Source: Clostridia bacterium
GTDB taxonomy: Bacteria; Bacillota; Clostridia; Christensenellales; Aristaeellaceae
Direction of reading: 5' to 3'
Assembly (NCBI GenBank): GCA_017523615.1
Contig: JAFWWK010000007.1
Span: 5,582-69,581, forward strand
DNA length: 64,000 bases
Shown here: positions 1 through 64,000 of the stretch, one piece after another
Numbering within the stretch: position 1 is the first letter of the stretch
Layout of the letters: each line of letters starts with the position of its first letter
Notes under the pieces: model-generated
The model's database searches: none
Told to the model about the DNA's origin: nothing
What the model saw: the letters and a program-made list of their open reading frames with translations, nothing else
Made by a program: the position numbers and the translations under genes

Positions 1-292
1 CCCGCTTTGCTGGATGAGGACGTGTAACGATATGTCCAGATAAGGAAGAACGCGCTGCAGAACGAAAAAAGCGATGGCATAGAGGAAGAAAGTATCGGGC
101 GATCCAGCGGACGCCCCGGAAACGGTTCTTTTGATCCACAGCTGGAGGGATCAGTCTGATCCCGATCCCAACACGCAAGCCCCATGTTGCCACAGCCTGC
201 GGCGCTAAAATAAAAAAACGATCTGCATATGACAGCAGAGCGTCTTGCGATTGAAGACCTCGAGGGGACGAAAAATGATAAGGGAGTAAATC

Positions 293-823
293 ATGAAGCT
301 GTATCATACGGGAAATACGGAGATCAGGGACCCCAATATCCGGCGCGGACGCAAAAACGCAGACTTCGGACAGGGCTTTTACCTGTCGCCGGACATGGAA
401 TTCGCATACCGCTGGGCAGGCAAGGATGCGATCGTCAATGAATATGATCTGGTCGAAAGCGGCCTGTATATCCATCGATTCCGCCGCGACGAGGAGTGGT
501 TTGAATATATTTTCAACAACCGCAGGGCAAACGACAGCCTGTCGGCGGACGTCGTGATCGGCCCGATCGCCAACGACACGATCTTTGAAACCTTCGGGAT
601 CATCAGCAGCGGTTTTCTGAAAACCGAAGACGCCATGAAGCTGCTATTGGTCGGTCCGGTGTACACTCAGGTGGCCATCAAAACAGAAAAGGCGGCAAAG
701 CAATTAAGATGGGACCGCTCCGTGCGGATCGAAAAAGCGGATAGGGACCTAAAAAAAGCGGATCTGGAAAATTATCAGGCGGATTTTGCCCGGGCTGTCA
801 GGGAGATCGTTGGGGAAGAATAA
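293..823 (+). CDS. DUF3990 domain-containing protein
   Basis: 176-aa ORF with RBS AAGGGAG about 6 nt upstream of the ATG. The N-terminus MKLYHTGNTEI...GRKNADFGQGFYLSPD resembles the DUF3990 signature as I recall it. No signal peptide or TM segment. Confidence 0.7.
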   Translation: MKLYHTGNTEIRDPNIRRGRKNADFGQGFYLSPDMEFAYRWAGKDAIVNEYDLVESGLYIHRFRRDEEWFEYIFNNRRANDSLSADVVIGPIANDTIFETFGIISSGFLKTEDAMKLLLVGPVYTQVAIKTEKAAKQLRWDRSVRIEKADRDLKKADLENYQADFARAVREIVGEE

Positions 824-897
824 AGACACAAACTGAAAAAACATCCCTTGCCGGTCCCTCATCATCCGTTATTGATCAAAATATATCGGATATGACG

Positions 898-926
898 TTG
901 ACATGGAGCCTGACGACGGATATACT
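898..926 (+). promoter_or_regulatory. sigmaA-type promoter for the downstream membrane-protein gene
   Basis: TTGACA (898-903), 17 nt, TATACT (921-926), about 60 nt upstream of the ATG at 985. Confidence 0.5.
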
Positions 927-984
927 GTTTCAAATCTTAAGGGCTGGGACAGCATCCCGGTTTTTCCGGAAAGGAAGGTTCCGT

Positions 985-1527
985 ATGACCGTTTCAGGCT
1001 CTCCCCTTCGCCGCGGTTCGGTCCTCTGGATGGCGCATACCGCCATCCTGATGGGTATGAACATCGTGCTGAGCATGAGTGTTTTCAGCATCCCGGTGCC
1101 GGGCGGGCACCTGTATTTCTGTGATACGGTGATCAATATCGCCGCCATATTGCTGGACCCGCTGTCGGCCTTCATCGTCGGCGGCATAGGTTCTTTCCTG
1201 GGGGATTTCTTCTTCTATCCCGCCCCGATGTTCGTATCCCTTTTCTCCCACGGTCTGCAGGCCGTCGCCGTATCCATGATCGCCCACAAGGTCATGAGCA
1301 AAAAACCAGTTTTTTCCTCCTCCCTCGCGGTGACCGTGGGGGGGCTCATCATGGTGGCCGGCTACACCCTGGGCCGCGCGTTTGTATATTCCACACCGGA
1401 ATACGCTGTCATCAAGCTGCCCTTCGAGTTTCTCCAGGCTGCTTTCGGGGCCGTCGCCGCGGTGGTCCTGTTGTATCCTCTGGGCCTGAAGCGGATCCAC
1501 GGCACAATCCTCCGCGGGATCAAATAA
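985..1527 (+). CDS. ECF-transporter S-component-like polytopic membrane protein (substrate unknown)
   Basis: Track ORF 892-1527 trimmed to the ATG at 985, which has RBS AAGGAAGG 6 nt upstream and lies downstream of the promoter at 898-926. About 180 aa and about 6 hydrophobic helices, a size and topology typical of ECF S components. The family call is tentative. Confidence 0.45.
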   Translation: MTVSGSPLRRGSVLWMAHTAILMGMNIVLSMSVFSIPVPGGHLYFCDTVINIAAILLDPLSAFIVGGIGSFLGDFFFYPAPMFVSLFSHGLQAVAVSMIAHKVMSKKPVFSSSLAVTVGGLIMVAGYTLGRAFVYSTPEYAVIKLPFEFLQAAFGAVAAVVLLYPLGLKRIHGTILRGIK

Positions 1528-1536
1528 AATCGGCGT

Positions 1537-1815
1537 TCATCTTAAGAAGAACCAGTACCCTGCAAAAAGAAGGCCAGCCTGGATGAGCAGGAACAGAGGG
1601 AAAAACACCCGGAAGTACCAGTGTTTTGTCTTGTGACGGCACAGAAACATGCCAAGGACGCCCCCGAACCCCCCAAAGCAGGCAGCCGCAATAAACAGCG
1701 TCTTTTCCGACACCCGCCATTTGCCATTCCTGGCACACTGTTTGTCATAAGCCATCAGGAAAAAAGAGACCAGGTTCGTTATAAGGAGCAGGGCTCCCAC
1801 GATCAACAGCTTCAT
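1537..1815 (-). CDS. DUF1294 domain-containing membrane protein
   Basis: 92 aa. The motif AYDKQCARNGKWRVSEKTLFIAAACFGGFGGVLGMFLCRHKTKH matches the DUF1294 signature (DK..A....WR..E..L......GG..G......HKT.H). RBS AGGAG. Confidence 0.85.
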   Translation of the reverse strand: MKLLIVGALLLITNLVSFFLMAYDKQCARNGKWRVSEKTLFIAAACFGGFGGVLGMFLCRHKTKHWYFRVFFPLFLLIQAGLLFAGYWFFLR

Positions 1816-1829
1816 ATCTTTCTCCTAAT

Positions 1830-2534
1830 TTAACTTGCGCCTTTCCTTAAGGGGCGGAGACCGGGGCAGAATACCAGCAGGGAATCCTTCAGCCGCTGAT
1901 GCGTCACTCGGGATGCATCGAAACGGACCACACGGAATGCCGTCTGCATGACCGGACCGGTGCACAGAGCGCAGATCACCGTACCTATCCCCACCGGGCC
2001 GCCCAGCAGCCAGCCGATCAGTGTCGCTGAGGAAAGCAGCGCGATGCTGACAGCGCCGATGGGAATGTGCCTGAGCTTTTTATCCAGGCCGACCAGTAGC
2101 GTATCCCGGGGCCCGCAGCCCAGGGCCGCCGACATATAAGTGAACTGGGTAAAAGCAAGGATGACCAGGCCCAAGAACATGACCGGGATGCCCGTCCACA
2201 GGGAAGCGCAGTCAGGCACGGCATGGATCGCATCGAAAAAGTCCACAGCCTTGCCAACCACCACCGCGTCGATAAACATCGCGATGCCGATGGGCTCCTT
2301 CATCAGGACGTCGATGATCAGGATGGTCACTGACACGGCGATGGACGCCGTCCCATACAGGATGCCCAGGCTTTTAGACAGGCCCAGGTTGAGCACGTCC
2401 CAGGGCGCAGCACCCAGGTTGGCACGGATGGTCAGGTAGACCCCGAACCCGTTGACAAACAGGCTGAGAGCCGCGATCAGCATATTCAGGACGATTGCAA
2501 GAGGTGTCCTGTTTTCCCTCAGATCTTTTTGCAT
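1830..2534 (-). CDS. YczE/YitT-like membrane protein
   Basis: 234 aa, polytopic. The N-terminal FGVYLTIRANLGAAPWDVLNLGLS resembles B. subtilis YczE-type proteins. RBS GGAGG. Lies 14 nt upstream of the DUF1294 gene on the same strand. Confidence 0.65.
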   Translation of the reverse strand: MQKDLRENRTPLAIVLNMLIAALSLFVNGFGVYLTIRANLGAAPWDVLNLGLSKSLGILYGTASIAVSVTILIIDVLMKEPIGIAMFIDAVVVGKAVDFFDAIHAVPDCASLWTGIPVMFLGLVILAFTQFTYMSAALGCGPRDTLLVGLDKKLRHIPIGAVSIALLSSATLIGWLLGGPVGIGTVICALCTGPVMQTAFRVVRFDASRVTHQRLKDSLLVFCPGLRPLRKGAS

Positions 2535-2584
2535 GGCCGTTTATCCTCCAACGCCCGGCGTTGCCGAGGTCATCCGACGCCGCC

Positions 2585-3394
2585 TCAAGCAAAAATGCGG
2601 ATGAGGCTCGCAGCCTTCGGGATCAGGCAGGGGACCTCTCCCCCGTATTTCGCGTCCAGATAATCCGAAAAGGCTTCCGGGTCGGCACTGTTATCGGCAA
2701 ACATATCCCAATGCCCGGGAACGGCCAGCCCCGGCCGCAGTTCTCCCGCCAGATCCGCCGCTTCCTGGAAGGTCATGTTGCCGATGCAGTCGCGGCGGTA
2801 TCTTTTGGCATCCCGGCCATTGATGGGGAGCAGCGCAAGATTCATCGGGCCAAGCGCCTTCAGCTTCGGAAGCATCCCTTCATAGCGCAGGGTATCTCCG
2901 GCGTGGTAAATGCGGACCCCATTCCCCTCAATAACGTACTGCAGGCAGGGATAAGTCCCGGATGACACATCCCGGCGAAGGAATTCATGAGCGGCGGCCA
3001 CGGCGCGGACAGTCACGTTCCCGATCCTCACCGTTTCTCCGTCGTCCATGCCCAGGCACTTTTCCTCCCGAACGCCGTCCCGGAGGACGGATGCCAGATG
3101 CGCCCTGGGAAAGACAAAAAACGCGTCCGGGCAGTTTTTTGCCCAGACCTGCCAAGCCGCATGATCAATATGGTCAAGATGGTCATGGGTGCCGATGAAT
3201 ACGTCGACACCCATGACCTGATCCATGGGCACCGGAGGCGGAGTGCGGCGGTCGGGCGAATCGGATGCGTAATAGTCAACGCAAAGGACCGTCTCCCCCA
3301 GTTTGATCATTAGGCCCATCTGGCCCAGCCACCACACTGCGGCGCCGCCAGAGGATACCTTTTCTTCCAGGACCGACTGAAGAAACCCGTTCAT
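2585..3394 (-). CDS. MBL-fold metallo-hydrolase (UlaG-like)
   Basis: 269 aa with the GTHDHLDH metal-binding motif and later HAGD/PGHWD motifs. Its ATG overlaps the MerR stop codon (ATGA). Confidence 0.85.
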   Translation of the reverse strand: MNGFLQSVLEEKVSSGGAAVWWLGQMGLMIKLGETVLCVDYYASDSPDRRTPPPVPMDQVMGVDVFIGTHDHLDHIDHAAWQVWAKNCPDAFFVFPRAHLASVLRDGVREEKCLGMDDGETVRIGNVTVRAVAAAHEFLRRDVSSGTYPCLQYVIEGNGVRIYHAGDTLRYEGMLPKLKALGPMNLALLPINGRDAKRYRRDCIGNMTFQEAADLAGELRPGLAVPGHWDMFADNSADPEAFSDYLDAKYGGEVPCLIPKAASLIRIFA

Positions 3395-3777
3395 TTCTTA
3401 TCCGCCTCCCGCTCTTCATAGGTCCGGAGCTTTTCAGAAAAGAAATTCAGTTTCCATGTCACCTTGTCCAGGTGCTTCTGCATTTCCGACATCCGTTCGA
3501 TCACGGCCTCCCGGTGCTGCCGGAGCATTTCCACCCGTTCCTTCAGCGTGTGCTCGCCCTGGTGCGTCAGTTCGACAAAACGGCCGATCTCCTGCAGGGA
3601 CATCCCGGTGTTTTTCAGGCAGCAGATAAGGCCAAGGGACTCCAGATCCTCGTCGGTATACTGGCGAAAACCGCCCCGGCTGCGTTCTACGCCCGTAATC
3701 AGTCCTTCCTTTTCGTAATAGCGCAGGGTATGAGCCGACAAGCCTGTTTTTTTGCTGACATCCTGAATGGAATACAT
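3391..3777 (-). CDS. MerR family transcriptional regulator
   Basis: Start moved to MYSIQDVSKKTGLSAHTLRYYEKEGLI, which has RBS GGGAGG 7 nt upstream. Canonical MerR N-terminal HTH followed by a coiled-coil. No Cys-rich metal site is evident. Confidence 0.9.
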   Translation of the reverse strand: MYSIQDVSKKTGLSAHTLRYYEKEGLITGVERSRGGFRQYTDEDLESLGLICCLKNTGMSLQEIGRFVELTHQGEHTLKERVEMLRQHREAVIERMSEMQKHLDKVTWKLNFFSEKLRTYEEREADKK

Positions 3778-3798
3778 AAAATTTCCTCCCGAAAACAA

Positions 3799-3829
3799 TC
3801 GACTTAGAGTGAACTTGAAGGATTATGAT
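3799..3829 (+). promoter_or_regulatory. MerR-type promoter (19-nt spacer) with internal dyad, driving the GH10 operon
   Basis: TCGACT (3799-3804), 19 nt, TATGAT (3824-3829). The spacer contains the imperfect dyad CTTAGAGTGAACTTGAAG (3803-3820; 6 of 9 symmetric pairs). A 19-nt spacer with an internal dyad is the hallmark geometry of MerR-activated promoters. Confidence 0.45.
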
Positions 3830-3887
3830 GAAGATAATAACAGGTTTTGTTCCGGTTGTCAACCTGATCTGACGTAAGGAGGATAAC

Positions 3888-5108
3888 ATGGATGCACTTA
3901 AACACCGGCAGGCGGCTGCCCGCCTGCTCATCCTTGATCACGACGGAACGCCCGCGGCGAACCGTCCCGTAACGGTGGACCAGGTGTCCCACCGCTTCCT
4001 TTTTGGCAGCGGCGCTTTCGACGCGGTAGCCATGATGAAAACCCAGGACGAAGAACGCCGGTCCTTCCTGAAGGAGCGTATGGACAAATGGTTTGGGCTG
4101 TTCAATTACGGCACCCTCCCCTTCTACTGGGGACGCTACGAGCCGGAGGAAGGCCGTACAGCCTATACCGAGACCATGGCCGCGGCACGATATCTGAGGG
4201 AACGCGGCGCCGCGGTCAAAGGGCATCCGCTCTGCTGGCATACGGCCTGCGCCCCCTGGCTTTTGAAATACTCCAACGAGGAGATCGTGTCCCGGCAATT
4301 GGAGCGTATCCGCCGGGATGTATCCGCTTTCCGGGACGTGATCGGCCTTTGGGATGTGATCAACGAAGTCGTGATCATGCCGGAATTTGACCGTTACGAC
4401 AACGCCATTACCCGCATCTGTAAGGATCTGGGACGTGTAGGGCTGGTCCGCGAGGTGTTCGCAGCTGCGAAGGAAACCGATCCCGGAGCGGTGCTCCTGA
4501 TCAATGACTTCAATACCGGCAAAGCTTACGAAGACCTGGTGGGATCTCTTCTTGATGCCGGTGTTCCCATCGGCGCCATCGGCATCCAAAGTCACCAGCA
4601 TCAGGGCTACTGGGGCCTTGAAAAGCTGAACGACGTGCTGCGCCGTTTTTCACGCTTCGGCCTTCCGATCCATTTTACCGAGAATACCCTGATCTCCGGT
4701 GATCTGATGCCGCCCCACATTGTGGACCTGAACGACTGGCAGGTGGACCGCTGGCCCTCCACGGAGGAAGGCGAGGAACGCCAGGCCCGGGAAATGGCGG
4801 AAATGTATTCGGTGCTCTTTGCCCATCCCCTGGTGGAGGCCATCACCACCTGGGATTTCAACGACGGCTGCTGGCTGAAGGCCCCCTCCGGCCTTGTCCG
4901 CGAGGACAACAGCAAAAAGCCCTGTTACCGCGCGCTTATGGGATTGATCCATGGGGACTGGGAGACGCATCCGGAGCTCGTGACGGATCAGGATGGGTAC
5001 CTGTCTTTTACCGGTTTCAAAGGCGGATACACCCTCGCCTGCGGCGGCGGCCAGGCCGGGCTTGAGCTGACCGACAACATGAACGGTCAGGTCACGCTGA
5101 CACGATAA
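3888..5108 (+). CDS. glycoside hydrolase family 10-like (endo-1,4-beta-xylanase fold), no signal peptide
   Basis: 406 aa with RBS AGGAGG. Motifs: LPFYWGRYEPEEG, GHPLCWH, WDVINEV (acid/base Glu context), IGIQSH, IHFTENT (nucleophile Glu context; diverges from the classical ITELD). Confidence 0.75.
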   Translation: MDALKHRQAAARLLILDHDGTPAANRPVTVDQVSHRFLFGSGAFDAVAMMKTQDEERRSFLKERMDKWFGLFNYGTLPFYWGRYEPEEGRTAYTETMAAARYLRERGAAVKGHPLCWHTACAPWLLKYSNEEIVSRQLERIRRDVSAFRDVIGLWDVINEVVIMPEFDRYDNAITRICKDLGRVGLVREVFAAAKETDPGAVLLINDFNTGKAYEDLVGSLLDAGVPIGAIGIQSHQHQGYWGLEKLNDVLRRFSRFGLPIHFTENTLISGDLMPPHIVDLNDWQVDRWPSTEEGEERQAREMAEMYSVLFAHPLVEAITTWDFNDGCWLKAPSGLVREDNSKKPCYRALMGLIHGDWETHPELVTDQDGYLSFTGFKGGYTLACGGGQAGLELTDNMNGQVTLTR

Positions 5109-5118
5109 AAGGAGTCCG

Positions 5119-6753
5119 ATGCCGATGATCCAAACTGAAAAAGGAAGCTCTCTCTTCCGTGTGAGCCAGGTCGGCTATGCCGCCGGGCTGCCCGTCCGCG
5201 CGGCTGTCCTTGCGGAAGGCCCCGTACACCTGACGGACGAAAACGGGAATACGGTGCGCGAAATAAGTTTCAACGTGCCAGAGCTTGACGAGGTGTCCGG
5301 TGACCGGGCTGAGCTCCTGGACCTTGGCTGTCTGGATGAAGGCGTCTGGGGTCTTGCCTGCGCTGGGGAAACGCGCTTCTTTTCCGTCCGGCGGCGGCCG
5401 TGGCGCCAGATCACGAACGCCCTGATCAAAGGGCTGTATTATCAGCGCTGCGAGTGTGCCTTGGACAGCGCTCACGCAGGAGTCTACACCCACCCGGCGT
5501 GCCATACGGCGCCCGCTGTTTTGTGGGAGGACCGCACCGTCAGCCTCCGCATCCCCGGCGGCTGGCATGACGCCGGGGATTATGGCAAATACGTCGGTCC
5601 CGGCGCCGTGGCGGCGGCTCACCTGATGTACGCGCATCTCCTTTTCCCGGAAGGATGCTCGGATCCACTGGATATCCCGGAGACCGGGAACGGCATTCCC
5701 GATATCCTTAACGAAGCAAAATACGAGCTGGAATGGATCCTGCGGATGCAGAAGCCCGATGGGGCGTTTCATCATAAGCTGGCGAAGGCCCGCTTCGCTC
5801 CCTTCATCATGCCCCAAGACGATACGCAGACCGAGTACCTGATGCCGGTATCCCACTGCGCTACCGCGGCCGCCAGCGCGTGCCTGGCCCTGGGCAGCCG
5901 GGTATACCGCGAATATGATGCCGCCTTTGCCAACGCCATGCTCCTGTCCGCCCTGCGGGGCTGGAAATGGCTCAAGGATCATCCTGATTTTTTCCCCTTC
6001 AAAAACCCCGAAGGCGTCAGGACCGGACAGTACGGCGAACAGACTGACGCGGATGACCGTTTCTGGGCCGCGTGTGAGCTGTACGCCGCCACCGGGAACA
6101 TATCCTTCCGCCGCGAAGCGGAGGAACTGTATGCCCGCGGTCAGAACCTAACCTGTTTCGGATGGGCAGATGTTGGCGGGATGGGGGCGCTCTGCTGCCT
6201 GTTCTGCCTGAAAGAGAAGTCCGGAGATATCCTGTACGCGGATCTGAAGCGGGACTTTCTTTCTCAGAGCGCTCAAGCCCTGGAATTGTCCGAAAGATCA
6301 GCTTATGGGACCTCCCTTTCACCCGAGGGGTATGTCTGGGGCAGCATTTTACCTATAATGAGCCACGCAGCGGCGATGATCGCGGATCACCTTTTGACCG
6401 GGAACGTCAGAATGCGTGACGCCGCCCTTGTCCAATGGTCCTATGCCCTGGGATTGAACGCCCTTGATATCTGCTTTGTCACGGGCTTCGGCGAAAACAG
6501 CGTGATGAATCCGCACCATCGGCCCTCAGGCTCGGACGGCATCGACGCTCCTGTGCCCGGTCTGATATCCAGCGGCCCCAACAAACGCTTTCCCTACTCC
6601 GCCACCAGGGAACGGCTGGGCGATACGCCGCCCGCCAGGTTTTTCCTGGACGAAACGCCCTCGGCCGACACCAACGAGATCGCAGTCTACTGGAACTCCA
6701 TCGCAATTTTGGTCGCATCCTTTTTCAACCGGAATTTTAAGGAGGAACAATAA
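5119..6753 (+). CDS. glycoside hydrolase family 9 (endoglucanase/cellodextrinase) with N-terminal Ig-like domain, no signal peptide
   Basis: 544 aa. Carries the GGWHDAGDYGKY GH9 signature, a CelD_N-like N-terminus (FRVSQVGYAAGLPVRAAVL), and C-terminal DTNEIAVYWNS. Confidence 0.9.
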   Translation: MPMIQTEKGSSLFRVSQVGYAAGLPVRAAVLAEGPVHLTDENGNTVREISFNVPELDEVSGDRAELLDLGCLDEGVWGLACAGETRFFSVRRRPWRQITNALIKGLYYQRCECALDSAHAGVYTHPACHTAPAVLWEDRTVSLRIPGGWHDAGDYGKYVGPGAVAAAHLMYAHLLFPEGCSDPLDIPETGNGIPDILNEAKYELEWILRMQKPDGAFHHKLAKARFAPFIMPQDDTQTEYLMPVSHCATAAASACLALGSRVYREYDAAFANAMLLSALRGWKWLKDHPDFFPFKNPEGVRTGQYGEQTDADDRFWAACELYAATGNISFRREAEELYARGQNLTCFGWADVGGMGALCCLFCLKEKSGDILYADLKRDFLSQSAQALELSERSAYGTSLSPEGYVWGSILPIMSHAAAMIADHLLTGNVRMRDAALVQWSYALGLNALDICFVTGFGENSVMNPHHRPSGSDGIDAPVPGLISSGPNKRFPYSATRERLGDTPPARFFLDETPSADTNEIAVYWNSIAILVASFFNRNFKEEQ

Positions 6754-7887
6754 ATGCAGTACCGTACCATGGGAAAGCTCGGCATCCGGACATCCGCGTT
6801 CGGGCTGGGATGCATGCGTTTCAACGGGCCGGCCTCCGGAGACAGCGTCATCGACGAAGCGAAAGCCGTCTCCCTGATCCGCCGAGCCATCGACGGCGGC
6901 GTGACCTACCTTGACACCGCGTATGTATACCTGGATAAGACCTCCGAGACCGTCCTCGGCGAAGCCCTTCTGGACGGCTATCGGGACAAGGTGACCATCG
7001 CGACCAAAATGCCCATGGAGTACGTTCATGACAGGGCTGAAATGGAAGCGCTGCTGGAATCGGAGCTCAAAAAACTTAGGACGGATCATATCGATTTTTA
7101 CCTGATGCACGGAATCGATCTGAAAAAATGGCAATACTTCAAATCCATCGGCGCGCCGGAATTCTTTGACGACATGAAAAAAGAAGGAAAGATCCGCTAC
7201 AAGTGCTTCTCTTTCCACGGTCCATATGAAGATTTTGAGTATATCCTTCAGGACAATGACTGGGATATGGTGCAGATCCAGTACAATTTTATGGACGTCG
7301 AAAACCAGGCGGGCACCCGTGGCTTGGAGCTTGCCGGCAGGCTTGGCATCCCCGTGGTGATCATGGAAGGGCTCCTGGGAGGCAGGCTCTCAAAAGCTCC
7401 CTCCAACGTACAGGCCCTGTATGACGCTTTCCCCGTAAAGCGCTCCCCCGTGGAATGGGCCTTCCGCTGGCTGTGCAACCATCCGGAAATCGAGGTGGTG
7501 CTGTCCGGCTGCAACGAAACGGAACAGGTCGACGACAACCTGCGTATCTTTGACACAGTGGCCCCGGGGATCATGACCGAGGATGAACTCCGACTGATGG
7601 ATAATGTTCGCGAAGCCTACCTCAGCCGCACCAAAGCGGGCTGCACCGGCTGCAGGTACTGCATGCCGTGTCCCAACGGGGTGAATATCCCCGGGATCTT
7701 TTCTGCATGGAACAATGTATCCCTGTACGATACCGATCCCAGATGGGACTGGAACCTGAAACAAATCAGGGAAAAGGACAGCGGCGCCGACCGCTGCGTC
7801 GGATGCGGCGCCTGCGAGGCGGCATGCCCGCAGCATCTTTCCATCATCGATCTTTTACGGGACGCCTGGCGTGAATTGAAGGTATGA
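6754..7887 (+). CDS. aldo/keto reductase with C-terminal 4Fe-4S ferredoxin-type domain
   Basis: 377 aa, with the ATG directly after the GH9 stop. N-terminal AKR fold (GLGCMRF...GVTYLDTAYVY) and two Cys clusters, CTGCRYCMPCP and CVGCGACEAACP. Confidence 0.9.
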   Translation: MQYRTMGKLGIRTSAFGLGCMRFNGPASGDSVIDEAKAVSLIRRAIDGGVTYLDTAYVYLDKTSETVLGEALLDGYRDKVTIATKMPMEYVHDRAEMEALLESELKKLRTDHIDFYLMHGIDLKKWQYFKSIGAPEFFDDMKKEGKIRYKCFSFHGPYEDFEYILQDNDWDMVQIQYNFMDVENQAGTRGLELAGRLGIPVVIMEGLLGGRLSKAPSNVQALYDAFPVKRSPVEWAFRWLCNHPEIEVVLSGCNETEQVDDNLRIFDTVAPGIMTEDELRLMDNVREAYLSRTKAGCTGCRYCMPCPNGVNIPGIFSAWNNVSLYDTDPRWDWNLKQIREKDSGADRCVGCGACEAACPQHLSIIDLLRDAWRELKV

Positions 7888-7910
7888 TAAAAAGAAAGGA
7901 GATCATCGTC

Positions 7911-8627
7911 ATGCCTCAGACCGTTCTGATCACAGGTACCGGAAGGCCTTATGCCCTGGGCTTCAATCTGGTAAAACGTTATCTTGAAAACGGCGACCGT
8001 GTATTTGCCAGTGTCCGCCGCCCCTCCAAAGCGCTGGCGGAACTGCAAAACCAGTATCAAGGTACGCTCCATATCCTGAATATGGATATCGCCTCCACCG
8101 CCTCGGTGAACGCCGCAGCCGCGGAGTGTGCAAAACTGACCGACAGCCTGGATCTTGTCATCAACAACGCCACCACCGCCTCCGCAGATACGATGAAGGA
8201 ACTTCCTGATTTTGACCTGGACCTGGTAGCCCCCGCCGTCAACGTAGGCGCAGTCGGTCCCATCCGGGTGCTGAAGGCTTTCCTGCCCCTGCTGAAAAAA
8301 AGCGCGATCGGCGCGCTGGTGGTCAATATTTCCTCAGAGGCCGGCAGCATCGGCAAATGCTACCGCACCTTCTACCTGGATTACGGCACGGAAAAAGCTG
8401 CCCTGAATATGCTGACCATGACCATGCACAACTATTTCCGGAACGACCCCAGCTTGAACATCATCTGCCTGCATCCCGGCTGGATGAGGACCAATCCCGG
8501 CAACAACGAAGCTCCCCTGGTCCCCTATGAACATGCCGAAACGCTTAGGCTCCTTTTTGAGAAAAAGCGGCACGACAAAAACGGCCCCGTCTTTATCACC
8601 TGGACCGGGGAACCGTATCCCTGGTAA
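7911..8627 (+). CDS. SDR family oxidoreductase
   Basis: Start set at the ATG at 7911 (AGGAG 9 nt upstream) rather than the track start at 7884. Motifs: VLITGTGRPYALG (Rossmann), NNAT, ISSEAG, YGTEK (YxxxK). Confidence 0.85.
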   Translation: MPQTVLITGTGRPYALGFNLVKRYLENGDRVFASVRRPSKALAELQNQYQGTLHILNMDIASTASVNAAAAECAKLTDSLDLVINNATTASADTMKELPDFDLDLVAPAVNVGAVGPIRVLKAFLPLLKKSAIGALVVNISSEAGSIGKCYRTFYLDYGTEKAALNMLTMTMHNYFRNDPSLNIICLHPGWMRTNPGNNEAPLVPYEHAETLRLLFEKKRHDKNGPVFITWTGEPYPW

Positions 8628-8666
8628 CGCAGGTAAAAAAACGGGGCGTAAAATATGTGGGAATGA

Positions 8667-9770
8667 TCACTGGTCCGCTTTTTTCAGAAGGTCGTTCCAC
8701 TCCCCTACGATGGAGCGGTCAACAAAATAGTCGATCCTCATGGCCTTCCTGACGCGGGCAAGGGTCGCGTTGGTTGTCTCCACGGCCTTCGCCGTTCCTT
8801 CGCGGATAATATCGTATACCGCGTCGATATCCGCTTCCCATTTGGCACGCTCCGCGCGTATGGGAGACAAGGTCTCTTCGAGCACATTGATCAGGAATTT
8901 TTTGCAGGTCCCGTCTCCCAGGCCGCCCCGACGGTAATGGGCTTTCATTTCCTCCAGGTTCTGATACTCCGGCAGGAATTCGGCAAAATGCGCGTCGGTG
9001 CACAGGGCTTCAAGATAAGTGAATACCACATTGCCTTCGGTATGGCCGGGGTCGCTGATCTGCAGGTGCTGCGGATCGGTGAACATCCGGCCGTTTACCT
9101 GTTTCTTTACTGTTTTCGGGCTGTCGGAAAGATAAATGCAGTTGCCCAGGGATTTGCTCATCTTGGCCTTGCCGTCCACCCCGGGCAGCCGGCGCTGGGT
9201 TTCGTTTTCCGGGATCATGGCGTTGGGCAGCACCAAAGTTTCGCCGTAGATCTTGTTGAACTTTTCAACGATCTCCCTGGCCTGCTCGATCATGGGAAGC
9301 TGATCCTCCCCAACAGGGACCACGTTGGCGTCAAATGCCGTAATGTCCGCCGCCTGTGATACGGGATAGATAAAGAACCCGGCGGGCAGGCCTTCATCAG
9401 CGAAGCCGCGCATCTGGATCTCCGCCTTGACAGTGGGATTGCGGGAAAGACGGGCTGTGGTCACCATATTCAGATAATAGAAAGTCAGGGCATGCAGCGC
9501 CGGAAGAGCCGACTGCACGCAGATAGTGGTCTTAGACGGGTCGATCCCCACAGAAAGATAATCCAGCACCACGTTCACGATATTGTCCCTGATCTTCCCG
9601 GGATTGTCGGCGTTGTCCGTCAGCGCCTGGTCGTCGGCGATCAGGATATTGATCTCATCGAATTTTCCGGAATTCTGCAGTTCCACCCGGCGCTTGAGCG
9701 AACCGACATAATGCCCCAGGTGAAGCCGCCCGGTGGGCCTGTCTCCGGTGAGAATGATATTTTTGCCCAT
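8667..9770 (-). CDS. trpS: tryptophan--tRNA ligase
   Basis: Start at MGKNIILTGDRPTG (RBS GGAGGAG). HIGH-type HLGHYVG, GEDQ, and KMSKS motifs are present. Length about 367 aa. Confidence 0.95.
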   Translation of the reverse strand: MGKNIILTGDRPTGRLHLGHYVGSLKRRVELQNSGKFDEINILIADDQALTDNADNPGKIRDNIVNVVLDYLSVGIDPSKTTICVQSALPALHALTFYYLNMVTTARLSRNPTVKAEIQMRGFADEGLPAGFFIYPVSQAADITAFDANVVPVGEDQLPMIEQAREIVEKFNKIYGETLVLPNAMIPENETQRRLPGVDGKAKMSKSLGNCIYLSDSPKTVKKQVNGRMFTDPQHLQISDPGHTEGNVVFTYLEALCTDAHFAEFLPEYQNLEEMKAHYRRGGLGDGTCKKFLINVLEETLSPIRAERAKWEADIDAVYDIIREGTAKAVETTNATLARVRKAMRIDYFVDRSIVGEWNDLLKKADQ

Positions 9771-9922
9771 AAAAACTCCTCCCACTGAATCTTTTGTCTT
9801 CTCCATATGATTATATTCATTTTTGAATCGCCGTCAACCTGCGCCGCGTTTTCAGCTATATGACATTTCCGTTTTTCTGTTTTTCTGCCCGCGTATCCGC
9901 AGTTTCGGAAGGTGTTTGGTTT

Positions 9923-11521
9923 TCAGCGCTCAAACCGGCTCAGGAAGCGCCAGGCCGCCTCACAGGTATGCTCGCGGCATTCATGTCCCTGACCGCTGAC
10001 GCTTGCAAAAGCGGTGCGGACAACGCCGTCCCGGCTTTTGAAATACTGAACGGTAAGGGTGCTGTTTCTCGACGGATCATACACACGTTCCGTCCGGTCC
10101 CCGTCGACGCCCCATATGGGATTCTCCCAACGTTCGCTGTCCTCAAACCGAACATCACATATTTTTTCCGCCTGATTGACTTCCAGCACGTACTTCATTC
10201 TTTCCAGGCATTTTTCCGCCTGGAAGGGCAGCTCCGGCAGCGGCGTTTCCTCTCCCCCGGCATAGAACAGCGGTACGGGTACCGAACGGTTTATATCCGA
10301 CGGCGCGGGCTTGCCATAGACGTTCAGGCCCACCTCGAAGGTCGCGTCCATCGGCGCAAGACCGGCGAAAACCTCCGGATATTCCTGGTACAGGTCCCAT
10401 GATTTGCACCCGCCCATGGAGAACCCCGTAGCATAGATCCTGGCGCTGTCGATGGGATATCTCTTTTCCAGTTCCCTGATCAGTTCGATCGTTTCCGTCG
10501 CCGTCGAGTTCAGGTGGTTTTCCACCGCGACCAGCAGGAAGCCGTGCCGCATCGCGATCCGCCACCATCCTGAAACATGGGCGATATGATAAGCCGAATC
10601 ACCGCCTCCATGAAAGGCCAGGACCAGCGGCACGGGCCCGTTTTCCATCAGGCCCTTTTTGTACCACGCAATATAGCCGATCCGGTGGGTCTCTTTTCCC
10701 GCGTCGTCGCCCCTGTTATCCGGGGAGGTACGGACCAACGCAGCTGCCGTCTCTTCCGTCATGCCGTACTCGTCCATATCCGGCTCTTCCTCCAGCTTAC
10801 CGCACCAGCGTTTGTACCGTCCCAGAAATTCCAGGTGATCCCTCTCAAAGTTATTCGGACTGCCGATACGGAAATGATCGCAGCGTGCGGAAAGCGCGGC
10901 ATTGATCTTTTCCGTATTGCTCACCGAAATAACCGGGATATCCCGGCGCTCGAGTACGGGGACTGCGGACAGCCTCTCAAGCGTCACCCCCAGGGGCGTG
11001 ATCTCTCCCGGGCCCCACAGGTACTGACCTTGGATCGTCTTCAGGAGGCACCGGGCGATATAATCGGCGGAGCTGCCGCACCCGTACAGGCAGGTGCGGA
11101 AAATCGCTCCACGGATATAACAGTCGCCCCAGCTGCCGGTAAAACGTTCGCGGCTCATGACGATGCCGTCACGATAGTACTGATGAATTCGGGACTCAGC
11201 CACAAGATCGATAAACAACCGTTCATTGACGGCGTCCCATCCTCCCGCAGCATTCGGATATACAAACACTACGCTTGTGGAAAAGCGCTTTGCCAGCGAC
11301 ATCAGTCCCCGTTCCCGCGCATACCGCAGCGCATCCTCCGGGGATCCCTCTTTTTCTTCCAGCACGATCAGGTAAGGCGCCTTAAAGCCAAAGTTGATAT
11401 CATCCGCCAGGGGGGCCGGATCGGGCACAAGCGTCTTTATACGGAATCTCTCAAAAACGTGCGTCCATGTCTTTACCCCTTCGTCCAGAAGACTGACCTT
11501 TGGCATCAACTTCATCCCCAT
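9923..11521 (-). CDS. alpha/beta-hydrolase esterase (PHB-depolymerase / CE1-like) with about 270-aa N-terminal domain of unknown function
   Basis: 532 aa with RBS AGGAGG. The C-terminal half has LAFHGGGDS and the nucleophile elbow GFSMGG. No signal peptide. Confidence 0.7.
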   Translation of the reverse strand: MGMKLMPKVSLLDEGVKTWTHVFERFRIKTLVPDPAPLADDINFGFKAPYLIVLEEKEGSPEDALRYARERGLMSLAKRFSTSVVFVYPNAAGGWDAVNERLFIDLVAESRIHQYYRDGIVMSRERFTGSWGDCYIRGAIFRTCLYGCGSSADYIARCLLKTIQGQYLWGPGEITPLGVTLERLSAVPVLERRDIPVISVSNTEKINAALSARCDHFRIGSPNNFERDHLEFLGRYKRWCGKLEEEPDMDEYGMTEETAAALVRTSPDNRGDDAGKETHRIGYIAWYKKGLMENGPVPLVLAFHGGGDSAYHIAHVSGWWRIAMRHGFLLVAVENHLNSTATETIELIRELEKRYPIDSARIYATGFSMGGCKSWDLYQEYPEVFAGLAPMDATFEVGLNVYGKPAPSDINRSVPVPLFYAGGEETPLPELPFQAEKCLERMKYVLEVNQAEKICDVRFEDSERWENPIWGVDGDRTERVYDPSRNSTLTVQYFKSRDGVVRTAFASVSGQGHECREHTCEAAWRFLSRFER

Positions 11522-11679
11522 GGTGTACCCTCCTTCGACATACCGGTATTTTGCGGACAGCCGCTGTTTTTTTATTCCGTTACGGGATCAGGACAATCCA
11601 TCCGTGCTGCCGGCATGATGCTGCGATTTATATGGACACGTGCACGCCTCAGTTTTCCGACAAATAAAGGAGATCTTTC

Positions 11680-12258
11680 TTATGGCAGTTTGACATATAC
11701 TTCAAATTCGCCATAATCCCAGCCGCGCAGCATAAAAAACACGCCGGTTGATTTGTTCGTTGCCTCCAGGCGGCCTTTATTGACATAGACGTTTTTCCAA
11801 GACGCTTTCAAATTATTTAACGCCCATTCACCGATCCAGCCGCGCTGGAGAATCGCATACGTGTCGTCAGGTGAAAGCATGGCCGTTCCGTCTGGAAAAT
11901 TTATGTCATCAAATAAGCCCAGATCATACAGCGTATACGCAAAGGCATAATAGACGCTGATCCCCTCGCTCCATGTAAAGCCGTTGTTTCCTTCGCGGGG
12001 CACTGTCTGCAGATCGTCGAACCAGCCGCGGAACACGATTTCTGTGATTTCACCGTTATTCGTATTTATGTACATTTCATAATCGTGGTAATTTACAACC
12101 CCCTCGACGCGGTAGATGTCCGTTTTTTTCCATGTACCCGGCAGGTTTTTCGACAAGAACAGGTCGATCACGGCATTGGGCCTGACAGCCGAGGCGGATC
12201 GAAAGACGCCGAACACGGCCATCACCATCACGGTCAGAATTACGGGAACGCGTTTCAT
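11680..12258 (-). CDS. secreted hypothetical protein
   Basis: 192 aa with the signal-peptide-like N-terminus MKRVPVILTVMVMAVFGVFRSASA. Trp/Tyr-rich mature part. No family recognised. Confidence 0.55.
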   Translation of the reverse strand: MKRVPVILTVMVMAVFGVFRSASAVRPNAVIDLFLSKNLPGTWKKTDIYRVEGVVNYHDYEMYINTNNGEITEIVFRGWFDDLQTVPREGNNGFTWSEGISVYYAFAYTLYDLGLFDDINFPDGTAMLSPDDTYAILQRGWIGEWALNNLKASWKNVYVNKGRLEATNKSTGVFFMLRGWDYGEFEVYVKLP

Positions 12259-12508
12259 ATCCTTTTTCCCTCTTTTTTTTCGGTACCGGACAGCATTCTA
12301 CGTTTCTTTATGCTGAATCATCATCTTCTTCCCTGTCCTGCAATGGTCAGCTATGTAGCCTGACATCTTTGCCGGACGGGAGATCTTTTCGTGTCTTTAA
12401 GCAATGACCTGTTGGTATTTTTATGCCTGGCGAACACCGGGCCTCCAAGGATCAGGCCACAGAGCATAGCCAAAAAGCCTTATTTCCGTTACTTATGACG
12501 TCGTGGCG

Positions 12509-13858
12509 TTATGAGTCCTTGCGTGTCATCGATACCACTGTCTCGACGTGAGCCGTATAACAAAACATATCCACGCTCTGTGTTTTTTCGCCCATATAGC
12601 CCAGCTCCGCAAAGATGCGGATGTCCCTTGCCTGGGTGGCGGGATCGCATGCGACGTAAACGATTTTTTTCGCACCGGTTTTTGCGACGGCCTCAAGCAC
12701 GCTCCTCTCGCATCCCTTCCTCGGCGGATCCAGGACGACGCAGTCGGCTTTGAAGCCCTCCGACGCCATCCGCGGCAGGATCGCTTCGGCCTTCCCGGCG
12801 ACAAAGGACGCGTTTGTAATGCCGTTGTTCGCTGCGTTGCGTTTCGCGTCCTCCACAGCGGGGGCGACCTCCTCGATACCCAGCACTTTTTTCGCCCTGC
12901 GGGCAAGCATCAGGGATATGGTCCCCGCCCCGCAGTAAAGATCGCATACAGACTCGGTGCCCTTAAGGTCCGCGAATTCAAGCGCGGTGGAATACAGTTT
13001 TTCAGTCTGTACCGGGTTCACCTGGAAAAACGAGACTGGCGAAACGCGGAAGCTCAGTCCGCACAGTTCGTCGTCCAGTATCCCATCTCCGAACAGGACA
13101 TGGGTCTCCGATCCCAGGATCACATTATCCCGCCTGCGGTTGACGTTCAGGCAGACCGTCGCAAGACCGGGGACCTCTTCCCGCAGGATCCCGGTCAGCC
13201 TGTCCGGGTTTCTGACGCTGCCGGTCACCACGGGGACCGCCATCACGTCGCCTTTTCGGCTGACCCGGATCATGATATGCCTCAGAAGACCGGTGCCGTC
13301 CGTCTCGTTATAGGGCTGGATACCTTCCTCCCGGATCCATCTTTTCATCGCGGGGATCACCTTTTCGCCCTGCCGCATCACCATGGGACAGGTATCGACG
13401 GGAATGATCTGGTGGCTTCTCGTACGGTAATAGCCGATCAGCGGGTCTTGGGGTGTCCCCCCCACAGGCAAAGAGATCTTGTTCCGGCAGTGCCAGGGGT
13501 CATCCATGCCGATAACCTTGGGAACCGGAAGGTCCATCCCGCCAAGACGCTTTTGTACGTCGCGCACATGTTCCCTTTTCATCTCTAGTCCCAGCTCGTA
13601 GGACATGTGCTGCAGCTGACAGCCGCCGCATTTTTCATACGCCGGACAGACAGGCTCCCTCCGCTCACAGGATGTTTTCAGGATCTCCATTGTTTTTGCG
13701 AAAGCGAAACTTCGCTCCGCTTTTTCGACCCTGAAACGGACCCGTTCCCCAGGCAGGGCTCCGCGGACAAACACCGCCATCCCATCCACATGTGTAAGGC
13801 CGTGCTCCCCCGCCAGTTTTTCGATGTCCGCTTCAAGGATCTCATTTTTCCGAATCAT
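12509..13858 (-). CDS. rlmD: 23S rRNA (uracil-C5)-methyltransferase RlmD/RumA family
   Basis: Has a TRAM-like N-terminus, the Fe-S motif CPAYEKCGGCQLQH, the SAM motif DLYCGAGT, and a C-terminal catalytic Cys (YVACDP). The start is either the ATG at 13858 (RBS AGGATGG) or 13879. Confidence 0.9.
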   Translation of the reverse strand: MIRKNEILEADIEKLAGEHGLTHVDGMAVFVRGALPGERVRFRVEKAERSFAFAKTMEILKTSCERREPVCPAYEKCGGCQLQHMSYELGLEMKREHVRDVQKRLGGMDLPVPKVIGMDDPWHCRNKISLPVGGTPQDPLIGYYRTRSHQIIPVDTCPMVMRQGEKVIPAMKRWIREEGIQPYNETDGTGLLRHIMIRVSRKGDVMAVPVVTGSVRNPDRLTGILREEVPGLATVCLNVNRRRDNVILGSETHVLFGDGILDDELCGLSFRVSPVSFFQVNPVQTEKLYSTALEFADLKGTESVCDLYCGAGTISLMLARRAKKVLGIEEVAPAVEDAKRNAANNGITNASFVAGKAEAILPRMASEGFKADCVVLDPPRKGCERSVLEAVAKTGAKKIVYVACDPATQARDIRIFAELGYMGEKTQSVDMFCYTAHVETVVSMTRKDS

Positions 13859-13939
13859 TTTTCCATCCTGTCCATGCACAATGGTCTATAAATCAGACTT
13901 TCGTCTGTTTTGCGGGTAAGTGATATTCGGGAAAGACCG

Positions 13940-15154
13940 TTACAGTATCCTCCGCACTTCCATGTAATAGCGTTTTTCAAAAGCTTCACCCATGCTGAAG
14001 GTCTTCCTTGGGAGTGCGCCGTCTTTTTCCACCGCCGGGAACAGAAGCGCCTTGTCCATGGCCGGCAACAGGATGCCGACGTTTCCTCTCCCGGCAAGGG
14101 CGCGCACCGTATCCTCGCCGTGAACGTAGTCGATATCCCTGACCGCGCGGCTGTCCAGGCATTTCTGGACCGTGCCTACAGGCAGAGCGTGAAGAGGCTT
14201 ACAGAATTTCAGTTTCAGGTCCTTCTCGGCGGACACCAGGACGCAGTCCGTCATCCCGTCGGTCTCTTCCGGACGAGCGGGAGAGAGGATACCCAGCACC
14301 TCGCCCATGCTTTTCCCGAAAACGACCCGGTGGATCGGCTCGAACACCAGCGCTTCATCATAAATATTGATCAGTTCCACCGACGCGAACCTGGCGGGAT
14401 GGGCACGCAATGCCTCTTCGCTCAATCCCCTCTTGATCTCCTCCCAGGACGCCTTGGCTGTCGCCAAGGAGTGATTCCCGTCCCCGGCCGCGAAAACGAT
14501 CCCATCCTTCGCCGTCCGCTCCGCAAGAGCGTCAAGGGAGCGGAACACCGCCTCGCAGGCGTCTCCTTCCACTGCCCAACCCCTAAGACGGCCGCCACCC
14601 TCCATCAGGTCCAGATCATACAGCGGACGAAGTTCGGACCTGCCCGCGTACACCGGTTCGATCACGGAACGGGCCGGATCGTCGCACAATAGCAGGATGT
14701 GGCTTGCCTCAAGCACCGCGCCGCGGCGGACCGCCAGGCGGGGAGGAAGCCGTTCCACCACGGTTCCTTCCGTTGGACGTATCGGCGATTTCGACCCGGG
14801 CGAATAATCGTATGCCTCCAGATCGACGGCCATCACAAGGCCTATTCTGCAGCCGGCAGTGCACTGCCTTTCAGTCAGGACCAGTCCCCCGCGGACCCCG
14901 GGAACAAGGACGCCGTCACGAAGGTACTGTTTCATCGCCTCGTGGATCCTCGGTACCCTCTGCGCCGCTTCACCCAGATACACCTCAGGCAGGATCAGGC
15001 GCAGGGTCGAAGGGTTTTCCCCGACAAAGCGTTCCATCCCCTGCCATTTTTCAGGCTGAGAGGTGTACTGATCACAGGCTATGACCGGCCACTTGTCCGT
15101 GTTGTATTTATCCGCAGGAAGATAAAGATCCGCACCCGCAAAGATCCTTTTCAT
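13940..15154 (-). CDS. DUF1015 domain-containing protein
   Basis: Start at MKRIFAGADLYLP (RBS GGGAGGG). The sequence VIACDQYTSQPEKW...STLRLILPE resembles the DUF1015 N-terminal signature. Confidence 0.8.
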   Translation of the reverse strand: MKRIFAGADLYLPADKYNTDKWPVIACDQYTSQPEKWQGMERFVGENPSTLRLILPEVYLGEAAQRVPRIHEAMKQYLRDGVLVPGVRGGLVLTERQCTAGCRIGLVMAVDLEAYDYSPGSKSPIRPTEGTVVERLPPRLAVRRGAVLEASHILLLCDDPARSVIEPVYAGRSELRPLYDLDLMEGGGRLRGWAVEGDACEAVFRSLDALAERTAKDGIVFAAGDGNHSLATAKASWEEIKRGLSEEALRAHPARFASVELINIYDEALVFEPIHRVVFGKSMGEVLGILSPARPEETDGMTDCVLVSAEKDLKLKFCKPLHALPVGTVQKCLDSRAVRDIDYVHGEDTVRALAGRGNVGILLPAMDKALLFPAVEKDGALPRKTFSMGEAFEKRYYMEVRRIL

Positions 15155-15281
15155 TCGCTTTCCCTCCCGTTTTTGCTGGATCCGGATAATATGATACAAA
15201 AAAGCAGCCCCTTTGGCAAGCCGCAAAATGCGTTCCTTTCACACCGCGTCAGTCCCGTCCGCCGGCACGAAAGAAACAATG

Positions 15282-15311
15282 TTGGCAAATGAAGACGGAA
15301 TATGGTATAAT
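15282..15311 (+). promoter_or_regulatory. sigmaA-type promoter with extended -10
   Basis: TTGGCA (15282-15287), 18 nt, TATAAT (15306-15311), preceded by TGg. Confidence 0.55.
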
Positions 15312-15361
15312 GGTTTGTCCCATGAAATTTTCCGCGCCTCCGGGCGCTTGACGAGGTATCC

Positions 15362-16489
15362 TTGAGTAAGTTGACCAAGCAGAAACGCGGTCAGATCTTC
15401 AACGCTCTGCTGATCGTCGGAACGATCGTCGTCGTACTGTATATCGGCGCCGCCAACGGCAACATCTCAGACGCGTGGAATGCCATGCTGACCGCCAAAC
15501 CCGTATGGGTCACCGGCGCTTTTCTTTCCTGGTGCGCCTGTGCGTTTTTTGAAACACTGGTGCTCCACTCTTTCCTGAAAATGCAGAAAGTCCCGGTCCG
15601 TTTCGGGACTTCCCTGCTCGTTACGCTGTTGGGGATCTTTTACAGCAACGTGACCCCTGGCGCCTCCGGCGGACAGCCGATGCAGGTTTACGCATACAAA
15701 AAGCGCGGTGTCTCCCCTGGCCTTACTTCGTCAGGTATGGCCGTAAAATTCTTTTGCTATCAGCTGGGACTGCTGATCCCGGCTGCGATCATGTGGTTCT
15801 GCAACCGCACATTTGTCGCCGACCACATGACGGATTCCCGTTGGTTCGTATATTTCGGATTTATCGTCAACGGGCTGGGTGTCGTAGCCGTCGTTCTCCT
15901 CTCCATCAGCAAGAACCTGGTCCGCGGCATCCTGACCCTGACGGTCAAGTTCCTGGCACGCCTTCATATCGTCAAGGACGAAGCCCGTACGGTTTCCCAT
16001 ATGGACGCTGCGCTCAACGATTTCAACGCCAGCGTGGACATGATGGTCCACCATCCATTCAAGCTGCTGTTGCTGGTCATTCTGTCCGCAGGCCAGATGC
16101 ACGCCCTGGTGGCCATCCTGTATTTCGTGGCCCGGGCGGTCGGGATCGAAGGCTACGGCTACGGACAGCTGGTCACCCTGGCCTACCTTCTGTTTATCGG
16201 CGCATCCTTTGCTCCGCTGCCCGGCGGCTCCGGAGCCCAGGAAGGCGGTTTTTATCTGTTTTACCAGAATATCTTCCCTGCCGACAAGCTGCTGGGCGGC
16301 CTGTTGCTCTGGCGCTTTCTCAACTATTATCTCCCCATCATCCTGACCCTGGTCTTCGGCGTTATCCTTGATTCCGCCAGAACTATGCGGGGAAAGATCC
16401 GCCCCATCGTCTGCGGAACAGTCCCCATAACCGAAGGCCCGTCCCCCGGGGAGGAAACGGAGGCAGCAAGCGATGCTTCGTCCGATTAG
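15362..16489 (+). CDS. UPF0104 / lysylphosphatidylglycerol-synthase TM-region (flippase-like) membrane protein
   Basis: 375 aa with a TTG start. Polytopic, with YSNVTPGASGGQPMQVYAYKKRGV typical of the UPF0104 family. Confidence 0.8.
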   Translation: MSKLTKQKRGQIFNALLIVGTIVVVLYIGAANGNISDAWNAMLTAKPVWVTGAFLSWCACAFFETLVLHSFLKMQKVPVRFGTSLLVTLLGIFYSNVTPGASGGQPMQVYAYKKRGVSPGLTSSGMAVKFFCYQLGLLIPAAIMWFCNRTFVADHMTDSRWFVYFGFIVNGLGVVAVVLLSISKNLVRGILTLTVKFLARLHIVKDEARTVSHMDAALNDFNASVDMMVHHPFKLLLLVILSAGQMHALVAILYFVARAVGIEGYGYGQLVTLAYLLFIGASFAPLPGGSGAQEGGFYLFYQNIFPADKLLGGLLLWRFLNYYLPIILTLVFGVILDSARTMRGKIRPIVCGTVPITEGPSPGEETEAASDASSD

Positions 16490-17399
16490 TTCCCGCCGTA
16501 TGGCTTACCTTTGCATTATTGTCTTTGTTTTCTGCGCGCTTATCATTCCCGTATCCTCCCATGGGGAAAGCGCGGAAGAAGATGTGCCCGAGGAATATAT
16601 TTATCCCGATATCTTTCTGGAGCTTCGTCCCGGCTCCGTTTACTCCCCCGGGATCGACGGCGTCGTTTACTGGACGAGCGATGCCCCTGAAACAGCCGTC
16701 GGCGCAGGCAATGATATTCTTGCCGTCAACGAGGGTTTTGCCATGCTCACGGCAGTCCTTGCGGACGGCAGCGAAACATATTTTGACGTGGCGGTTTCGG
16801 AAAACGCCGTTCCTCCCCTGATCCGCAGCGCCATTGACCTGGCGCTGAAGGAATGGGAGGACAATCTCGGAAAAACTTTTACGCAGCGCAACAAATACAC
16901 CGCGTGGTACTGCGGCACAGGTCCCAAATGTTATTTCGGTTGGTGCGGGGGATTTGTCAGCTATTGCCTGGATACCGTCGGCGTGCCCATGGAAGATCCG
17001 CCCGATTCCGTTCCCCATGACAGCGGCGAACCTTACGCCGTCCACGCCGCAGGCGTAGGAAAGATCCTGAAGGGATTCACCAATATGGACCGGGTCACCA
17101 ACATTCCCCGTCCCGGATACCTTGTGATCTACGGAAAACGCGATTATTACAATTACGTGCACGTTGGCATGATCACCGATGTGGAAGACCTGGGCAACGG
17201 GCTTTACCTTGTTAATACCGTGGAGGGGAACCTTTCCAGCCGGATCAAGCGCTACTGCTACCTGTACGATTCCAACGATACCACCGAACACAATTACAGG
17301 GCGCCGGACGAAGAATACCAGACCGATCCGGATACGTTCCAGTATGGTGTCCACCAGAAGCAGTGGTTCATCTACGCCATCTGCCAGACCTGGTTCTGA
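16473..17399 (+). CDS. secreted CHAP-domain peptidoglycan amidase/peptidase
   Basis: 308 aa with a signal peptide (AYLCIIVFVFCALIIPVSSHG). Catalytic Cys context GWCGGFVSYC, His context YVHVGMITDV, then NTVEGN. Overlaps the preceding gene by 17 nt. Confidence 0.75.
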   Translation: MLRPISSRRMAYLCIIVFVFCALIIPVSSHGESAEEDVPEEYIYPDIFLELRPGSVYSPGIDGVVYWTSDAPETAVGAGNDILAVNEGFAMLTAVLADGSETYFDVAVSENAVPPLIRSAIDLALKEWEDNLGKTFTQRNKYTAWYCGTGPKCYFGWCGGFVSYCLDTVGVPMEDPPDSVPHDSGEPYAVHAAGVGKILKGFTNMDRVTNIPRPGYLVIYGKRDYYNYVHVGMITDVEDLGNGLYLVNTVEGNLSSRIKRYCYLYDSNDTTEHNYRAPDEEYQTDPDTFQYGVHQKQWFIYAICQTWF

Positions 17400-17429
17400 T
17401 ACGATAGATCTGATACAGCATCATATCCC

Positions 17430-18800
17430 TTGCGCGGGCGGCCGTTCCGTTTGCGCAGAAAGAAGCGATATCATTTGAACAGGGACCTGACCGTCGGAAA
17501 GCCGGCTTCCGTTTTGCGGCGTTTTTGCCTGCCGCTTTTTGGCAGCGTGATCTTTCAGCAGCTTTACAACATCGCCGACAGCCTGGTGGCAGGCAAGTTT
17601 ATCGGGGAAAACGCCTTGGCCGCGGTGGGCAACAGCTATGAAGTCACGCTTATTTTTATTGCATTTGCCTTTGGCTGCAATATGGGCTGTTCTGTGGTGG
17701 TATCCCGCCTGTTCGGCGCAAAAGACTACAGTCAGGTAAAGACGGCTGTCTCCACCGCATTGGTGATGACGGGCGGTGTCTGCCTGACGCTGATGACGGG
17801 CGGTCTTCTTCTGGGCAAAGCCCTTCTGAGCAAGCTTCGCACGCCGCTGGAATTGTTGGCGGATTCCGCTCTTTACCTGAATATCTATGTTCTGGGGCTG
17901 CCGTTTCTGTTTTTTTACAATGTGGCCACCGGGATCTTTTCCGCCCTGGGCGATTCCAGGACGCCGTTTTTGTTTCTTGCCCTGTCCTCCTCGGCAAACA
18001 TCCTGATCGACATCCTGTTCGTAAGGTTTTTCAGCATGGGTGTTGCCGGCGTAGCGTGGGCTACCTTTCTCTGCCAGGGCGTCAGCTGCGTGCTGGCTGT
18101 TTTTACAGTTTTCCGGCGCATGCGCTCCCTGCCGGATGACAAAAAAAATACGCGGCTGTTTTCCGGTCCGCTGTTTCGCCAAATCATCGTTATTGCCATC
18201 CCAAGCACCCTGCAGCAAAGCTTTGTTTCTGTGGGCAACCTGATCATCCAGGGGGTGATCAACGGATTTGGCTCCGGCGTCATGGCGGGGTATTCCGCCG
18301 CAGTCAAAATGAACAACCTGGTGATCACATCCTTCACCACCCTTGCCAACGGTATTTCCAACTATACGGCGCAGAATATCGGCGCCGGCAGACAGGAGCG
18401 GGTACGGGAAGGATTAAAAGCCGGTCTGAAAATGGTGTGGATGCTGTGTGTTCCCTTCTTCGCGCTCTATTTCTTTATGGGCGCGACTTTTGTCCGCTTC
18501 TTTATGGACGATCCGACGGACATGGCCCTGAATACCGGCGTTGTCTTTCTGCGCATCCTGTCACCCTTCTATTTTGTGGTGGCTGCCAAACTGGCGGCAG
18601 ACGGTGTGCTTCGCGGGGCGGGATTGATGCGTCCTTTCATGACCGCCACTTTTACCGATCTGATCCTGCGGGTGGCGCTGGCCGCCCTTCTTTCCCGCAC
18701 ATCACTGGGCGCCACAGGGATATGGTGCGCCTGGCCCATAGGCTGGACTGTCGCGACAGGCTTGTCCCTTCTGTTTTACAGAAAAGCTTTTCCTAAATAA
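17430..18800 (+). CDS. MATE family efflux transporter
   Basis: 12-TM protein. N-terminal LRRFCLPLFGSVIFQQLYNIADSLVAGKFIGENALAAVG is typical of MATE. The true start may be the TTG at 17475. Confidence 0.85.
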   Translation: MRGRPFRLRRKKRYHLNRDLTVGKPASVLRRFCLPLFGSVIFQQLYNIADSLVAGKFIGENALAAVGNSYEVTLIFIAFAFGCNMGCSVVVSRLFGAKDYSQVKTAVSTALVMTGGVCLTLMTGGLLLGKALLSKLRTPLELLADSALYLNIYVLGLPFLFFYNVATGIFSALGDSRTPFLFLALSSSANILIDILFVRFFSMGVAGVAWATFLCQGVSCVLAVFTVFRRMRSLPDDKKNTRLFSGPLFRQIIVIAIPSTLQQSFVSVGNLIIQGVINGFGSGVMAGYSAAVKMNNLVITSFTTLANGISNYTAQNIGAGRQERVREGLKAGLKMVWMLCVPFFALYFFMGATFVRFFMDDPTDMALNTGVVFLRILSPFYFVVAAKLAADGVLRGAGLMRPFMTATFTDLILRVALAALLSRTSLGATGIWCAWPIGWTVATGLSLLFYRKAFPK

Positions 18801-18808
18801 TCCTATCC

Positions 18809-18834
18809 GGGGCGCTGCTAAATTGCAGCGCCCC
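18809..18834. terminator. GC-rich hairpin between convergent genes
   Basis: GGGGCGCTGC-taaatt-GCAGCGCCCC, a perfect 10-bp stem between the MATE stop (18800) and the stop of the minus-strand gene (18860). The flanking T-run is weak. Confidence 0.55.
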
Positions 18835-18859
18835 CATTATATCTTTCATTTTGCAGGGA

Positions 18860-21262
18860 TCAGTTGACTGTCTGGCCCGTCAGCGCCTTCCAGGCGTCCC
18901 TCAGCGTATTCTGATTGTTCACACCGTAGTTGGGATCGTTCTGCTGCGCTTCCGCCATATCCCGCAGGAAGTGGACACACAGATGCCCGTCAAAGCCGTT
19001 TCCGGAGATCGATCCCGTCAGATGGGGACGGTTGTGCATGGTCGCCATCGTCCACCGCCCGTCGGGAAGCTTCACATACACAACATGGATCGTCCAGGAA
19101 GGTTTCCCGAAAGCCCGGAACATGATCAGGGAATCCCGGAGGGTCAGCGGTTCGCAGTCCGCATGTCTGCCGGAGCTCATCAACCGGAGGGTCCAGCTGA
19201 TATGCGTCGTGGGATCATAGATCAGCAGATGAGCTCCGCCCGAAAGGGACGGTTTCACCGTATCGTACCAATGGAGCAGCTTGAGCTGGTCTGCAGAGGG
19301 AGCCGTAATGTATCCCGCGCCTTCCTCCAGTTCCACGCTGGCTGCCGCTTCCGGCCCTTTGGCAGACGGGGCATACAGCCTGGATTGGGTCGCGGCGTCC
19401 GCCGCGCCGGTCACGTTGACGCCGTTGCGCAGTTGGAAAGAGAGAACGGCCATATACGTCGCTTCGTCAAAGATACCCGAAACGCTGCAGGTATATCCAA
19501 GTTCCCTCAGCCGGTTCTGCATCTTCTGCACAGCGGAGGTCTGGGTGGCGTCCACCGTCTGGTAATAAATATGCAGCGTGGTATACCCGGAATAATCCGA
19601 TGAATAAGCGATTGCCGAAGCGGAAAACAGGAATGTGAAAGTATTGGCCCCGGCAAGGCCGTCCACGGTCAGTCCGTGCACCTTCTGGAACAGCTTGACT
19701 GCGTCCATGGTGGCATTGTCATAGGTGCCGGAGATATCCTTCGCGGCAAGGTAATTCAGATTCGAAAGCCTTTGCTGAAGCAGCAGGACATCCGTCCCAG
19801 TGTACCCCAAACGAAGAGTTCGGGTAAACACGGTCGTATCGTAACCGGCTGTCGAAGTAGGCGCAGCCGCGGGAGTCGGGGTGACTACCGGCGTCGGAGC
19901 GGGCGTAGACAGCGAAGAAACGATGGTCAGGTATCTTGTCATCACATACCCGGAATACCCATTGTAAAACACCGCACACCAGGTTTCCCCATAGGAGTTG
20001 ATCTGAAGGTACTCGCCGTTGGGGATGGTAATGATCGTGCCGCTGCCCTGCGAAGGGCCGCTGCGGAGATTCAGTCCGCCCCCGGAGGTGGTGACTCTCG
20101 CCACGGCCTCCCCTGTCGGTACGAAGGCAGGCTCCGGTGTGGGGACAGCCGTGGGGACCGGGCTCGGGGTGGAGGAGGAGATCACCGTCAGGAATGAAGT
20201 CATTACAAAGCCGGTTTTGTTCCCATAGGCGACCATTGACCAGGGGGTCCCATAGAAAAGGAGCGAGACTACCGTATTGTTCGGAATGACCGCAAGGACT
20301 TTGGCCGAACTGCTGCCGTATTCGCGCAGGTTCAGGCCGCCGCCGCCCGTCGTCACCCTTGCGGTGGACGAAGCACCGCTGTAAGGGGTCGCCGTGGCTG
20401 GCTGCGGGGTCGGCGCTGCGGTCGGAGCCGCCGTAACGACTCCTGTCATAGACAGGAAGGACGACATGACAAAGCCGTAATACCCGCCGTAATAGACCTG
20501 CGTCCAGGTGGTCCCGAACGAGACCACTGCAACCAGGGTATTGTTGGGTATTACCGCCAGCACCTGGGCGGAAGAAGAACCGTAAGCGCGCATGTTCAGC
20601 CCGCCGCCGGATGTTTTGACCCTTGCGGACATATATGCCGTTTCGCCTCCGGTCGCCGTAGGCGCAGGGGCCGCGGTCGGGGCCGGCGAAGCGGTCGGTG
20701 CGGCTGTCATGCTGCTGACAAGTTCGTACAGTCTTCTCTGGGTGGCCGCGCCGGCGATGCCGTCGACACTCAGGCCTTGGGAACGCTGGAAAGCGCGGAC
20801 CGCGTTGCGGGTCCCTTCTCCGTAAATCCCGTCTTCCTTGACCCCGTATCCCAGGATATTCAACGCTTGCTGAAGGCTTTTGACAGCGCTTCCCGTCGAC
20901 CCGTACTGCAGCTTGGAGTAGGTGGCGGCGGGAGGTATTGTGGAAGCGGGCGTAGCAGCCGCTTCAGGTGCGTAGCCGACAAGGGAATAAAGTTTTTCCA
21001 GGGTCGCCTGGCCGGCGACCCCGTCCACGGTCAGGCCATAGGTTTTTTGAAACACCCTGATGACTGCCTCAGTGGACGCCCCGTATTTGCCGTCCGCTAT
21101 CAGGTTATACCCCAGGGTTTTCAGCGCGTTCTGCATCCGAAGCACTTCGGGAGAAGAATCCCCCCGCTGCAGCTTCTGATAAGCCAGGGCCTCCCCGGGC
21201 ATGACAAAAAGACCAATGGCAATGACTATCGCCGCGGTCAGACACAGCCATCGTTTCAGCAT
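18860..21262 (-). CDS. secreted multidomain cell-wall-binding protein (4x PG_binding_1, 3x SH3b, uncharacterised C-terminal domain)
   Basis: Start at MLKRWLCLTAAIVIAIGLFVMPGEALA (GGAGG 7 nt upstream). Four PG_binding_1-like repeats (e.g. LQRGDSSPEVLRMQNALKTLGY...DGKYGASTEAVIRVFQKTYGLTVDGVAGQATL). Three SH3b-like repeats (ARV.T.GGGLN.R...) separated by Pro/Thr/Ala linkers. Confidence 0.85.
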   Translation of the reverse strand: MLKRWLCLTAAIVIAIGLFVMPGEALAYQKLQRGDSSPEVLRMQNALKTLGYNLIADGKYGASTEAVIRVFQKTYGLTVDGVAGQATLEKLYSLVGYAPEAAATPASTIPPAATYSKLQYGSTGSAVKSLQQALNILGYGVKEDGIYGEGTRNAVRAFQRSQGLSVDGIAGAATQRRLYELVSSMTAAPTASPAPTAAPAPTATGGETAYMSARVKTSGGGLNMRAYGSSSAQVLAVIPNNTLVAVVSFGTTWTQVYYGGYYGFVMSSFLSMTGVVTAAPTAAPTPQPATATPYSGASSTARVTTGGGGLNLREYGSSSAKVLAVIPNNTVVSLLFYGTPWSMVAYGNKTGFVMTSFLTVISSSTPSPVPTAVPTPEPAFVPTGEAVARVTTSGGGLNLRSGPSQGSGTIITIPNGEYLQINSYGETWCAVFYNGYSGYVMTRYLTIVSSLSTPAPTPVVTPTPAAAPTSTAGYDTTVFTRTLRLGYTGTDVLLLQQRLSNLNYLAAKDISGTYDNATMDAVKLFQKVHGLTVDGLAGANTFTFLFSASAIAYSSDYSGYTTLHIYYQTVDATQTSAVQKMQNRLRELGYTCSVSGIFDEATYMAVLSFQLRNGVNVTGAADAATQSRLYAPSAKGPEAAASVELEEGAGYITAPSADQLKLLHWYDTVKPSLSGGAHLLIYDPTTHISWTLRLMSSGRHADCEPLTLRDSLIMFRAFGKPSWTIHVVYVKLPDGRWTMATMHNRPHLTGSISGNGFDGHLCVHFLRDMAEAQQNDPNYGVNNQNTLRDAWKALTGQTVN
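19922..20629 (-). repeat. three tandem SH3b-like coding repeats separated by P/T/A-rich linkers
   Basis: The repeats are ARVKTSGGGLNMRAYGSSSAQVLAVIPNNTLVAVV..., ARVTTGGGGLNLREYGSSSAKVLAVIPNNTVVSLL... and ARVTTSGGGLNLRSGPSQGSGTIITIPNGEYLQIN... Confidence 0.8.
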
Positions 21263-21358
21263 CTTCATTCCTCCAGCCCAGACAACTGATAGCATTGGAT
21301 CGTCTTAATATACCACATTTTTAAAGGCATTGTAAACGTTTTATCCGTATTGTTACAC

Positions 21359-21387
21359 TTGCAGTCCCTTTTCGCACATGATATTAT
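21359..21387 (+). promoter_or_regulatory. sigmaA-type promoter
   Basis: TTGCAG (21359-21364), 17 nt, TATTAT (21382-21387), about 110 nt upstream of the ATG at 21498. Confidence 0.45.
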
Positions 21388-21497
21388 GTTTAAGCCGGCA
21401 AAAAAACCGGCCCGGCGAACGGATATCTCCTTTCACCGCCCGACACGCATCATGAGAATCCTATTTTGACCGACCCTCAACCTCAGGAGTTTTCTGT

Positions 21498-22985
21498 ATG
21501 AAGGTTCAAGGCAACTGGATGCCATGCGACCTGTCCGATCCCTCGCCGCTGATCGCGGCCATCCACACGCCAGGCCGTCCGTCAGACGCTCTTCTGCGCC
21601 TGTCCTACGAGATGTCTGTCACCGCGTATGATTTTGACATACAGCGGTGGTATGCTGCCGGCTGGCGGGATTTCAGCTTCCGCATCAACGGACAGCTATT
21701 TACGGGCACAGACATCAACAAGGATAATACCGGCATACAGGATTCGATCAAAAGCGGATACTATCAGATCCTTGCAAGGCAGAAGATCCGCTTTGCTTCC
21801 CCCCTGGCCCAGTACCGGGGGATCGGCGACGGAAGCGATCATGCCAAGGCAGTGTTCATGCTGATCCCCTGCGGAGGCGTTTATATCGTTGGGATCGGCT
21901 TTACCGGCACCTGCAGGCGTTTTGACGATTGGCTGCCCAACCTGCAGATGGATGAAAAAGACGGTCTGCACGCGGGTTTCCTTCGCCTGAGCAAAGAGAT
22001 CTGGAACGATGCGCCGCGGGTCACTTTTCCCGCATGCGCCGCGAAGCTCGGGCTTGACAGCCTGACCCTTGCCGACATCATCCGTGAATGCCAGAACGGA
22101 TCCAGCCGGTTCCTGATCTGGATGAGCGGGCACAGCCAGGGAGGCGCCGTCATGCAGGTTTTCGCCCGATACCTGTGCCGAAAAGGCGTGCTGCCCGGAA
22201 ATATGATCGGCTGCGCCTTTGCCTCCCCGTCGGTCCTCTGGCAGCCCGAACCCGTCCTGAAGCAGCTGCACCTGATCATGAATTCCGACGACCTGATCCC
22301 AAGGTTCGGGGCGCGCTGTCATTACGGCCTGCTCTGGATGGCCGACATGAACGATATCACCCGCAGGCTTTGCTATTTAAACGATGCCGACGACCTATGT
22401 ATGCAGACCATCCTCGACCTTTCCCACCAGATCAGAACGTCCGAAGACGCCCTGCTGGTCTCCTGCTGCCTTCTGGAGATCCTGCGGGACAAGGACCTGA
22501 TCAAGGCGCCGCAGGTCTTCAGCACCCTCATGACCTTTCTGAAAGCAGACCCCCTGCAGAAGCTTGAAGAACGGCTGGACAGCCTGACCGACCGCGTCCG
22601 TATTCGCGCGCTTCGGCATTACTGCGCGTTCACCGGCAGGAACGACCTGGACGCGGAAAAAGCAGAGCGGACCAAAGCCCTGATCACGGATATGATGCTC
22701 AACTACGGCGACAGCGAATTCACCCGATGCCTGAAAAACATCCTCTCCTATCCTCACAGGATCAGAAACAACGAATCGACTCATCGTCTGTCCCCCTACT
22801 ACCTGATTTGCAGGACAGACGCTTTTCCCCTTCGTCAGGTCAGTGATTCGGATCTTGAGGTCCGTCCGGCCAGAAGGTACACCTGCTCTGTACCGGTGCT
22901 CAGGAACACCGCCCCCAGGCACGCCCACCTGACGCAGCGGCGTTTCCTGTTCGATCGCTCCGGGACATTCGGGAGGCGCAAATAA
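21498..22985 (+). CDS. class-3-lipase-like alpha/beta hydrolase with about 200-aa helical C-terminal extension
   Basis: 495 aa with RBS AGGAG. Nucleophile elbow GHSQGGA, NSDDLIPRFG (Asp) and CHYG (His) occur in the order expected for a Lipase_3 triad. No signal peptide. Confidence 0.65.
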   Translation: MKVQGNWMPCDLSDPSPLIAAIHTPGRPSDALLRLSYEMSVTAYDFDIQRWYAAGWRDFSFRINGQLFTGTDINKDNTGIQDSIKSGYYQILARQKIRFASPLAQYRGIGDGSDHAKAVFMLIPCGGVYIVGIGFTGTCRRFDDWLPNLQMDEKDGLHAGFLRLSKEIWNDAPRVTFPACAAKLGLDSLTLADIIRECQNGSSRFLIWMSGHSQGGAVMQVFARYLCRKGVLPGNMIGCAFASPSVLWQPEPVLKQLHLIMNSDDLIPRFGARCHYGLLWMADMNDITRRLCYLNDADDLCMQTILDLSHQIRTSEDALLVSCCLLEILRDKDLIKAPQVFSTLMTFLKADPLQKLEERLDSLTDRVRIRALRHYCAFTGRNDLDAEKAERTKALITDMMLNYGDSEFTRCLKNILSYPHRIRNNESTHRLSPYYLICRTDAFPLRQVSDSDLEVRPARRYTCSVPVLRNTAPRHAHLTQRRFLFDRSGTFGRRK

Positions 22986-24437
22986 ATGGATCTATACCAC
23001 ATCATCTTACATACAGGGTGCGCGGCGATCCTTCTGTACGTCGCTGTTCTTTTATGGCGCATGGGATCGTCACTTTTGTTGCCCCGGGACCTCCCGGGCA
23101 TGCCGGGTACCCGCAGGCCTTGGGCAATGGGCCTTCTGTCTGCATTCGTCTGCCAGTCAGGCATACCTTCCGCCGCTGTGTCCGTCGGTATGAGCGTACT
23201 GGGCCTGCGCGGAGCGCTCCTTTTCGGCATCGGCTCCGGAGCGGGCTTCCTGATGCCCGCTGCATCCGTTCTGTCCCTCCCGTTTGCGGCGCTGTTCGGC
23301 GTCGCCGGACTGCTGCTCATCCTGCTCCCGATCAAAAAGAACGATCTGATCCGCGGCGCGGGCTTCCTTCTCCTGTCCCTGTGCTGCGTCGCGCTGTTCG
23401 ACCAGTTCGCCGGAAAAGCCGCGTCAGCCGCCGCCGTTTCTTTCGCCCTTCCGTCCCCCTCCGGTCATCTTCGGTATTTCCCGGCGTTCCTGTTGGGCAT
23501 CTGCCTGTGTTATCTGCTGGGAAGCGAAGGATTTGCCATGCTCGTCCCCGGCATCGGTCTCTGCTCAGGCCTTCTTTCCGTCACATCCTGCCTGTTTTTT
23601 GCTTCAGGCATATACATCGGTTCTTTTCTCCGCGTTCTTGTCCTTGCCTGGGACTGGCGCCGCCTGGCTGACAGGCAGCTGGGAATGATCTGCCTGCACC
23701 GGGTCCTCACCGCCCTTCTTTGCCTCGGATGCGCGTTCACCGTTCCGGAGTCATTTTCTCTTTATCGCTTTCCGGTCCTGCTGGGGCTTTGCCTCCTTCC
23801 CCTTGCCGCATCCTTCCTGCTTCTTCCGGTCTGCAGGAAAATGGATCGCGGATCAGAATCGGATCATTTCTGGCATCCGCTTTTTACAGAGCTCCCCCGC
23901 TATTCCATGGGGATACTGAAAATGAACATCTCCCGCCTTTTCGGAGCAAACAGAGAACTTTTTGTCCTTGCGATGGAGTCCCTGCTAAAACCGAACGATC
24001 CGAACTCAGCCGTGCCTGTCGGGAAGCTTTCCAGGGTCCTCTTTCTGGAAAAGGAGATCTTTCAGGCGCTGAAGGATGCCATGGAAACGATCCCGGGCAA
24101 CGAAAACAACGCCTGTATACTGGCCCTTGAAAAAGCGGCGAACGGGCTTTCCGGCGTCCGGGCAGCCTCGGAACGGCTCGCTTCCCTGCGTGGAGAAACC
24201 GTTCCCAGTGCATCGTACCTGAATGTCCTGGAAGATAATACGCTGAAGGATTTCGATTCCGCCGCGGGCGCATTCAGCGACAAAAACAGCACTCCCGCGC
24301 CGCCCGCAGGCAGCGCGTTTCAAGGCGAAACGGGGATTGATGTTCCTTATGATCCCGAAGACGTCCGCGTATCCGAGATCTGCGCGTTCATCTCCCTTGC
24401 CGTATTGACTGCCGGAGAGACCTTCACCCGCGGATAA
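22986..24437 (+). CDS. polytopic membrane protein with cytoplasmic C-terminal domain (possibly a divergent Na/Pi-cotransporter/PhoU-like architecture)
   Basis: 483 aa, with the ATG immediately after the stop of the lipase-like gene. About 9 hydrophobic segments. GLLSAFVCQSGIPSAAVSVGM and LFGIGSGAGFLMPAA faintly resemble the QSSSA/GANIGT repeats of PNaS proteins. The family call is weak. Confidence 0.5.
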   Translation: MDLYHIILHTGCAAILLYVAVLLWRMGSSLLLPRDLPGMPGTRRPWAMGLLSAFVCQSGIPSAAVSVGMSVLGLRGALLFGIGSGAGFLMPAASVLSLPFAALFGVAGLLLILLPIKKNDLIRGAGFLLLSLCCVALFDQFAGKAASAAAVSFALPSPSGHLRYFPAFLLGICLCYLLGSEGFAMLVPGIGLCSGLLSVTSCLFFASGIYIGSFLRVLVLAWDWRRLADRQLGMICLHRVLTALLCLGCAFTVPESFSLYRFPVLLGLCLLPLAASFLLLPVCRKMDRGSESDHFWHPLFTELPRYSMGILKMNISRLFGANRELFVLAMESLLKPNDPNSAVPVGKLSRVLFLEKEIFQALKDAMETIPGNENNACILALEKAANGLSGVRAASERLASLRGETVPSASYLNVLEDNTLKDFDSAAGAFSDKNSTPAPPAGSAFQGETGIDVPYDPEDVRVSEICAFISLAVLTAGETFTRG

Positions 24438-24467
24438 CGGAAGGCGGGACCGGTCCTGGAATATACT

Positions 24468-24506
24468 GCGCGGCGCCGCAGGATCACGGCGCCGCGTTGG
24501 TTTTTG
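24468..24506 (+). terminator. rho-independent terminator
   Basis: GCGCGGCGCCG-caggatca-CGGCGCCGCG followed by TTGGTTTTTG. Overlaps the 3' end of the convergent minus-strand gene. Confidence 0.6.
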
Positions 24507-25347
24507 TAATGATGATATAGCCTGAGATGCCAGCATATCTCAATTCGCTGCGGCTCATATACACAAGCCCCGGCTGGATGATGTGGACATGCGAAGAATT
24601 GTTGGTCCTGTACTTTTCGCGGCACAGGGGATCAAGGAAGTATACATTGGTCTCGTCCGCCCATGCGATCAGGACATAATGTCCTACCGTCGTGAAAGCA
24701 CCTCCGCTGGCGCAGTAGGCGATCACCGCCGTATCCTCCGCCGTGACCGCGTCGAGTCCGGCCTTCTGTTCCGATACCGTGGTCAGGTCCAGTCCGTAGG
24801 CAGCGCAGACATATTTCATATAACCGCCGACAGTGCCCTTGGCCTCCGATCTTGAACGGACGCCCCTGATGTTGTTCCCACACGCATAATCCGCAAACAC
24901 CAACGGAAGAAAACGGTCATAATCCCTGGGCGACGTCAGGTAATACCTGGCGTGCCCGTAACCGCAGGCATTTTTGTTCAAGGAACAGTTGCACAGACTA
25001 AAGGGCCTGCCCGCGTCGGACGCGATGACCGGCAATTCCTTTTCGTCCACCAACATCCTTACGGCCATGGCAAGCGCCGTCGGATTGCATCCACCGTCCC
25101 CGAAAGGACGTTTTTTTGTGGATGAAGGAGTCTCATAGATCAAATCGATCCACAGCCCGTCATTTTGCGCGTAATACCGGACCTCGCCCCTGCCGGGCAC
25201 ATCCACCCAGCAGGACAGTGTCTCCCGCGCGCCGAAGATATTTTCGGTCAGCGTCAGTTCATCGTCCGCAAGACCGCCGGAACCGGGAGAAAAGAGGATC
25301 GCGAGCAAGAGAAGGACCGACAGCGGTAAAACTGCACAGCGTCGCAT
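24484..25347 (-). CDS. secreted C39-like (papain-fold) cysteine peptidase domain protein
   Basis: 287 aa with a signal peptide (MRRCAVLPLSVLLLLAILFSPGSG). Cys context GDGGCNPTALAMA, His context VGHYVLIAW, then YFLDP. Confidence 0.6.
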   Translation of the reverse strand: MRRCAVLPLSVLLLLAILFSPGSGGLADDELTLTENIFGARETLSCWVDVPGRGEVRYYAQNDGLWIDLIYETPSSTKKRPFGDGGCNPTALAMAVRMLVDEKELPVIASDAGRPFSLCNCSLNKNACGYGHARYYLTSPRDYDRFLPLVFADYACGNNIRGVRSRSEAKGTVGGYMKYVCAAYGLDLTTVSEQKAGLDAVTAEDTAVIAYCASGGAFTTVGHYVLIAWADETNVYFLDPLCREKYRTNNSSHVHIIQPGLVYMSRSELRYAGISGYIIITKTNAAP

Positions 25348-25425
25348 CTTGGCCTCCTTCCGCCATATAAACGTGTAGGGCCCGGGACCAGCCCAGGCCC
25401 TAAGAAACGCAGACTTTCCCTGCGC

Positions 25426-26172
25426 TTACTCTTCTTCTTCCTCCTCCGGGAGCTCAGCGTTGTGGTAAACTTCGGATACGTCGTCGTCATCGTCAAGCAT
25501 ATCCAAAAGCTTTTGCACCTTGTCGATGGTCTCCTGGTCCGGAAGAGCCACGGTGTTCTGCGGGATCATCGTCAATTCGGCGGATAGGAAAGCGTACCCG
25601 GCCTTTTCGAGGTTTTCACGCACCTGGGAAAAATCCGACGGAGAGGTCGTGATCTCGAAAGCATCTTCCAGGGTCTTCATATCCTCGGCACCGGCATCGA
25701 GAGCGGTCATCATCATCTCGTCCTCGTCCATTCCGGGCTGCTTTTCGATCACGATCAAGCCTTTGTGGTCAAACATATAGGAGACCGAACCGCTGGTACC
25801 CATGGTGCCGCCGCATTTGTCAAAGATATGGCGGACCTCGCTGGCAGTACGGTTGCGGTTGTCAGTCACGATATCGACCATCACGGCCACACCGCCGGGG
25901 GCATAGCCTTCATAGCTGAATTCTTCGTACTCGACGCCGCCGGCCTCGCCGCTGGCCTTCTTGATGGACCGCTGGATGTTGTCGTTGGGCATGTTGTTGG
26001 CCTTGCATTTGGCGATCACGTCGCGAAGCTTCCCGTTGACCTCGGGGTTGGGGCCCCCGTCGTGGACCGCCATGGCGATCTCTCTGCCGAGCTTGGTAAA
26101 GATCTTGCCCCTGGCTGCGTCGGTCTTGCCTTTTTTAGCTTGAATATTATGCCATTTGGAATGTCCTGACAT
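25426..26172 (-). CDS. yebC: YebC/PmpR family DNA-binding transcriptional regulator
   Basis: Start at [32 protein letters not shown] (RBS GGGAGGG). This is a near-invariant family N-terminus. Confidence 0.95.
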
Positions 26173-26290
26173 ATTGTTTCCCTCCCAAGGAAAAAGAATC
26201 AAATTCAACTATAGAATTATATCACAGGAGCGCAGGCGCGTCAATTTATGTTTTTCGCCGTCTACGTTCACCCCCGCCGGGATTGCGCTG

Positions 26291-26878
26291 TCAGCTTTTT
26301 TTACTGCGGAGCGCCTGCACCATACCCACGGCATAATAGCCCAGGGCGCACAGCGTCAGGCCGACGCCGATCCATAAAATGATAACGTGCAGGTCCGCCG
26401 CTCCAAGGGAGCGGAGCTGATCGCTGAAAAAAGCCAGCAGGAATCCGGACACGACCGTTGCCTGGGCCAGTTTGCCGATCCACCTGGAATATGCCACGTT
26501 CCCCTTCTTCAAAAGGAACAGGCCGCCCACGACCATCAGCACTTCCTTGCCTGCAAGGATGATCACAATAGCTGCCGGCACATCACCCTTCAGCACCATG
26601 CAGATCCCCATGGTGATGGTCATAAGCTTGTCGGCCAAAGGATCCATCAGTTTGCCGAAATCAGTGATCATACCGTATTTCCTGGCGATATAACCGTCGG
26701 CCAGGTCGGTCAGTGCCGCGGTGCAGTACACCGCCAGGGCCGCCATCCTGAGCCCCTTCATATAAAGAACGGCAAAAACGGGGACCAGCAGGATCCGCAG
26801 CATTGTCAGCGCATTCGGCACATTCCATATGATCTTTGGATCGTACGCATCCTTGATTTCATTACTGGCGACGGGCAT
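26291..26878 (-). CDS. pgsA: CDP-diacylglycerol--glycerol-3-phosphate 3-phosphatidyltransferase
   Basis: Contains NVPNALTMLRILLVPVF and the CDP-alcohol phosphotransferase motif DLADGYIARKYGMITDFGKLMDPLADK. Start set at MPVASNE. Confidence 0.9.
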   Translation of the reverse strand: MPVASNEIKDAYDPKIIWNVPNALTMLRILLVPVFAVLYMKGLRMAALAVYCTAALTDLADGYIARKYGMITDFGKLMDPLADKLMTITMGICMVLKGDVPAAIVIILAGKEVLMVVGGLFLLKKGNVAYSRWIGKLAQATVVSGFLLAFFSDQLRSLGAADLHVIILWIGVGLTLCALGYYAVGMVQALRSKKS

Positions 26879-26979
26879 CAAACATCCCCCTTTTTTTGCA
26901 AAATCCGCTTTCTCGATCTGCGCATCCAAGTTTAGCAACCCGTTAGAAGCTTGTCAATGCCGCTTTTATGAAAGCGTGC

Positions 26980-27008
26980 TTGATAAGGGAGTCGAAACAT
27001 GATATAAT
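26980..27008 (+). promoter_or_regulatory. sigmaA-type promoter of the asd-dapA-dapB operon
   Basis: TTGATA (26980-26985), 17 nt, TATAAT (27003-27008). Confidence 0.6.
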
Positions 27009-27087
27009 TGCGGCGTTATCCTGTGTCGGACGCGCTGCATAGCAGCGAATCCCAAACCCCTTGATGGTCATCAGAAAGGATCACTTT

Positions 27088-28176
27088 ATGAAGCAGTACA
27101 GGGTCGGTATCATCGGCGCGACCGGCATGGTCGGCCAGCGTTTTGTCACGTTGCTGGAAAATCACCCCTGGTTCAAGGTTACCGCCCTGGCGGCGAGCGC
27201 GTCCAGCGCCGGTAAGACTTACCTGGAGGCCGTCGGCAGCCGGTGGGCATTCGACTGGGACATTCCCGCCTACGTCAGGGACATGGTGGTCATGGACGCA
27301 TCCGAATGTGAAAAAGTCGCTTCCAAGGTGGACTTTGTTTTCTGCGCGGTCGCCCTTCCCAAGGATAAGACCCGCGAACTGGAGGAAGCCTATGCCCGCA
27401 CGGAAACGCCCGTCGTTTCCAACAATTCTGCCTGCCGTATGCTTCCGGACGTCCCCATGGTCATCCCCGAGATCAACAGTGACCACACCCGTGTGATCCC
27501 GGCCCAGCGCATGCGCCTGGGAACCGAGCGCGGCTTCATTGCGGTCAAACCCAACTGCTCGATACAGAATTACGTTCCGGCCCTGTCGCCCCTGAGAAGC
27601 TACGGCATCCGCAAGATCAGCGTCTGCACCTATCAGGCCATTTCCGGCGCCGGGAAGACCTTCAAGCGCTGGCCGGAGATGATCGACAACGTGATCCCAT
27701 ACATCGGCGGCGAGGAAGAGAAAAGCGAGAAGGAACCCCTGAAGATCTGGGGCTCCCTGAACAGCGATCTGTCCGCCATCGTCAACGCCTCGGAACCCGT
27801 CATATCAGCCCAGTGCCTGCGCGTGCCCGTGACCGACGGCCATATGTCCGCCGTCAGTGTCTCCTTCGATACCGTTCCCGAGGAAGCGGCCATCCTCGAC
27901 GCCTGGCGGCATTTCGACTCTCCCGCCGCCCGTCTGGGACTGCCCAGCGCGCCAAAACAATTCCTGAACTATTTTGATGAACCCGATCGTCCGCAGACCC
28001 GCCTTGACCGTTCCATCGAGAACGGCATGGGCGTCGCCATCGGACGCCTGCGCCGGGACAGCCTGTTCGACTATAAATTTGTTACCCTTTCCCACAATAC
28101 CCTCAGGGGCGCGGCGGGCGGCGGCGTCCTTTCTGCGGAGATGCTTTGCGCTCTGGATTACATCCGCAACAAATAA
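27088..28176 (+). CDS. asd: aspartate-semialdehyde dehydrogenase
   Basis: Start at MKQYRVGIIGATGMVGQRF. Active-site Cys context KPNCSIQNY, and HNTLRGAAGG near the C-terminus. Confidence 0.95.
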   Translation: MKQYRVGIIGATGMVGQRFVTLLENHPWFKVTALAASASSAGKTYLEAVGSRWAFDWDIPAYVRDMVVMDASECEKVASKVDFVFCAVALPKDKTRELEEAYARTETPVVSNNSACRMLPDVPMVIPEINSDHTRVIPAQRMRLGTERGFIAVKPNCSIQNYVPALSPLRSYGIRKISVCTYQAISGAGKTFKRWPEMIDNVIPYIGGEEEKSEKEPLKIWGSLNSDLSAIVNASEPVISAQCLRVPVTDGHMSAVSVSFDTVPEEAAILDAWRHFDSPAARLGLPSAPKQFLNYFDEPDRPQTRLDRSIENGMGVAIGRLRRDSLFDYKFVTLSHNTLRGAAGGGVLSAEMLCALDYIRNK

Positions 28177-28212
28177 CCCGCTCCCCTACCGCATAGAAAG
28201 GCAGGCAGTTTT

Positions 28213-29091
28213 ATGTCCAGAAAGCCTTTGTTCACCGGCTGCGCGACAGCCATGATCACGCCTTTTGACGAGAGCGGCCATTTGGATCTTTCCGCTCTGG
28301 ACCGTCTGATCGATTTCCAGCTGGAAAACGGGATCGACGCCCTGGTCGCCTGCGGTACCACTGGCGAACCTGCGGTCATGACGGACGACGAATGGTCCGA
28401 GGTCGTCCGCCGCACTGTCAGGCAGGTACGCGGCAGGGTCCCCGTCATAGCCGGTACAGGCAGCAACAGCACTGCTCAGGTCATCCGCAAGGCGTCCATA
28501 GCCCGGGAACTCGGCGCGGACGCACAATTGGTCGTAACACCGTTTTACAACAAGACCACTCAAGCCGGCCTTATCGCGCATTACCGCGCCATCGCCTCCG
28601 CCGGGGACCTGCCGCTCATCATCTACAACGTTCCTTCCCGGACAGGGATGAACATCCTGCCCTCCACGCTGTTTGAACTGATGAAAGAAGAAAAGGTCAT
28701 CGGCCTGAAGGAAGCCGCAGGCGACGCCGCGAGAGCCGCCGACATCGCCGCGCTCTGCGGAGACGGTCTCCCCCTGTATTCCGGCAGTGATGAGTTGACC
28801 GTACAGCTTCGCTCCATCGGATCATTGGGAACCGTTTCGGTCCTTTCCAACCTGCTGCCCGATGAAATGGTCAGGATGACACACCTGGACCTGATGGAAG
28901 CCGCAAAAATACAATTGCGTCTGATGCCTCTGATCCGGCTGTTGTTCCGTGAGGTCAGCCCGATCCCGATCAAGGCGGCCATGGGCATGACCGGGCTTTG
29001 CAAAAACGTCCTGCGCCTCCCCTTGATCCCCTTGTCCGACGAAAATTCGGCTCTGCTTGAAAAAGAATTAAGGAGGCTGGGCATCCTGTGA
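28213..29091 (+). CDS. dapA: 4-hydroxy-tetrahydrodipicolinate synthase
   Basis: 292 aa. Motifs GCATAMITPF, ACGTTGEPAVMT and IIYNVPSRTG are typical DapA motifs. Confidence 0.95.
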   Translation: MSRKPLFTGCATAMITPFDESGHLDLSALDRLIDFQLENGIDALVACGTTGEPAVMTDDEWSEVVRRTVRQVRGRVPVIAGTGSNSTAQVIRKASIARELGADAQLVVTPFYNKTTQAGLIAHYRAIASAGDLPLIIYNVPSRTGMNILPSTLFELMKEEKVIGLKEAAGDAARAADIAALCGDGLPLYSGSDELTVQLRSIGSLGTVSVLSNLLPDEMVRMTHLDLMEAAKIQLRLMPLIRLLFREVSPIPIKAAMGMTGLCKNVLRLPLIPLSDENSALLEKELRRLGIL

Positions 29092-29834
29092 ACATCATTC
29101 TTTCCGGCTGCTGCGGGAGGATGGGACATCAAGTAGCTGAGGCATGCGCCGCGCAGGGCTTTACAGTCCGCTTCGGCGTGGACATGAAGGCCGAACCCTA
29201 CGCCTCCTTCCCCGTTTATGACAGTTTTTCCTCTCAAAAGGCTGAGGACGGTGATGTTGTCATCGATTTTTCCCTGCCCTCCTGCCTTGACAGCCTGCTG
29301 GATTTCTGTGTTCCCTCCGGCACGCCTCTGGTGATCGCCACCACCGGATACACTCCGGAAGACGAGGCGAAGATCCTGAGGGCTTCCTCCCGCATCGCTG
29401 TCTTCCGTTCAGCCAATATGTCCCTCGGCATCCATGTGCTGAAACTCCTTGCCAGGAAAGCCGCCGCTCTTCTCGACGGATTTGATATCGAAATCGTGGA
29501 AAAGCACCACAACCAGAAGCTGGACGCCCCTTCCGGAACGGCTCTGATGCTGTACGAATCCGTAAAGAAAGCCGATTCCATCCTTATGACAGACCGGACG
29601 CCTCTCCACAGAAAGCGTGACCCGCGGGAGATCGGCATTTCCTCGGTCCGCGGCGGAACAGTCCCCGGGGAGCACGAGGTGGGATTTTACGGCCGCGGAG
29701 AAAAGATCCTGATATCCCATTCGGCCCAGGACCGATCCATCTTTGCTATGGGCGCTCTCAAAGCCGCTCTCTTCCTGGACGGGATCAGAAACCGGCCGGG
29801 GCTCTATTCCATGGATGATATGATTCAACTGTAA
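29088..29834 (+). CDS. dapB: 4-hydroxy-tetrahydrodipicolinate reductase
   Basis: GTG start overlapping the dapA stop. Motifs GCCGRMG and EKHHNQKLDAPSGTA. Confidence 0.95.
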   Translation: MNIILSGCCGRMGHQVAEACAAQGFTVRFGVDMKAEPYASFPVYDSFSSQKAEDGDVVIDFSLPSCLDSLLDFCVPSGTPLVIATTGYTPEDEAKILRASSRIAVFRSANMSLGIHVLKLLARKAAALLDGFDIEIVEKHHNQKLDAPSGTALMLYESVKKADSILMTDRTPLHRKRDPREIGISSVRGGTVPGEHEVGFYGRGEKILISHSAQDRSIFAMGALKAALFLDGIRNRPGLYSMDDMIQL

Positions 29835-29851
29835 AAAAGGAGATGTCCAAC

Positions 29852-30343
29852 ATGAGTGAAGCAGCCAATCGCAGACAGGTCACCAGTGAAGGCATGAAAA
29901 AGCTGGAAGAAAAACTCGCATACCTGACCGGTCCCCGCCGCGCTGAAGTCGCGGAAAAACTGAACATTGCCCGCGGCTATGGCGATTTGAGTGAAAACGC
30001 CGAATATGACGCAGCTAAAAACGAACAGGCGCTTCTTGAAGCCGAGATCATGGAGCTGGAAGCGACCATCAGGAATGTGGAAGTTGTCGACAACGTCGTC
30101 ACCTCCAACGATGCCGTTTCTCTCGGCAGCCGTGTCCAGATCCACTTTGAAGAGGATAACGAGGACGATACCTATGTGATCGTCGGTCCCCTGGAAAGCG
30201 ATCCCCTTCATAACCGTATCTCCAACGAAAGCCCCCTGGGCGCCGCGCTTCTTGGAAAGGCGAAGGGTGAAACCGCCGCTGTGGAACCGCCCTCCGGCGA
30301 GATCTACCATGTAACGGTCCTTGAGATCAGCAGGGACGAATAA
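29852..30343 (+). CDS. greA: transcription elongation factor GreA
   Basis: AGGAG 9 nt upstream of the ATG at 29852. Motifs: LTGPRRAEVAEKLNIARGYGDLSENAEYDAAKNEQ, and SNESPLGAALLGK at the C-terminus. Confidence 0.95.
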   Translation: MSEAANRRQVTSEGMKKLEEKLAYLTGPRRAEVAEKLNIARGYGDLSENAEYDAAKNEQALLEAEIMELEATIRNVEVVDNVVTSNDAVSLGSRVQIHFEEDNEDDTYVIVGPLESDPLHNRISNESPLGAALLGKAKGETAAVEPPSGEIYHVTVLEISRDE

Positions 30344-30358
30344 CGTCGGCGTCTTTTT

Positions 30359-30402
30359 CCGCCCCCTTTCCGGCATAAGGATCGGGGGCGGAAACATTTT
30401 TT
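30359..30402 (+). terminator. rho-independent terminator after greA
   Basis: CCGCCCCC (30359-30366) pairs with GGGGGCGG (30384-30391), followed by aaacaTTTTTT. Confidence 0.65.
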
Positions 30403-30575
30403 ACGCAACGGCTTTCGTCCGGGCAGCGCTGACTTTTTCCCTCTGCCGTTGTCATTTCTCCGGATCGGCTCATGCGGCAAAGGCTCCGTAAAACAGCAGG
30501 ATCTTCAGAATAAACACGACAAGAAAAAAGTGTCATGAAAAATCAAAAAAAAGAAAAATTTTTCGGAAGACCATG

Positions 30576-30604
30576 TTGACATTTTCTCTGCTTTATGCTA
30601 TTAT
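30576..30604 (+). promoter_or_regulatory. sigmaA-type promoter of tRNA-Thr
   Basis: TTGACA (30576-30581), 17 nt, TATTAT (30599-30604). The tRNA 5' end lies 9 nt downstream. Confidence 0.65.
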
Positions 30605-30613
30605 AGTCCTGTT

Positions 30614-30689
<76 letters not shown>

Positions 30690-30693
30690 GAGG

Positions 30694-30718
30694 CCTTCCG
30701 GAAACGGAAGGTTTTTTT
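30694..30718 (+). terminator. rho-independent terminator after tRNA-Thr
   Basis: CCTTCCG-gaaa-CGGAAGG followed by TTTTTTT. Confidence 0.75.
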
Positions 30719-30803
30719 GTGCCTTATTCGTCCCATGCCGCGGACAATGATCGGCGCCGTTCACCGGTTTTTCCGCATGCATGCAGAAAAAAGGATGGTA
30801 CGT

Positions 30804-31895
30804 ATGGAATGCTCGAAGGATCATAACACCCTGAAATATGTCTTTGTGCATGGCCTGTCCGGCTGGGGCAGCTATGACAAAGCCTACGAACGGATGCCTT
30901 ACTGGGGCATGCGGAGCGGCGACCTTATCGTTTTTCTCCGCAAGCAGGGGTTTGATTGTTTTGCCGCCTCCGTCTCCCCCACGGGAAGCGCATGGGACCG
31001 GGCATGCGAACTTTACGCACAGATCGCCGGAACACAGGTAGATTACGGTGAGGCGCACAGCAAAAAGATGCGGCATGCCCGTTTCGGACGGGACTTTTCT
31101 TCCTGCCCGCTCATCCCCGAATGGGACCCGCGGACGAAGCTGGCGCTGGTTGGCCATTCCTTCGGCGGGACGACGGCTCGTCTTTTTTTAGAACTGCTCG
31201 CAAACGGGGATCCGGAGGAAAGATCATCAAAATGTACGGACCTTTCGCCGCTGTTCACCGGCGGTATGGGAAACCGGATCCACTCTCTGGTCACCCTGGC
31301 TTCGCCGATGAACGGAACTACCGCTTACGATCTGTTTTCAGACCCGTCCTTTGACCCTCAAAGGGTGAACTCACCCTGGTGGAGCGGACCGTTTTCCCGT
31401 CTCATGTCTATAAAAACAAAAAAACAGGACGACAAACGGGACAGGACGGACAGCGCCGGTCATGATATGCACCTGGACGAGGCCATGAAACTGAACCGTC
31501 GGATCACGACCCTCGGTCATGTTTATTATTTCTCCATCCCCTGCAGCTATACGTCGCCCAGGACGGACGGCACGCACTCGCCCAGGCGGGGCATAGAGCC
31601 CCTGTTTGTTCTCAGATCCTGCCAGATCGGGGCATATTCCGGAAGAACGGCTGGAGGCATTGACATAGGCACAGAATGGCGTGAAAACGACGGGCTGGTA
31701 AATACCGTTTCAGCAGCCTGTCCTTTCGGCGCGCCGTCCGTACCCCTGGACAAAAGCCGTATCATTCCCGGGAGATGGAATGTGCTTCCGGCGTATCAGG
31801 GTGACCACATGTCCCTGCAGGGCGGCCTTTTCCACCGGCACGATATCCGCGGTTTTTATCTTGAACTCCTGAAAATGATCAGCCGCCTGAATTAA
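30804..31895 (+). CDS. triacylglycerol-lipase/esterase-like alpha/beta hydrolase
   Basis: The track ORF (30645-) runs through the tRNA, so it was trimmed. Candidate starts are 30777, 30795 and 30804; 30804 has AAGGATGG upstream. Motifs: YVFVHGLSGWGSYD, and the nucleophile elbow VGHSFGG. Confidence 0.7.
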   Translation: MECSKDHNTLKYVFVHGLSGWGSYDKAYERMPYWGMRSGDLIVFLRKQGFDCFAASVSPTGSAWDRACELYAQIAGTQVDYGEAHSKKMRHARFGRDFSSCPLIPEWDPRTKLALVGHSFGGTTARLFLELLANGDPEERSSKCTDLSPLFTGGMGNRIHSLVTLASPMNGTTAYDLFSDPSFDPQRVNSPWWSGPFSRLMSIKTKKQDDKRDRTDSAGHDMHLDEAMKLNRRITTLGHVYYFSIPCSYTSPRTDGTHSPRRGIEPLFVLRSCQIGAYSGRTAGGIDIGTEWRENDGLVNTVSAACPFGAPSVPLDKSRIIPGRWNVLPAYQGDHMSLQGGLFHRHDIRGFYLELLKMISRLN

Positions 31896-31946
31896 ACGCC
31901 CGCAAAAGCCAAAGCCTCATTCCCACACGATGAAAGGAACCGCCTC

Positions 31947-32789
31947 ATGGGACCCATCACATTCGGCATGCCCACCCTGGTGGAAAACGAGACCCTGGAT
32001 GCCAACATCCGTCTGTGCCGCAGCCTGGGCCTGCGCTTTATCGAGCTGAACATGAACTTTCCCGAATACCAATTAGACCGCCTGGAGGACAGTGTACCGC
32101 TTATCCGTGCAGGGCAGGAAGCGGGGATCTTTTATACTGTTCATTTAGATGAAAACCTGAACCCCGCGGATTTCAATCCGCTCATTGCCCAGGCGTATCT
32201 GGAAACCGTCCGCAGGACCATTATGGCGGCGAAAAAGCTTCTCCCCCTCGTCGAACGGTACGCTGACGGCCCCATGATCCTGAACATGCATATGCACCAC
32301 GGCGTCCACATCACACTGCCGGACAGGAAGATCCAGCTGTATGAGCGGGACTGGGCACGCTATATAGCGGACTTACGCCGCTACAGGGACCTGTGCCAGA
32401 AATGGATCGGCGGCGCGCCGGTGATGATCTCGGTGGAGAACACAGACGGTTTCCGATCGTATGAAAAGGATGCCGTGGAGATGTTTCTTGAATCCCCGTG
32501 TTTCGGCCTCACCTGGGACATCGGGCATTCCGCCGCTTCCGGCGAAAAAGACCTGGCGTTCATTACGGCGCATGAAAGCCGCCTCGCCCATTTCCACATC
32601 CACGACGGCACAGCCCACCCGCCCCGGGATCACCTGGCGGCTGGTGACGGCGAGATCGACCTGCCGGCCCGCCTGAAAACCGCCGTCTCACGTCACTGTC
32701 GTTGTGTACTGGAGACGAAAACTTCTCAGGCGCTGAAAAAAACAGTGGGATGGCTGCATACGCATTTCCACGAAGGCGTCCCTTCTTGA
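31947..32789 (+). CDS. sugar phosphate isomerase/epimerase (xylose-isomerase-like TIM barrel)
   Basis: 280 aa. Pattern FIELNMNFPE...VHLDE...ISVEN...TWDIGH...FHIHD is typical of the AP_endonuc_2/TIM-barrel family. Confidence 0.75.
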   Translation: MGPITFGMPTLVENETLDANIRLCRSLGLRFIELNMNFPEYQLDRLEDSVPLIRAGQEAGIFYTVHLDENLNPADFNPLIAQAYLETVRRTIMAAKKLLPLVERYADGPMILNMHMHHGVHITLPDRKIQLYERDWARYIADLRRYRDLCQKWIGGAPVMISVENTDGFRSYEKDAVEMFLESPCFGLTWDIGHSAASGEKDLAFITAHESRLAHFHIHDGTAHPPRDHLAAGDGEIDLPARLKTAVSRHCRCVLETKTSQALKKTVGWLHTHFHEGVPS

Positions 32790-32898
32790 TCTGCCCGCGC
32801 GCCTGTTCCCCGCATGGCGGAAAAAGAGAGCAATAAAAATCGGGCGTGCCTTCTTTGAGCGCGTTATAATATTCACGCAGCGAAAGGGGCGACGCGGA

Positions 32899-33729
32899 AT
32901 GCATGACTGGATCGAAGGTTTTCAGGAATCCATCGATTTCATGGAACGGAACCTGACAGAGAAGCTGGATATCGTGGAGATCGCCGCTAAGGCGGCTTTG
33001 TCCCCCTTCTATTACCAGCGGATCTTCGGCGCCTTGTGCGGTATGACCGTCGGCGACTACATCCGAGCGCGCAGGATGACGCTCGCGGCACAGGAACTGG
33101 CGGCGACCGACGCGCGGGTGATCGACCTAGCGTTCAAGTACGGTTACGAATCGCCGGACAGCTTTGCCAAAGCTTTTCTGCGCTTTCACGGGATCTCTCC
33201 TTCCAAAGCCCGGGAAAACGGAGCGCAGCTTCGTTCCTTTGCCCCGCTGCATATCAAGATCACACTGGAGGGTGGAAGTATGCTGGATTACCGTATCGTT
33301 GAAAAAGCGCCGTTTACTGTCGTCGGGGTCAAAAAGCCTTTCAATTCCGACAACAGTTACGAAGAAATCCCGAAATTTTGGGAAGAGTGGATGGCACAGG
33401 GCGACAAGCGCCCGGTCATGGGCACTTTCGGCGTGTGCGCCGATATGAAAGGAAAGGACTTCGACTACTGGATCGCGGACCTCTATTTCCCCTGGGAGGA
33501 CATCCCGGAAGGTTGTGAGACCCGGGTGATCCCCGGCACCCTGTGGGCCCAGTTCCCCTGCAAAATCAGCACACTGCAGGACACGAACACCAGGATCTGG
33601 TCGGAATGGCTGCCATCGCTGAAGGGGTATACGCCGGCCGGGGACTATGACATCGAGGTCTATCTCCCTCCTGAGGCGGGTTCCCGGGAAATGCGCGTAT
33701 ATATCTGGGTACCGCTTAAAAAAATCTGA
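32899..33729 (+). CDS. AraC family transcriptional regulator with GyrI-like effector-binding domain
   Basis: N-terminal double HTH (SPFYYQRIFGALCGMTVGDYIRARRMTLAAQEL...GYESPDSFAKAFLRFHGISPS). The C-terminal half is about 150 aa and GyrI-like (YRIVEKAPFTVVG...). Confidence 0.9.
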   Translation: MHDWIEGFQESIDFMERNLTEKLDIVEIAAKAALSPFYYQRIFGALCGMTVGDYIRARRMTLAAQELAATDARVIDLAFKYGYESPDSFAKAFLRFHGISPSKARENGAQLRSFAPLHIKITLEGGSMLDYRIVEKAPFTVVGVKKPFNSDNSYEEIPKFWEEWMAQGDKRPVMGTFGVCADMKGKDFDYWIADLYFPWEDIPEGCETRVIPGTLWAQFPCKISTLQDTNTRIWSEWLPSLKGYTPAGDYDIEVYLPPEAGSREMRVYIWVPLKKI

Positions 33730-33759
33730 CGCAAAAAGATAAGCAAAGGGGACACTGGG

Positions 33760-34638
33760 ATGCATTTTGTGGACGCAAAAGGGCTGCTGACCGGCACGAA
33801 GGGGCATTTCGGGATGAACATATACCGGGGATGTACCCACGGTTGCGTTTACTGCGACAGCCGGAGCAAATGCTATCAGTTCACCCACGCCTTTGAGGAT
33901 ATCGAGGTCAAACGCAACGCGCCGGAACTGCTGGAGGAAGCACTGCGGTCCAAACGCCAAAAGGGGATGATCGGCACCGGCTCCATGTCCGACCCGTACA
34001 TGCACTGCGAGCAAGACCTGAAGCTAACACGAAAATGCCTCGAGATCATCCTCAAATACGGCTTCGGGGCTGCCGTCCAAACGAAATCAGACCTGATCCT
34101 GCGTGATGTCAGCCTTCTGGAGGAGATCAACTCAAATGCCCTGTGCGTCGTGCAGATGACGCTGACCACCTGGGACGATAAACTGTGCGGGATCCTGGAG
34201 CCCAACGTGTGCAATACGAAAAGGCGCGTCGAAGTACTGCAGGAGATGCGAAGGCACGCCATCCCCACCGTTGTATGGCTTACGCCCATCCTGCCCTTCA
34301 TCAACGATACTCCGGAAAACATCCTTCCCATCCTGGAGGCATGCGCGGAGGCGGAGGTAAAGGGGATCATATGCTTCGACATGGGACTCACGCTGAGGGA
34401 GGGAGACCGGGAGTACTATTACGCGGCTTTGGACAGGCATTTTCCGGGTCTGAAATCCCGGTATATCCACACCTTTGGGAACGCCTACCAAATCCCAAGT
34501 CCAAACAAGGCCGTCCTTATGTACCTGTTCACCTCCTTCTGTCAAAAGCATGGGATCATGTACAGGCCGGAGGAATGCTTCGCGTATATGGGCCGCCTTC
34601 CCGAAAAACAGAAACAGATGACCCTCTGGGACACCTGA
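33760..34638 (+). CDS. radical SAM protein (SplB/COG1533-like)
   Basis: 292 aa with CTHGCVYCDS (CxxxCxxC) near the N-terminus. Confidence 0.8.
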   Translation: MHFVDAKGLLTGTKGHFGMNIYRGCTHGCVYCDSRSKCYQFTHAFEDIEVKRNAPELLEEALRSKRQKGMIGTGSMSDPYMHCEQDLKLTRKCLEIILKYGFGAAVQTKSDLILRDVSLLEEINSNALCVVQMTLTTWDDKLCGILEPNVCNTKRRVEVLQEMRRHAIPTVVWLTPILPFINDTPENILPILEACAEAEVKGIICFDMGLTLREGDREYYYAALDRHFPGLKSRYIHTFGNAYQIPSPNKAVLMYLFTSFCQKHGIMYRPEECFAYMGRLPEKQKQMTLWDT

Positions 34639-34771
34639 CCAATGACCGATCCCCCGCACCCGCTGCCGGCTTTTCCTGCCGGCCATGAAGGTGAGGGGGA
34701 TCGTTTTCATTGTGTGTTATCGTTTTCAGTGCGTGTAGTAGACATTGAGTATCATGCTGATCATTTTTTAT

Positions 34772-34791
34772 AACAGCTAATGCTGTTTTTT
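34772..34791 (+). terminator. rho-independent terminator
   Basis: AACAGC-taat-GCTGTT followed by TTTT. Confidence 0.5.
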
Positions 34792-34892
34792 AATAGCGCC
34801 GAAGGCGCGTATGAGATCGCATGGGTCTTCATGCGGCGCATAGCGCTGCATGGAGCGTGCGCAGTACGCGGCATCTCAAATTTGCTTGAGTA

Positions 34893-35720
34893 TCAGATGT
34901 CGGGGCCAAGGTCCCGTATGTCGACCGTGGAGGAAAGCAGGCCTGGATACAGGCATCGGCGGTACAGCCATAACGCAACACCGTCCAGGTCGTTGGACAG
35001 CGTTACATCGTCCGCAATCTCAAGGACCTCCGGAACGGCATTGGCTACAGCTATTCCCATGCCGCACATCTTCAGCATCTCAATGTCATTGGAATCGTCC
35101 CCGAACGCCGTTATCGCCCCCAGGTCAAGCCCGCTTATCTTCGCAAGAACGCGGATCGCGTCCACCTTTCCAGCACCCTTCGGGAGGAAAGCGTACAGCT
35201 TTTCACCCCGATAACGGATCAGCCGGGCCCCTGTTTCCCCGGCGATCTTCACGGCAGCGGCTTCATCCGGAAGTACGGCCGCGATCTTGTTCGCCCCAAA
35301 ATTAAGCGGCGCAGAATAATCGCAGAAGACCGCCTTGTGCAATTTTTCCGACTCAGAAATGTGCCTGCTGTTCCAAAGGACATCCTTCCCGCATGCGATG
35401 GTGATCTCCGCCCCCGGCGCCGCCTTCCGGATACCGCCGATGATCGCGTTGGTTTCCGTTTCTGTAAAGCAATGTGAATAAACGCACCTTCCATGCGCAT
35501 GGATCATTGTGCCGTCGGCGGTGATCTCGTAATCCGGATCCAGCAGGCGGATATATTTTTCCGCGCCGATATAATACCTGGCGGTGGCAACAGCGAACAG
35601 GATCCCTTTCGTTCTGCATCGCTTGATGATTCGAAGCGTTTCATCCGAAATGCTGCCGTCCTCCCTCAAAAGGGTGTGATCCAGGTCCGTCAATATCATT
35701 CTTATTCCGGGGCGTTCCAT
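34893..35720 (-). CDS. Cof-type HAD-IIB family hydrolase
   Basis: MILTDLDHTLL motif I, GDDSNDIEM motif near the C-terminus. 275 aa. Confidence 0.9.
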   Translation of the reverse strand: MERPGIRMILTDLDHTLLREDGSISDETLRIIKRCRTKGILFAVATARYYIGAEKYIRLLDPDYEITADGTMIHAHGRCVYSHCFTETETNAIIGGIRKAAPGAEITIACGKDVLWNSRHISESEKLHKAVFCDYSAPLNFGANKIAAVLPDEAAAVKIAGETGARLIRYRGEKLYAFLPKGAGKVDAIRVLAKISGLDLGAITAFGDDSNDIEMLKMCGMGIAVANAVPEVLEIADDVTLSNDLDGVALWLYRRCLYPGLLSSTVDIRDLGPDI

Positions 35721-35723
35721 GGA

Positions 35724-36146
35724 TCATCCTTCTCCCCTTAAGGTTTTCCCTTTTTTCAGTTTCCTGTCCGTCAGCATGAACAGCAAAAATACCCCGAGAG
35801 AGAGGCTCACCATGCCGGAAAAAATGCGCAGACCCTTGAAAGGGTATACGGTGAATCCGTTGAAGCTGCGGACGATCAGCATCTCTTGGCCTGGAACAGG
35901 CTGTTCAGCAGGCCATGGGTAAGTTGCGTCGACTGTTTGTTTTTCACCGGTGCCGTCCGTATAGGTGACGATCAGGGGAATGACCGTATGGCTTCTCGAC
36001 CCATGCTTGCCGTGGGACGTAACGCTCCTTGCCCGTCCCACATCGACGACGGTCGCCGGATACCGGGGCTGCACAAAGGTATAGATGAATCCGGCGGTGC
36101 TGACGGCAAACACAGCGATCAGCACGATCCATACGCTTTTCTTCAT
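35724..36146 (-). CDS. small two-TM membrane protein (DUF3592-like topology)
   Basis: 140 aa. N-terminal TM (VWIVLIAVFAVSTAGFIY), a beta-rich middle and a C-terminal TM. The family call is tentative. Confidence 0.5.
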   Translation of the reverse strand: MKKSVWIVLIAVFAVSTAGFIYTFVQPRYPATVVDVGRARSVTSHGKHGSRSHTVIPLIVTYTDGTGEKQTVDATYPWPAEQPVPGQEMLIVRSFNGFTVYPFKGLRIFSGMVSLSLGVFLLFMLTDRKLKKGKTLRGEG

Positions 36147-36183
36147 CGGATCACCTTTCCCGGGCTTAAAGCCGATATCACAT

Positions 36184-39100
36184 TTACCTCATTGGTGCGG
36201 GCAGAAGCTGCCTGTGCATGATCGCGCCCTGGTGGCCGCAGTTGATCTCAAGCGCGGCATCAAAGCACTCCCTCGCCCGGTCCATATTGCCAAGGCCCAG
36301 GCTGCCCAGGGCGATCAGGTATTCGCAGTGCGCACGGCTGCGCAGGGACAGATCTTCCTCAAACAACTGCAGATCGGGCAGTGAAACGGCGAAGTAATCG
36401 ATCTTCACCCGGTCGTAATAATGCTTTTCCCCGTAGGAGATCAGCTTATAGAACCGGCTGCGGGCCCTTTCCTCCCTTCCCAGAGCCCGGCTGGCCAGTC
36501 CCTGGTAAAAAATCATGTCAGCCGGCTGGTCGTTGTAATACATGGCGGAGGCAGGTTCCTCATCCCCCGTGGCGGCGGCCTCCAATTGGCGCAGGGCTTC
36601 TGTCTCCCTTCCAAGCGCCCTTTCGGCCAGGCCCAGATAATAATGGATGTTGTTGTCCCGGACCCCTTCCAGCTTGCCCTCACCAAGATTGTGCGGAAAT
36701 ACCAGCGCCCTTTCAAACAGGCTTTTTGCCTTCGCGGGATCGCCTGCGTTCAGGGCCCGAATGCCCAGCTGTGTCAGGGACGCGGCATACTGTGCGGTCA
36801 CCTTGCCCTCGCCGCCTTCCCAGGGATGGAAAGTGCGTGCCATGATCAGCTCCAGAGCTTCCTCATGCCTTCCGAGATCATTGAGCAAGGTGCAGTACTC
36901 CGTATACAGATCGTCCCGCCGGAAAGCGGTCTCCCGGTGCGTGTCAAGGAATGCAAAACGGTCTTCCACGCTGAAATTCAGTTTTTCATAAAGCTGGGAA
37001 AGTTCCAACAGCACGCGCGCGTCGGTCTCATCCAGAGCGTACGCCAGTTCCATGCACCGCTTCGCTTTTTCACGCTCCCCCCGCTTGTTGAAATATGCCA
37101 GGCTCAGGTTTCGCCATACCGTGGGGAATTCCCCGTCGATGCCGGCAGATCTTTCCCAGCAGGCAATGGCGTCTTCATACTGCCGCTTGTCATACCACAG
37201 ACAGCCCAGGTAATAAGGTGCCCGGGCATCCTTTTCATTGTTCCGGGCAGCGTAAAGCAGCGCGGCGATATCCTCCAGCCTGTTGGGGAAGCAGTACATC
37301 GGATCCGCTTCCGCGGCGTTTTGAAGGGCCTGAGCGGCATATTCAGCGTCGCCGTTCAGGCATGCGTAGAGCGCCAGATAATACCATACCATAGGCGTAG
37401 GTTCAGGGCAGCATTCCAGGATGAAGATAGCGTCGGCGTAGTAGCCCGCTTCGGCGTAGTCGATAGCGCACTCAATAAAGGAACTGACCCTGCCGTTCAT
37501 CAGTTTCATCGCGCCTTCGATGTCACCGGATTCGATGCGGGACACATAATCGAAGGCATCCAGACATAGGTTTTCATCGAACCATTCCTCGGCTTCCGTT
37601 TCCCGCCCCAGGGAGTCCAGGATCAGCCCCTTCAGCGCCCGGGCTTTCAGGTTATGCCCGTTTTTCACCAGGGAGCGTTCGATATGCTCCAGGGCCAGGT
37701 CATACTCACCGCGCCTTGCGTCAATACAGGCGATGTGATAATACCCGGTCTCCTGCTCCGCCGCGGTCCAGACGGCCTTGAAGAAAGCGTCATACGCTTC
37801 ATCGTCCCGTCCCTGGTACCTGAGCGTCAGTCCCAGGTTCAAATACGCTTCGCTGTTGTAAGGATTGGGGTTGCGCTCAGTCATACGGACAATGGCGGCG
37901 CGAAAATATTTTTCCGCCTCCGCGAATTTGCCCCGGCGCAAAAGCAGCGTTCCATAGGCGTTATTTGCCCGGATATCCCCGGGATCGCGCTTCAGCGCTT
38001 CAAGATAGTATGGGTCAGGCAGATATGTGGCGTGGCGGTATTGCTCCAGATGGAGGCCGGTAAGGTACAATTCCTCATTTGTCAGGATCTCCTCCGGCTG
38101 CCTGGCGGGAGGCATGGGATCGGGGATCTTTTCGATCTTCGGCGACAGAGGCGTATACTCCAGCAGTTTCCTGCCGCCCGAGGCATACACCGTCAGGGTC
38201 AGCATCGTTTCGGGGATGGAAACAGCGACCTCATCCTTCAGGACACTGACCGGACTCAGATCACAGGTCCTGTCATAGACGATCCCGCCCCGGGCTGTCA
38301 GGATCACCCGGGCTTTTTCAAACTTCCGGGAGGTGTAAACAACGATCCTCGCCATGCCATCCTTCACTTCCAGGTTCAGGACGCATTCCCGGCTTGCGTT
38401 CTTCACATAGCCCGCTGCTTTGTAAGGCATGAAATACTGGGTGAATGTCTTTTCCTCAAAGGGTTTCAACCAGGCAAAATCCGGCTGGTTATCGCAGTAC
38501 ATGCCGGTCATCAATTCGATATACGGGCCGTTTCCGTCGGTCAGGTTCCTGTCCCAGGCCTGACCGAAATCACCGCAGCCCCAGGTCCACTGCTTTTTCC
38601 CCGGGGAAACATGATGATCAGCTATGTGCAATATGCCCGCGTCGGCGCCATAATCGTAGCCGCCCACAAAGTTATAGTCGCTGTGAGCACACATATACGA
38701 CGTAGGGACCGGAATGTTCTTATAACGGCTGATATCCACCCCCGCCCCATAATCATGTTTGTAATACACTCCCGTAGCAATAGGGAACCTGCTCACGTCC
38801 CGCTTGCCGTGGTCATATACGGCACACACGTCCGGCGGGAACACGCTCTGGGTCATATCGTTCACCGCCACGGCGGGATTGGCCCACCACAGGAAAGTCT
38901 GGGGCAGATTGGTGCGGTTGTACAATTGGCCCCTGATCTCGATGTACGCCCTGTCGGGATAGAGCGTGAAGGTCATTTTTCCTTTGGTACCATACATCTG
39001 GTCCACTTCGGACATTTCCACCGATACGCTTCCGTCCGCATTCTCCACGGTGCGGTAATCAACGGGGCTGAAGGTGGTGGGCCGGTGATGCTGGGGCCAG

Positions 39101-39450
39101 TTGAACTCGATGCCGCCAGAGATCCAGGGTCCGGTCAGACCAACCAGGGCGGGCTTGATCACCTCGTTATAATACACAAAATCGTAGCCGTTGGTCTTGT
39201 CATAGGCTCTTTGGATGCGCCCGCCCAGTTCGGGCAGTACCATCACCCTGATGTAATCGTTTTCCAGCCACACGGCGGTATAGGACCTGTCTTCCTTTTC
39301 ATCAAGGATCCTGTCGATCACCGGCAGCGGGTACACCTTGCCGCTTGAGCCCTGATACACCCGTTTTTCAAGGAACATCGGGTTTTTATCGGCTTTCCCC
39401 ACGCCGTAAGTGGGGATCATCACTTTTTCCGTACGAACACTGGCTTTCAT
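36184..39450 (-). CDS. DUF5107 domain / TPR-repeat protein (1088 aa)
   Basis: The N-terminus IPTYGVGKADKNPMFLEKRVYQGSSGKVYP matches DUF5107 as I recall it. The C-terminal ~600 aa are TPR-like helical repeats. The start abuts the GH35 stop. Confidence 0.75.
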   Translation of the reverse strand: MKASVRTEKVMIPTYGVGKADKNPMFLEKRVYQGSSGKVYPLPVIDRILDEKEDRSYTAVWLENDYIRVMVLPELGGRIQRAYDKTNGYDFVYYNEVIKPALVGLTGPWISGGIEFNWPQHHRPTTFSPVDYRTVENADGSVSVEMSEVDQMYGTKGKMTFTLYPDRAYIEIRGQLYNRTNLPQTFLWWANPAVAVNDMTQSVFPPDVCAVYDHGKRDVSRFPIATGVYYKHDYGAGVDISRYKNIPVPTSYMCAHSDYNFVGGYDYGADAGILHIADHHVSPGKKQWTWGCGDFGQAWDRNLTDGNGPYIELMTGMYCDNQPDFAWLKPFEEKTFTQYFMPYKAAGYVKNASRECVLNLEVKDGMARIVVYTSRKFEKARVILTARGGIVYDRTCDLSPVSVLKDEVAVSIPETMLTLTVYASGGRKLLEYTPLSPKIEKIPDPMPPARQPEEILTNEELYLTGLHLEQYRHATYLPDPYYLEALKRDPGDIRANNAYGTLLLRRGKFAEAEKYFRAAIVRMTERNPNPYNSEAYLNLGLTLRYQGRDDEAYDAFFKAVWTAAEQETGYYHIACIDARRGEYDLALEHIERSLVKNGHNLKARALKGLILDSLGRETEAEEWFDENLCLDAFDYVSRIESGDIEGAMKLMNGRVSSFIECAIDYAEAGYYADAIFILECCPEPTPMVWYYLALYACLNGDAEYAAQALQNAAEADPMYCFPNRLEDIAALLYAARNNEKDARAPYYLGCLWYDKRQYEDAIACWERSAGIDGEFPTVWRNLSLAYFNKRGEREKAKRCMELAYALDETDARVLLELSQLYEKLNFSVEDRFAFLDTHRETAFRRDDLYTEYCTLLNDLGRHEEALELIMARTFHPWEGGEGKVTAQYAASLTQLGIRALNAGDPAKAKSLFERALVFPHNLGEGKLEGVRDNNIHYYLGLAERALGRETEALRQLEAAATGDEEPASAMYYNDQPADMIFYQGLASRALGREERARSRFYKLISYGEKHYYDRVKIDYFAVSLPDLQLFEEDLSLRSRAHCEYLIALGSLGLGNMDRARECFDAALEINCGHQGAIMHRQLLPAPMR

Positions 39451-41658
39451 CTATCTGTCCTCCTTATGTGGCATGATGCGCTGTTTTCCTTCCGGGATCA
39501 CAGCATCGTCCGCAAAGACCAGCTCGGCCGACAAAAGCTCCGCCTCTTCCGTATCCGCCTTTTCCTCAAGGCCCGCCATGGCGGAGACATCTACCGTGAT
39601 ACCGGTCCTGACGGGGGTCAGGTATATGACCAAAGGCTGCTCCTTTAAGGCTTCCGCATAGGGATCCAGGCGGATGTCCCATTCGCCGCCGTTGCAAAAA
39701 TTGTCGGAGATCAGTTCATTGGCTGCAAACGCGTTTCCGATATCGCCTTGATACCGCACCCGGAGCAGCGCCCTTTTGTGGCCGGGCAGGGTTTCAGCCG
39801 GCAGGTCCATCACATACCGTCCCATACCGGTCCGCCGCCAGGAAACCGGTTCCGGATGAAGCCCGCTGTCGGCGCGGCAGCACAAAATGAACTTTCTATC
39901 ACCCTCCGACCATATATAAACATCCGCTGCGCCGCACTCCATTTCCGCTTTCAGTTCCTCCCCGTCCCACAGAAGCGGCCTATCGCACAGCCAAGCTGTT
40001 TCCCGATACACCCAAAGGTTTCCGGCGTCCCGCCTTGAAAGCGTCATGACCGTCTCGTTTCCCGCTCGGAACGCTTCCCCAGCCCGGGTACGGATCTCCT
40101 GGCCCCGGAAGCAGTAAACCGGCTCCATCCCGTCCGGAACCATAAAAAACCATGTATCTCCAACGTGCGCCAGGGGCTGTGCGGAGGCCCAGTCCAGCAT
40201 CGTGCCGCCGACCGTCATGCCAAAAGGCAGGATGGCATTTTCCCCCGCGGCGATATCAAAACGGAAGGTAACTTCCCCGCCCGGCAGGACCAGGCGCACC
40301 TCTTCTCCGTACCGGGCGCGCATATCGATATGGTCCTGAAAATTGCTGACAAACAGGAAGCCGCTGTTCCCCTTCACCCGCGCCGAAAAGCGCAGCGGCT
40401 CCAGGTCCCCGGGCTGTAATTCTTTCAGGTGTTCCGGCAGGACGGTCTTTGTTTCCTCCAGGAAGCCGGAAAACAGACTGCAGAACATATGGATGGCCTT
40501 CAAGCGTCTGTAACTTTCCCTGACCTGTCCGAACTCACCGACAGCCGCCTGGTAATCATAGCTGCGCCTGGGCACCTGTCCTTCGTTCAGATAGGGCGTC
40601 AGCCGGCCGGTGGGGGTAGTGCCTCCCCTGTACATATAATAACCCAGCAGGTTGCAGCCGCTGCCCAGCTTGGTATTGGCCAGAGCGTCGACAGCCCGCA
40701 TATCCAGGCGGAACCGGTATTTGTAGCTGCACATCATGCCGCCCATCATCTCGCAGCAGGCATAGGGACGGCTCTCCGGGTCGTAGGAGGGTTCAAAATT
40801 GTATTCCTTCGTGACTGCGCTATTGTGGTTGTCCCGATAGATATATTCCGGGGTGGCAGGATGGACGCCGGGTTTATTATAAAACAGCCAGGGCTGATAT
40901 GAATACCCGCCCCAAAGGGGCAGGGCCTCGTTCGTCGGCGTCACCGCGCCGCCCCAGGCTGTCGCGGTATAGAAGGGGGTCACGATGCCCTCCTCCAGCA
41001 TGATCTTTTTCAGCGCCAGCATATAATCCATACCCGAATGCCCGCTGGTGATCCACTCGTTGGAAACACCGGCGGTCATCTCCCACGGAGCGCAGGAATG
41101 CCGGTATTCGTTTTCGATCTGGATGCCCACGATACAGCCGCCCTGGCGATAATAGTGGCCGTCCATCTGCCCGTGAATGGCACGGAAATACTTCCGCACG
41201 GCTTCCAGGAAGCCCGGATCGTTTTCCCGCACGTCATAGGGTTTTCCGTACAGCCAGTCAGGCAGGCCGCCGTTGCGCATCTCGCCATGATCAAAGGGAC
41301 CAACGCGCAGGATCACCATCATATGATGCTTTTCACAGACCTTAAGAAAGCACCTCAGGTCCCGGCATCCGTCGAAACGGAAAACGCCTTCCTCTTCCTC
41401 ATGGACGTTCCAGAACACATAAGCGGACAGGATATTGACTCCTCCGCAGCGCATTTTGACGATACTGTCCTCCCACTGGTCGGGAGCGACGCGGGAGTAG
41501 TGCAGTTCCCCGCTGATACCAAAGAAAGGCTTCCCGTTCAATGTCATATAGTAATTTGTGAATCCGACCTTCCGCCCGTCCGGGGCGCAGCCCGAAAACT
41601 TCTCCCCCAGGGAGAAGATCCTCTTCTCAGGGACACGGGATAGATCCAGCGTGTACAT
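39451..41658 (-). CDS. glycoside hydrolase family 35 beta-galactosidase
   Basis: 735 aa. Motifs GISGELHYSRV, GVNILSAYVFWNVHEEEEGVFRFDG, GGLPDWL and IQIENEY. No signal peptide. Confidence 0.9.
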   Translation of the reverse strand: MYTLDLSRVPEKRIFSLGEKFSGCAPDGRKVGFTNYYMTLNGKPFFGISGELHYSRVAPDQWEDSIVKMRCGGVNILSAYVFWNVHEEEEGVFRFDGCRDLRCFLKVCEKHHMMVILRVGPFDHGEMRNGGLPDWLYGKPYDVRENDPGFLEAVRKYFRAIHGQMDGHYYRQGGCIVGIQIENEYRHSCAPWEMTAGVSNEWITSGHSGMDYMLALKKIMLEEGIVTPFYTATAWGGAVTPTNEALPLWGGYSYQPWLFYNKPGVHPATPEYIYRDNHNSAVTKEYNFEPSYDPESRPYACCEMMGGMMCSYKYRFRLDMRAVDALANTKLGSGCNLLGYYMYRGGTTPTGRLTPYLNEGQVPRRSYDYQAAVGEFGQVRESYRRLKAIHMFCSLFSGFLEETKTVLPEHLKELQPGDLEPLRFSARVKGNSGFLFVSNFQDHIDMRARYGEEVRLVLPGGEVTFRFDIAAGENAILPFGMTVGGTMLDWASAQPLAHVGDTWFFMVPDGMEPVYCFRGQEIRTRAGEAFRAGNETVMTLSRRDAGNLWVYRETAWLCDRPLLWDGEELKAEMECGAADVYIWSEGDRKFILCCRADSGLHPEPVSWRRTGMGRYVMDLPAETLPGHKRALLRVRYQGDIGNAFAANELISDNFCNGGEWDIRLDPYAEALKEQPLVIYLTPVRTGITVDVSAMAGLEEKADTEEAELLSAELVFADDAVIPEGKQRIMPHKEDR

Positions 41659-41808
41659 GGACCATCACACTCCGTTTTCTGCTCTTCTGCGGTTAGACCG
41701 ATGAAAAAGGCACTGTCCCCGCCTTTGCATCGGTCCGGCCGTTATTTTCCGTCATGAAAAACGGGGACATGATCCCCCTTAAACCGTATCGGACACTGGT
41801 TTATGTAT

Positions 41809-41837
41809 ATGATACCATAAACGGCGGAGGATGTGAA
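41809..41837 (-). promoter_or_regulatory. sigmaA-type promoter (extended -10) for the GH35 operon
   Basis: Minus strand: TTCACA (41837-41832), 17 nt, TATCAT (41814-41809), preceded by TGg. The leader to the ATG at 41658 is about 144 nt. Confidence 0.5.
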
Positions 41838-41902
41838 CCCCCGCCGGACCCCGGCCATAAGCCGTTTTATGAACGATCCCTGAATATTCGCGTTTGCTTT
41901 CG

Positions 41903-43669
41903 TCAGGACGGTTTCACGCTGATCAGCAGATGATTGAGTCCCAGGGCGTTCGTGTAAGAAACCTCCGAGGCAAGTCCGCGGATCATCCGAATGCCGTTGT
42001 GCTCTCCCGGGATGTCGGGTTCCCGCAGGTATTTTGTCGGGTCAAAACCGCGGCAGTCGTCATGGAACCGAAGTACCCAGCCGTCGGTGTTCTTTTTTAC
42101 CCGAATATCTATGCTGTGGGGCCTGCCGTCATCAAACCCGTACCGCACGATATTGTCTGCGATCTCCTCCACCGCAAGGGAAAGGATCCCCGCTGCCCTC
42201 TTTGACGCCCCCTCCCTTTCGCAGTACGAGGCGACCATCCTGGAGCAATCCATCACCTCATCGGCGGAATGGCACGACGTGTCCAGTCCCGGAGCCGTTT
42301 CTCCCCGGAAAGCCGGAGGCAGAAGCATCAGCACTTCCGGAAAACGCTTCTCCCCGCTCTTAAAGCGCAGGGCGGCAAACATGATCAAGAAAGCGAGGAA
42401 CTCTCCTGCCGGGAAGGAAAGCCAGATGCCCGGTATGCCGATCAGCCCGTTCAGCACAAAGAGGCATACCACCTCACAGCCCAGGGTGTGCATGAATGTG
42501 AAGACGATATTGCACACCTGCATCTTCATGCTCTGGTAGTATCCTCTGAGGGCCATGTTGACGCTGCGGAAAATGATCGACAGCGAGAAAAGGCGCAGTC
42601 CCATGACAGCGGTGCCAAAAGAACTGTCCCCCGCTTTATAGAACATGGTCATGATGGGAGCGGCGGCAAGCAGCGCGAGGAGGATGATCGCACCATTAAA
42701 AAGAGCGGAATACTTCACAGCCGACCTCATCAGACTCTTCAGGGAAGCTCCATCCTCTTCCTTTCCGTAAAAGCCGGTCAGCGTGGATACCGTGTTCCCG
42801 ATAGCGGAAGACATGCATTGCAGAAGCGACAGCGCGGACAGCGTCGAGGCATATACCGCCAGCAGATCCGAGCCGTACCTGCGCGTGATAAAGTTGTTAT
42901 AAATATATCCCAGAGCCGTGATCATCAGTTGTTTGACCACATAGATATAACCGTAAACGAAGATGTCCTTCACAAAGGCAAAACGGAACAGACCCGGCGC
43001 AAAGCGGAACAGGCGTTTTTTTCCGCGGCGCAAAATGAACACAACGCCAAAACCGGCAAGCTGGCTGACAGCCGTGGCGGCTCCCATGCCCCAGAGCCCC
43101 ATATGGACCACATAACCGTTGAGCAGGTCCAGCACGACATCGACCGCCGCCATCAGGGCAAAGGACAGTATCAACTGCTTTTTTTTGCCGCTGACCAGTG
43201 CGGTTCCCGACAGCACGGCAAAGAGCAGGTACGGAAGGATGCCCAGGACGTTGCCCCGGATATATTCGGCCGTGGGTCCCTGAAGATGCTCCGGCGCACC
43301 GGCCAGCCTCGCAATGTGCCCTGCCGCTGCCAGATACGTAAGCGTCAGCATCCCGCCCAGCGCAAGGGATAGTACGACCGCCGTCGAATAAGCTCCGTCG
43401 CGTTTTTTTTCGTCCTGTTCGTTCGCGTTTCTGGAGAGCAGGACGGATACGCCCGTCATAAGGAACCCGAACACCGCCATTTCGATGCTGGTCGCCGTGT
43501 TGGCGAAGGAGAAAGCAGCCATCGCTTCCGATCCAAGACTTCTCTTGATCACAACAGCGTCGATCACGTTGGCGATGATCTGAGAAATGAAAGAGAGCAT
43601 CTGCACGCCGATCAGGCTTACAAACAGCTTTTCCACCGTATCACGTTTTTTTGTCCGGAACACAGTCAT
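41903..43669 (-). CDS. MATE/MOP-like 12-TM protein fused to a C-terminal RsbW/SpoIIAB-type GHKL ATPase (anti-sigma-kinase-like) domain
   Basis: 588 aa. The first ~440 aa are polytopic and MATE-like (LFVSLIGVQMLSFISQIIANVIDAVVIKRSLGSEAMAAFSFAN). The last ~140 aa carry an N-box AVEEIADNIVRYGF, G1 HDDCRGFD and G2 NGIRMIRGLASEVSY. The ATG overlaps the upstream stop (ATGA). Confidence 0.8.
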   Translation of the reverse strand: MTVFRTKKRDTVEKLFVSLIGVQMLSFISQIIANVIDAVVIKRSLGSEAMAAFSFANTATSIEMAVFGFLMTGVSVLLSRNANEQDEKKRDGAYSTAVVLSLALGGMLTLTYLAAAGHIARLAGAPEHLQGPTAEYIRGNVLGILPYLLFAVLSGTALVSGKKKQLILSFALMAAVDVVLDLLNGYVVHMGLWGMGAATAVSQLAGFGVVFILRRGKKRLFRFAPGLFRFAFVKDIFVYGYIYVVKQLMITALGYIYNNFITRRYGSDLLAVYASTLSALSLLQCMSSAIGNTVSTLTGFYGKEEDGASLKSLMRSAVKYSALFNGAIILLALLAAAPIMTMFYKAGDSSFGTAVMGLRLFSLSIIFRSVNMALRGYYQSMKMQVCNIVFTFMHTLGCEVVCLFVLNGLIGIPGIWLSFPAGEFLAFLIMFAALRFKSGEKRFPEVLMLLPPAFRGETAPGLDTSCHSADEVMDCSRMVASYCEREGASKRAAGILSLAVEEIADNIVRYGFDDGRPHSIDIRVKKNTDGWVLRFHDDCRGFDPTKYLREPDIPGEHNGIRMIRGLASEVSYTNALGLNHLLISVKPS

Positions 43670-44166
43670 TCTTCTTTCAGGATGCGTGCCAGGTCCTCAC
43701 GGATGAAGTCCGGCAGCCAGTCTTTATGCCCCTCAAAATCCTCCCGGATCGCCGTGGAATTGTACAGCCTTTCGCAGATCCGAAAAGAAATGCCGGGGAA
43801 TTCGTCCCGGGTCGCCTCCACCAGCTTCACGCCGTCTTCCCCGACCCATATCTCGTCGATCGGCTCGTTCAGCATCTCCTCAAACAGGTGAATGTACGTC
43901 GCAAAGATGCTCCCAGTATAGGATTTCCCTTTGAAATCGTCTGTGGAAAACATATGGATGTGGATCCTGTGATCCCGGTCGGCGCTGATCCTTTCAAACC
44001 ATTTCATTTTCATCTCGCGGCTTGCCAGATCAACGCCTTCGTTGTAGCGGACAAACAGATGCAGTTCCTTCCTTATTGCCAGGATCCTGTCGATCGCCGC
44101 CAGGTGCCCGTTGTGCGGAGGGTTGAAGGAACCCATAAAGACCACGACTTTTTCTTTTTCACTCAT
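43666..44166 (-). CDS. NadD/NMNAT-like nucleotidyltransferase (HxGH family)
   Basis: Start set at MSEKEKVVVFMG (RBS GGGAGGGGGTGGAG). Motifs GSFNPPHNGH and NSTAIRED (ISSTxIR-like). Confidence 0.75.
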   Translation of the reverse strand: MSEKEKVVVFMGSFNPPHNGHLAAIDRILAIRKELHLFVRYNEGVDLASREMKMKWFERISADRDHRIHIHMFSTDDFKGKSYTGSIFATYIHLFEEMLNEPIDEIWVGEDGVKLVEATRDEFPGISFRICERLYNSTAIREDFEGHKDWLPDFIREDLARILKEE

Positions 44167-44182
44167 TTCTCCACCCCCTCCC

Positions 44183-45358
44183 TCAGCAGAGGTCGTTCTT
44201 TTCAAGATCCGCCTTCAGCGCGTCCAGGCCGGGAAACAGGACGGTCCGCGCATCCTCCAGGGGCTTCCAGGACAGGTAGTTTTCAAGGCCCGGAGCGATC
44301 GCGTACATGACCGCCAGCTTCAGGTGGGCGAAGCGGCGGATCAGGTCTTCCTTCCGTTTGAGTTCGCTTTCCGTTTCACCGGGGAAATAAAGCCGAAGGG
44401 CCCTGTCCCACAGCCTGCGGCAGACGTCCGTATCGATGCCCATGCCCGCCTTGATAAAGGCCGGCTGATAGGATCCCACGAGGATATGGGAAACATACAT
44501 GCCCGCAAGGTCAAAGATGGGATGCCCGCGGGAAACGTCCCCCAGGTCGATCAGCATAAGTTCGTCCCCCTGGAACATCAGGTTATTGGCGTGATAATCC
44601 CCATGCAGCATCGTATCCCTGTCAGGCACGCTGTCGATCAGGCCGTGCAGCGCCTCCATTTCCGTTCCGTTCAGGAACTCTGAAGAGCCGTCCACATACC
44701 CATGATATATCTCTTTGGCTTCCGGAAGGTCGCCCTGCCCCACCGATGTATGATTGATCTGTTTCAGAAGACCGGCGTACAGGGCCGCCAGTTCGTCAAA
44801 CCTCTCCGGCGCCTGGTCCAGTTTCCTGGAAAACTCCTCTGCCCCGGCCATTTCAAAGATGATGCCGTAGCAGTCGTCTACCTGAACGATATCATAGGAG
44901 ATCACGGTCGGGATACCGGAAAGGAGTACCTTCTGTGCGTATTTCCTCTCCCGCCGGATCAGATCGATGGTCACCTTCTGGTTGAATACTTTGACGACCC
45001 GGTCTTCGTCCAGGCGGTATATCATGCCGACCGTTCCCTTTGCCATCAGTGCGCTGTCATCCAGATGGATCCGTTTGAAAGCCTTCTGAACATCCATCAG
45101 AGCGGTCAGTCCCGTTACCTCAAAGATGTCATAGACCGTCTGCGATGCGCCGAAGCAATGTACTTTGCATCCGGACTTGACAACGGTGATCAATGCGCGA
45201 AGCCCTGTGCTGGATATGTATTCCAGTTCTTCGCAGTCTATGAACAACTCTTCCGCGGACTGTTCCCTGATTGCTGCCGAGATCTTTTCATACCATTCGG
45301 CGGTGTTCGTCGTATCCAGTCTTCCTGACAGCTTGATATTCAGTTTTTTCGTCGCCAT
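44183..45358 (-). CDS. STAS (anti-sigma-factor-antagonist) domain fused to an APH/choline-kinase-like phosphotransferase domain
   Basis: 391 aa. The N-terminal ~100 aa are STAS (LSGRLDTTNTAEWYEKI...FIDCEELEYISSTGLRALITVV...VYDIFEVTGL). The remainder is a kinase fold (GTVGMIYRL..VVKVF; LHGDYHANNLMF; MLIDLGD). Confidence 0.8.
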   Translation of the reverse strand: MATKKLNIKLSGRLDTTNTAEWYEKISAAIREQSAEELFIDCEELEYISSTGLRALITVVKSGCKVHCFGASQTVYDIFEVTGLTALMDVQKAFKRIHLDDSALMAKGTVGMIYRLDEDRVVKVFNQKVTIDLIRRERKYAQKVLLSGIPTVISYDIVQVDDCYGIIFEMAGAEEFSRKLDQAPERFDELAALYAGLLKQINHTSVGQGDLPEAKEIYHGYVDGSSEFLNGTEMEALHGLIDSVPDRDTMLHGDYHANNLMFQGDELMLIDLGDVSRGHPIFDLAGMYVSHILVGSYQPAFIKAGMGIDTDVCRRLWDRALRLYFPGETESELKRKEDLIRRFAHLKLAVMYAIAPGLENYLSWKPLEDARTVLFPGLDALKADLEKNDLC

Positions 45359-45447
45359 CCGAGGTTCAGCTCCTTTTCAGCGGCAATTCACTGCGGGCAG
45401 TTCCTGACGCAGTCCTTCAAAGTCGCCCTACATCGGTATTCTACATC

Positions 45448-45476
45448 ATGATACCACAGATGCCAAAGGATGTGAA
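45448..45476 (-). promoter_or_regulatory. sigmaA-type promoter (extended -10) for the STAS-kinase operon
   Basis: Minus strand: TTCACA (45476-45471), 17 nt, TATCAT (45453-45448), preceded by TGg. The leader is about 83 nt. Confidence 0.5.
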
Positions 45477-45586
45477 CCCTGTCATATATCTGTCACAAAC
45501 AGGATCTTCGGTTTTATACGCGTGTGATCCGTACGTCCCCCACACAGCAAAACGCGGAGTGCCGCATATCCGCCGGCCCTCCGTGT

Positions 45587-46258
45587 TCAAGTATCGATCA
45601 GTTTTCCAGCATCCATGCGCAAAAGGACATCGGCGTAATCAGCAGCTTCCGGGTCATGCGAGACCACAAAAACCCCTTTTCCCTTTTGCGCCGTTTCCTC
45701 CAGGATCCTAAGCGTTATCGCCGTGTTCTCATCGTCAAGATCGGCGGTGGGTTCGTCCGCGAATACAAAATCCGGTCCCGCGGTCAGGGCGCGCACAACG
45801 GCCATGCGGCGAAGCTCCCCGCCGGAAAGTTCACCGGGCCAGGCATTCCGCAGCCGCAGGATCCCCAGACGTTCCATGAGGGTCTCCGCCTGGCGGACGG
45901 GCGGCGCAGATCCTGCCAGCGCGGCGGGAAACAGGATATTTTCCATCACCGTCATTGAAGTGATAGCTGAGGCTCCCTGCGGGATCACCGCAAAGTGCCT
46001 TGCTCGCAGCTGTGAAAGCCCGGCGTCGGACAGGCTGTACAGATCCTTCCCGTCAAGCGCCACGGTCCCTTCGGACGGAGTCAGCAATCCGGCCAGCATG
46101 GTCATCAGCGTCGTTTTTCCGCTGCCCGAACGTCCTGTCAGGACCATCATCTCACCGCTGCGCAGCGTCAGGTCAGCATGATGTACGGCTTCAAAAAAAT
46201 TGGCGTCTCCGGTATTGCGCCGAAACCGCCTGGCCAGGCCGCAAGCGGCAAGTTCCAT
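45587..46258 (-). CDS. ABC transporter ATP-binding protein (MacB/LolD-type)
   Basis: Walker A GRSGSGKTTL, signature LSGGELRR, Walker B VFADEPT. RBS GGGAGGGAG. Confidence 0.9.
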   Translation of the reverse strand: MELAACGLARRFRRNTGDANFFEAVHHADLTLRSGEMMVLTGRSGSGKTTLMTMLAGLLTPSEGTVALDGKDLYSLSDAGLSQLRARHFAVIPQGASAITSMTVMENILFPAALAGSAPPVRQAETLMERLGILRLRNAWPGELSGGELRRMAVVRALTAGPDFVFADEPTADLDDENTAITLRILEETAQKGKGVFVVSHDPEAADYADVLLRMDAGKLIDT

Positions 46259-46259
46259 A

Positions 46260-47462
46260 TCAGGCTCCCTCCCTCACGATCGTGCCGATGTCCGCTCGGC
46301 TGAGTTTACGGGCGGAGAGCAGGGCGGCCGTGGGGCCGACAGCGCAGACCGCCGCCAGGGATGCAGCACACAAAGCCAGCATGGCAGGCAAGTCAGGCCG
46401 CAGGAATGGCAGTCCCAGGGTCTGCTCGATCAATCCCGTGAACGGCAGAAAGGTAAGCAATCCCAGGAATATCCCATTCATTCCTCCGAATAAGGATACC
46501 AGGGCCGCTTCCCTCAGCGCCAGACCGGCAAGGCCCCTGCGCGACAAACCGAGCAAACGCAAAACAGCAAACTCCCGCCTGCGTTCGCCTCCCAGCAGCA
46601 GAAAAGCCGCCGTCAGCAAAACCAGGTCCAGCAGCCAAACGCAGACGATCAAAACGGAAATGGTATGCGCTACCCCGCCCAGGGAACGCTCCACATCGGA
46701 TGTGACTGTCCGGGTCTGGATCACGGTGACTCTGGGACTGCGAGTCTGCCTGATCTCCCCCGCAAGCCGGTCTGCTTCGCCCGGGACCGCTTTCACGTAG
46801 ACGGCAGAAACGACCCCGGAAGGATCGCCGTCGATTTTCAATTCGTGGTTCATTTCCCGTGCTGCCGACAACAATTCTGCCATGGTCTCCATGGTGCAGT
46901 AAACAGCGGTATCAAGACCGGTGCCGCTCTCGTCCAGCCGGGCTGCCACCAGGCAAGGCTGCCCGTATATGCGGATGGTCTCGTTTACCCCCGCGCTCAC
47001 CCTGCTGCCCGCCACGACTTCCATTTTGCCCAGTTCCGTTTTCAGTTGTTCCCCGATCCAAGGGCGTATGGTAAAGTCCGTCGCCTGATCAAAACCGATG
47101 ACCTGAATGGGCATGGAGCAGCAATCCGCCCTCAGGCTGGCCAGGAAAACCTGTCCTGAAGCCTGCGCAACGCCCTTCATTGCACGGATCTCGTCCAGTT
47201 TCGAGGCGTTCATATAATAGTATCCGGTGGTACCCTGCAGATATATCTTCTCCGGGTCGATCTTCCCGCGGCTCGTGGCCGGGACCACGATCAGATCCGC
47301 ACCGAGGCGGTTTTCAAGGCTGTGAAGGCCGCGGTTCAGGCTGATCACGATCGCCGACCCGCCAAAAAGCGACAGTGCCAGAAAAGCGACCAGCACCGTC
47401 AGCGAGGCGGTACGTCCCGGATGGCGCAGAAGATTCCGCAGCGGCAGTTTTCGTGGAGTCAT
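46260..47462 (-). CDS. ABC transporter permease, FtsX/MacB-type
   Basis: Start set at MTPRKLPLRNLLRHPGRTASL, whose ATG overlaps the stop of the upstream DUF4418 gene (ATGA). Topology is TM1, a large extracytoplasmic domain, then 3 C-terminal TMs. Confidence 0.85.
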   Translation of the reverse strand: MTPRKLPLRNLLRHPGRTASLTVLVAFLALSLFGGSAIVISLNRGLHSLENRLGADLIVVPATSRGKIDPEKIYLQGTTGYYYMNASKLDEIRAMKGVAQASGQVFLASLRADCCSMPIQVIGFDQATDFTIRPWIGEQLKTELGKMEVVAGSRVSAGVNETIRIYGQPCLVAARLDESGTGLDTAVYCTMETMAELLSAAREMNHELKIDGDPSGVVSAVYVKAVPGEADRLAGEIRQTRSPRVTVIQTRTVTSDVERSLGGVAHTISVLIVCVWLLDLVLLTAAFLLLGGERRREFAVLRLLGLSRRGLAGLALREAALVSLFGGMNGIFLGLLTFLPFTGLIEQTLGLPFLRPDLPAMLALCAASLAAVCAVGPTAALLSARKLSRADIGTIVREGA

Positions 47463-47863
47463 GAACCGGCCTCCCGTCTTTTTGCGGTCAGGCAAAGCAC
47501 GAGCTTCCACAGGGAGACTGCCAGAGTCAGCACGCCCAAAACCAGCGCTGTCGGACCGGTCACCAGACGGCAGCGCATCGTATCCGCCCTGCAGACAGGA
47601 ACGATGACCCCGGGGATCAGGATCACAAGTATGCTCGCGGCTGCCGTCATGCATGGAAACACCCATTTAGGACGAAGGAAGGATACGCCTGCAAGCGCGG
47701 TAATGACGCCGCCCATGACCGTCAACCATGTTTTCACCGGGGCACAGACGGCTGCGCTACCATCCGCATGCACACAGGGGCAAGCGAAAGTCTGGGCCCC
47801 GACGGAAAGGACGACTCCAAGGAAAGCCATGACAGAGCCGAATGCGATATCTCTTTTTTTCAA
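47459..47863 (-). CDS. DUF4418 family Cys-rich small membrane protein
   Basis: 134 aa, 4 TM. Cys motifs FACPCVHADGSAAVCAP and PVCRADTMRCRL fit the conserved-Cys pattern I recall for DUF4418. Confidence 0.7.
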   Translation of the reverse strand: MKKRDIAFGSVMAFLGVVLSVGAQTFACPCVHADGSAAVCAPVKTWLTVMGGVITALAGVSFLRPKWVFPCMTAAASILVILIPGVIVPVCRADTMRCRLVTGPTALVLGVLTLAVSLWKLVLCLTAKRREAGS

Positions 47864-47869
47864 GTGTAT

Positions 47870-48550
47870 TCACTCCCCGAAATGCTCGTTCACGACCTCG
47901 CGGACCAGTCTGCCATGCTCCAGGACAATGGTACGCTGAGCCGCTTCAGCCACCTCCGGGTCATGGGTAACGACGATCAGGGTAGTCCCTTCCCGATGCA
48001 GCTGGCGGAACAGGTCCAGAACAATGTTTTCGTTGGTCTCGTCCAGGTTGCCTGTGGGTTCGTCCGCAAGGATCAGTTCCGGATGATTGATGAGTGCCCT
48101 GGCCACGCACACACGCTGCTGTTCGCCGCCGGACAACTGGCTGGGCAGGTGTCTCGCGCGTTCCCGAAGGCCGACCCTCTCCAGCGCTTCCAGCGCTTCC
48201 GCCTCATCTGGCATGGAGTGATAATACTGGGAAACCATGACGTTCTCCACAGCTGTCAGATAGTTTACCATATGAAACTGCTGAAAGATCAGACCGATCT
48301 TATCCCGGCGGATGTCGGTCAAACGCCTGGAGGATTCCTTGGCGATGTCAATACCGTCAAGAAACACCTGGCCCTTGGTGGGCTTGTCCATACAGCCGAT
48401 GATGTTCATCATTGTGGATTTGCCGGAACCCGAAGGCCCCATGATGGCCACCCATTCCCCCTGATCCACCCTGATGCTCACGTTGTCCAGGGCTTTCAGC
48501 TCGCCATATATTTTGGAGACATTGCGGATATCAAGCAGACTCATGGTCAT
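47870..48550 (-). CDS. ABC transporter ATP-binding protein (MacB/LolD-type)
   Basis: Walker A GPSGSGKSTMMN, signature LSGGEQQRV, Walker B ILADEPTGNLD. Confidence 0.95.
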   Translation of the reverse strand: MTMSLLDIRNVSKIYGELKALDNVSIRVDQGEWVAIMGPSGSGKSTMMNIIGCMDKPTKGQVFLDGIDIAKESSRRLTDIRRDKIGLIFQQFHMVNYLTAVENVMVSQYYHSMPDEAEALEALERVGLRERARHLPSQLSGGEQQRVCVARALINHPELILADEPTGNLDETNENIVLDLFRQLHREGTTLIVVTHDPEVAEAAQRTIVLEHGRLVREVVNEHFGE

Positions 48551-50037
48551 TCTCCTTTCAGAACCAGCGCGGGGTCGATGGCCACAGCGCGCCTGACGGG
48601 CAGCAGACAGCTGAGAGCGGCTACAGCCATTGACACAAGCACCGTGATCGGCAGCAGCCAGAAATTGAACCGGATATCGGATCCGAAAACGTTCACACTG
48701 ACGACCTGCGCAAAGACAAATCCCAGTGCCGCGCCGAGCAGGCCGCCCAGCGCTCCGAGGAACAGTCCTTCCCCAAGGAATTCCCCGCGGATGGCGCCGT
48801 CCGACGCACCCAGAGCCTTTCTCAGACCGATCTCCCGGCGCCTCTCGGTAACCACCGCCATCATGGTGGTCGATACGCTCACCATGGTCAGCACCAGGAC
48901 CACGAGTGTCACCAGAAAAACAAGCGCCTGCAGCTTGCCCAGCACCGAAGTCTCAGATTTGGTCACGCGCTTCACCAGACGAGCGGTGGCATGGCCCGAT
49001 TCCGTTATCTCTTCCGCATAGCGCTCCAGGCTGTCCTGAGTCGCTGAAACGGAGAGTTCCACCAGGTCCAGCTGATCATATGTGCCTGTGATCACGCCCA
49101 TATCGGCCAGGGACATATAAATATATCCTTCTTCCTCCCCGCCGGTCTCGAGGATGCCGACCACAGTGTAATTGATCGTGTGGGGAATATGGGCCGCGCT
49201 TTCTTCCGTCAAAGGCCTTGCGTCTCTGATCGCCTGGACGACCGCCGCCGAGGTCACAGTAGCGCCGGAAACAGCGTCCACATCCCTGCCCAAAGTCAGA
49301 TCCTTTGGATCCTTGCCTATAAAAAGGCCCGTGAACTCTTCTTCGCTGCATTTGGTGCCGACGCCCGCCGTTTCACTGGAGGTATCCACAATGAGGGAAG
49401 CGATGGTGCCGTCCTCGCCAACGGTAAAGGTCACGTACACCGGATTGTCGTTGAATCCTTCACGGCTGCCATATCCCTGCGCGCGGCCGGAAAGCGTCAT
49501 CCCCGGAAGAATGTCAAAATCCGCACTTCCCCGTTCCTCCTCCGGCTCATTCGGCGGGAACCATGTAAGCTCCATGACCCCGTTCAGCCTCGCGCCGACG
49601 GTATCCGCCACACCCTTGCCGACCAAAACTTCCCTGGGACCTTCGGGATAACGGCCGTTCACCTTAAAATATGGGCTTGTGCGCTTTACCTGTTCAAAGT
49701 CTGTACCCGCAGCGGCGAAAGACTGCTGGCGGCGCACCATGTTCAGGTATTCATACCTGTAAGGGGCGGCCCCCACCCGTTCTTCCTCAGGGATCAGTGA
49801 CATAGCAGCGTCCGCTTCTCCCTGTGTCAGGGCGGATCCGTAAGGGACCAACAGCATATTCGCGCCGTAGGACCGGAACTGCGCCGCCATCTGCCTGGGC
49901 ACATCCACATAAACCGTAACAAGACCCGCCAGGATCGTTGCGCCTATGCCGATGGAGAGTAGAGCGATCAGCATCCTTGACCTTCGGCGCAGGAGGGAGG
50001 CGGTGATCATCCGGAAAAACATTCTTCGTTTGCTCAT
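48547..50037 (-). CDS. FtsX/MacB-type ABC permease with an FMN_bind domain inserted in the extracytoplasmic loop
   Basis: 496 aa: TM1, a ~330-aa loop, then 3 TMs. Loop residues ~178-272 read GRAQGYGSREGFNDNPVYVTFTVGEDGTIASLIVDTSSETAGVGTK...GRDVDAVSGATVTSAAVVQAIRDA, the FMN_bind signature including the flavinylation motif SGAT. Confidence 0.85.
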   Translation of the reverse strand: MSKRRMFFRMITASLLRRRSRMLIALLSIGIGATILAGLVTVYVDVPRQMAAQFRSYGANMLLVPYGSALTQGEADAAMSLIPEEERVGAAPYRYEYLNMVRRQQSFAAAGTDFEQVKRTSPYFKVNGRYPEGPREVLVGKGVADTVGARLNGVMELTWFPPNEPEEERGSADFDILPGMTLSGRAQGYGSREGFNDNPVYVTFTVGEDGTIASLIVDTSSETAGVGTKCSEEEFTGLFIGKDPKDLTLGRDVDAVSGATVTSAAVVQAIRDARPLTEESAAHIPHTINYTVVGILETGGEEEGYIYMSLADMGVITGTYDQLDLVELSVSATQDSLERYAEEITESGHATARLVKRVTKSETSVLGKLQALVFLVTLVVLVLTMVSVSTTMMAVVTERRREIGLRKALGASDGAIRGEFLGEGLFLGALGGLLGAALGFVFAQVVSVNVFGSDIRFNFWLLPITVLVSMAVAALSCLLPVRRAVAIDPALVLKGE

Positions 50038-50054
50038 TGTTCAAGCCTCCTTCC

Positions 50055-51353
50055 TCAAGCTTTGCTGCCATGCAGTACTTCGGCCGGATCCAGCCGCAGG
50101 ATCATGCGGATAGCCGGCAGGGAACCCGCAATAGTCACAAGGGAGATCAGCACCACCACCACCGGAATGACCACCGCCTTGATGTCAATGGACGAACCGA
50201 AGACCTGCCTGCCGATGAACCGTGCCATTCCGAGGCCCGCAAAATAACCGACTGCCGTGCCCACCATGGCAGTCAGCAGGATCTCCGCCATGACGACGCA
50301 TGTAATGGCTTTGTCATGGGCTCCGACCGCTTTCAGAAGACCGATCTCCCGGGACCGTTCCATGACCGAGGCGGTCACAAGGTTTGAAATGCCCAGCGCG
50401 GCGCCTACAAGGCTCAGCGCGGTAATAAGGATCATCAGGAGCTGCGTTTTGTTCAGGATCTCGCCCTCGCTCTCCGCCACCTGCCGGACCGCGGAAGCCG
50501 CGGAATCCGTAATGACCTCGGTGATCTGATAGCAGACCGCGCTGACATAAGCCGTGCAGTACCATGTATCGTAATCGGCCCGGGAGAGCGCCTTGGGGTT
50601 CTGGGCGGCACGCCTTGCCAGATCGTTGTCGGGTGTCGTAATGGCGCTGACCTCAACAGACGCTACCTTACCTTCCAGCCCCGCCAGCATTTGTGCCAGG
50701 TCCAGCGGCGCCCAGATTTGTCCGTCGGCGCTGTCGCCGGAATCGAAAACGCCCCGCACCGTGACAACGGCTTCTGAAGCCGTCCCAGTCAGCGTAACGG
50801 TATCTCCTTTTTTGACGGCCAGCCTTTCGGCAAGCGCGGCACCCACCATGATCTCCCTGTCCGCCCCAGGAGCCTGTTCATCGATCCAGTCCTCATCCGG
50901 AACATCCCACCAGGAGCGCAGGCTCCGGACGCCGGCATCCAGTTCCTCGCCCGTGGGCAGGGACAGATGGTGATTGAACCATGTCCCCGTTACGGAGACA
51001 GTTTCTTCCCCGATCCTGGCGCTGACGCTGATGAAGGGGGCGAAATCACGGATATTGAAAGCCCAGAATATGGTTTTCAGGTTGCCGAGCTCATCTTCTT
51101 TCAGCCATGCCTGCTGCAGTTCCGATCCTTCATCCTCTACATCGTAGATCTCCGACAAAAGGGAGGAAGCCTTGGGTTTTACGACGATATTAGCGCCATA
51201 GGCTTTCAATTCCTCATTGACCTTGTCTCCGACGTCCAGCATAACGTTGATCATGGAGGTGGCCAGAGAGGCCCCCAGCGCGATCGTCAGCGCAATAAGC
51301 AGCATCTTGCTCCACTGCCTCACCAACGCGCCTTTGATCATCCGAAACAGCAT
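50055..51353 (-). CDS. FtsX/MacB-type ABC permease
   Basis: 432 aa. N-terminal MIKGALVRQWSKMLLIALTIALGASLATSM, a large loop and 3 C-terminal TMs. RBS GGGAGGGG. Confidence 0.85.
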   Translation of the reverse strand: MLFRMIKGALVRQWSKMLLIALTIALGASLATSMINVMLDVGDKVNEELKAYGANIVVKPKASSLLSEIYDVEDEGSELQQAWLKEDELGNLKTIFWAFNIRDFAPFISVSARIGEETVSVTGTWFNHHLSLPTGEELDAGVRSLRSWWDVPDEDWIDEQAPGADREIMVGAALAERLAVKKGDTVTLTGTASEAVVTVRGVFDSGDSADGQIWAPLDLAQMLAGLEGKVASVEVSAITTPDNDLARRAAQNPKALSRADYDTWYCTAYVSAVCYQITEVITDSAASAVRQVAESEGEILNKTQLLMILITALSLVGAALGISNLVTASVMERSREIGLLKAVGAHDKAITCVVMAEILLTAMVGTAVGYFAGLGMARFIGRQVFGSSIDIKAVVIPVVVVLISLVTIAGSLPAIRMILRLDPAEVLHGSKA

Positions 51354-51369
51354 GCCGCGTCCCCTCCCT

Positions 51370-52875
51370 TTACTTGAATTCTTTTTCGCCGGCGATCAGA
51401 TCGTCCATGGCAAAGACGATGTTTCCGCCTTCTACCCGGAAAGCCAGGGGGATCGGATTGCAGCCGCCCGCAAGTCCGATGGTGTTGGTGTTCATCACCA
51501 CGTCGCAGCGCTTGCAGACCACAGTGTCCCCCCTCTGGAAATAGCCGGCGCTGCCGCAGACGTCACACGCATCCAGCCCGACCCCATATGCGGCGGAATT
51601 CGGTTTTCGGATCACGATCCAGCGAACGCGCGGTGCCTTGTTCGGCGAACCGGACCGGTTCATCTCAAACGCGTGGAGGTTGAAATCATCCACCTGACTC
51701 AGCGGAATGCGCACCTCGATCCGCGATGTATCGTAATTTTTCACATCGACGGCTTCGATCTCACGCTCCTTGCCGTCCTCCCCGATCAGGACAATCGCGT
51801 AGGTCTCCCCCTCGGGAACGGGCGGCGGACGGTTGCAGATCTCATAAACCACTGTCAGGCTGACCATAACGGCGGCCAAAGAAACCAGCACGACGGCGGC
51901 CCATCTGCGGCTGTGCCGGTTGTCGGAGCAAAGACGCCGCTTCTCGGCCGCATTGCGCCAGATGCCGCGCAGCCTCAGGCTTCTCAGGAAGAGCACAGCA
52001 GGCGGGATCATGGCCATCAGTGCAAAAATCAGCAGGATAAAGACTCCGTTTTCAAGATACCCGCCCCTCGTGTGATCGCTTGCCATATACCATTTCCACC
52101 CGGGAAACAGCGGTCCGCCGGCGCTTGCGTTGTTGCGCACCGTGAATTTGAGGAAGGTTTCCGCGTTCAAATGCGGCAGCAGCGTCGGGACCCATTCCGG
52201 CCGTGTTTTTACAGTCCATTGCTGCAGGACCATGCCGTAAAAAACAAAGAAAAGCGCAAACGTCATCAGCGCCGCAGTCAAACGCAGCACCCATCGTCCG
52301 TCACTGACAGGCCGCCCATCCCGATCATTCCACAGCGCAGTGATCTCGCTCAGACGCATACAGCATTTATACAGGAAACGGACATAGACCGCCAGCAGGA
52401 TAAGGCCCGTCAGCCAGCCAGCCAAACGGAGCAGGAATACATCGGAAAGGATCCCGTTATCACCCATTTCAAAATCGCGGGGCGCCCAGATCACCGCCCA
52501 GGCTTTATAAGCGATCAGATCGGCGGAAAGCAGGGCGGAAAGCGCGTTTACGGCCGTTTTGCCTGTCTGCGATCCCTTCTCCTGGGAAAAAACGGAAGCA
52601 GTGATATTCAGGGGCACCAGGATGCCCATGGCGGCATACCACAGGTACAGGTTGATCTGCGTATCCGGAACGGCTTTCTTATCCGGGAAGAAAAATGCCG
52701 GAAACTCATGTGTGACAGCCCGGAGAACGGCCAAGACCAGACCCAGACCGATCCCAGCCAGCATCATGTTTTTTCCCGCTTTGCCCAGGTTCGTTTTTGC
52801 GAGCGCAAACAGCACTGTGATGACTGTCACGACAATGAAAAGGGTTTCCGGGACCTTATACATATGGAGCAGCAC
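51370..52875 (-). CDS. DUF2318 domain-containing polytopic membrane protein (Cj1660-like)
   Basis: The C-terminal soluble domain GLDACDVCGSAGYFQRGDTVVCKRCDVVMNTNTIGLAGGCNPIPL matches the DUF2318 Cys signature. The start is uncertain: GTG at 52875 (GGAGG 8 nt upstream), ATG at 52863, or the track start at 52923. Confidence 0.8.
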   Translation of the reverse strand: MLLHMYKVPETLFIVVTVITVLFALAKTNLGKAGKNMMLAGIGLGLVLAVLRAVTHEFPAFFFPDKKAVPDTQINLYLWYAAMGILVPLNITASVFSQEKGSQTGKTAVNALSALLSADLIAYKAWAVIWAPRDFEMGDNGILSDVFLLRLAGWLTGLILLAVYVRFLYKCCMRLSEITALWNDRDGRPVSDGRWVLRLTAALMTFALFFVFYGMVLQQWTVKTRPEWVPTLLPHLNAETFLKFTVRNNASAGGPLFPGWKWYMASDHTRGGYLENGVFILLIFALMAMIPPAVLFLRSLRLRGIWRNAAEKRRLCSDNRHSRRWAAVVLVSLAAVMVSLTVVYEICNRPPPVPEGETYAIVLIGEDGKEREIEAVDVKNYDTSRIEVRIPLSQVDDFNLHAFEMNRSGSPNKAPRVRWIVIRKPNSAAYGVGLDACDVCGSAGYFQRGDTVVCKRCDVVMNTNTIGLAGGCNPIPLAFRVEGGNIVFAMDDLIAGEKEFK

Positions 52876-52994
52876 GTCAGAGACCTCCGATGAGCAATGA
52901 ATTAAACAGTTGGGAAAGCGCACAACGGCCGGCGCGAGTCTCCCCCGCGGAGAATCGCGCCGGTTCAGGATGAGCCTGTGGCAGTCCGGTCAGA

Positions 52995-53552
52995 TCACCA
53001 TTCCTGCACGAAGTATTCCCATCCCTCAAACGTCACTTCGATGGGTTCGGACCAAAAGCGGCCTTCTACGCCGGTCTCGGGGTCGACATGCAAAAGATAA
53101 CCGTTTTCGGCAGGACTGTGGATGGTAAGCACCAAGCTGTATACGCCGTCCACATCCAGCTTGATATTGGCGCCGTAATGAGGCCCGTCGGAAGCCGCCA
53201 TGGGCATGAAGGTGCCTTCGGAGTACACCTTGCCTTCAGCGTCAACCACCTTGTAATCGATGGTCAGATAGGGGATCCAGTCACCCACGCCATACCCCAG
53301 GCTGTTTTCATTGGCGGAGATATCGGCTTCGATATGGATGTTGGCTTCCTCAACGCTCAGGCCGGCCTCGGCGGCAGGCTCCATCACCACGGGCTGGAAA
53401 TAAACAGCAGCAATATGGATGATCGAATCGGGACCCACATCCTGCTCGTCACCGATCGGGAATTCTTCAAAACCGGCTTCTTCCTCCGCCAGGGCGGAAA
53501 CGGCAAACAGCATCATGGCGGCAAGCAGCAGGGCAAACAGTTTCTTCATCAT
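52995..53552 (-). CDS. P19/Tp34-type periplasmic iron-binding protein (Iron_transport family)
   Basis: Start at MMKKLFALLLAAMMLFAVSALA (AGGAGG 6 nt upstream). Motifs IHIEADISANE, GDWIPYLTIDY, MPMAASDGPHYGANI and HVDPETGV. Confidence 0.9.
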   Translation of the reverse strand: MMKKLFALLLAAMMLFAVSALAEEEAGFEEFPIGDEQDVGPDSIIHIAAVYFQPVVMEPAAEAGLSVEEANIHIEADISANENSLGYGVGDWIPYLTIDYKVVDAEGKVYSEGTFMPMAASDGPHYGANIKLDVDGVYSLVLTIHSPAENGYLLHVDPETGVEGRFWSEPIEVTFEGWEYFVQEW

Positions 53553-53655
53553 GGATATCCTCCTTTTCTTCCTTGGAAAGTACCGAAAACCATTTTTCAG
53601 TATATGCCTACGAACGGATCCGCAGCGGGGTCGCGGACCGCCCGAAAGACGCTGA

Positions 53656-55521
53656 TCATTCCGCGGGGACCGCTTTAGGCGCATTGCCTCCATTTGCACC
53701 GGCCGTATGGACTCTTTCAGCCTCCGCCAGTTTTTCCTCGTACATTCGACGCTGGGCTGTGAGCTTTCCGCGGTAATGCGCACAAAGGAAGGTGACGATC
53801 AGAATGACGGCAAGGATCAGCTGAGGCAGGAGCGTCTCCAGATAGGGATAAATACCCAGCACCTGCACCACGTCGTTCTCAGGGATCCCCTCCACTCGGC
53901 GAACCACCTCAAACGCGCCGCCTTCCGAAAGCTCCTTGATCCCGGAGCCGAGAAACGCCACGCACATCACGGCCATCAGGATGGATGTAGCAGTGAAAAA
54001 CACCTTGATCGGCAGCCTGACCGACAGCTTCGTGATGGCCAGGTAGACAAAAACCAGCAGCACGCATCCGGTGAGGAAACCCCAGATGACCATGCTGACA
54101 TGGGAGGCGTCATCGCCGAACAGCATGGGCTGATAGAACAGCACCACCTCGGCCCCTTCCCGAAATACGGCCAGGAAGGCGGTAAATGCCAGGGTGAACG
54201 CCGATCTCTTCTCCACTCCCGCCTGGACTTTCCTGTCAATGTATCCTGTCCACGCAGCGGCTTCGGATTTTGAGATCATCCAGTTTGAAACATAGAACAG
54301 CACGCATACCGCTATGAGCGCCGTAATGCCCTCGATCAGCTCCTGAGCCATACCACCGGCCACCGCGGCCTTTTTGATGAAATAGAGCGCAGCGGCGGCG
54401 GCAAAACTTGCCGCGATGCCTGCCAGCGCGCCGGCATAAACATGCTTCAGGCTTCCGCGGCGGCCGCTTTTGACCAGGTAGGCGATGATGGCCCCGATAA
54501 CGAGGATCGCCTCCAGGCCTTCACGCACGATGATCCCGAAAGCTCCCCAGAAATTGGCCCACCGGGCCGCGTCCGCCGCGCCGGGCGTGGGACCGGCGGG
54601 CGTCACTTCTTCCGTGGATCCGGAAACAGCCGGCGTCTCCGCTTCGTCTATGCGGACGGCCGCTGTGCGGATCACCTTTTTCAGAAAGTTGCGCGCGGTC
54701 TTCCATGGATTAGATTTATATTTGCCGCTTTCCAGTGCTTCCTCGGGGACTGCCCTCAGGGAAGCGAAGGCTCCCTCCGCGGTCAGCCTTTCATCCGAGC
54801 CAAGCGCGGTATATATTTTCCGGCTGAATCCGGATTCCTCATAGACCGCGAAATACGCGGTGTTGATGTTGTCCAGGGCGGTTTCATAGTCGCGGCCGCC
54901 ATAAGCTTCCTCCGCCGTATCGATCAGGGCAAAGATCATCTCAGCCGCCTCTGTCCAGGACCTGTACTGTGCGCCGGAGCCATTCCCCGCCAGGGCAGCC
55001 CAGGGATCAGATGCTGCCCGCACGCCGTCTTTCCAGAAAGAGACCGTCGTCTGGGGCTGCGGGGGCTCCATTCTGGCAGCAAGCTTGTTGGCGTCCTCTC
55101 TGATCATGCTCTTGAGCTTGTTCAGTTCCGACCGCACGGCTATCTGAGTCTCTTCGCTGAGATCGGTATTTTTCACAGCCCGCTTGCAGGTCGTGAACTG
55201 CAGTTCCACAGCGTTTTTCCTGGGTCCTGAAACATAGGTCATGGTCTGCCGTTCGAAACCCGTGGTCTCATAAACGCAGAAATAGGCGTTGTTGACACAG
55301 TCATAACCATTCGCCGTATCCCCTGCCAGGTAGTACTCAAAAGCTTGGTCCAGAAATTCATCAATGCGGTCAGCGGCGGAACCCCATCGGTTCCCGGCCA
55401 TGTCATAGCGTTCGTCATCCACGAAGTTATATCGGCCCGCCGCCGGCGCTTCAATGGGCATGGCTGCCATCAGCACCGTTAGGACTGCCGTCAGCACGAT
55501 GGCGAACCTTTTTATCTTCAT
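53656..55521 (-). CDS. FTR1-family high-affinity iron permease with ~300-aa N-terminal extracytoplasmic domain (FetM-like)
   Basis: 621 aa with a signal peptide. Two REXXE motifs (VREGLEAIL, FREGAEVVL) sit in a 7-TM C-terminal half. Confidence 0.9.
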   Translation of the reverse strand: MKIKRFAIVLTAVLTVLMAAMPIEAPAAGRYNFVDDERYDMAGNRWGSAADRIDEFLDQAFEYYLAGDTANGYDCVNNAYFCVYETTGFERQTMTYVSGPRKNAVELQFTTCKRAVKNTDLSEETQIAVRSELNKLKSMIREDANKLAARMEPPQPQTTVSFWKDGVRAASDPWAALAGNGSGAQYRSWTEAAEMIFALIDTAEEAYGGRDYETALDNINTAYFAVYEESGFSRKIYTALGSDERLTAEGAFASLRAVPEEALESGKYKSNPWKTARNFLKKVIRTAAVRIDEAETPAVSGSTEEVTPAGPTPGAADAARWANFWGAFGIIVREGLEAILVIGAIIAYLVKSGRRGSLKHVYAGALAGIAASFAAAAALYFIKKAAVAGGMAQELIEGITALIAVCVLFYVSNWMISKSEAAAWTGYIDRKVQAGVEKRSAFTLAFTAFLAVFREGAEVVLFYQPMLFGDDASHVSMVIWGFLTGCVLLVFVYLAITKLSVRLPIKVFFTATSILMAVMCVAFLGSGIKELSEGGAFEVVRRVEGIPENDVVQVLGIYPYLETLLPQLILAVILIVTFLCAHYRGKLTAQRRMYEEKLAEAERVHTAGANGGNAPKAVPAE

Positions 55522-55575
55522 ATCCCTGTCTTCCTTTCTTCATGTCCGTCGGATCGGTAAGCAGGCGGAAATGAT

Positions 55576-55591
55576 GTTAGTAATAACTAAC
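55576..55591. promoter_or_regulatory. palindromic operator candidate GTTAG-N6-CTAAC (site 1)
   Basis: GTTAGTAATAACTAAC. Lies between a candidate extended -10 (minus strand TGtTATGAT, 55600-55608) and the FTR1 start codon. Confidence 0.45.
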
Positions 55592-55643
55592 CACGCGGTA
55601 TCATAACACATCGTGATCCTATCCGCTATCCTGATATTGACTA

Positions 55644-55659
55644 GTTTGATATATCTAAT
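55644..55659. promoter_or_regulatory. degenerate copy of the same motif (site 2)
   Basis: GTTTGATATATCTAAT. Confidence 0.3.
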
Positions 55660-55691
55660 TGTCCGATATTGACATTTTCGGAAAAAATACC

Positions 55692-55720
55692 TTGGCAAAC
55701 GGGTTAGAGAATGCTAATAT
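55692..55720 (+). promoter_or_regulatory. sigmaA-type promoter (extended -10) for the AraC-like gene
   Basis: TTGGCA (55692-55697), 17 nt, TAATAT (55715-55720), preceded by TGc. Confidence 0.55.
55703..55718. promoter_or_regulatory. motif copy overlapping the -10 region (site 3)
   Basis: GTTAGAGAATGCTAAT. Confidence 0.4.
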
Positions 55721-55730
55721 AGTATATATA

Positions 55731-55746
55731 GTTAGATAAATCTAAT
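55731..55746. promoter_or_regulatory. motif copy just downstream of the predicted TSS (site 4)
   Basis: GTTAGATAAATCTAAT. Confidence 0.4.
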
Positions 55747-55762
55747 TGCTTGACATGGAAGG

Positions 55763-56149
55763 ATGAGAGGAGCATTGGATTTGAAGACAAAACAAAGCAG
55801 CACGATCGATCTGGTAAAAGCCGCCGAAGCCTATATGGAAGCACACAGCGCGGAAAAATTTTCCTTGAATGAAATGGCCGGTGCGCTGTTCGTCAACGGA
55901 AGCTATCTTCTTCGTACATTCAGGAAACATACGGGCATGACCCCGCTGCATTACCACCATCAGCTCCGATGCTCAAAAGCCAGGGAAATGTTGACGCATA
56001 CGGGTCAAAGCATATCGGAGATCGGGGAAGCCGTGGGTTTTGTTTCATCCTCGCATTTTTCCCATATTTTCAGAAACATTGTTGGCTGTTCGCCCAGCGA
56101 ATACCGCAGGATGCACTGCGGCACATCCGGAGAAGGGAACGGTCCATGA
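55763..56149 (+). CDS. AraC-family HTH-only transcriptional regulator (no sensor domain)
   Basis: 128 aa. FSLNEMAGALFVNGSYLLRTFRKHTGMTPLHYHHQLRCSKAREMLTHTGQSISEIGEAVGFVSSSHFSHIFRNIVGCSPSEYRR is a complete AraC double HTH preceded by only ~25 residues. The exact start is uncertain. Confidence 0.8.
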   Translation: MRGALDLKTKQSSTIDLVKAAEAYMEAHSAEKFSLNEMAGALFVNGSYLLRTFRKHTGMTPLHYHHQLRCSKAREMLTHTGQSISEIGEAVGFVSSSHFSHIFRNIVGCSPSEYRRMHCGTSGEGNGP

Positions 56150-56339
56150 AAAGCTCTCAGGACCGTTGCATTTACGCCATCCGAATACTGAAGGTTTTTC
56201 TTGCCTTCACCAGCGCTCAGTCATCATAATACGGAAATCGCACCGCCCGGCGCCTTTTCTCAGGATGCCGGTCCTCTCGAATACGATGCCCGGCAGGTTC
56301 CCGCAGGTATGCTCTTCGTTCTCACAGTTTTTCTTTTTT

Positions 56340-56363
56340 CGCCCTCATGGGCGCTTTCTTTTT
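56340..56363 (+). terminator. possible terminator
   Basis: CGCCC-tcat-GGGCG followed by CTTTCTTTTT. The stem is short and the element lies ~190 nt after the AraC-like stop. Confidence 0.3.
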
Positions 56364-56399
56364 CACGATCTGTTCAGCCGTTTTCAATTACGAGCCTCC

Positions 56400-56906
56400 T
56401 CATCGGATAATTGCGGTCAACAGCCCGACCAGCAGCGCAGGGATCAGCGCGAAGACGGCCCCCGGGAACAGCATACCCTTCACATGGAACCACTTCTGAT
56501 GATACGCCTTGTCCATATGCTCCGTGCCCTCCAGCCGGAACATGGGCAGGTTGGCGAACAGCACCCAGTCCAGGAAGAAAGTGTCATACACGCCGATCCA
56601 CGCCATCAGGCCAAAGGCCAGCAAGAAGCCCTGCCGGAAAGTTGCGGCACCCGCCATCAGCGCACAGCCAAGCAAGACAGCGGTGAAGAACAGCAGGCCG
56701 AGGCCCTTGGTCACCAGCACATTCCTCGAGCGGTAAGATACCTCTTTCCGTTCATGGGTCTTGAAGTATTCCTCCCGAATGTCCGGCGGATAATTATGGA
56801 TCGCTCCGGCACTGTATTTCGTCCCTCCGCGGTACGTGATTATTATGACAGCCGTAAAAAGGACCGCAAAAACAGCCATTTCGATCAGGATCACCATGGC
56901 GTTCAT
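56400..56906 (-). CDS. hypothetical 4-TM membrane protein
   Basis: 168 aa, last gene of the ZIP operon, with an 18-nt gap to the ZIP stop. No family recognised. Confidence 0.55.
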   Translation of the reverse strand: MNAMVILIEMAVFAVLFTAVIIITYRGGTKYSAGAIHNYPPDIREEYFKTHERKEVSYRSRNVLVTKGLGLLFFTAVLLGCALMAGAATFRQGFLLAFGLMAWIGVYDTFFLDWVLFANLPMFRLEGTEHMDKAYHQKWFHVKGMLFPGAVFALIPALLVGLLTAIIR

Positions 56907-56924
56907 CTCATTTTCCTCCCTTCA

Positions 56925-57704
56925 TCAGCCCAGCGTCACGTCCAGGACCATCATTACAACAAAACCCAGGGCAAAGGCTATCGTGCCGATGTTGGAATGT
57001 TTTCCCTCGGACATTTCGGGGATCAGTTCTTCTACCACCACATACATCATGGCCCCGGCGGCGAAGGCCAGGAAATAGGGCATCACCGGCGTTACAAGTC
57101 CGGCGGCCAGCAAGGTGACGACCGCGGCCGCCGGCTCCACAGCCCCGGAGAGTACGCCCATCCAAAAAGTTTTGCTTCTTGGCATGCCCTCCGCCATCAG
57201 CGGCATGGATACGATGGCCCCCTCCGGAAAGTTCTGTATGGCAATACCCAGGGCCAGCGCCATCGCTCCGGCCGCTGTAATGCCCGTATCTCCCGAAAGG
57301 AATCCTGCGTAGACCACGCCCACCGCCATGCCTTCGGGGATGTTATGGAGCGTGACCGCCAAAGTCAGTTTGGTGGTACGCTTGAAACCGCATCGCGGGC
57401 CTTCCTGCTGCCTGTCCAGGTGCATATGCGGAGTGACCATATCCAGCGCCAGCAGGAAGCCCACGCCGACCAGAAAGCCGATGGCGGCGGGCAGAAACGA
57501 AAGTGCGCCCAGATGAGCGCTGCTCTCCAGCGCAGGCTGCAGCAGGCTCCAGAAAGAGGCGGCCACCATGACGCCCGCCGCAAATCCGGTAAGCGCCTTC
57601 TGCACACCGGAGGAAAGCTGTTTTTTGAGGAAGAACACCATCGCCGATCCCAGGCTTGTGCCGAGGAAGGGGACCAGGATGCCCTCTGCGATCCGGATAT
57701 TCAT
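56925..57704 (-). CDS. ZIP family metal (Zn/Fe) transporter, ZupT-like
   Basis: 259 aa, 8 TM. Motifs LHNIPEGMAVG and IAIQNFPEGA. Confidence 0.9.
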   Translation of the reverse strand: MNIRIAEGILVPFLGTSLGSAMVFFLKKQLSSGVQKALTGFAAGVMVAASFWSLLQPALESSAHLGALSFLPAAIGFLVGVGFLLALDMVTPHMHLDRQQEGPRCGFKRTTKLTLAVTLHNIPEGMAVGVVYAGFLSGDTGITAAGAMALALGIAIQNFPEGAIVSMPLMAEGMPRSKTFWMGVLSGAVEPAAAVVTLLAAGLVTPVMPYFLAFAAGAMMYVVVEELIPEMSEGKHSNIGTIAFALGFVVMMVLDVTLG

Positions 57705-57716
57705 TTCTCTCCTCCT

Positions 57717-58583
57717 TTATGCGCGGCGTTTTTTTGAAAGGCGCACGTTCCTTGCCTTCACCTCGGTGTCGTCATCTTCCACATAACCGTCGTATGGCGC
57801 TTCCGGGTCGGTGTAACGCCGGGTAAAGGGCCTGCAGATCTCCTTCCGGTGCCGGAATACAAAATCCAGGTCGTCCGTCCAGCCGGTGTGGCCGGTGATC
57901 ACCGCGATGGGACGGTTTCTGGCCCGGATGTTTTTTTCCAGCTTTTCCAGGCTCCGCACAGCCAGCTTATTGCTCTCCGCCAGGGTGCTGATGAAGCTGT
58001 ATCCGCCGTCCGCACCGAACCAGAGCGTGTCCCCGGTGAACAGCCATGCGTCGTCCACCAGGTACACCATGTGGCCCCAGGTGTGGCCGGGGACCAGGAT
58101 ACACTCCACCTTGATATCCCCGATACGCAGGATCTGTCCGTCCTTTAAGAGTACTCGCCGGTTATCCGTCTCCACCCGGGGCAGCCTGTAGAATCCGTGG
58201 AACACTTTTCGCCTCTTTTCGCCGGTAAGGTAGCGGTTCTCGATCTCCCCGATGTACACTACGGCGTCCCTGAACAATTGCTCGCTGTCATTTTCCAGCG
58301 CACCGACGTGATCGGTATCCTGGTGGGTTATGAGAATATGTTTGATCGACGCCGGATCGATGTCAAGCCATCCCATCTTTTCCCTCAGCCGCGCGTAATT
58401 ATATCCCGCGTCGATCATGACGGTGGTGCCGTTCTTCGTGTAAAAGAAAATGTTGGCGACCCATTCCCGCACGCAGGCGACGCCGGTATCGATCCAGCCT
58501 GTGTTCAGGGGCTTGAAGATCGCCTTTCCCCGGAACAAGGCGCTCATGGATTTCTTCTGGTGATCCGAATCTTTTCTCGCCAT
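57717..58583 (-). CDS. MBL-fold metallo-hydrolase
   Basis: Start set at MARKDSDHQKK (RBS GGGGAGG). Motifs ILITHQDTDHVG, VPGHTWGH and ITGHTG. Confidence 0.8.
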   Translation of the reverse strand: MARKDSDHQKKSMSALFRGKAIFKPLNTGWIDTGVACVREWVANIFFYTKNGTTVMIDAGYNYARLREKMGWLDIDPASIKHILITHQDTDHVGALENDSEQLFRDAVVYIGEIENRYLTGEKRRKVFHGFYRLPRVETDNRRVLLKDGQILRIGDIKVECILVPGHTWGHMVYLVDDAWLFTGDTLWFGADGGYSFISTLAESNKLAVRSLEKLEKNIRARNRPIAVITGHTGWTDDLDFVFRHRKEICRPFTRRYTDPEAPYDGYVEDDDTEVKARNVRLSKKRRA

Positions 58584-58596
58584 GGTCTGCCTCCCC

Positions 58597-59277
58597 CTAT
58601 TTGACGCAGTGAAAACAGCCGATCCCCTCGACGTTTTCAACCGTGACGCTTGCATACATTCCCGAAAGACGCGTCCGAAGACTGTCCCCGGTCTCAAACG
58701 GCGGTGTGAAAAAGCCTTTTGGAACATACAGATGCCTGATCATCCAGTCCGTCCGTTTGCACACATCCCGGATGTAGAAGCATCCGCAGAACGTCCCGCC
58801 TTTTTTCAGCACCCGGAAGGTCTCCCGATAAGCGGCTTCCTTGTCCGGGAAAGCGTGAAAGCCGTTCAGAGAAAGCACGATGTCAAAGGATCCGTCCGCA
58901 AAGGGCAGCGCACCCACATCCCCCCGCATGAATCGGACGTTCCCGATCCCAAGCGACTCCGCCCGTTTCACTGCGGTATTCATCATATCAGGCGAGTAAT
59001 CCACGCAGGTGATATCGGCGTCCGGAAGATCCCGGTAAACCGGCATGGTCAGTACGCCCGTCCCTACCGGCACCTCCAGCAGCTTTCCGCCGAAGTTTTC
59101 CGGAACGCCCGAAAGGGCTTTCTCCAGGTAAGCCAGGTTCTTTTCCCCGTCCATGTTCCACACCAGACGGCATACGGCTTTCCCGGGCAGGGTGGAATGC
59201 GTCATCATGCCGTCATAGAAACCGGCGTTGCAGCCGGTCAGCCGGTAGGCGCTTTTGATCTGGTCTCGGCGCGTCAT
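58597..59277 (-). CDS. class I SAM-dependent methyltransferase
   Basis: Start set at MTRRDQIKSAY (AGGAGG 6 nt upstream). Motif I LLEVPVGTGVLT, then DIVLSLNGFHAF. Confidence 0.85.
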   Translation of the reverse strand: MTRRDQIKSAYRLTGCNAGFYDGMMTHSTLPGKAVCRLVWNMDGEKNLAYLEKALSGVPENFGGKLLEVPVGTGVLTMPVYRDLPDADITCVDYSPDMMNTAVKRAESLGIGNVRFMRGDVGALPFADGSFDIVLSLNGFHAFPDKEAAYRETFRVLKKGGTFCGCFYIRDVCKRTDWMIRHLYVPKGFFTPPFETGDSLRTRLSGMYASVTVENVEGIGCFHCVK

Positions 59278-59290
59278 AACAGTCCTCCTT

Positions 59291-59440
59291 TCAAACAGAT
59301 GTTTCCTTAAACTCGCCGATGGCTTTCGCACCTTCGTCAAAATTGCGAAGCGATATCGGCATATTCGAATGCTGCATTGTCATTCGGTTGAAGACTTTGC
59401 TAAGCGTGTCGTATACGCCGGCCACGCGACCCCAGAACAT
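59291..59440 (-). pseudogene. 49-codon ORF resembling only the N-terminus of a class I methyltransferase (remnant or small ORF)
   Basis: MFWGRVAGVYDTLSKVFNRMTMQHSNMPISLRNFDEGAKAIGEFKETSV. The FW..(V/I)AG(V/I)YD pattern is typical of UbiE-like methyltransferase N-termini. RBS AAGGGGA. Not in the supplied track because it is under 60 aa. Confidence 0.3.
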
Positions 59441-59505
59441 TTGCCATTCCCCTTTTTCAAACGAATCACATCCTGTTCAGGCCGTCTCCGGCAGCTGCGG
59501 TCATT

Positions 59506-59521
59506 GTTAGATAAGGCTAAC
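59506..59521. promoter_or_regulatory. palindromic operator candidate GTTAG-N6-CTAAC (site 5)
   Basis: GTTAGATAAGGCTAAC. Lies between the TetR terminator and the methyltransferase/MBL/ZIP operon. Confidence 0.4.
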
Positions 59522-59527
59522 TCAAAG

Positions 59528-59555
59528 TCGAAAGAGAAGCCGACTCATCGTCGGC
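59528..59555 (-). terminator. rho-independent terminator after the TetR gene
   Basis: Minus strand: GCCGAC-gatga-GTCGGC followed by TTCTCTTT. Confidence 0.5.
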
Positions 59556-59558
59556 AGT

Positions 59559-60218
59559 TTATCGCAGGTTTCCGTACCTTTCCTTCATATGGGACGGAAG
59601 CGGGATGCGCAGCGCATAGGCAAAACCCGCTGTATAGAAATCGTGCAGTTCCTTGACGCACTCCCTTGCCGTCTCGATGGGCACGTCGTGGATGATCAGC
59701 TCGAACAGTCCCTGGAACATCCCGCTGGTCACGATGTGTTCCAGTTCGGGCTGCATTGTCTCCTGCGCGACACCGCGGGAGGCGACACTCCGGACGAAGC
59801 GGCGGTTAGCTTCGATCTCGCGTTCGGTCAGCTCATGCAGCATATTGGCGTAAGGTGTTCCGTCCGCACCCTGCAGAAGGATCAGGAATTCCGTTTTGTG
59901 GGCGCTCATGTATTCGAGCATCTGGGACATGCATTCCCTGCCGATGTCGCCCATGTGGTCCCTCCGGACTTCCTTTGGCATTTCCCAAAGGCCGTCCGTC
60001 TTTTCCTGATACATCCGCAGCAGATGATCGTAGTGCGGACCCACCAGTGCGCTGAACAGCTCCTCCTTGGTCCTGTAATACCAGTAGAAGGAGCCGGTCG
60101 TCACCCCCGCTTCCTTCACGATCGTGCGCAGGGAAGCGTCACGATAGCCCTTCCGGAGAAACTCGGCCAAAGCGGCCCGATGGATCCTCTCCCTGGTCTC
60201 GTCCCCTTTGCCCGGCAT
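59559..60218 (-). CDS. TetR/AcrR family transcriptional regulator
   Basis: RIHRAALAEFLRKGYRDASLRTIVKEAGVTTGSFYWYYRTKEELF, the canonical TetR HTH. RBS GGGAGGAG. Confidence 0.9.
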   Translation of the reverse strand: MPGKGDETRERIHRAALAEFLRKGYRDASLRTIVKEAGVTTGSFYWYYRTKEELFSALVGPHYDHLLRMYQEKTDGLWEMPKEVRRDHMGDIGRECMSQMLEYMSAHKTEFLILLQGADGTPYANMLHELTEREIEANRRFVRSVASRGVAQETMQPELEHIVTSGMFQGLFELIIHDVPIETARECVKELHDFYTAGFAYALRIPLPSHMKERYGNLR

Positions 60219-60275
60219 CCGGCGCCTCCTCCCGCATCAGATCGAGACCAATTCTATAACACTGTTATAGTTTTG

Positions 60276-60941
60276 TCAAGGTCCATTTTCCCATCCTTGC
60301 CAGCTCCCGCGGGCACAGTCCTTCAGGGTCGCCGCCCGGTCCTCAACGCTTTTTTGAAACTGTTCGTCCGTCATGGACGGATCCCGTGTCGCCTGCCATA
60401 TATTGCAGGGAAGGTTGTCACAGGAAGCGCACGTGGCCAGCCGGTACCTGCCGGCGCAGCAAGCATAGATCGGGCAGGGCTTTCCGCCGGGCACATGAAA
60501 CACTTTCCCGCACGATTCATTGCAGCCTTTGCACATGCCGCTCCAAAGGGCGCAGGCAGAGCAATCCGTTCCGCAGACGGAAATGCCGAGGAACTCCCGC
60601 TGTTTCTGTTTGCCAAAACCCGCCAGGACCAGCCGGTAAGAGCTGTCCAGCCAGCTTTTCAAAACATCGTCCGGGACATCCCCGTCCGTTTTCACGGAAT
60701 TCCAGTGCCGTTTGTTGCTGTAATATCCGGGAACGATATCAGGATATTGCCTGCGCGCCGTCTCCCCTTCCAGCGGGTCCAGTTTCAGGTTGATATAGTA
60801 CGGCCGGTCCCGGTCGTCCAGGAGGATGGCGGCAAACATCTTTCCGCCGATATGGTACCGTATCCAGTTCCACTCCGCCTGCAGGTCCCTGGTCACGCCG
60901 CGTTTTGACATCAGGTATCCGTCGATCCAGGAATATCTCAT
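60276..60941 (-). CDS. MmcQ/YjbR-family domain fused to a Cys-rich DUF3795-like domain
   Basis: The N-terminal ~120 aa are YjbR-like (IGGKMFAAILLD...YINLKLDP...YYSNKRHWNSV). The C-terminal part is CGTDCSACALWSGMCKGCNESCGK...CPIYACC...CASCDNLPC. Confidence 0.75.
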   Translation of the reverse strand: MRYSWIDGYLMSKRGVTRDLQAEWNWIRYHIGGKMFAAILLDDRDRPYYINLKLDPLEGETARRQYPDIVPGYYSNKRHWNSVKTDGDVPDDVLKSWLDSSYRLVLAGFGKQKQREFLGISVCGTDCSACALWSGMCKGCNESCGKVFHVPGGKPCPIYACCAGRYRLATCASCDNLPCNIWQATRDPSMTDEQFQKSVEDRAATLKDCARGSWQGWENGP

Positions 60942-61495
60942 AAGATGACCCTCATATACTTACCCTTCTCCCTTGTGAGGATGCCCTCGGAGATCATGTC
61001 CCGCCGCAGGGTGCAATAGTCCGGATGAAAACGTTCGATGATCCCGCTGATCTCTTTTTCGTCATATTCCTTGCCCGGCTCGATGCTTTCGGCGATCTTT
61101 TGCAGGATGATCAGCTTTTTTTTGCGTTGGACAGGAATGGCCTTCAGCCTATCCCCGTCAAAAAACGCGTCCAGCACCTTCCGGCGGTATGCGTCTTCCC
61201 TCTCCCGCGCGGCGTCCACCTCCTCCGGGGGATCTTCCCGGATCATCTCCGCGATCTGCGTCCGGAGAACGGATTCGTTCAGGGTGTAAACCGTGTAATA
61301 CTGTTCCTTGCAGGAGGTGACCAGGCCGGCCTCCTCCAGCTTCTTCATATGAAAGGAAAGGGTGGACGCGCTCAGGCCCAGCCGTTCGGCAAGCAATTCG
61401 CCGTAGGCCTCCCCACTGCGAAGGGCACATATGATATTCAGCCGCGACGCGTCCGAAAGGCATTTGAACACCCGGATGGCCGATTCCCTGTTCAT
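60938..61495 (-). CDS. ArsR-family HTH regulator fused to DUF2087
   Basis: FKCLSDASRLNIICALRSGEAYGELLAERLGLSASTLSFHMKKLEEAGLV is an ArsR wHTH. The C-terminal LKAIPVQRKKKLIILQKIAESIEPGKEYDEKEISGIIERFHPDYCTLRRDMI is DUF2087-like. Confidence 0.85.
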   Translation of the reverse strand: MNRESAIRVFKCLSDASRLNIICALRSGEAYGELLAERLGLSASTLSFHMKKLEEAGLVTSCKEQYYTVYTLNESVLRTQIAEMIREDPPEEVDAAREREDAYRRKVLDAFFDGDRLKAIPVQRKKKLIILQKIAESIEPGKEYDEKEISGIIERFHPDYCTLRRDMISEGILTREKGKYMRVIL

Positions 61496-61827
61496 TTTTC
61501 GCTCCTCACAGAAGCAAAGCGGGTGCGGACGTCCGCCAGCGCTTCCAGCTTCTCTTCCTCAACGCAGATCTTGCGGGCGTTGTCCTGCGTCTTTGCGGCC
61601 TCGAGCGCAGCGCTCCATTCGTCCTGAAAGCGCGCGAATATCCCGTCGATCGCAGAAGGGGTGCCATTTTTCAGATGCGCGCGGCAGACAGTCGCGCAGA
61701 TGTCGTACACGTTTGCACGGACCGTGCGGAACACAGCCTCGTCGGCTTTGTTCTCAGCCCGCAGCTCTGCCGCCTGCCGGTTCAGCGCGGCGTTTTCCGC
61801 TTTCAGCGCTTCGATAAATTCTTCCAC
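61492..61827 (-). CDS. hypothetical helical protein (111 aa)
   Basis: GTG start with GGAGGA upstream. 4-nt overlap with the ArsR gene. Predicted all-helical, with no recognised family. Confidence 0.5.
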   Translation of the reverse strand: MEEFIEALKAENAALNRQAAELRAENKADEAVFRTVRANVYDICATVCRAHLKNGTPSAIDGIFARFQDEWSAALEAAKTQDNARKICVEEEKLEALADVRTRFASVRSEK

Positions 61828-61851
61828 TGCTTTCTTCCTCCAGCAAAAATA

Positions 61852-61869
61852 ATTCGATGATCATCGAAT
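61852..61869. promoter_or_regulatory. perfect 18-bp palindrome over the predicted TSS (operator candidate)
   Basis: ATTCGATGATCATCGAAT. Confidence 0.5.
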
Positions 61870-61871
61870 CA

Positions 61872-61900
61872 AATATACCACAACGTCCGATCGCTGTCAA
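61872..61900 (-). promoter_or_regulatory. sigmaA-type promoter for the hypothetical / ArsR-DUF2087 / YjbR operon
   Basis: Minus strand: TTGACA (61900-61895), 17 nt, TATATT (61877-61872). Confidence 0.6.
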
Positions 61901-61907
61901 TATTCAT

Positions 61908-61923
61908 TTCGATAAATATCGAA
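61908..61923. promoter_or_regulatory. second palindrome with the same half-sites, just upstream of the -35
   Basis: TTCGATAAATATCGAA (7-2-7). Confidence 0.5.
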
Positions 61924-62004
61924 TTATTTTTGGACAGGAAGCCCCGGACCCGACCCCGGAATTTCCTTTTTCGGAGGCCCTCCTTTTTTGTACATCCTTT
62001 TCCG

Positions 62005-62209
62005 GGAACCGATCTCGATCAGGTTCCCCTCTGGGGCGCCGATATATCATCACCGGTGCCCCCATAGCTCGGTCTCCGGCTCCGGCACAGCGCCATGGTC
62101 GACGGCATCCCCAAACGCTTTTGTCCGCTTCCTCAAAGGCACCCACATGGAGCGCGATATCCGCTTGGCCATTGAGCACCCTGGCATACCTGTACCGACG
62201 GAGCGTCAT
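62005..62209 (-). pseudogene. degraded VOC/glyoxalase-family remnant (frameshift plus tandem in-frame TGA TGA)
   Basis: The ATG overlaps the TfoX stop (ATGA). The first frame gives MTLRRYRYARVLNGQADIALHVGAFEEADK. After a 1-nt shift at an A4 run, the second frame gives AFGDAVDHGAVPEPETELWGHR-TGA-TGA-YIGAPEGNLIEIGS. The WG.R..(Y/F)..DP.GN.IE pattern is the typical VOC C-terminal strand motif. Confidence 0.4.
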
Positions 62210-62526
62210 CTTTTCAATTTCTTTTTCGGCGCGGGGAGCTCGTCGGTCATCGCGCTGATCAGTTCGGCCAGGAACTCCCGGTTGTCCACGTTGTCCACCA
62301 GCAGCATTTCCTTCGCGCCTTCATACGGAAGCTCTCGTTCCGCCCCCGGCATCATCCTCTGGGCAGATTTTGTGGGCTTTACCAGAAAGCGGTCGTCATA
62401 GATGCCGCCGATGATCCTGCCGCGGCAGTACAGGATATACTCCCCCATCATCGCTTTCCAGGTGATGTCCTCCAGGCCCGACAGCTGCTCCAGGATAAAG
62501 TCAAGGTATCCCCTGTCCGAAGCCAC
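62206..62526 (-). CDS. TfoX/Sxy N-terminal-domain family protein
   Basis: Start set at the GTG at 62526 (GGAGGG 7 nt upstream), so it does not overlap the upstream TetR gene. Motifs LDFILEQLSGLEDITWKAMMGEYILYCRGRIIGGIYDDRFLVK. Confidence 0.75.
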   Translation of the reverse strand: MASDRGYLDFILEQLSGLEDITWKAMMGEYILYCRGRIIGGIYDDRFLVKPTKSAQRMMPGAERELPYEGAKEMLLVDNVDNREFLAELISAMTDELPAPKKKLKR

Positions 62527-62593
62527 GTTCCGTCCCTCCGTTCGTTTTGTCCCGTATATATTTCTGTACCTACAGGGTCCCCTTCCCTGATCA

Positions 62594-63136
62594 TCAGGCA
62601 GTGATCGGCATAGTTGCAAAGAAGAAATCGCTGATCTCCTCGGGCGTATACCCGCTGTGCTTTGTCCACCAGCGGACAGTCTCGCAAAAACCGCATATGA
62701 TACTGTTCAGACAGTAGTCATACGGAACAGCCGGATCCTTTGGAACTGACGATGAAAACAGTTCCGCCAGTTTTTCCCTGAAAAAGCCCATAAACACCGC
62801 GTCGCTCTCCCCCGAAAGAATCCCCGAAAGAACGCCGATATGCTCCCGCAGATGATAAAGGATGTGGGTCGCTTTGGCTTTTGTATCGTGGGACCGGGAA
62901 AAGTCATGGGTCTTTTCCTTTCCCGGGTCCCCTGAAAAGACATGGTCAAAGATGTCCGAACAGAAGGATCGCAGAAGTGCGTCCTTTGTGTCGAAATGGG
63001 TATAAAAGGTGGTCCTGCCGATATCCGCACGGTCAATGATCTGCTGAACGGTGACTTTGGCATAGCCTTCTTCATTCAGCAGGTCTGTGAAAGCCTTGTA
63101 AATGGCCTCTTTTGTCTTCCGCTGCCTGCGGTCCAT
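62594..63136 (-). CDS. TetR/AcrR family transcriptional regulator
   Basis: Start at MDRRQRKTKEAIYKAFTDLLNEEGYAKVTVQQIIDRADIGRTTFYTHFDTKDALL (RBS GGGAGG). Confidence 0.9.
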   Translation of the reverse strand: MDRRQRKTKEAIYKAFTDLLNEEGYAKVTVQQIIDRADIGRTTFYTHFDTKDALLRSFCSDIFDHVFSGDPGKEKTHDFSRSHDTKAKATHILYHLREHIGVLSGILSGESDAVFMGFFREKLAELFSSSVPKDPAVPYDYCLNSIICGFCETVRWWTKHSGYTPEEISDFFFATMPITA

Positions 63137-63233
63137 GGGTATCCTCCCGAACAGTTTTTCTTTTTTGTTCCGTATCGAACGGTTCCTGAAATCTGATTCT
63201 TGCGAACGGCATGCATAGGGCATATGATCATCC

Positions 63234-63248
63234 TGAACATATTGTTCA
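63234..63248. promoter_or_regulatory. 15-bp palindrome in the TetR/DMT divergent intergenic region (operator candidate)
   Basis: TGAACATATTGTTCA (6-3-6 perfect inverted repeat). Confidence 0.4.
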
Positions 63249-63305
63249 TTATCGTATGCATTATACGCTCATGCGAAACACGTGTCAACGAGGGAGGACG
63301 TGCAG

Positions 63306-64000
63306 ATGAAAAAAGCCGTTGCCTTTGCGGTCCTGGCCGCCATGCTTTACGCCCTGAACGCGCCGGTATCCAAGCTGCTTTTGCAAAGCGTGCCGCCCAC
63401 CATGATGGCCGGCTTCCTGTACCTGGGAGCTGGCCTTGGTATGGCGCTCATGGGACTGATCAGGGCCGGTACGAAACTCGGGCAGCGGGAAACGAGGCTC
63501 ACAAAAAAGGACCTGCCGTTTACCCTTGGCATGGTGTTTCTGGATATCACCGCCCCGATCTTTCTGATGATCGGTCTGCGCAGCACCTCGGCGGCTAACG
63601 CCTCTCTGCTCAACAATTTTGAGATCGTCGCCACAGCCCTCATCGCCCTGATGATCTTCCGGGAGAAGATCGGCAAGCGGCTCTGGACCGCGATCGCCCT
63701 GATCACCCTTTCCAGCGCCCTCCTGTCCGTAGAGGAAGCCGACAGCTTTCGTTTTTCCGTAGGCTCGCTTTTTGTTCTGGCCGCCTGCATCTGCTGGGGG
63801 CTGGAAAACAACTGCACCCGATGCCTGTCCAAAAGCGATCCTCTGGAGATCGTGGTGATCAAAGGCTTCGGTTCCGGCATCGGATCGGTGATCATCGGTC
63901 TCGCTGTCGGTGAATCCCTCCCGGCATGGGGAGACCTTACGAAGATCCTTCTGCTGGGATTTGTAGCCTATGGACTGAGCATCTATTTTTATGTTTATGC
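63306..64000 (+). CDS. EamA/DMT family transporter (3' end beyond window)
   Basis: My own translation from the ATG at 63306 (RBS GAGGGAGG) gives MKKAVAFAVLAAMLYALNAPVSKLLLQSVPPTMMAGFLYLGAGLGMAL...FREKIGKRLWTAIALITLSSALL...CWGLENNCTR. It stays open to the window end. It is absent from the track because there is no stop; the antisense track ORF 63347-63895 is rejected. Confidence 0.85.
   Translation, partial: MKKAVAFAVLAAMLYALNAPVSKLLLQSVPPTMMAGFLYLGAGLGMALMGLIRAGTKLGQRETRLTKKDLPFTLGMVFLDITAPIFLMIGLRSTSAANASLLNNFEIVATALIALMIFREKIGKRLWTAIALITLSSALLSVEEADSFRFSVGSLFVLAACICWGLENNCTRCLSKSDPLEIVVIKGFGSGIGSVIIGLAVGESLPAWGDLTKILLLGFVAYGLSIYFYVY

Follow-up and report, generated by a model that had tools for sequence, protein, structure and literature searches.

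A rumen Clostridia operon that may couple a STAS-tethered kinase and a nucleotidyltransferase to a MATE transporter through partner-switching domains

One rumen Clostridia bacterium has an operon of three genes that fuses partner-switching domains to an enzyme and to a transporter. The first gene (g1) joins a SpoIIAA/RsbV-type STAS domain to a small-molecule kinase of the APH/choline-kinase fold, the second (g2) encodes an HxGH nucleotidyltransferase, and the third (g3) joins a MATE-family membrane domain to an RsbW/SpoIIAB-like GHKL domain. We read the operon as a sigma-less, stripped-down variant of partner switching with an enzyme and a transporter as its partners, in which docking between STAS and GHKL would couple activation chemistry to transport; we put the probability of this reading at about one half. 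The five Pfam families predicted in an initial annotation of the sequence (STAS, APH, CTP_transf_like, MatE and HATPase_c_2) all matched above their curated cut-offs.

Operon layout and flanking signals

According to the open reading frame list and the sequence, all three genes lie on the minus strand in the order g1 (44183-45358, 391 aa), g2 (43666-44166, 166 aa counted from its ATG) and g3 (41903-43669, 588 aa). For g2, the listed frame runs back to a TTG at 44205, and homologues begin at MSEKEK. The g1 stop codon TGA (44185-44183) and the g2 ATG (44166) are separated by 16 nt (44167-44182), as had been noted, with the g2 ribosome-binding site, GGGAGGGGGTGGAG, sitting in the gap itself and not inside g1, where it had been placed. 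The annotated ATGA start/stop overlap of g2 and g3 (43669-43666), indicative of translational coupling, is present in the sequence, and the same -3 overlap occurs at four related loci (L001, L009, L010 and L011).

A consensus scan found a promoter-like element, GGTTCACATCCT-N10-TGGTATCAT, about 90 nt 5' of the g1 start (45448-45478, minus strand). It is sigma-70-like, with a -35 hexamer TTCACA, a 17-nt spacer and a TG-extended -10 hexamer TATCAT. The number of such sites in the stretch is by itself not above chance (5 found, 2.5+/-1.7 expected). The exact motif, with 21 specified bases, occurs twice in the window (the whole 64-kb stretch of DNA analysed) against 0 expected. Both hexamers are kept in two relatives (L009 and L010), in which the spacer varies. 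Abutting the -35 hexamer is a direct repeat, TGACAG-N5-TGACAG (45479-45495, minus strand), kept in the same two relatives and absent from more distant loci that hold all three genes (the trio); judged by its sequence, it is a possible operator. Downstream, a terminator-like hairpin with a 9-bp stem (8 GC pairs) and a T-rich tail (41822-41846, minus strand) lies 57 nt past the g3 stop, and a second hairpin found by the consensus scan (45567-45552) closes the gene upstream of the operon. The description of three tightly coupled minus-strand genes behind one promoter-like element, with its site at 45476-45448, is therefore borne out.

A STAS-tethered kinase paired with a nucleotidyltransferase

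The N-terminal STAS domain of g1 (aa 1-95; 45074-45358, minus strand) matches Pfam STAS over residues 8-91 (E 5e-11, above the curated cut-off) and NCBIfam ant_ant_sig at 53.7 bits against a cut-off of 53.45, and the family profile matches SpoIIAA structures at 3e-13 to 2e-11. Ser50, in the motif YISSTGLR, is the equivalent of the phosphorylatable serine. Both Ser49 and Ser50 are invariant in 29 homologues, and among 22 STAS partners encoded at the loci 21 retain the serines and the remaining one reads TS. The rest of the protein (aa 96-391 plus the stop codon; 44183-45073, minus strand) matches Pfam APH over residues 119-300 (E 1e-14, above the curated cut-off), confirming the proposed STAS-APH fusion, and the kinase residues K123, E137, H252, D254, H256, N259 and D271 are invariant among homologues. 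The AF2 model of g1 (pLDDT 93.6) finds its best Foldseek matches in capreomycin phosphotransferase, a choline/ethanolamine-kinase family protein, APH(2'')/(3') and MTR kinase, at 12-19% identity.

For g2 (43666-44166, minus strand), the motifs GSFNPPHNGH, HLFVRYNEGVDL, KGKxY, GxD and NSTAIR and a Pfam CTP_transf_like match above the curated cut-off (E 8e-7) identify an HxGH nucleotidyltransferase, whose catalytic motifs are invariant among homologues. Profile searches against the PDB returned the NadR NMNAT domain (4e-6) and PPAT (1e-4), and Foldseek with the AF2 model (pLDDT 92.4) placed PPAT first (TM 0.66-0.75), followed by NMNAT, NadD, NadR and NadM. The annotated enzyme class, with GSFNPPHNGH and NSTAIRED both found, thus holds, but its restriction to NadD/NMNAT-like enzymes does not, PPAT/CoaD being equally close by profile and fold. 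We infer that g2 transfers an adenylyl rather than a cytidylyl group.

The trio is kept at 45-95% identity and with differing flanks in at least five lineages (L001/L002, L003/L089, L009, L010, L011 and L173), and its transporters form a single clade in a neighbour-joining tree of 81 MATE-GHKL proteins. In one natural fusion, P0032, g1 and g2 form a single protein (53% identity to g2, E 2e-55), which supports consecutive enzymatic steps of phosphorylation and nucleotide activation. The kinase has its catalytic residues intact, and g2 resembles PPAT/NMNAT-like adenylyltransferases. The two would probably handle the same small molecule in turn (X-OH to X-phosphate to ADP-X); in the alternative order, the g1 kinase would phosphorylate a g2 product. 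The pair also survives in two lineages that have no MATE-GHKL gene (L005/L169 and L171), so the transporter is not essential to it. The suggestion that kinase, nucleotidyltransferase and transporter follow one logic is accordingly strengthened for the enzymes by the fusion and weakened for the transporter, which is dispensable in those lineages.

A MATE transporter with a remodelled GHKL domain

The polytopic membrane domain of g3 (aa 1-440; 42350-43669, minus strand) matches Pfam MatE in two stretches (E 6e-19, above the curated cut-off) and NCBIfam matE at 96 bits, under the subfamily cut-off of 147. A hydropathy scan gave 13 overlapping windows over threshold, corresponding to about 8 separate hydrophobic segments behind a basic N-terminus. 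The C-terminal domain (aa 461-588; 41906-42289, minus strand) matches HATPase_c_2 over residues 473-577 (E 8e-11, above the curated cut-off). We aligned it to RsbW (6m36_A) and SpoIIAB (1tid_A) and compared it with canonical partner domains. The N box is intact (AVEEIADN; EE...N), as is the G1 aspartate, but G1 reads HDDCRGF, with a cysteine in place of its glycine, and G2 reads EHNGIRM, compared with IGGLGIF in canonical partners. These changes are family-wide (G1 D-[DN]-C, G2 x-x-G-I-[RK]): among 81 MATE-fused GHKL domains, E501/E502 and D537 are kept in all 81 and N506 in 78, the G1 glycine position holds Cys in 72, Gly in 8 and Ala in 1, and R/K561 is found in 75. Compared with canonical partners, the ATP lid is short by 4-8 residues; the 54 canonical partner domains keep D.G.PyDP and iGGLGi. 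The initial annotation of a MATE protein fused to an RsbW-type domain with N, G1 and G2 boxes is thus upheld for the two families, the N box and the G1 aspartate, and revised in that G1, G2 and the lid depart from a canonical RsbW kinase.

No PP2C, second STAS, canonical RsbW-like or HD_4 domain was detected by our own HMMs in any open reading frame of the window that is 50 aa or longer, extending the earlier remark that no PP2C lies beside the operon, and PP2C is absent from every trio locus examined. The ten nearest genes encode GH35, DUF5107-TPR, HAD and MacB/FtsX ABC components. Together, the remodelling of G1, G2 and lid and the absence of PP2C make it more likely that the g3 GHKL is a nucleotide-sensing docking domain, presumably inactive as a kinase, than a canonical serine kinase. 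The STAS domain of g1 would then be the plug, a handle linking this kinase family to RsbW-type GHKL domains, and the socket would be the sole such domain in the operon, the presumably cytoplasmic C-terminus of g3. Docking could couple the two-step activation to the transporter, which might recruit or gate the kinase; conversely, the kinase-STAS protein might gate export of the product. MATE proteins classically act as cation-coupled exporters of drugs; the g1/g2 product would be a hypothetical cargo.

With its catalytic-type Glu, Asn and Asp kept, the domain could yet bind ATP and phosphorylate Ser50. In such a true phospho-switch, the state or substrate of the transporter would set Ser50 phosphorylation and thereby turn g1 on or off, with reset by a PP2C elsewhere. 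The N-box Glu/Asn and the G1 Asp, invariant or nearly so across 81 family members, the above-threshold HATPase_c_2 match and the conserved STAS serine are consistent with this, as are the modules that house STAS-APH relatives, with their PP2C and active-looking kinases; RsbW, too, lacks the second G1 glycine. A phosphatase gene could lie beyond the 64-kb window, and in Anabaena All4160 the kinases phosphorylating the STAS domain came from a two-hybrid screen, not from gene neighbourhood. Set against this are the first G1 glycine replaced by Cys in most members, a G2 GxG motif cut down to one Gly ahead of Arg/Lys, the shortened lid and the missing PP2C. In addition, several MATE-GHKL loci encode a canonical RsbW-like kinase as a protein apart (L015, L051 and L084) or a STAS-APH protein that brings a canonical GHKL domain along (L037, L062 and L162), which suggests that these proteins are the ones that phosphorylate. 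We regard an active g3 kinase as unlikely.

Relatives, competing explanations and known systems

The STAS-APH relatives normally sit in a complete partner-switching module of PP2C, RsbW-type kinase, free STAS and often an HD_4 hydrolase, which makes the operon in the window a stripped-down variant and not the archetype. Across 80 metagenomic STAS-APH loci, a GHKL domain was present in 46, free STAS in 31, PP2C in 23 and HD_4 in 13, and STAS-APH is itself fused to a canonical HATPase_c_2 in 26 (also in P0050, P0093 and P0134). The pairing of STAS with an RsbW-type domain is therefore no chance juxtaposition. Its description as sigma-less also agrees with the neighbourhood, since no sigma-factor family is among the 25 most frequent of the 57 Pfam families matched in 55 operonic neighbours.

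HD_4, which we take to be a RelA/SpoT/Mesh1-type 3'-(pyro)phosphohydrolase domain, lies directly upstream of STAS-APH in 13 of the 80 loci and is fused to APH in one protein (L096). APH-fold enzymes phosphorylate sugar hydroxyls. In a nucleotide or cofactor-like signalling output, STAS-APH might add phosphate to the ribose hydroxyl of a molecule of adenine-nucleotide type, which the HD_4 hydrolase of most relatives, or here the PPAT/NMNAT-like enzyme, would remove or supply. MATE-GHKL would then be a membrane input rather than a product exporter, in the role of the relatives' membrane-anchored PP2C-GHKL proteins; at L008, a 5TMR-LYT membrane sensor with fused SpoIIE and HATPase_c_2 domains serves as partner. 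The closeness of g2 to enzymes making dinucleotide cofactors and the persistence of g1 and g2 without the transporter also fit. We find this distinctly unlikely, however, as the case is built wholly by guilt by association, the closest folds of g1 include antibiotic, choline and methylthioribose kinases and no nucleotide kinase, and transporters of sister clades show translational coupling to biosynthetic, adenylate-forming GH3 or NRPS enzymes, a better match to an exporter than to a sensor.

The MATE-GHKL proteins make up a large family of the rumen and gut, with 531 cluster representatives (50% identity) at E<1e-10. Most are 580-610 aa long and carry the GHKL domain C-terminally. Among 73 copies from species-representative genomes, 17 have a STAS-containing gene, and 22 (~30%) a gene of the STAS or APH family, no more than 1.5 kb away. 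When L089 is added to the 73 genomic copies, the flank examined shows none of the labelled neighbours in 42 of 74, and neither STAS nor APH in over half. One locus, L015, holds an entire module of PP2C, free RsbW-like protein, MATE-GHKL and free STAS, and APH-family genes without STAS flank the transporter at L044, L057 and L076.

The operon might instead be a xenobiotic or antibiotic resistance cassette, in which the APH-like kinase renders a drug or plant toxin inactive and the transporter pumps it out, with STAS and GHKL as fine-tuning and g2 as accessory. Structural comparison of g1 gives antibiotic kinases as its best matches (capreomycin phosphotransferase Cph, APH(2''), APH(3') and hygromycin kinase). 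These, weak matches of the MATE part to the multidrug efflux models FepA and PRK09575, and APH paralogues clustered round MATE-GHKL in L076 point this way. Nevertheless, identity to any resistance kinase is just 12-19%, NCBIfam resistance models score far under their cut-offs (APH_3p 13.5 bits against 205), the STAS-APH family is embedded in signalling modules, and g1 is strictly paired with, and once fused to, an HxGH adenylyltransferase, a class for which we know of no part in drug modification; we give this explanation little credence. That STAS and GHKL are evolutionary leftovers in three merely co-located genes is hardly credible: the GHKL motifs are degenerate, and of the lineages with g1 and g2 but no transporter one has a weak STAS domain, and the serines are lost in P0029 (YIAGIG), but decay specifically where the transporter is missing argues for a functional link, purifying selection on both domains is clear when they co-occur (motifs invariant across 45-95% identity), translational coupling is conserved, and the STAS-GHKL association recurs across the whole MATE-GHKL tree.

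Docking of STAS on the g3 GHKL thus remains our preferred reading. In the literature searched, neither the STAS-APH nor the MATE-GHKL fusion was found described, in keeping with the initial view that the combination is not a described system, although each fusion protein is a member of a large family. The operon would be a form of partner switching with a non-sigma output. Enzymatic and transport outputs in place of transcription, as initially proposed, agree with the lack of sigma families among those frequent neighbours, but the idea has a precedent: the closest is Anabaena All4160, a STAS-enzyme fusion identified experimentally as the direct output of a partner switch.

Domain composition and layout of the operon

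A Pfam search of the three minus-strand proteins found all five domains predicted in the initial annotation, each over its cut-off: STAS and APH in the first gene (g1, 44183–45358, 391-aa ORF), CTP_transf_like in the second (g2, 43666–44166, 166 aa from its ATG), and MatE and HATPase_c_2 in the third (g3, 41903–43669, 588-aa ORF). The mechanical ORF of g2 extends to a TTG at 44205; its homologues all begin at the MSEKEK position. An ATGA overlap joins g2 and g3, as had been read from the sequence, and the gap between the g1 stop and the g2 start is indeed 16 nt; the strong RBS, GGGAGGGGGTGGAG, which had been placed inside g1, lies within that gap itself. In NCBI, the three proteins are entries MBR6705178-80 of a Clostridia MAG, with no annotation more specific than 'ATP-binding protein', 'adenylyltransferase/cytidyltransferase family protein' and 'phosphotransferase', and the nearest species-representative genome is RGIG6770, a sheep-rumen Clostridia MAG.

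The STAS domain of g1 was matched at a Pfam E-value of 5e-11, with ant_ant_sig just over its cut-off, and a profile of the g1 family matched SpoIIAA structures at 3e-13 to 2e-11. The YISSTGLR motif of g1 aligns with the DSSGLG and DSAGL motifs of SpoIIAA and TM1442; the serine equivalent to S58 of SpoIIAA is invariant within the family motif YISS[AT]GLR, and both S49 and S50 are invariant in 29 homologues. We assign the domain to the antagonist type, with a putatively phosphorylatable serine. The kinase half scores 55 bits against the APH cut-off of 23.2, and its Lys-Glu pair (K123, E137), H252, D254, N259 and Mg-binding D271 are invariant, covering the HGDxHxxN motif and the aspartate of IDLGD. 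An AlphaFold model of g1 (pLDDT 93.6) matches the fold of small-molecule kinases with probability 1.0 at 12–19% identity, the matches including capreomycin phosphotransferase, a choline/ethanolamine-kinase family protein, APH(2'')/(3') and methylthioribose kinase. Among NCBIfam models, TIGR02172 comes nearest and describes an uncharacterised paralogue family; g1 scores 106 bits, below the curated cut-off of 228.2, and some STAS-APH homologues are labelled 'TIGR02172 family' by JGI regardless. Weak TCAD9 and EcKL matches of g1 overlap with the APH signal and fall below cut-offs, and neither g1, g2 nor g3 has a PADLOC-DB match for anti-phage defence at E≤0.01.

For g2, CTP_transf_like (PF01467) scores 29.7 bits against a cut-off of 21. 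The protein carries PHNGH and NSTAIR motifs with invariant G20, H21, S137, T138 and R141, together with two family-specific invariant motifs, HLFVRYNEGVDL and KGKxY, found in neither PPAT nor NMNAT. Its AF2 model (pLDDT 92.4) is closest in fold to phosphopantetheine adenylyltransferase and then to NMNAT-type enzymes, at 14–19% structural identity, while at the level of sequence profiles the NadR NMNAT domain (4e-6) and PPAT (1e-4) lie nearer than the cytidylyltransferase TagD (1coz, E 0.35). All equivalog models searched score far below their cut-offs (coaD 26.7 bits against 103, nadR_NMN_Atrans 25.9 against 341, NadD models no more than 20 against 150 or above). On these scores and the strict pairing with g1, the reading as a housekeeping CoaD or NadD was rejected. 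A Kennedy or lic-type choline pathway was also rejected, because g2 is nearer to adenylyl- than to cytidylyltransferases and no LicD-like gene occurs among the neighbours. We infer that g2 is a distinct adenylyltransferase-like enzyme, which would probably prefer adenylyl over cytidylyl transfer.

The transporter half of g3 matches MatE (PF01554) in two stretches at 6e-19, and TIGR00797 aligns to residues 24–416 with 96 bits against a cut-off of 147. A hydropathy scan gave 13 overlapping windows over threshold, corresponding to about eight separate hydrophobic segments, and a basic N-terminus; the N-terminal part is a two-repeat polytopic MatE domain with a putative transport function. Since both termini of MATE proteins lie inside and the N-terminus of g3 is basic, the C-terminal domain should be cytoplasmic. 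The initial annotation had described the N, G1 and G2 boxes of this GHKL domain as present. Alignment with RsbW and SpoIIAB upholds the N box (EE...N) and the G1 aspartate; the G1 glycine, however, is replaced by cysteine, the first glycine of the G2 box is lost so that the last alone is retained, with an arginine next to it, and the ATP lid is shortened. Across 81 full-length MATE-GHKL proteins, the two glutamates and the aspartate are present in all 81 and the asparagine in 78, with cysteine at the G1 glycine position in 72 (glycine in 8, alanine in 1), the G2 glycine in 77 and a basic residue after it in 75. By comparison, D.G.PyDP and iGGLGi are retained in 54 RsbW-like domains beside or fused to STAS-APH proteins, and the lid is longer there. 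As judged from these alignments, the remodelled ATP site appears as a family trait, not decay, and the domain is not a canonical RsbW.

Upstream of g1, a sigma-70-like site with a TG-extended -10 (45476–45448, minus strand) forms a promoter-like element, and a GC-rich hairpin with a T-rich tail (41846–41822, minus strand) forms a terminator-like element 3' of g3; the upstream ABC-transporter gene is closed by another hairpin. Promoter-like matches are not significant by count (5 found against 2.5±1.7), and both hexamers are kept in two relatives, with a drifting spacer. The 64-kb window contains just two copies of the extended promoter motif GGTTCACATCCT-N10-TGGTATCAT, with none expected. Both are on the minus strand, at 45448–45478 upstream of g1 and at 41809–41839 directly after g3; the latter falls within the terminator hairpin, upstream of a GH35 gene. 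Among homologous loci (L-numbers, from metagenomes and genomes), L009 has both copies (4829–4859 and 8467–8497) and L010 the upstream copy only. The duplication could reflect co-regulation of two transcription units, or promoter duplication from insertion of a cassette. A direct repeat, TGACAG-N5-TGACAG (45479–45495, minus strand), adjoins the -35 hexamer, is kept in L009 and L010 and could be a candidate operator. The three genes of L003 are directly preceded by a gene for a LytTR response regulator. An Rfam E-value scan of 41500–46000 gave no riboswitch or leader pointing to a ligand, only a meaningless miRNA match (E 0.44).

Further upstream, a minus-strand cluster (45587–52923) encodes two ABC ATPases, three MacB/FtsX-type permeases, one with an inserted FMN_bind domain (48547–50037), and an FtrD-like membrane iron-sulfur protein (51370–52923). 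It also includes a small membrane protein with DUF4418; its called ORF overlaps that of the permease at 46260–47666. The window also holds a second, plain MATE transporter of 456 aa without a GHKL domain (17430–18800, plus strand).

Recurrence of the trio and of its fusion families

The three genes are co-conserved as a trio with unrelated flanks, at 61% identity in L001 and L002 and 45% in L003, and the trio occurs also in L009, L010 and L011 (species-representative genomes), L089 and L173. In a neighbour-joining tree of 81 MATE-GHKL proteins, the transporters of the trio form a single clade. Of the three genes, g1 and g2 are the most closely linked, being neighbours in all contexts seen for the g1 subfamily and joined in one 555-aa homologous protein, P0032 (53% identity to g2, E 2e-55). 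Two lineages, L005/L169 and L171, have g1+g2 without any MATE-GHKL. The STAS score is weak in the L005/L169 lineage, and in the related P0032 the Pfam STAS match lies below cut-off. Furthermore, P0029 (388 aa), a member of the L005/L169 lineage, has lost both serines, reading YIAGIG against YISSIG in the near-identical L169 gene at 3823–4989. Decay of STAS where a GHKL partner is missing is the direction expected if STAS serves GHKL, and possibly reflects relaxed selection, on what is an anecdotal comparison.

In a lineage with g1+g2 but no MATE-GHKL, L169 (5531–7079, minus strand) and L170 (1302–2850, minus strand) encode, in convergent orientation after the pair, NADAR, a 139-aa protein of no assigned family and DUF3990. 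NADAR has been linked to NAD/ADP-ribose derivatives (PMC9503650), and this neighbour might hint at what the NMNAT-like g2 acts on, or be a coincidence.

The initial annotation's statement that neither a sigma factor nor a PP2C phosphatase is adjacent held up at wider range. No sigma factor is encoded among the ten nearest genes of the operon, and an HMM built from five SpoIIE domains gave no PP2C match among ORFs of 50 aa or longer in the 64-kb window; nor is a PP2C present in any trio locus. Likewise, sigma-factor families are absent from the 25 most frequent of the 57 Pfam families matched among 55 operonic neighbours of MATE-GHKL genes.

An exhaustive search for the MATE-GHKL family with the C-terminal 153 residues of g3 returned 1768 representatives at E≤1e-3 and 531 (representatives of 50%-identity clusters) at E≤1e-10, exposing the ~16 fusion homologues of g3 given by a word-indexed search as a sensitivity artefact. 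Most are 580–610 aa long with the GHKL domain at the C-terminus. In a genome scan with an eight-sequence GHKL alignment, 133 relatives were confirmed and the analysis used the best 80 loci. Carriers are mainly rumen and gut Lachnospiraceae and Oscillospiraceae, the cultured ones including Butyrivibrio sp. XPD2002, Oribacterium sp. WCC10, Sarcina sp. DSM 11001 and Sporofaciens sp.; one copy is carried by a Selenomonas ruminantium MAG, and scattered matches occur in Treponema, Sphaerochaetaceae, Synergistaceae, Cloacimonadaceae and Slackia. Among 73 full-length genomic copies, 17 have a STAS-containing gene within 1.5 kb and 22 a STAS or APH gene; these copies are spread over the whole tree, and many of the remaining contigs end early. 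As a rough yardstick, a genome with about ten STAS genes gives a chance of ~1% of a STAS neighbour.

The neighbourhoods of MATE-GHKL genes include both regulatory and enzymatic partners. L015 has a complete module (4508–8569), encoding in succession a SpoIIE-type PP2C of 523 aa, a canonical RsbW-like protein of 141 aa that is free, a MATE-GHKL of 589 aa and a free STAS of 100 aa, in which the transporter takes the position of the sigma gene in Bacillus operons. A GH3 acyl-acid amido synthetase is coupled to MATE-GHKL through an ATGA-type overlap in L016 (4861–8384), L019 (4843–8384) and L023 (4900–8384) and across a 20-nt gap in L083 (2871–6441), and a single NRPS A-PCP-C module through an ATGA-type overlap in L012 (3670–8414) and L073 (635–5346); these GH3- and NRPS-coupled copies are the sister group of the trio clade. 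Plant salicylate synthesis pairs the GH3 enzyme PBS3 with the MATE transporter EDS5, a pairing that the bacterial GH3 and MATE-GHKL coupling recalls. APH genes without STAS adjoin MATE-GHKL in L044, L057 and L076; in the last (4141–9315), three APH paralogues surround one MATE-GHKL, one of them a STAS-APH and two without STAS.

The STAS-APH family comprises 435 proteins in a word-indexed search and at least 488 confirmed relatives in a metagenome scan. HMMs built for this analysis were applied to 80 STAS-APH loci. A GHKL domain is present in 46 of these, either fused to the STAS-APH C-terminus (26), free or PP2C-fused (18), or of the MATE-GHKL type (3); a free STAS of ~99 aa was found in 31 of the 80 and a PP2C in 23. 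In 13 of the 80 loci (L092-L093, L098, L111, L120-L121, L130, L144, L146, L149-L150 and L164 among them), a gene for a ~190-aa HD_4 protein, a RelA/SpoT/Mesh1-type hydrolase, lies directly upstream of STAS-APH, and in L096 (2–1051, minus strand) HD_4 and APH are fused. In L008, one protein combines a 5TMR-LYT membrane sensor with SpoIIE and HATPase_c_2 domains, and the genes for HD_4 and STAS-APH come next, in that order. We suggest that the kinase and the HD_4 hydrolase would act on the same phosphorylated small molecule. Together, the GHKL, STAS, PP2C and HD_4 counts indicate that STAS-APH normally stands at the end of a complete partner-switching module, as its enzyme. The operon in the window is a variant without the canonical kinase and phosphatase, with an adenylyltransferase in place of the HD_4 of its relatives.

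Near STAS-APH genes there are also proteins of ~370–416 aa with STAS at one end, in L091 (8115–9365) and L150 (312–1418), which may be further STAS-enzyme fusions of the same network.

Proposed coupling of kinase, adenylyltransferase and transporter

Every functional step beyond domain identity is here deduced from sequence. The fusion and strict pairing of g1 and g2 suggest that the two enzymes would work consecutively on one small molecule, and fusions and neighbourhoods argue for the STAS domain as the probable interface of the g1 kinase family with RsbW-type domains. In this operon, the partner of the g1 STAS domain would be the C-terminal domain of the transporter g3. The initial annotation had interpreted the operon as a partner-switching pair with enzymatic or transport outputs; fusions and neighbourhoods do link these parts, but the GHKL domain is not canonical and the transporter is absent from two g1+g2 lineages.

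The GH3 and NRPS enzymes coupled to paralogous transporters, and the STAS-less APH genes beside MATE-GHKL, lean towards a transporter tied to a cargo pathway, which would export the g1-g2 product. The lineages that keep g1+g2 but no transporter, and the HD_4 partners of the family, lean instead towards a g1-g2 metabolite that is itself a signal, with the transporter as a sensory input. As for the GHKL domain of g3, the invariant glutamates, asparagine and aspartate would suit a kinase, but this is the less likely role, given the remodelled ATP site, the absence of PP2C from the window and from every trio locus, and the canonical kinases that several MATE-GHKL loci encode separately; docking or nucleotide sensing is more likely.

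A bolder possibility is a widespread, unstudied partner-switching network in rumen and gut Bacillota, in which STAS-APH outputs, together with an HD_4 hydrolase or an adenylyltransferase, would control a small molecule, possibly nucleotide- or cofactor-like, and MATE-GHKL proteins would be a large class of transporters gated post-translationally by STAS docking on a pseudo-RsbW domain, a mode of regulation new for MATE exporters. We regard this reading as tentative, with roughly three chances in ten of being correct.

Direct partner-switch control of an enzyme has only just been shown, for one cyanobacterial glycosyltransferase (bioRxiv 10.64898/2026.04.08.717354). In the operon described here, a small-molecule kinase carries the plug and a MATE transporter the socket of such a pair, and both fusion families are large, with most of their members in rumen and gut Bacillota. 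Should the docking be real, MATE exporters would have a mechanism of post-translational gating that can be tested, and the operon would point to a phosphorylated and adenylylated metabolite in organisms important for ruminant digestion; if the network reading is true, there is a new metabolite pathway to identify.

Comparison with known systems

The combination had not been recognised as a described system, and the literature searched contained no paper on TIGR02172, on a MatE-HATPase_c_2 fusion or on a STAS-APH fusion. Partner switching is textbook sigma-factor control. With the SpoIIAA/SpoIIAB/SpoIIE-sigmaF and RsbV/RsbW/RsbU-sigmaB modules of Bacillus, the operon shares a STAS domain with a conserved serine and a HATPase_c_2-type GHKL domain with its N box, and relatives of g1 adjoin PP2C phosphatases and canonical kinases. 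Unlike these modules, it has no sigma factor or PP2C in the window, its STAS and GHKL domains are fused to an enzyme and a transporter, and the G1 and G2 boxes and ATP lid of g3 are remodelled.

Cofactor salvage, in which PnuC works with NadR (a ribosylnicotinamide kinase and NMNAT), similarly combines a transporter, a kinase and an adenylyltransferase; g2 lies near the NadR NMNAT domain and near PPAT of CoA synthesis, and NadR is a kinase-adenylyltransferase fusion, as is P0032. However, the NadR kinase is of the P-loop type, in contrast to the APH/ChoK fold here, the NadR, NadD and CoaD models score far below their cut-offs, and the salvage systems are without STAS and GHKL domains. MATE proteins are not known to be importers. 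The APH/ChoK-fold kinases (Cph, APH(2'')/(3'), choline/ethanolamine kinases and MTR kinase) share with g1 the fold, the Lys-Glu pair, HGDxHxxN and the IDLGD aspartate, whereas identity is 12–19% and g1 has an N-terminal STAS domain.

SypA/SypE of Vibrio fischeri and BtrV/BtrW/BtrU of Bordetella are non-sigma partner switches (PMC10120452, PMC8256260), which follow the same STAS/RsbW-like kinase logic with outputs other than a known sigma factor; they use free STAS proteins and soluble kinases, act on secretion, biofilm or undefined targets, and contain neither fusion type. Post-translational modulation of transporters by a STAS domain that binds or belongs to them is represented by MlaB-MlaF, in which a STAS protein regulates the Mla ABC transporter (PMC7367683), and by the C-terminal STAS of SulP/SLC26 transporters (PMC8256260). 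There, STAS acts on the ABC ATPase or is part of the transporter itself, whereas here the receptor would be on the MATE protein and STAS is on a separate enzyme.

The closest precedent is All4160 of Anabaena, a STAS-glycosyltransferase fusion whose activity is set by the phosphatase HenR and the kinase Alr3423 (bioRxiv 10.64898/2026.04.08.717354; also PMC8256260), its kinases having been identified through a two-hybrid screen and not from gene neighbourhood (bioRxiv 10.64898/2026.04.08.717354). All4160 differs in its enzyme, a glycosyltransferase in place of an APH-fold kinase, and has neither a transporter-fused GHKL domain nor an adenylyltransferase, whereas the operon described here has a putative receptor domain on a MATE transporter with a remodelled GHKL site. 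What the two have in common is a STAS-enzyme fusion, in All4160 under direct phosphorylation of the partner-switching type and without a sigma factor.

Follow-up and report, generated by a model that had tools for sequence, protein, structure and literature searches.

On the minus strand of the 64,000-nucleotide window, by which the whole analysed stretch of DNA is meant, lies a run of genes in the order FTR1-P19-FtrD-like-FtsX-FtsX-ATPase, as in the Fet cluster on the E. coli plasmid. It is headed by an FTR1/FetM-like iron permease (53656..55521, 621 aa; all genes described here are on the minus strand), whose extracytoplasmic N-terminal region is long and which matches PF03239 (E 3.1e-36, residues 328-533) and contains two RExxE-type motifs, REGLE and REGAE. 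The gene for a P19/FetP-type iron-binding protein follows (52995..53552; PF10634 Iron_transport, E 3.9e-52); its open reading frame extends to 53783, with the likely start at 53552, where the translation has a Met-Met-Lys-Lys signal-peptide-like hydrophobic N-terminus. With genes for both FTR1 (PF03239) and P19 (PF10634) in the operon, the iron-uptake context proposed by the sequence-only reading holds. The next product is a FetA-like membrane protein (51370..52923) with a C-terminal FtrD-like/DUF2318 domain (PF10080, E 5.4e-25, residues 412-516), whose five cysteines are arranged as CxxC-x13-CxxC-x14-C and are invariant in 71/71 aligned homologues; the motif is described for this family as CxxC-x13-CxxC-x14/15-C in the text of PMC6083913. 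Two FtsX/MacB-type permeases come after it, the first in the FetB position (50055..51353; 432 aa; FtsX E 8.7e-18, MacB_PCD E 8e-12) without any insert, and the second in the FetC position (48547..50037; 496 aa) with an inserted FMN_bind domain. The gene for an ABC ATPase in the FetD position (47870..48550; 226 aa; PF00005, E 3e-35) overlaps the 3' end of the second permease gene.

Downstream of the ATPase, a separate gene for a redox partner, be it a thioredoxin or an FMN-binding protein, is absent, and the next gene encodes a small DUF4418 membrane protein (47459..47863; PF14387, E 1.9e-14). It stands where a stand-alone FMN_bind gene is found in unfused operons, those in which the permease lacks the insert. 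Of the 22 fused loci whose sequence continues for at least 1 kb past the ATPase gene, 18 have a DUF4418 reading frame after that gene. Beyond it lie an extra FtsX permease and an extra ABC ATPase (together 45587..47666; 468 aa at 46260-47666 and 223 aa at 45587-46258, both assigned by Pfam). Such a pair likewise follows DUF4418 in five other loci (L002, L008, L040, L071 and L072), and it is probably an accessory module.

The 496-aa permease is recognised by Pfam through its FtsX domain (PF02687; E 1.6e-21, 77 bits, residues 375-489) and through MacB_PCD (PF12704; 30.3 bits against a cut-off of 27, residues 23-148). A single-sequence AlphaFold2 model was unusable (mean pLDDT 42.3), so that the alignment-based model, with a mean pLDDT of 93.6 and a pTM of 0.83, was used throughout. 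Among solved structures this model is matched by YtrF (9o9x_C, Z 18.9), MacB (5nik_J, Z 18.5) and LolE (Foldseek E 4.3e-17). The periplasmic core of the predicted model aligns to the periplasmic domain of LolE (5udf_A) over 194/209 residues and to the extracellular domain of YknZ (5f9q_A) over 158/187 residues. Its best match within the Fet cluster of the E. coli plasmid is the second permease, at 33.5% identity with the insert excepted.

The insert spans residues 160-279 of the permease (49201..49560) as judged by its fold, and homologues without the fusion show an alignment gap at this position. The profile check with PF04205 gave 49.7 bits, well above the curated cut-off of 22 (E 6.1e-13, residues 199-273), and the model of residues 160-279 resembles NqrC (4xhf_A, Z 10.0, 109 residues aligned at 26% identity), RnfG (7zc6_G, Z 8.7), domain 1 of CbFMN4 (8p2b_B, Z 7.9, 80/81 residues at 32% identity) and the multi-flavinylated SaFMN3 (Z 7.7). 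Together with a conserved motif this bears out the presence of an FMN_bind domain within the permease, which had been proposed from the sequence-only reading as about 95 residues at 49222..49506. These coordinates do fall within the domain, corresponding to residues 178-272, but they cut it short: the folded unit has about 120 residues, because it is residues 160-279 that align to the NqrC/RnfG/CbFMN4 fold.

In the predicted MacB/LolE/YtrF-like fold, TM1 (helix 3-55) precedes the insert and TM2 (helix 356-398) follows it; the insert sits at the tip of a hairpin between strands 154-159 and 286-297 of the extracytoplasmic domain. The model thus agrees with the earlier placement of the insert in the extracytoplasmic loop, a location that is itself a prediction. 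The question whether the Sabre or the Porter subdomain is replaced is answered by the model with neither: the insert appears as an extra hairpin domain, with both core subdomains kept.

The peptide quoted in the sequence-only reading is present as well. SGATVTS is encoded at 49249-49269, and SGAT, residues 257-260, ends in Thr260 (codon at 49258..49260), the predicted site of phosphoester-linked FMN. The motif conforms to [S/T]GA[S/T], as flavinylation motifs are defined in the text of PMC8238504. A D-x-x-S-G-A-T motif, and with it the residues D254, G258, A259, T260 and S263, is invariant in 44/44 sampled fused homologues whose overall identity is just 62-92%.

The architecture is not an artefact of the record. 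In metagenome run X1 a single DNA contig covers 48649-50268 with one difference and so spans the junction of permease and flavin domain, and 30 independent genomes carry the fusion, which together rule out an assembly chimera. Two gut runs labelled as RNA (X12 and X16) have 151-nt contigs of at least 95% identity on 49108-49544 and on a few other places in the operon; as such libraries can contain DNA, and DNA twin runs of near-equal size exist, these are at most a weak hint of transcription.

Flavinylation would require a flavin transferase. None lies in the window, as had been noted from the sequence, and in the whole assembly (3.31 Mb in 280 contigs) PF02424 (ApbE) has a single match. It lies on contig C265 (E 1.9e-58; E 4.5e-58 on the open reading frame), where the gene adjoins one for a protein with an FAD-synthetase domain and one for a protein with four FMN_bind domains. 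Because it is on another contig of a metagenome-assembled genome (MAG) with an estimated contamination of 5.9%, this ApbE is only presumed to come from the same cell as the permease.

Among the best 80 related loci, 30 have the fused permease and 50 are unfused. In 39/50 of the latter a stand-alone FMN_bind reading frame of 140-207 aa directly follows the ATPase (36 detected by Pfam and 3 more by a custom HMM), and in three loci (L068, L071 and L079) this gene is in turn directly followed by an ApbE gene. A phmmer search with the insert as query (E 1e-3) had suggested that the 50 unfused loci lack stand-alone FMN_bind genes; this was a limit of its sensitivity, as Pfam and the HMM found them. 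In the fused loci no stand-alone FMN_bind gene was found (0/30, of which 22 extend for 1 kb or more beyond the ATPase). In a tree built without the insert columns, the fused forms make up one clade (31 rows, SH-aLRT 100, one change): the fusion has a single origin.

The insert did not arise by simple fusion of the neighbouring stand-alone gene. It matches stand-alone FMN_bind proteins of the operon type at the level of the motif only (E >= 0.003), while its identity to the repeats of multi-FMN_bind proteins is 45-54%. Its source in the multi-flavinylated-protein subfamily, and not in the operon's own FMN-binding gene, implies a non-orthologous replacement of the extracytoplasmic redox module. 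That the insert and the stand-alone operon protein are functionally equivalent is suggested by position and loss rather than by orthology, because the one is not derived from the other. Other lineages have a di-CxxCH haem-c segment, or segments rich in His and Met, at the same permease hairpin, and flavin, thioredoxin and haem-c modules appear to be interchangeable in Fet-type systems.

Flavin genes in such clusters are not new in themselves. FMN-binding genes in iron clusters of the FetMP/FetABCD type have been published by Lanigan 2017, Liu 2018 and Méheust 2021, described in the portions of these papers considered here as a separate gene. Nor is it a new thought that a flavin carries out a redox step in P19/FTR1 systems: Liu 2018 (PMC6083913) and Méheust 2021 (PMC8238504) put it forward for clusters that have an FMN-binding gene. 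PMC6083913, PMC8238504 and PMC10783030 propose the FMN-binding or thioredoxin genes of such clusters as the source of reducing power. In B. breve, transposon mutants in sifABCDE and in apbE are both impaired with ferrous-iron chelators (PMC5449479), and the two phenotypes may be linked through flavinylation. The suggestion made from the sequence, a flavin redox step beside FTR1 and P19, is borne out in its iron-uptake context and flavin domain, but it repeats an idea present in the relevant parts of Liu 2018 and Méheust 2021. A literature search, whose scope did not extend to the 260 tabulated P19 clusters of PMC8238504, found no account of an FMN_bind-FtsX/MacB fusion. As far as the text of these sources shows, the novelty lies in the architecture, with the flavin domain inside the permease and not in a separate gene.

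We consider it probable, with some reserve, that the 496-aa protein is the FetC-position permease of a FetMP(FTR1/P19)-FetABCD-type system and that its hairpin FMN_bind domain, flavinylated by ApbE at Thr260, is an extracytoplasmic one-electron relay. Within this proposal we infer that FMN is bound covalently, what donates and accepts the electrons and which way they flow. The genome's single ApbE would attach FMN covalently to Thr260 on the predicted outer face of the membrane, and the flavin would take over the relay job done elsewhere by a separate FMN-binding protein of the SifE type or by thioredoxins (FetE/F). Electrons would come from the cell, probably via the FetA-like membrane protein and its five-cysteine domain, and would pass from the flavin to Fe(III), or to a Cu/Fe site, on P19, whose reduction would let iron in through the FTR1 permease. 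A complex prediction for permease residues 56-356 with the FetA five-cysteine domain scored 0.16 (mark 0.32) and speaks neither for nor against contact between the two.

One point against this reading is that the rumen is anoxic and Fe(II) should dominate there; the need for a ferric reductase is therefore weaker, which favours either electron flow in reverse or a role in maintenance. In the former case Fe(II) would be oxidised at P19 or at the entrance of the permease, and the flavin would take up the electron and hand it to the FetA cysteine/Fe-S domain and from there to the membrane, as in ferroxidase-coupled FTR1 systems (yeast Fet3/Ftr1, FtrABCD). The record titles and the gut metagenome runs do point to an anoxic gut or rumen habitat in which Fe(II) is expected, and the Pfam name of the FetA domain is 'FtrD-like', FtrD being the proposed electron sink of FtrABCD. 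Covalent FMN in domains of the NqrC/RnfG type, on the other hand, has low midpoint potentials and would thus oxidise Fe(II) poorly. In B. breve only ferrous chelators impair the sif and apbE mutants (PMC5449479), which fits oxidation, and so does the thioredoxin counterpart FetE of C. jejuni, which resembles thiol-disulfide oxidases according to the text of PMC10783030 and counts against a reductase. The published proposals for the cluster, as worded in the text of PMC8238504 and PMC6083913, nevertheless favour reduction, and reverse flow is, on balance, unlikely.

Still less likely, though it would also suit an anoxic habitat, is that the module serves to keep the FetA five-cysteine domain (possibly an Fe-S or disulfide centre) or the copper site of P19 in working order, as a reductase or oxidase for maintenance, and does not act on the transported iron. 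A generic electron supply of this kind would suit the apparent swapping of flavin, thioredoxin and haem-c modules, and would be consistent with the invariance of all five FetA-domain cysteines (71/71 sequences), but the His/Met-rich inserts at the same hairpin elsewhere suggest contact with metal ions and not with a protein thiol centre. Finally, the flavin domain could be no redox carrier at all, either unmodified or with non-covalent flavin, for sensing or binding free flavins, or as a structural spacer. Its origin in an FMN_bind subfamily other than that of the operon's usual partner fits this, yet the strict conservation of D254, G258, A259, T260 and S263 (44/44 fused homologues, 62-92% identical) and the ApbE encoded in the genome argue against it. 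Since the fused loci yielded no stand-alone FMN_bind gene, an inert insert would also leave the redox function missing there, which makes this the least credible of the alternatives.

The relay reading gains its interest from the fact that the Fet/P19-FTR1 system is widespread, gut commensals and pathogens included. A natural fusion that puts a redox cofactor on a defined hairpin in the FetC position hints at where the redox step is likely to take place, and other lineages, with their haem-c and His/Met-rich inserts at this hairpin, point to the same location. The fusion also makes flavinylation, redox potential and geometry accessible to tests in one polypeptide. A bolder generalisation, which is speculative and rather improbable, would be that the hairpin tip serves the Fet machine as its working arm, loaded according to lineage with covalent flavin, di-haem-c or His/Met-rich metal-binding segments. 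If so, FetBCD would be no transporter but an ATP-driven, MacB-like mechanical device, shuttling the arm with its cofactor or metal from the FetA cysteine centre to the P19/FTR1 entry site and back in an ATP-gated hand-off of electrons or metal outside the cytoplasm.

The closest known systems are FetMP-FetABCDEF of C. jejuni (cj1658-1665) and the FetMP-Fls clusters on E. coli and Salmonella plasmids, which share with the present operon the order of FTR1, P19, the DUF2318/FtrD-like protein, two FtsX permeases and the ATPase. They differ in their separate thioredoxin-family redox partners, with a gene for a TlpA-family disulfide reductase after the ATPase on the E. coli plasmid. By contrast, no such thioredoxin gene is found here, the flavin domain is within the permease, and the host, represented by a MAG, belongs to the rumen Clostridia and is of the Gram-positive type. 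As reported in the text of PMC10783030, fetA, fetB, fetC and fetD of C. jejuni are each needed under iron limitation, while the role of FetBCD and its connection to the redox partners are stated to be unclear; the homologous systems of C. jejuni and B. breve are described in PMC10783030 and PMC5449479 as needed for iron-limited growth. The 260 P19 clusters with an FMN-binding gene of Méheust 2021 and bfeUO-sifABCDE of B. breve resemble the present case in having an FMN_bind protein with the flavinylation motif in the same type of operon, where its proposed role is to provide redox power outside the cytoplasm for the assimilation of iron. There, however, it is a separate small membrane-anchored FMN-binding protein, as far as it is described (SifE in B. 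breve), and the insert belongs to another FMN_bind subtype.

NqrC/RnfG, CbFMN4 and SaFMN3 have the fold and motif of the insert, but they are subunits of ion-pumping complexes or multi-domain electron conduits, while here one domain sits in the loop of an ABC permease. With the type VII ABC systems (MacB, LolCDE, YtrEF, FtsEX and HrtBA) the permease shares the four-helix FtsX membrane domain, the large extracytoplasmic domain between TM1 and TM2 and an ATPase that is separate or fused, and it probably works as a heterodimer of the FetB/FetC type. Unlike it, the matched solved structures have no cofactor-binding insert in the extracytoplasmic domain, and the present permease is part of an iron-uptake operon. 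PplA of Listeria is similar as an ApbE-flavinylated FMN_bind protein on the outer face of a Gram-positive membrane that is linked to iron reduction, with flavinylation being predicted in the present case. In Listeria, extracellular electron transfer is fed by a supply chain of Ndh2, EetAB and quinone, and PplA is flavinylated by an ApbE-like enzyme. The electron supply proposed here is a different one, and PplA is a lipoprotein without a transporter part; the comparison of such clusters with the flavin-based extracellular electron transfer of Listeria is also drawn in the text of PMC8238504.

The second FtsX/MacB-type permease of a Fet-type iron-uptake operon (496 aa, 48547-50037 on the minus strand) carries an FMN_bind domain within its chain, as the sequence-only reading had claimed. 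Pfam assigns residues 199-273 to this domain (PF04205, E 6.1e-13, 49.7 bits against a cut-off of 22), with MacB_PCD at residues 23-148 (30.3 bits against 27) and FtsX at residues 375-489. The interval proposed earlier, 49222-49506, corresponds to residues 178-272, and the peptide quoted for it is indeed present, with the segment SGATVTS encoded at 49249-49269. The predicted flavinylation motif is S257-G-A-T260; in the [S/T]GA[S/T] motif it is the last residue that is modified by ApbE (Méheust et al. 2021, PMC8238504). D254, G258, A259, T260 and S263 are invariant in all 44 sampled homologues bearing the insert, which share 62-92% overall identity.

The gene is part of a single, closely packed row on the minus strand at 45.6-55.5 kb of the window. 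By Pfam, this row encodes an FTR1 permease (621 aa, E 3.1e-36), a P19-type Iron_transport protein (E 3.9e-52), a membrane protein with a C-terminal FtrD-like/DUF2318 domain (the FetA-like protein, E 5.4e-25), a first FtsX/MacB_PCD permease (432 aa), the 496-aa permease and, downstream of it, an ABC ATPase, followed at 45587-47863 by a DUF4418 small membrane protein, an FtsX permease of 468 aa and a second ABC ATPase. The FetA-like domain keeps its five cysteines in every one of 71 sequences. An AraC-family regulator (HTH_18, E 1.1e-25) lies divergently upstream of the FTR1 gene at 55763-56149 on the plus strand, and no Fur or DtxR gene was found beside the operon within the window.

Folding the 496-aa permease from its single sequence gave a useless model (pLDDT 42.3), while a 104-row alignment yielded a good one with a mean pLDDT of 93.6 and a pTM of 0.83. 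In structure comparisons of this predicted model the whole chain resembles type VII ABC permeases, among them YtrF (9o9x_C, Z 18.9), MacB (5nik_J, Z 18.5) and LolE (Foldseek E 4.3e-17). As 194 of the 209 residues of the LolE periplasmic domain (5udf_A) and 158 of the 187 residues of the YknZ extracellular domain (5f9q_A) align to the model, the extracytoplasmic core is predicted to be complete. Residues 160-279 form an extra domain that matches NqrC (4xhf_A, Z 10.0), RnfG (7zc6_G, Z 8.7) and domain 1 of CbFMN4, a multi-flavinylated protein (8p2b_B, Z 7.9, 32% identity over 80 of 81 residues). This domain sits between strands 154-159 and 286-297, where homologues without it simply close the hairpin. 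As to the earlier question whether the insert stands in for the Sabre or Porter subdomain, the predicted structure therefore shows that it replaces neither, and FMN_bind is additional to an intact core. From the order of secondary structure elements and the definition of the MacB subdomains, the hairpin that bears the insert probably belongs to the Sabre part.

This hairpin is recurrently used for redox or metal-binding elements. Two distant permease homologues, P0179 and P0266, each carry two CxxCH haem-c motifs in an insert of about 45 residues at the same place, and a metagenome locus (L094) encodes a permease 76% identical to P0179 at 5498-6829 on the plus strand. The operon of that locus comprises Fur, FTR1, P19, an FtrD-like protein, an FtsX permease, the FtsX permease with the di-CxxCH insert and the ATPase; since oppositely oriented cobalamin genes come next, a separate redox gene is absent downstream of the ATPase. 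In P0202, P0234, P0140 and P0196, low-complexity stretches rich in His or Met were read directly at the same hairpin, and their composition suggests a metal-contacting arm. Acidic/Gly-rich inserts were seen in P0182, P0186, P0191 and P0228, and P0166 carries, one strand beyond the usual hairpin, an insert with one CxxCH and an extended stretch rich in Gly, Ala and Thr. Recurrent use of one hairpin fits the interchangeability of flavins and cytochromes noted by Méheust et al. (PMC8238504).

Of 266 related loci in species-representative genomes, the best 80 were examined; FMN_bind lies inside the second permease in 30 of these, every one of them from a Clostridia-type MAG of rumen or gut. For the 50 unfused loci, 92 of 114 ORFs of at least 130 aa starting no more than 1.5 kb after the ATPase gene were given to Pfam, covering 40 loci; 36 of these 40 have a stand-alone FMN_bind ORF of 140-207 aa directly after the ATPase. 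An HMM built from these ORFs found three further stand-alone genes (L035, L046, L066), leaving 11 unfused loci. Five are from Treponema (L027, L031, L033, L034, L055) and have no such gene after the ATPase; an ORF of about 575-600 aa upstream of FTR1 (about 1265-3653 in each locus) gives weak FMN_bind-like matches to our own HMM there (E 5e-4 to 4e-8). No FMN_bind was found in the other six, in three of which the sequence ends less than 1 kb past the ATPase. None of the 30 fused loci has a stand-alone FMN_bind ORF, and in 22 of them the sequence extends 1 kb or more beyond the ATPase; in 18 of these 22 a DUF4418 ORF occupies the place, and such an ORF is present in 16 of the 50 unfused loci. 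ApbE is encoded immediately after the stand-alone gene in three unfused operons from Anaerolineaceae, Desulfosporosinus and Bowdeniella MAGs (L068:2471-3532, L071:6995-8056 and L079:2578-3594). In another locus a DtxR-type iron-dependent repressor follows the stand-alone gene (L045:11335-11733).

In a maximum-likelihood permease tree from which the insert columns had been removed (384 of 630 columns, IQ-TREE "quick" mode, LG+G4, SH-aLRT support only), all 31 fused rows group together in one clade (SH-aLRT 100, a single state change), and their sisters are unfused rumen Clostridia with a separate FMN_bind gene. By blastp, the insert is 45-54% identical to repeats of multi-FMN_bind proteins (E 1e-19 to 5e-23) and about 40% identical to the FMN_bind proteins of its own genome. 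It matches the stand-alone type of the operon only in a motif region of about 25 residues (E of at least 0.003), which rules out that the neighbouring stand-alone gene was fused in. The single clade, the multi-FMN_bind-like insert and the lack of stand-alone genes in fused loci lead us to read the architecture as the product of a single insertion event that brought in a foreign FMN_bind subtype, with no stand-alone partner gene remaining in the fused loci. Among the best 150 matches of an all-against-all representative search, only one fused representative is full-length (P0031), the other fused ones are fragments, and many multi-FMN_bind proteins match the insert. The fused architecture is already present in databases, as the best 120 of 4,449 matches at 90% clustering all carry PF02687 and PF04205, an ESM Atlas cluster of 118 has both domains in 100% of its members, and among 301 evenly sampled genomes of the order only the genome of the window and one other of its family gave a match across both junctions, the remaining matches covering the FMN_bind part only. 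Some fused proteins are named "FMN-binding protein" or "FtsX-like permease family protein" at NCBI.

The window contains no ApbE gene, in agreement with the earlier reading. The assembly (3.31 Mb, 280 contigs, completeness 90.5%, contamination 5.9%) has exactly one PF02424 match (E 1.9e-58), on contig C265. A flavin transferase, whose absence would have spoken against the earlier reading, is thus encoded, although ApbE and the 496-aa permease sit on different contigs of a MAG. The N-terminus of the encoded ApbE is hydrophobic, and its gene is one of a flavinylation toolkit cluster (L001, 739-4590), in which it is flanked by a gene with an FAD-synthetase domain (E 1.5e-39) and by one for a protein that has four FMN_bind domains. 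The latter is one of four ORFs sharing the 14 PF04205 matches of the genome, the others being the 496-aa permease, an 896-aa ORF with about eight repeats on contig C138 (L084/L085) and a WG-repeat protein with FMN_bind at its end on contig C61 (L093). The PF04205 scan of the genome gave no canonical short match of the RnfG/NqrC type.

The MacB-type subunit of the operon thus bears an intact, conserved predicted ApbE substrate domain outside the membrane, and the operon lacks a separately encoded FMN-binding partner. In the reading we favour as reasonably probable, ApbE would attach FMN to T260, and the flavin would pass single electrons between a membrane-linked donor, for which the FetA-like five-cysteine domain is the best candidate, and the iron (or copper/iron) of P19, ahead of passage through FTR1. 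Electrons could also flow the other way, with uptake coupled to oxidation, which we regard as unlikely. It is more doubtful still that the redox module maintains a redox-sensitive centre, and a role of the insert outside redox chemistry seems the least probable of all. MacB-type ABC systems are known for mechanical work outside the membrane, not for transferring substrates across it. A bolder reading is therefore that FetBCD may move the cofactor-bearing arm.

The window operon has the same gene order as a cluster on an E. coli plasmid, annotated as FTR1 family protein, iron transporter, Fe-S-containing protein, ABC transporter permease, FtsX-like permease, ATP-binding protein and TlpA disulfide reductase family protein. 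There, the closest counterpart of the 496-aa permease is the second permease (33.5% identity, in two pieces that skip the insert). Both clusters correspond to the fetMP-fetABCDEF system of C. jejuni, in which fetA, fetB, fetC and fetD are each required under iron limitation and the function of FetBCD is termed unclear (PMC10783030). In Actinobacteria, Firmicutes, Spirochaetes and Synergistetes a predicted FMN-binding protein replaces the thioredoxin as seventh gene, and either was suggested to deliver reducing power to ferric iron (Liu et al. 2018, PMC6083913). SifE of B. breve is such a protein (Lanigan et al. 2017, PMC5449479), and Méheust et al. (PMC8238504) counted 260 P19 clusters that include a gene for an FMN-binding protein, chiefly in Gram-positive bacteria. 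A genetic hint in favour of the flavin relay comes from B. breve, where transposon mutants of both sifABCDE and apbE are impaired with ferrous-iron chelators, which the authors ascribe to Fe-S metabolism (PMC5449479); flavinylation of SifE by ApbE, as we suggest, would account for this more directly. Since these studies already tie FMN-binding proteins to the system, the redox role of a flavin in iron uptake put forward in the sequence-only reading is a reasonable hypothesis that has been published before. Within the library searched, we found no paper describing FMN_bind within an FtsX permease, and the cluster listing of Méheust et al. may include cases. What is new compared with the known systems is an architecture in which, within one clade, a foreign FMN_bind subtype has been inserted into the permease at the FetC position, together with the pattern of a hot spot for inserted modules that it reveals.
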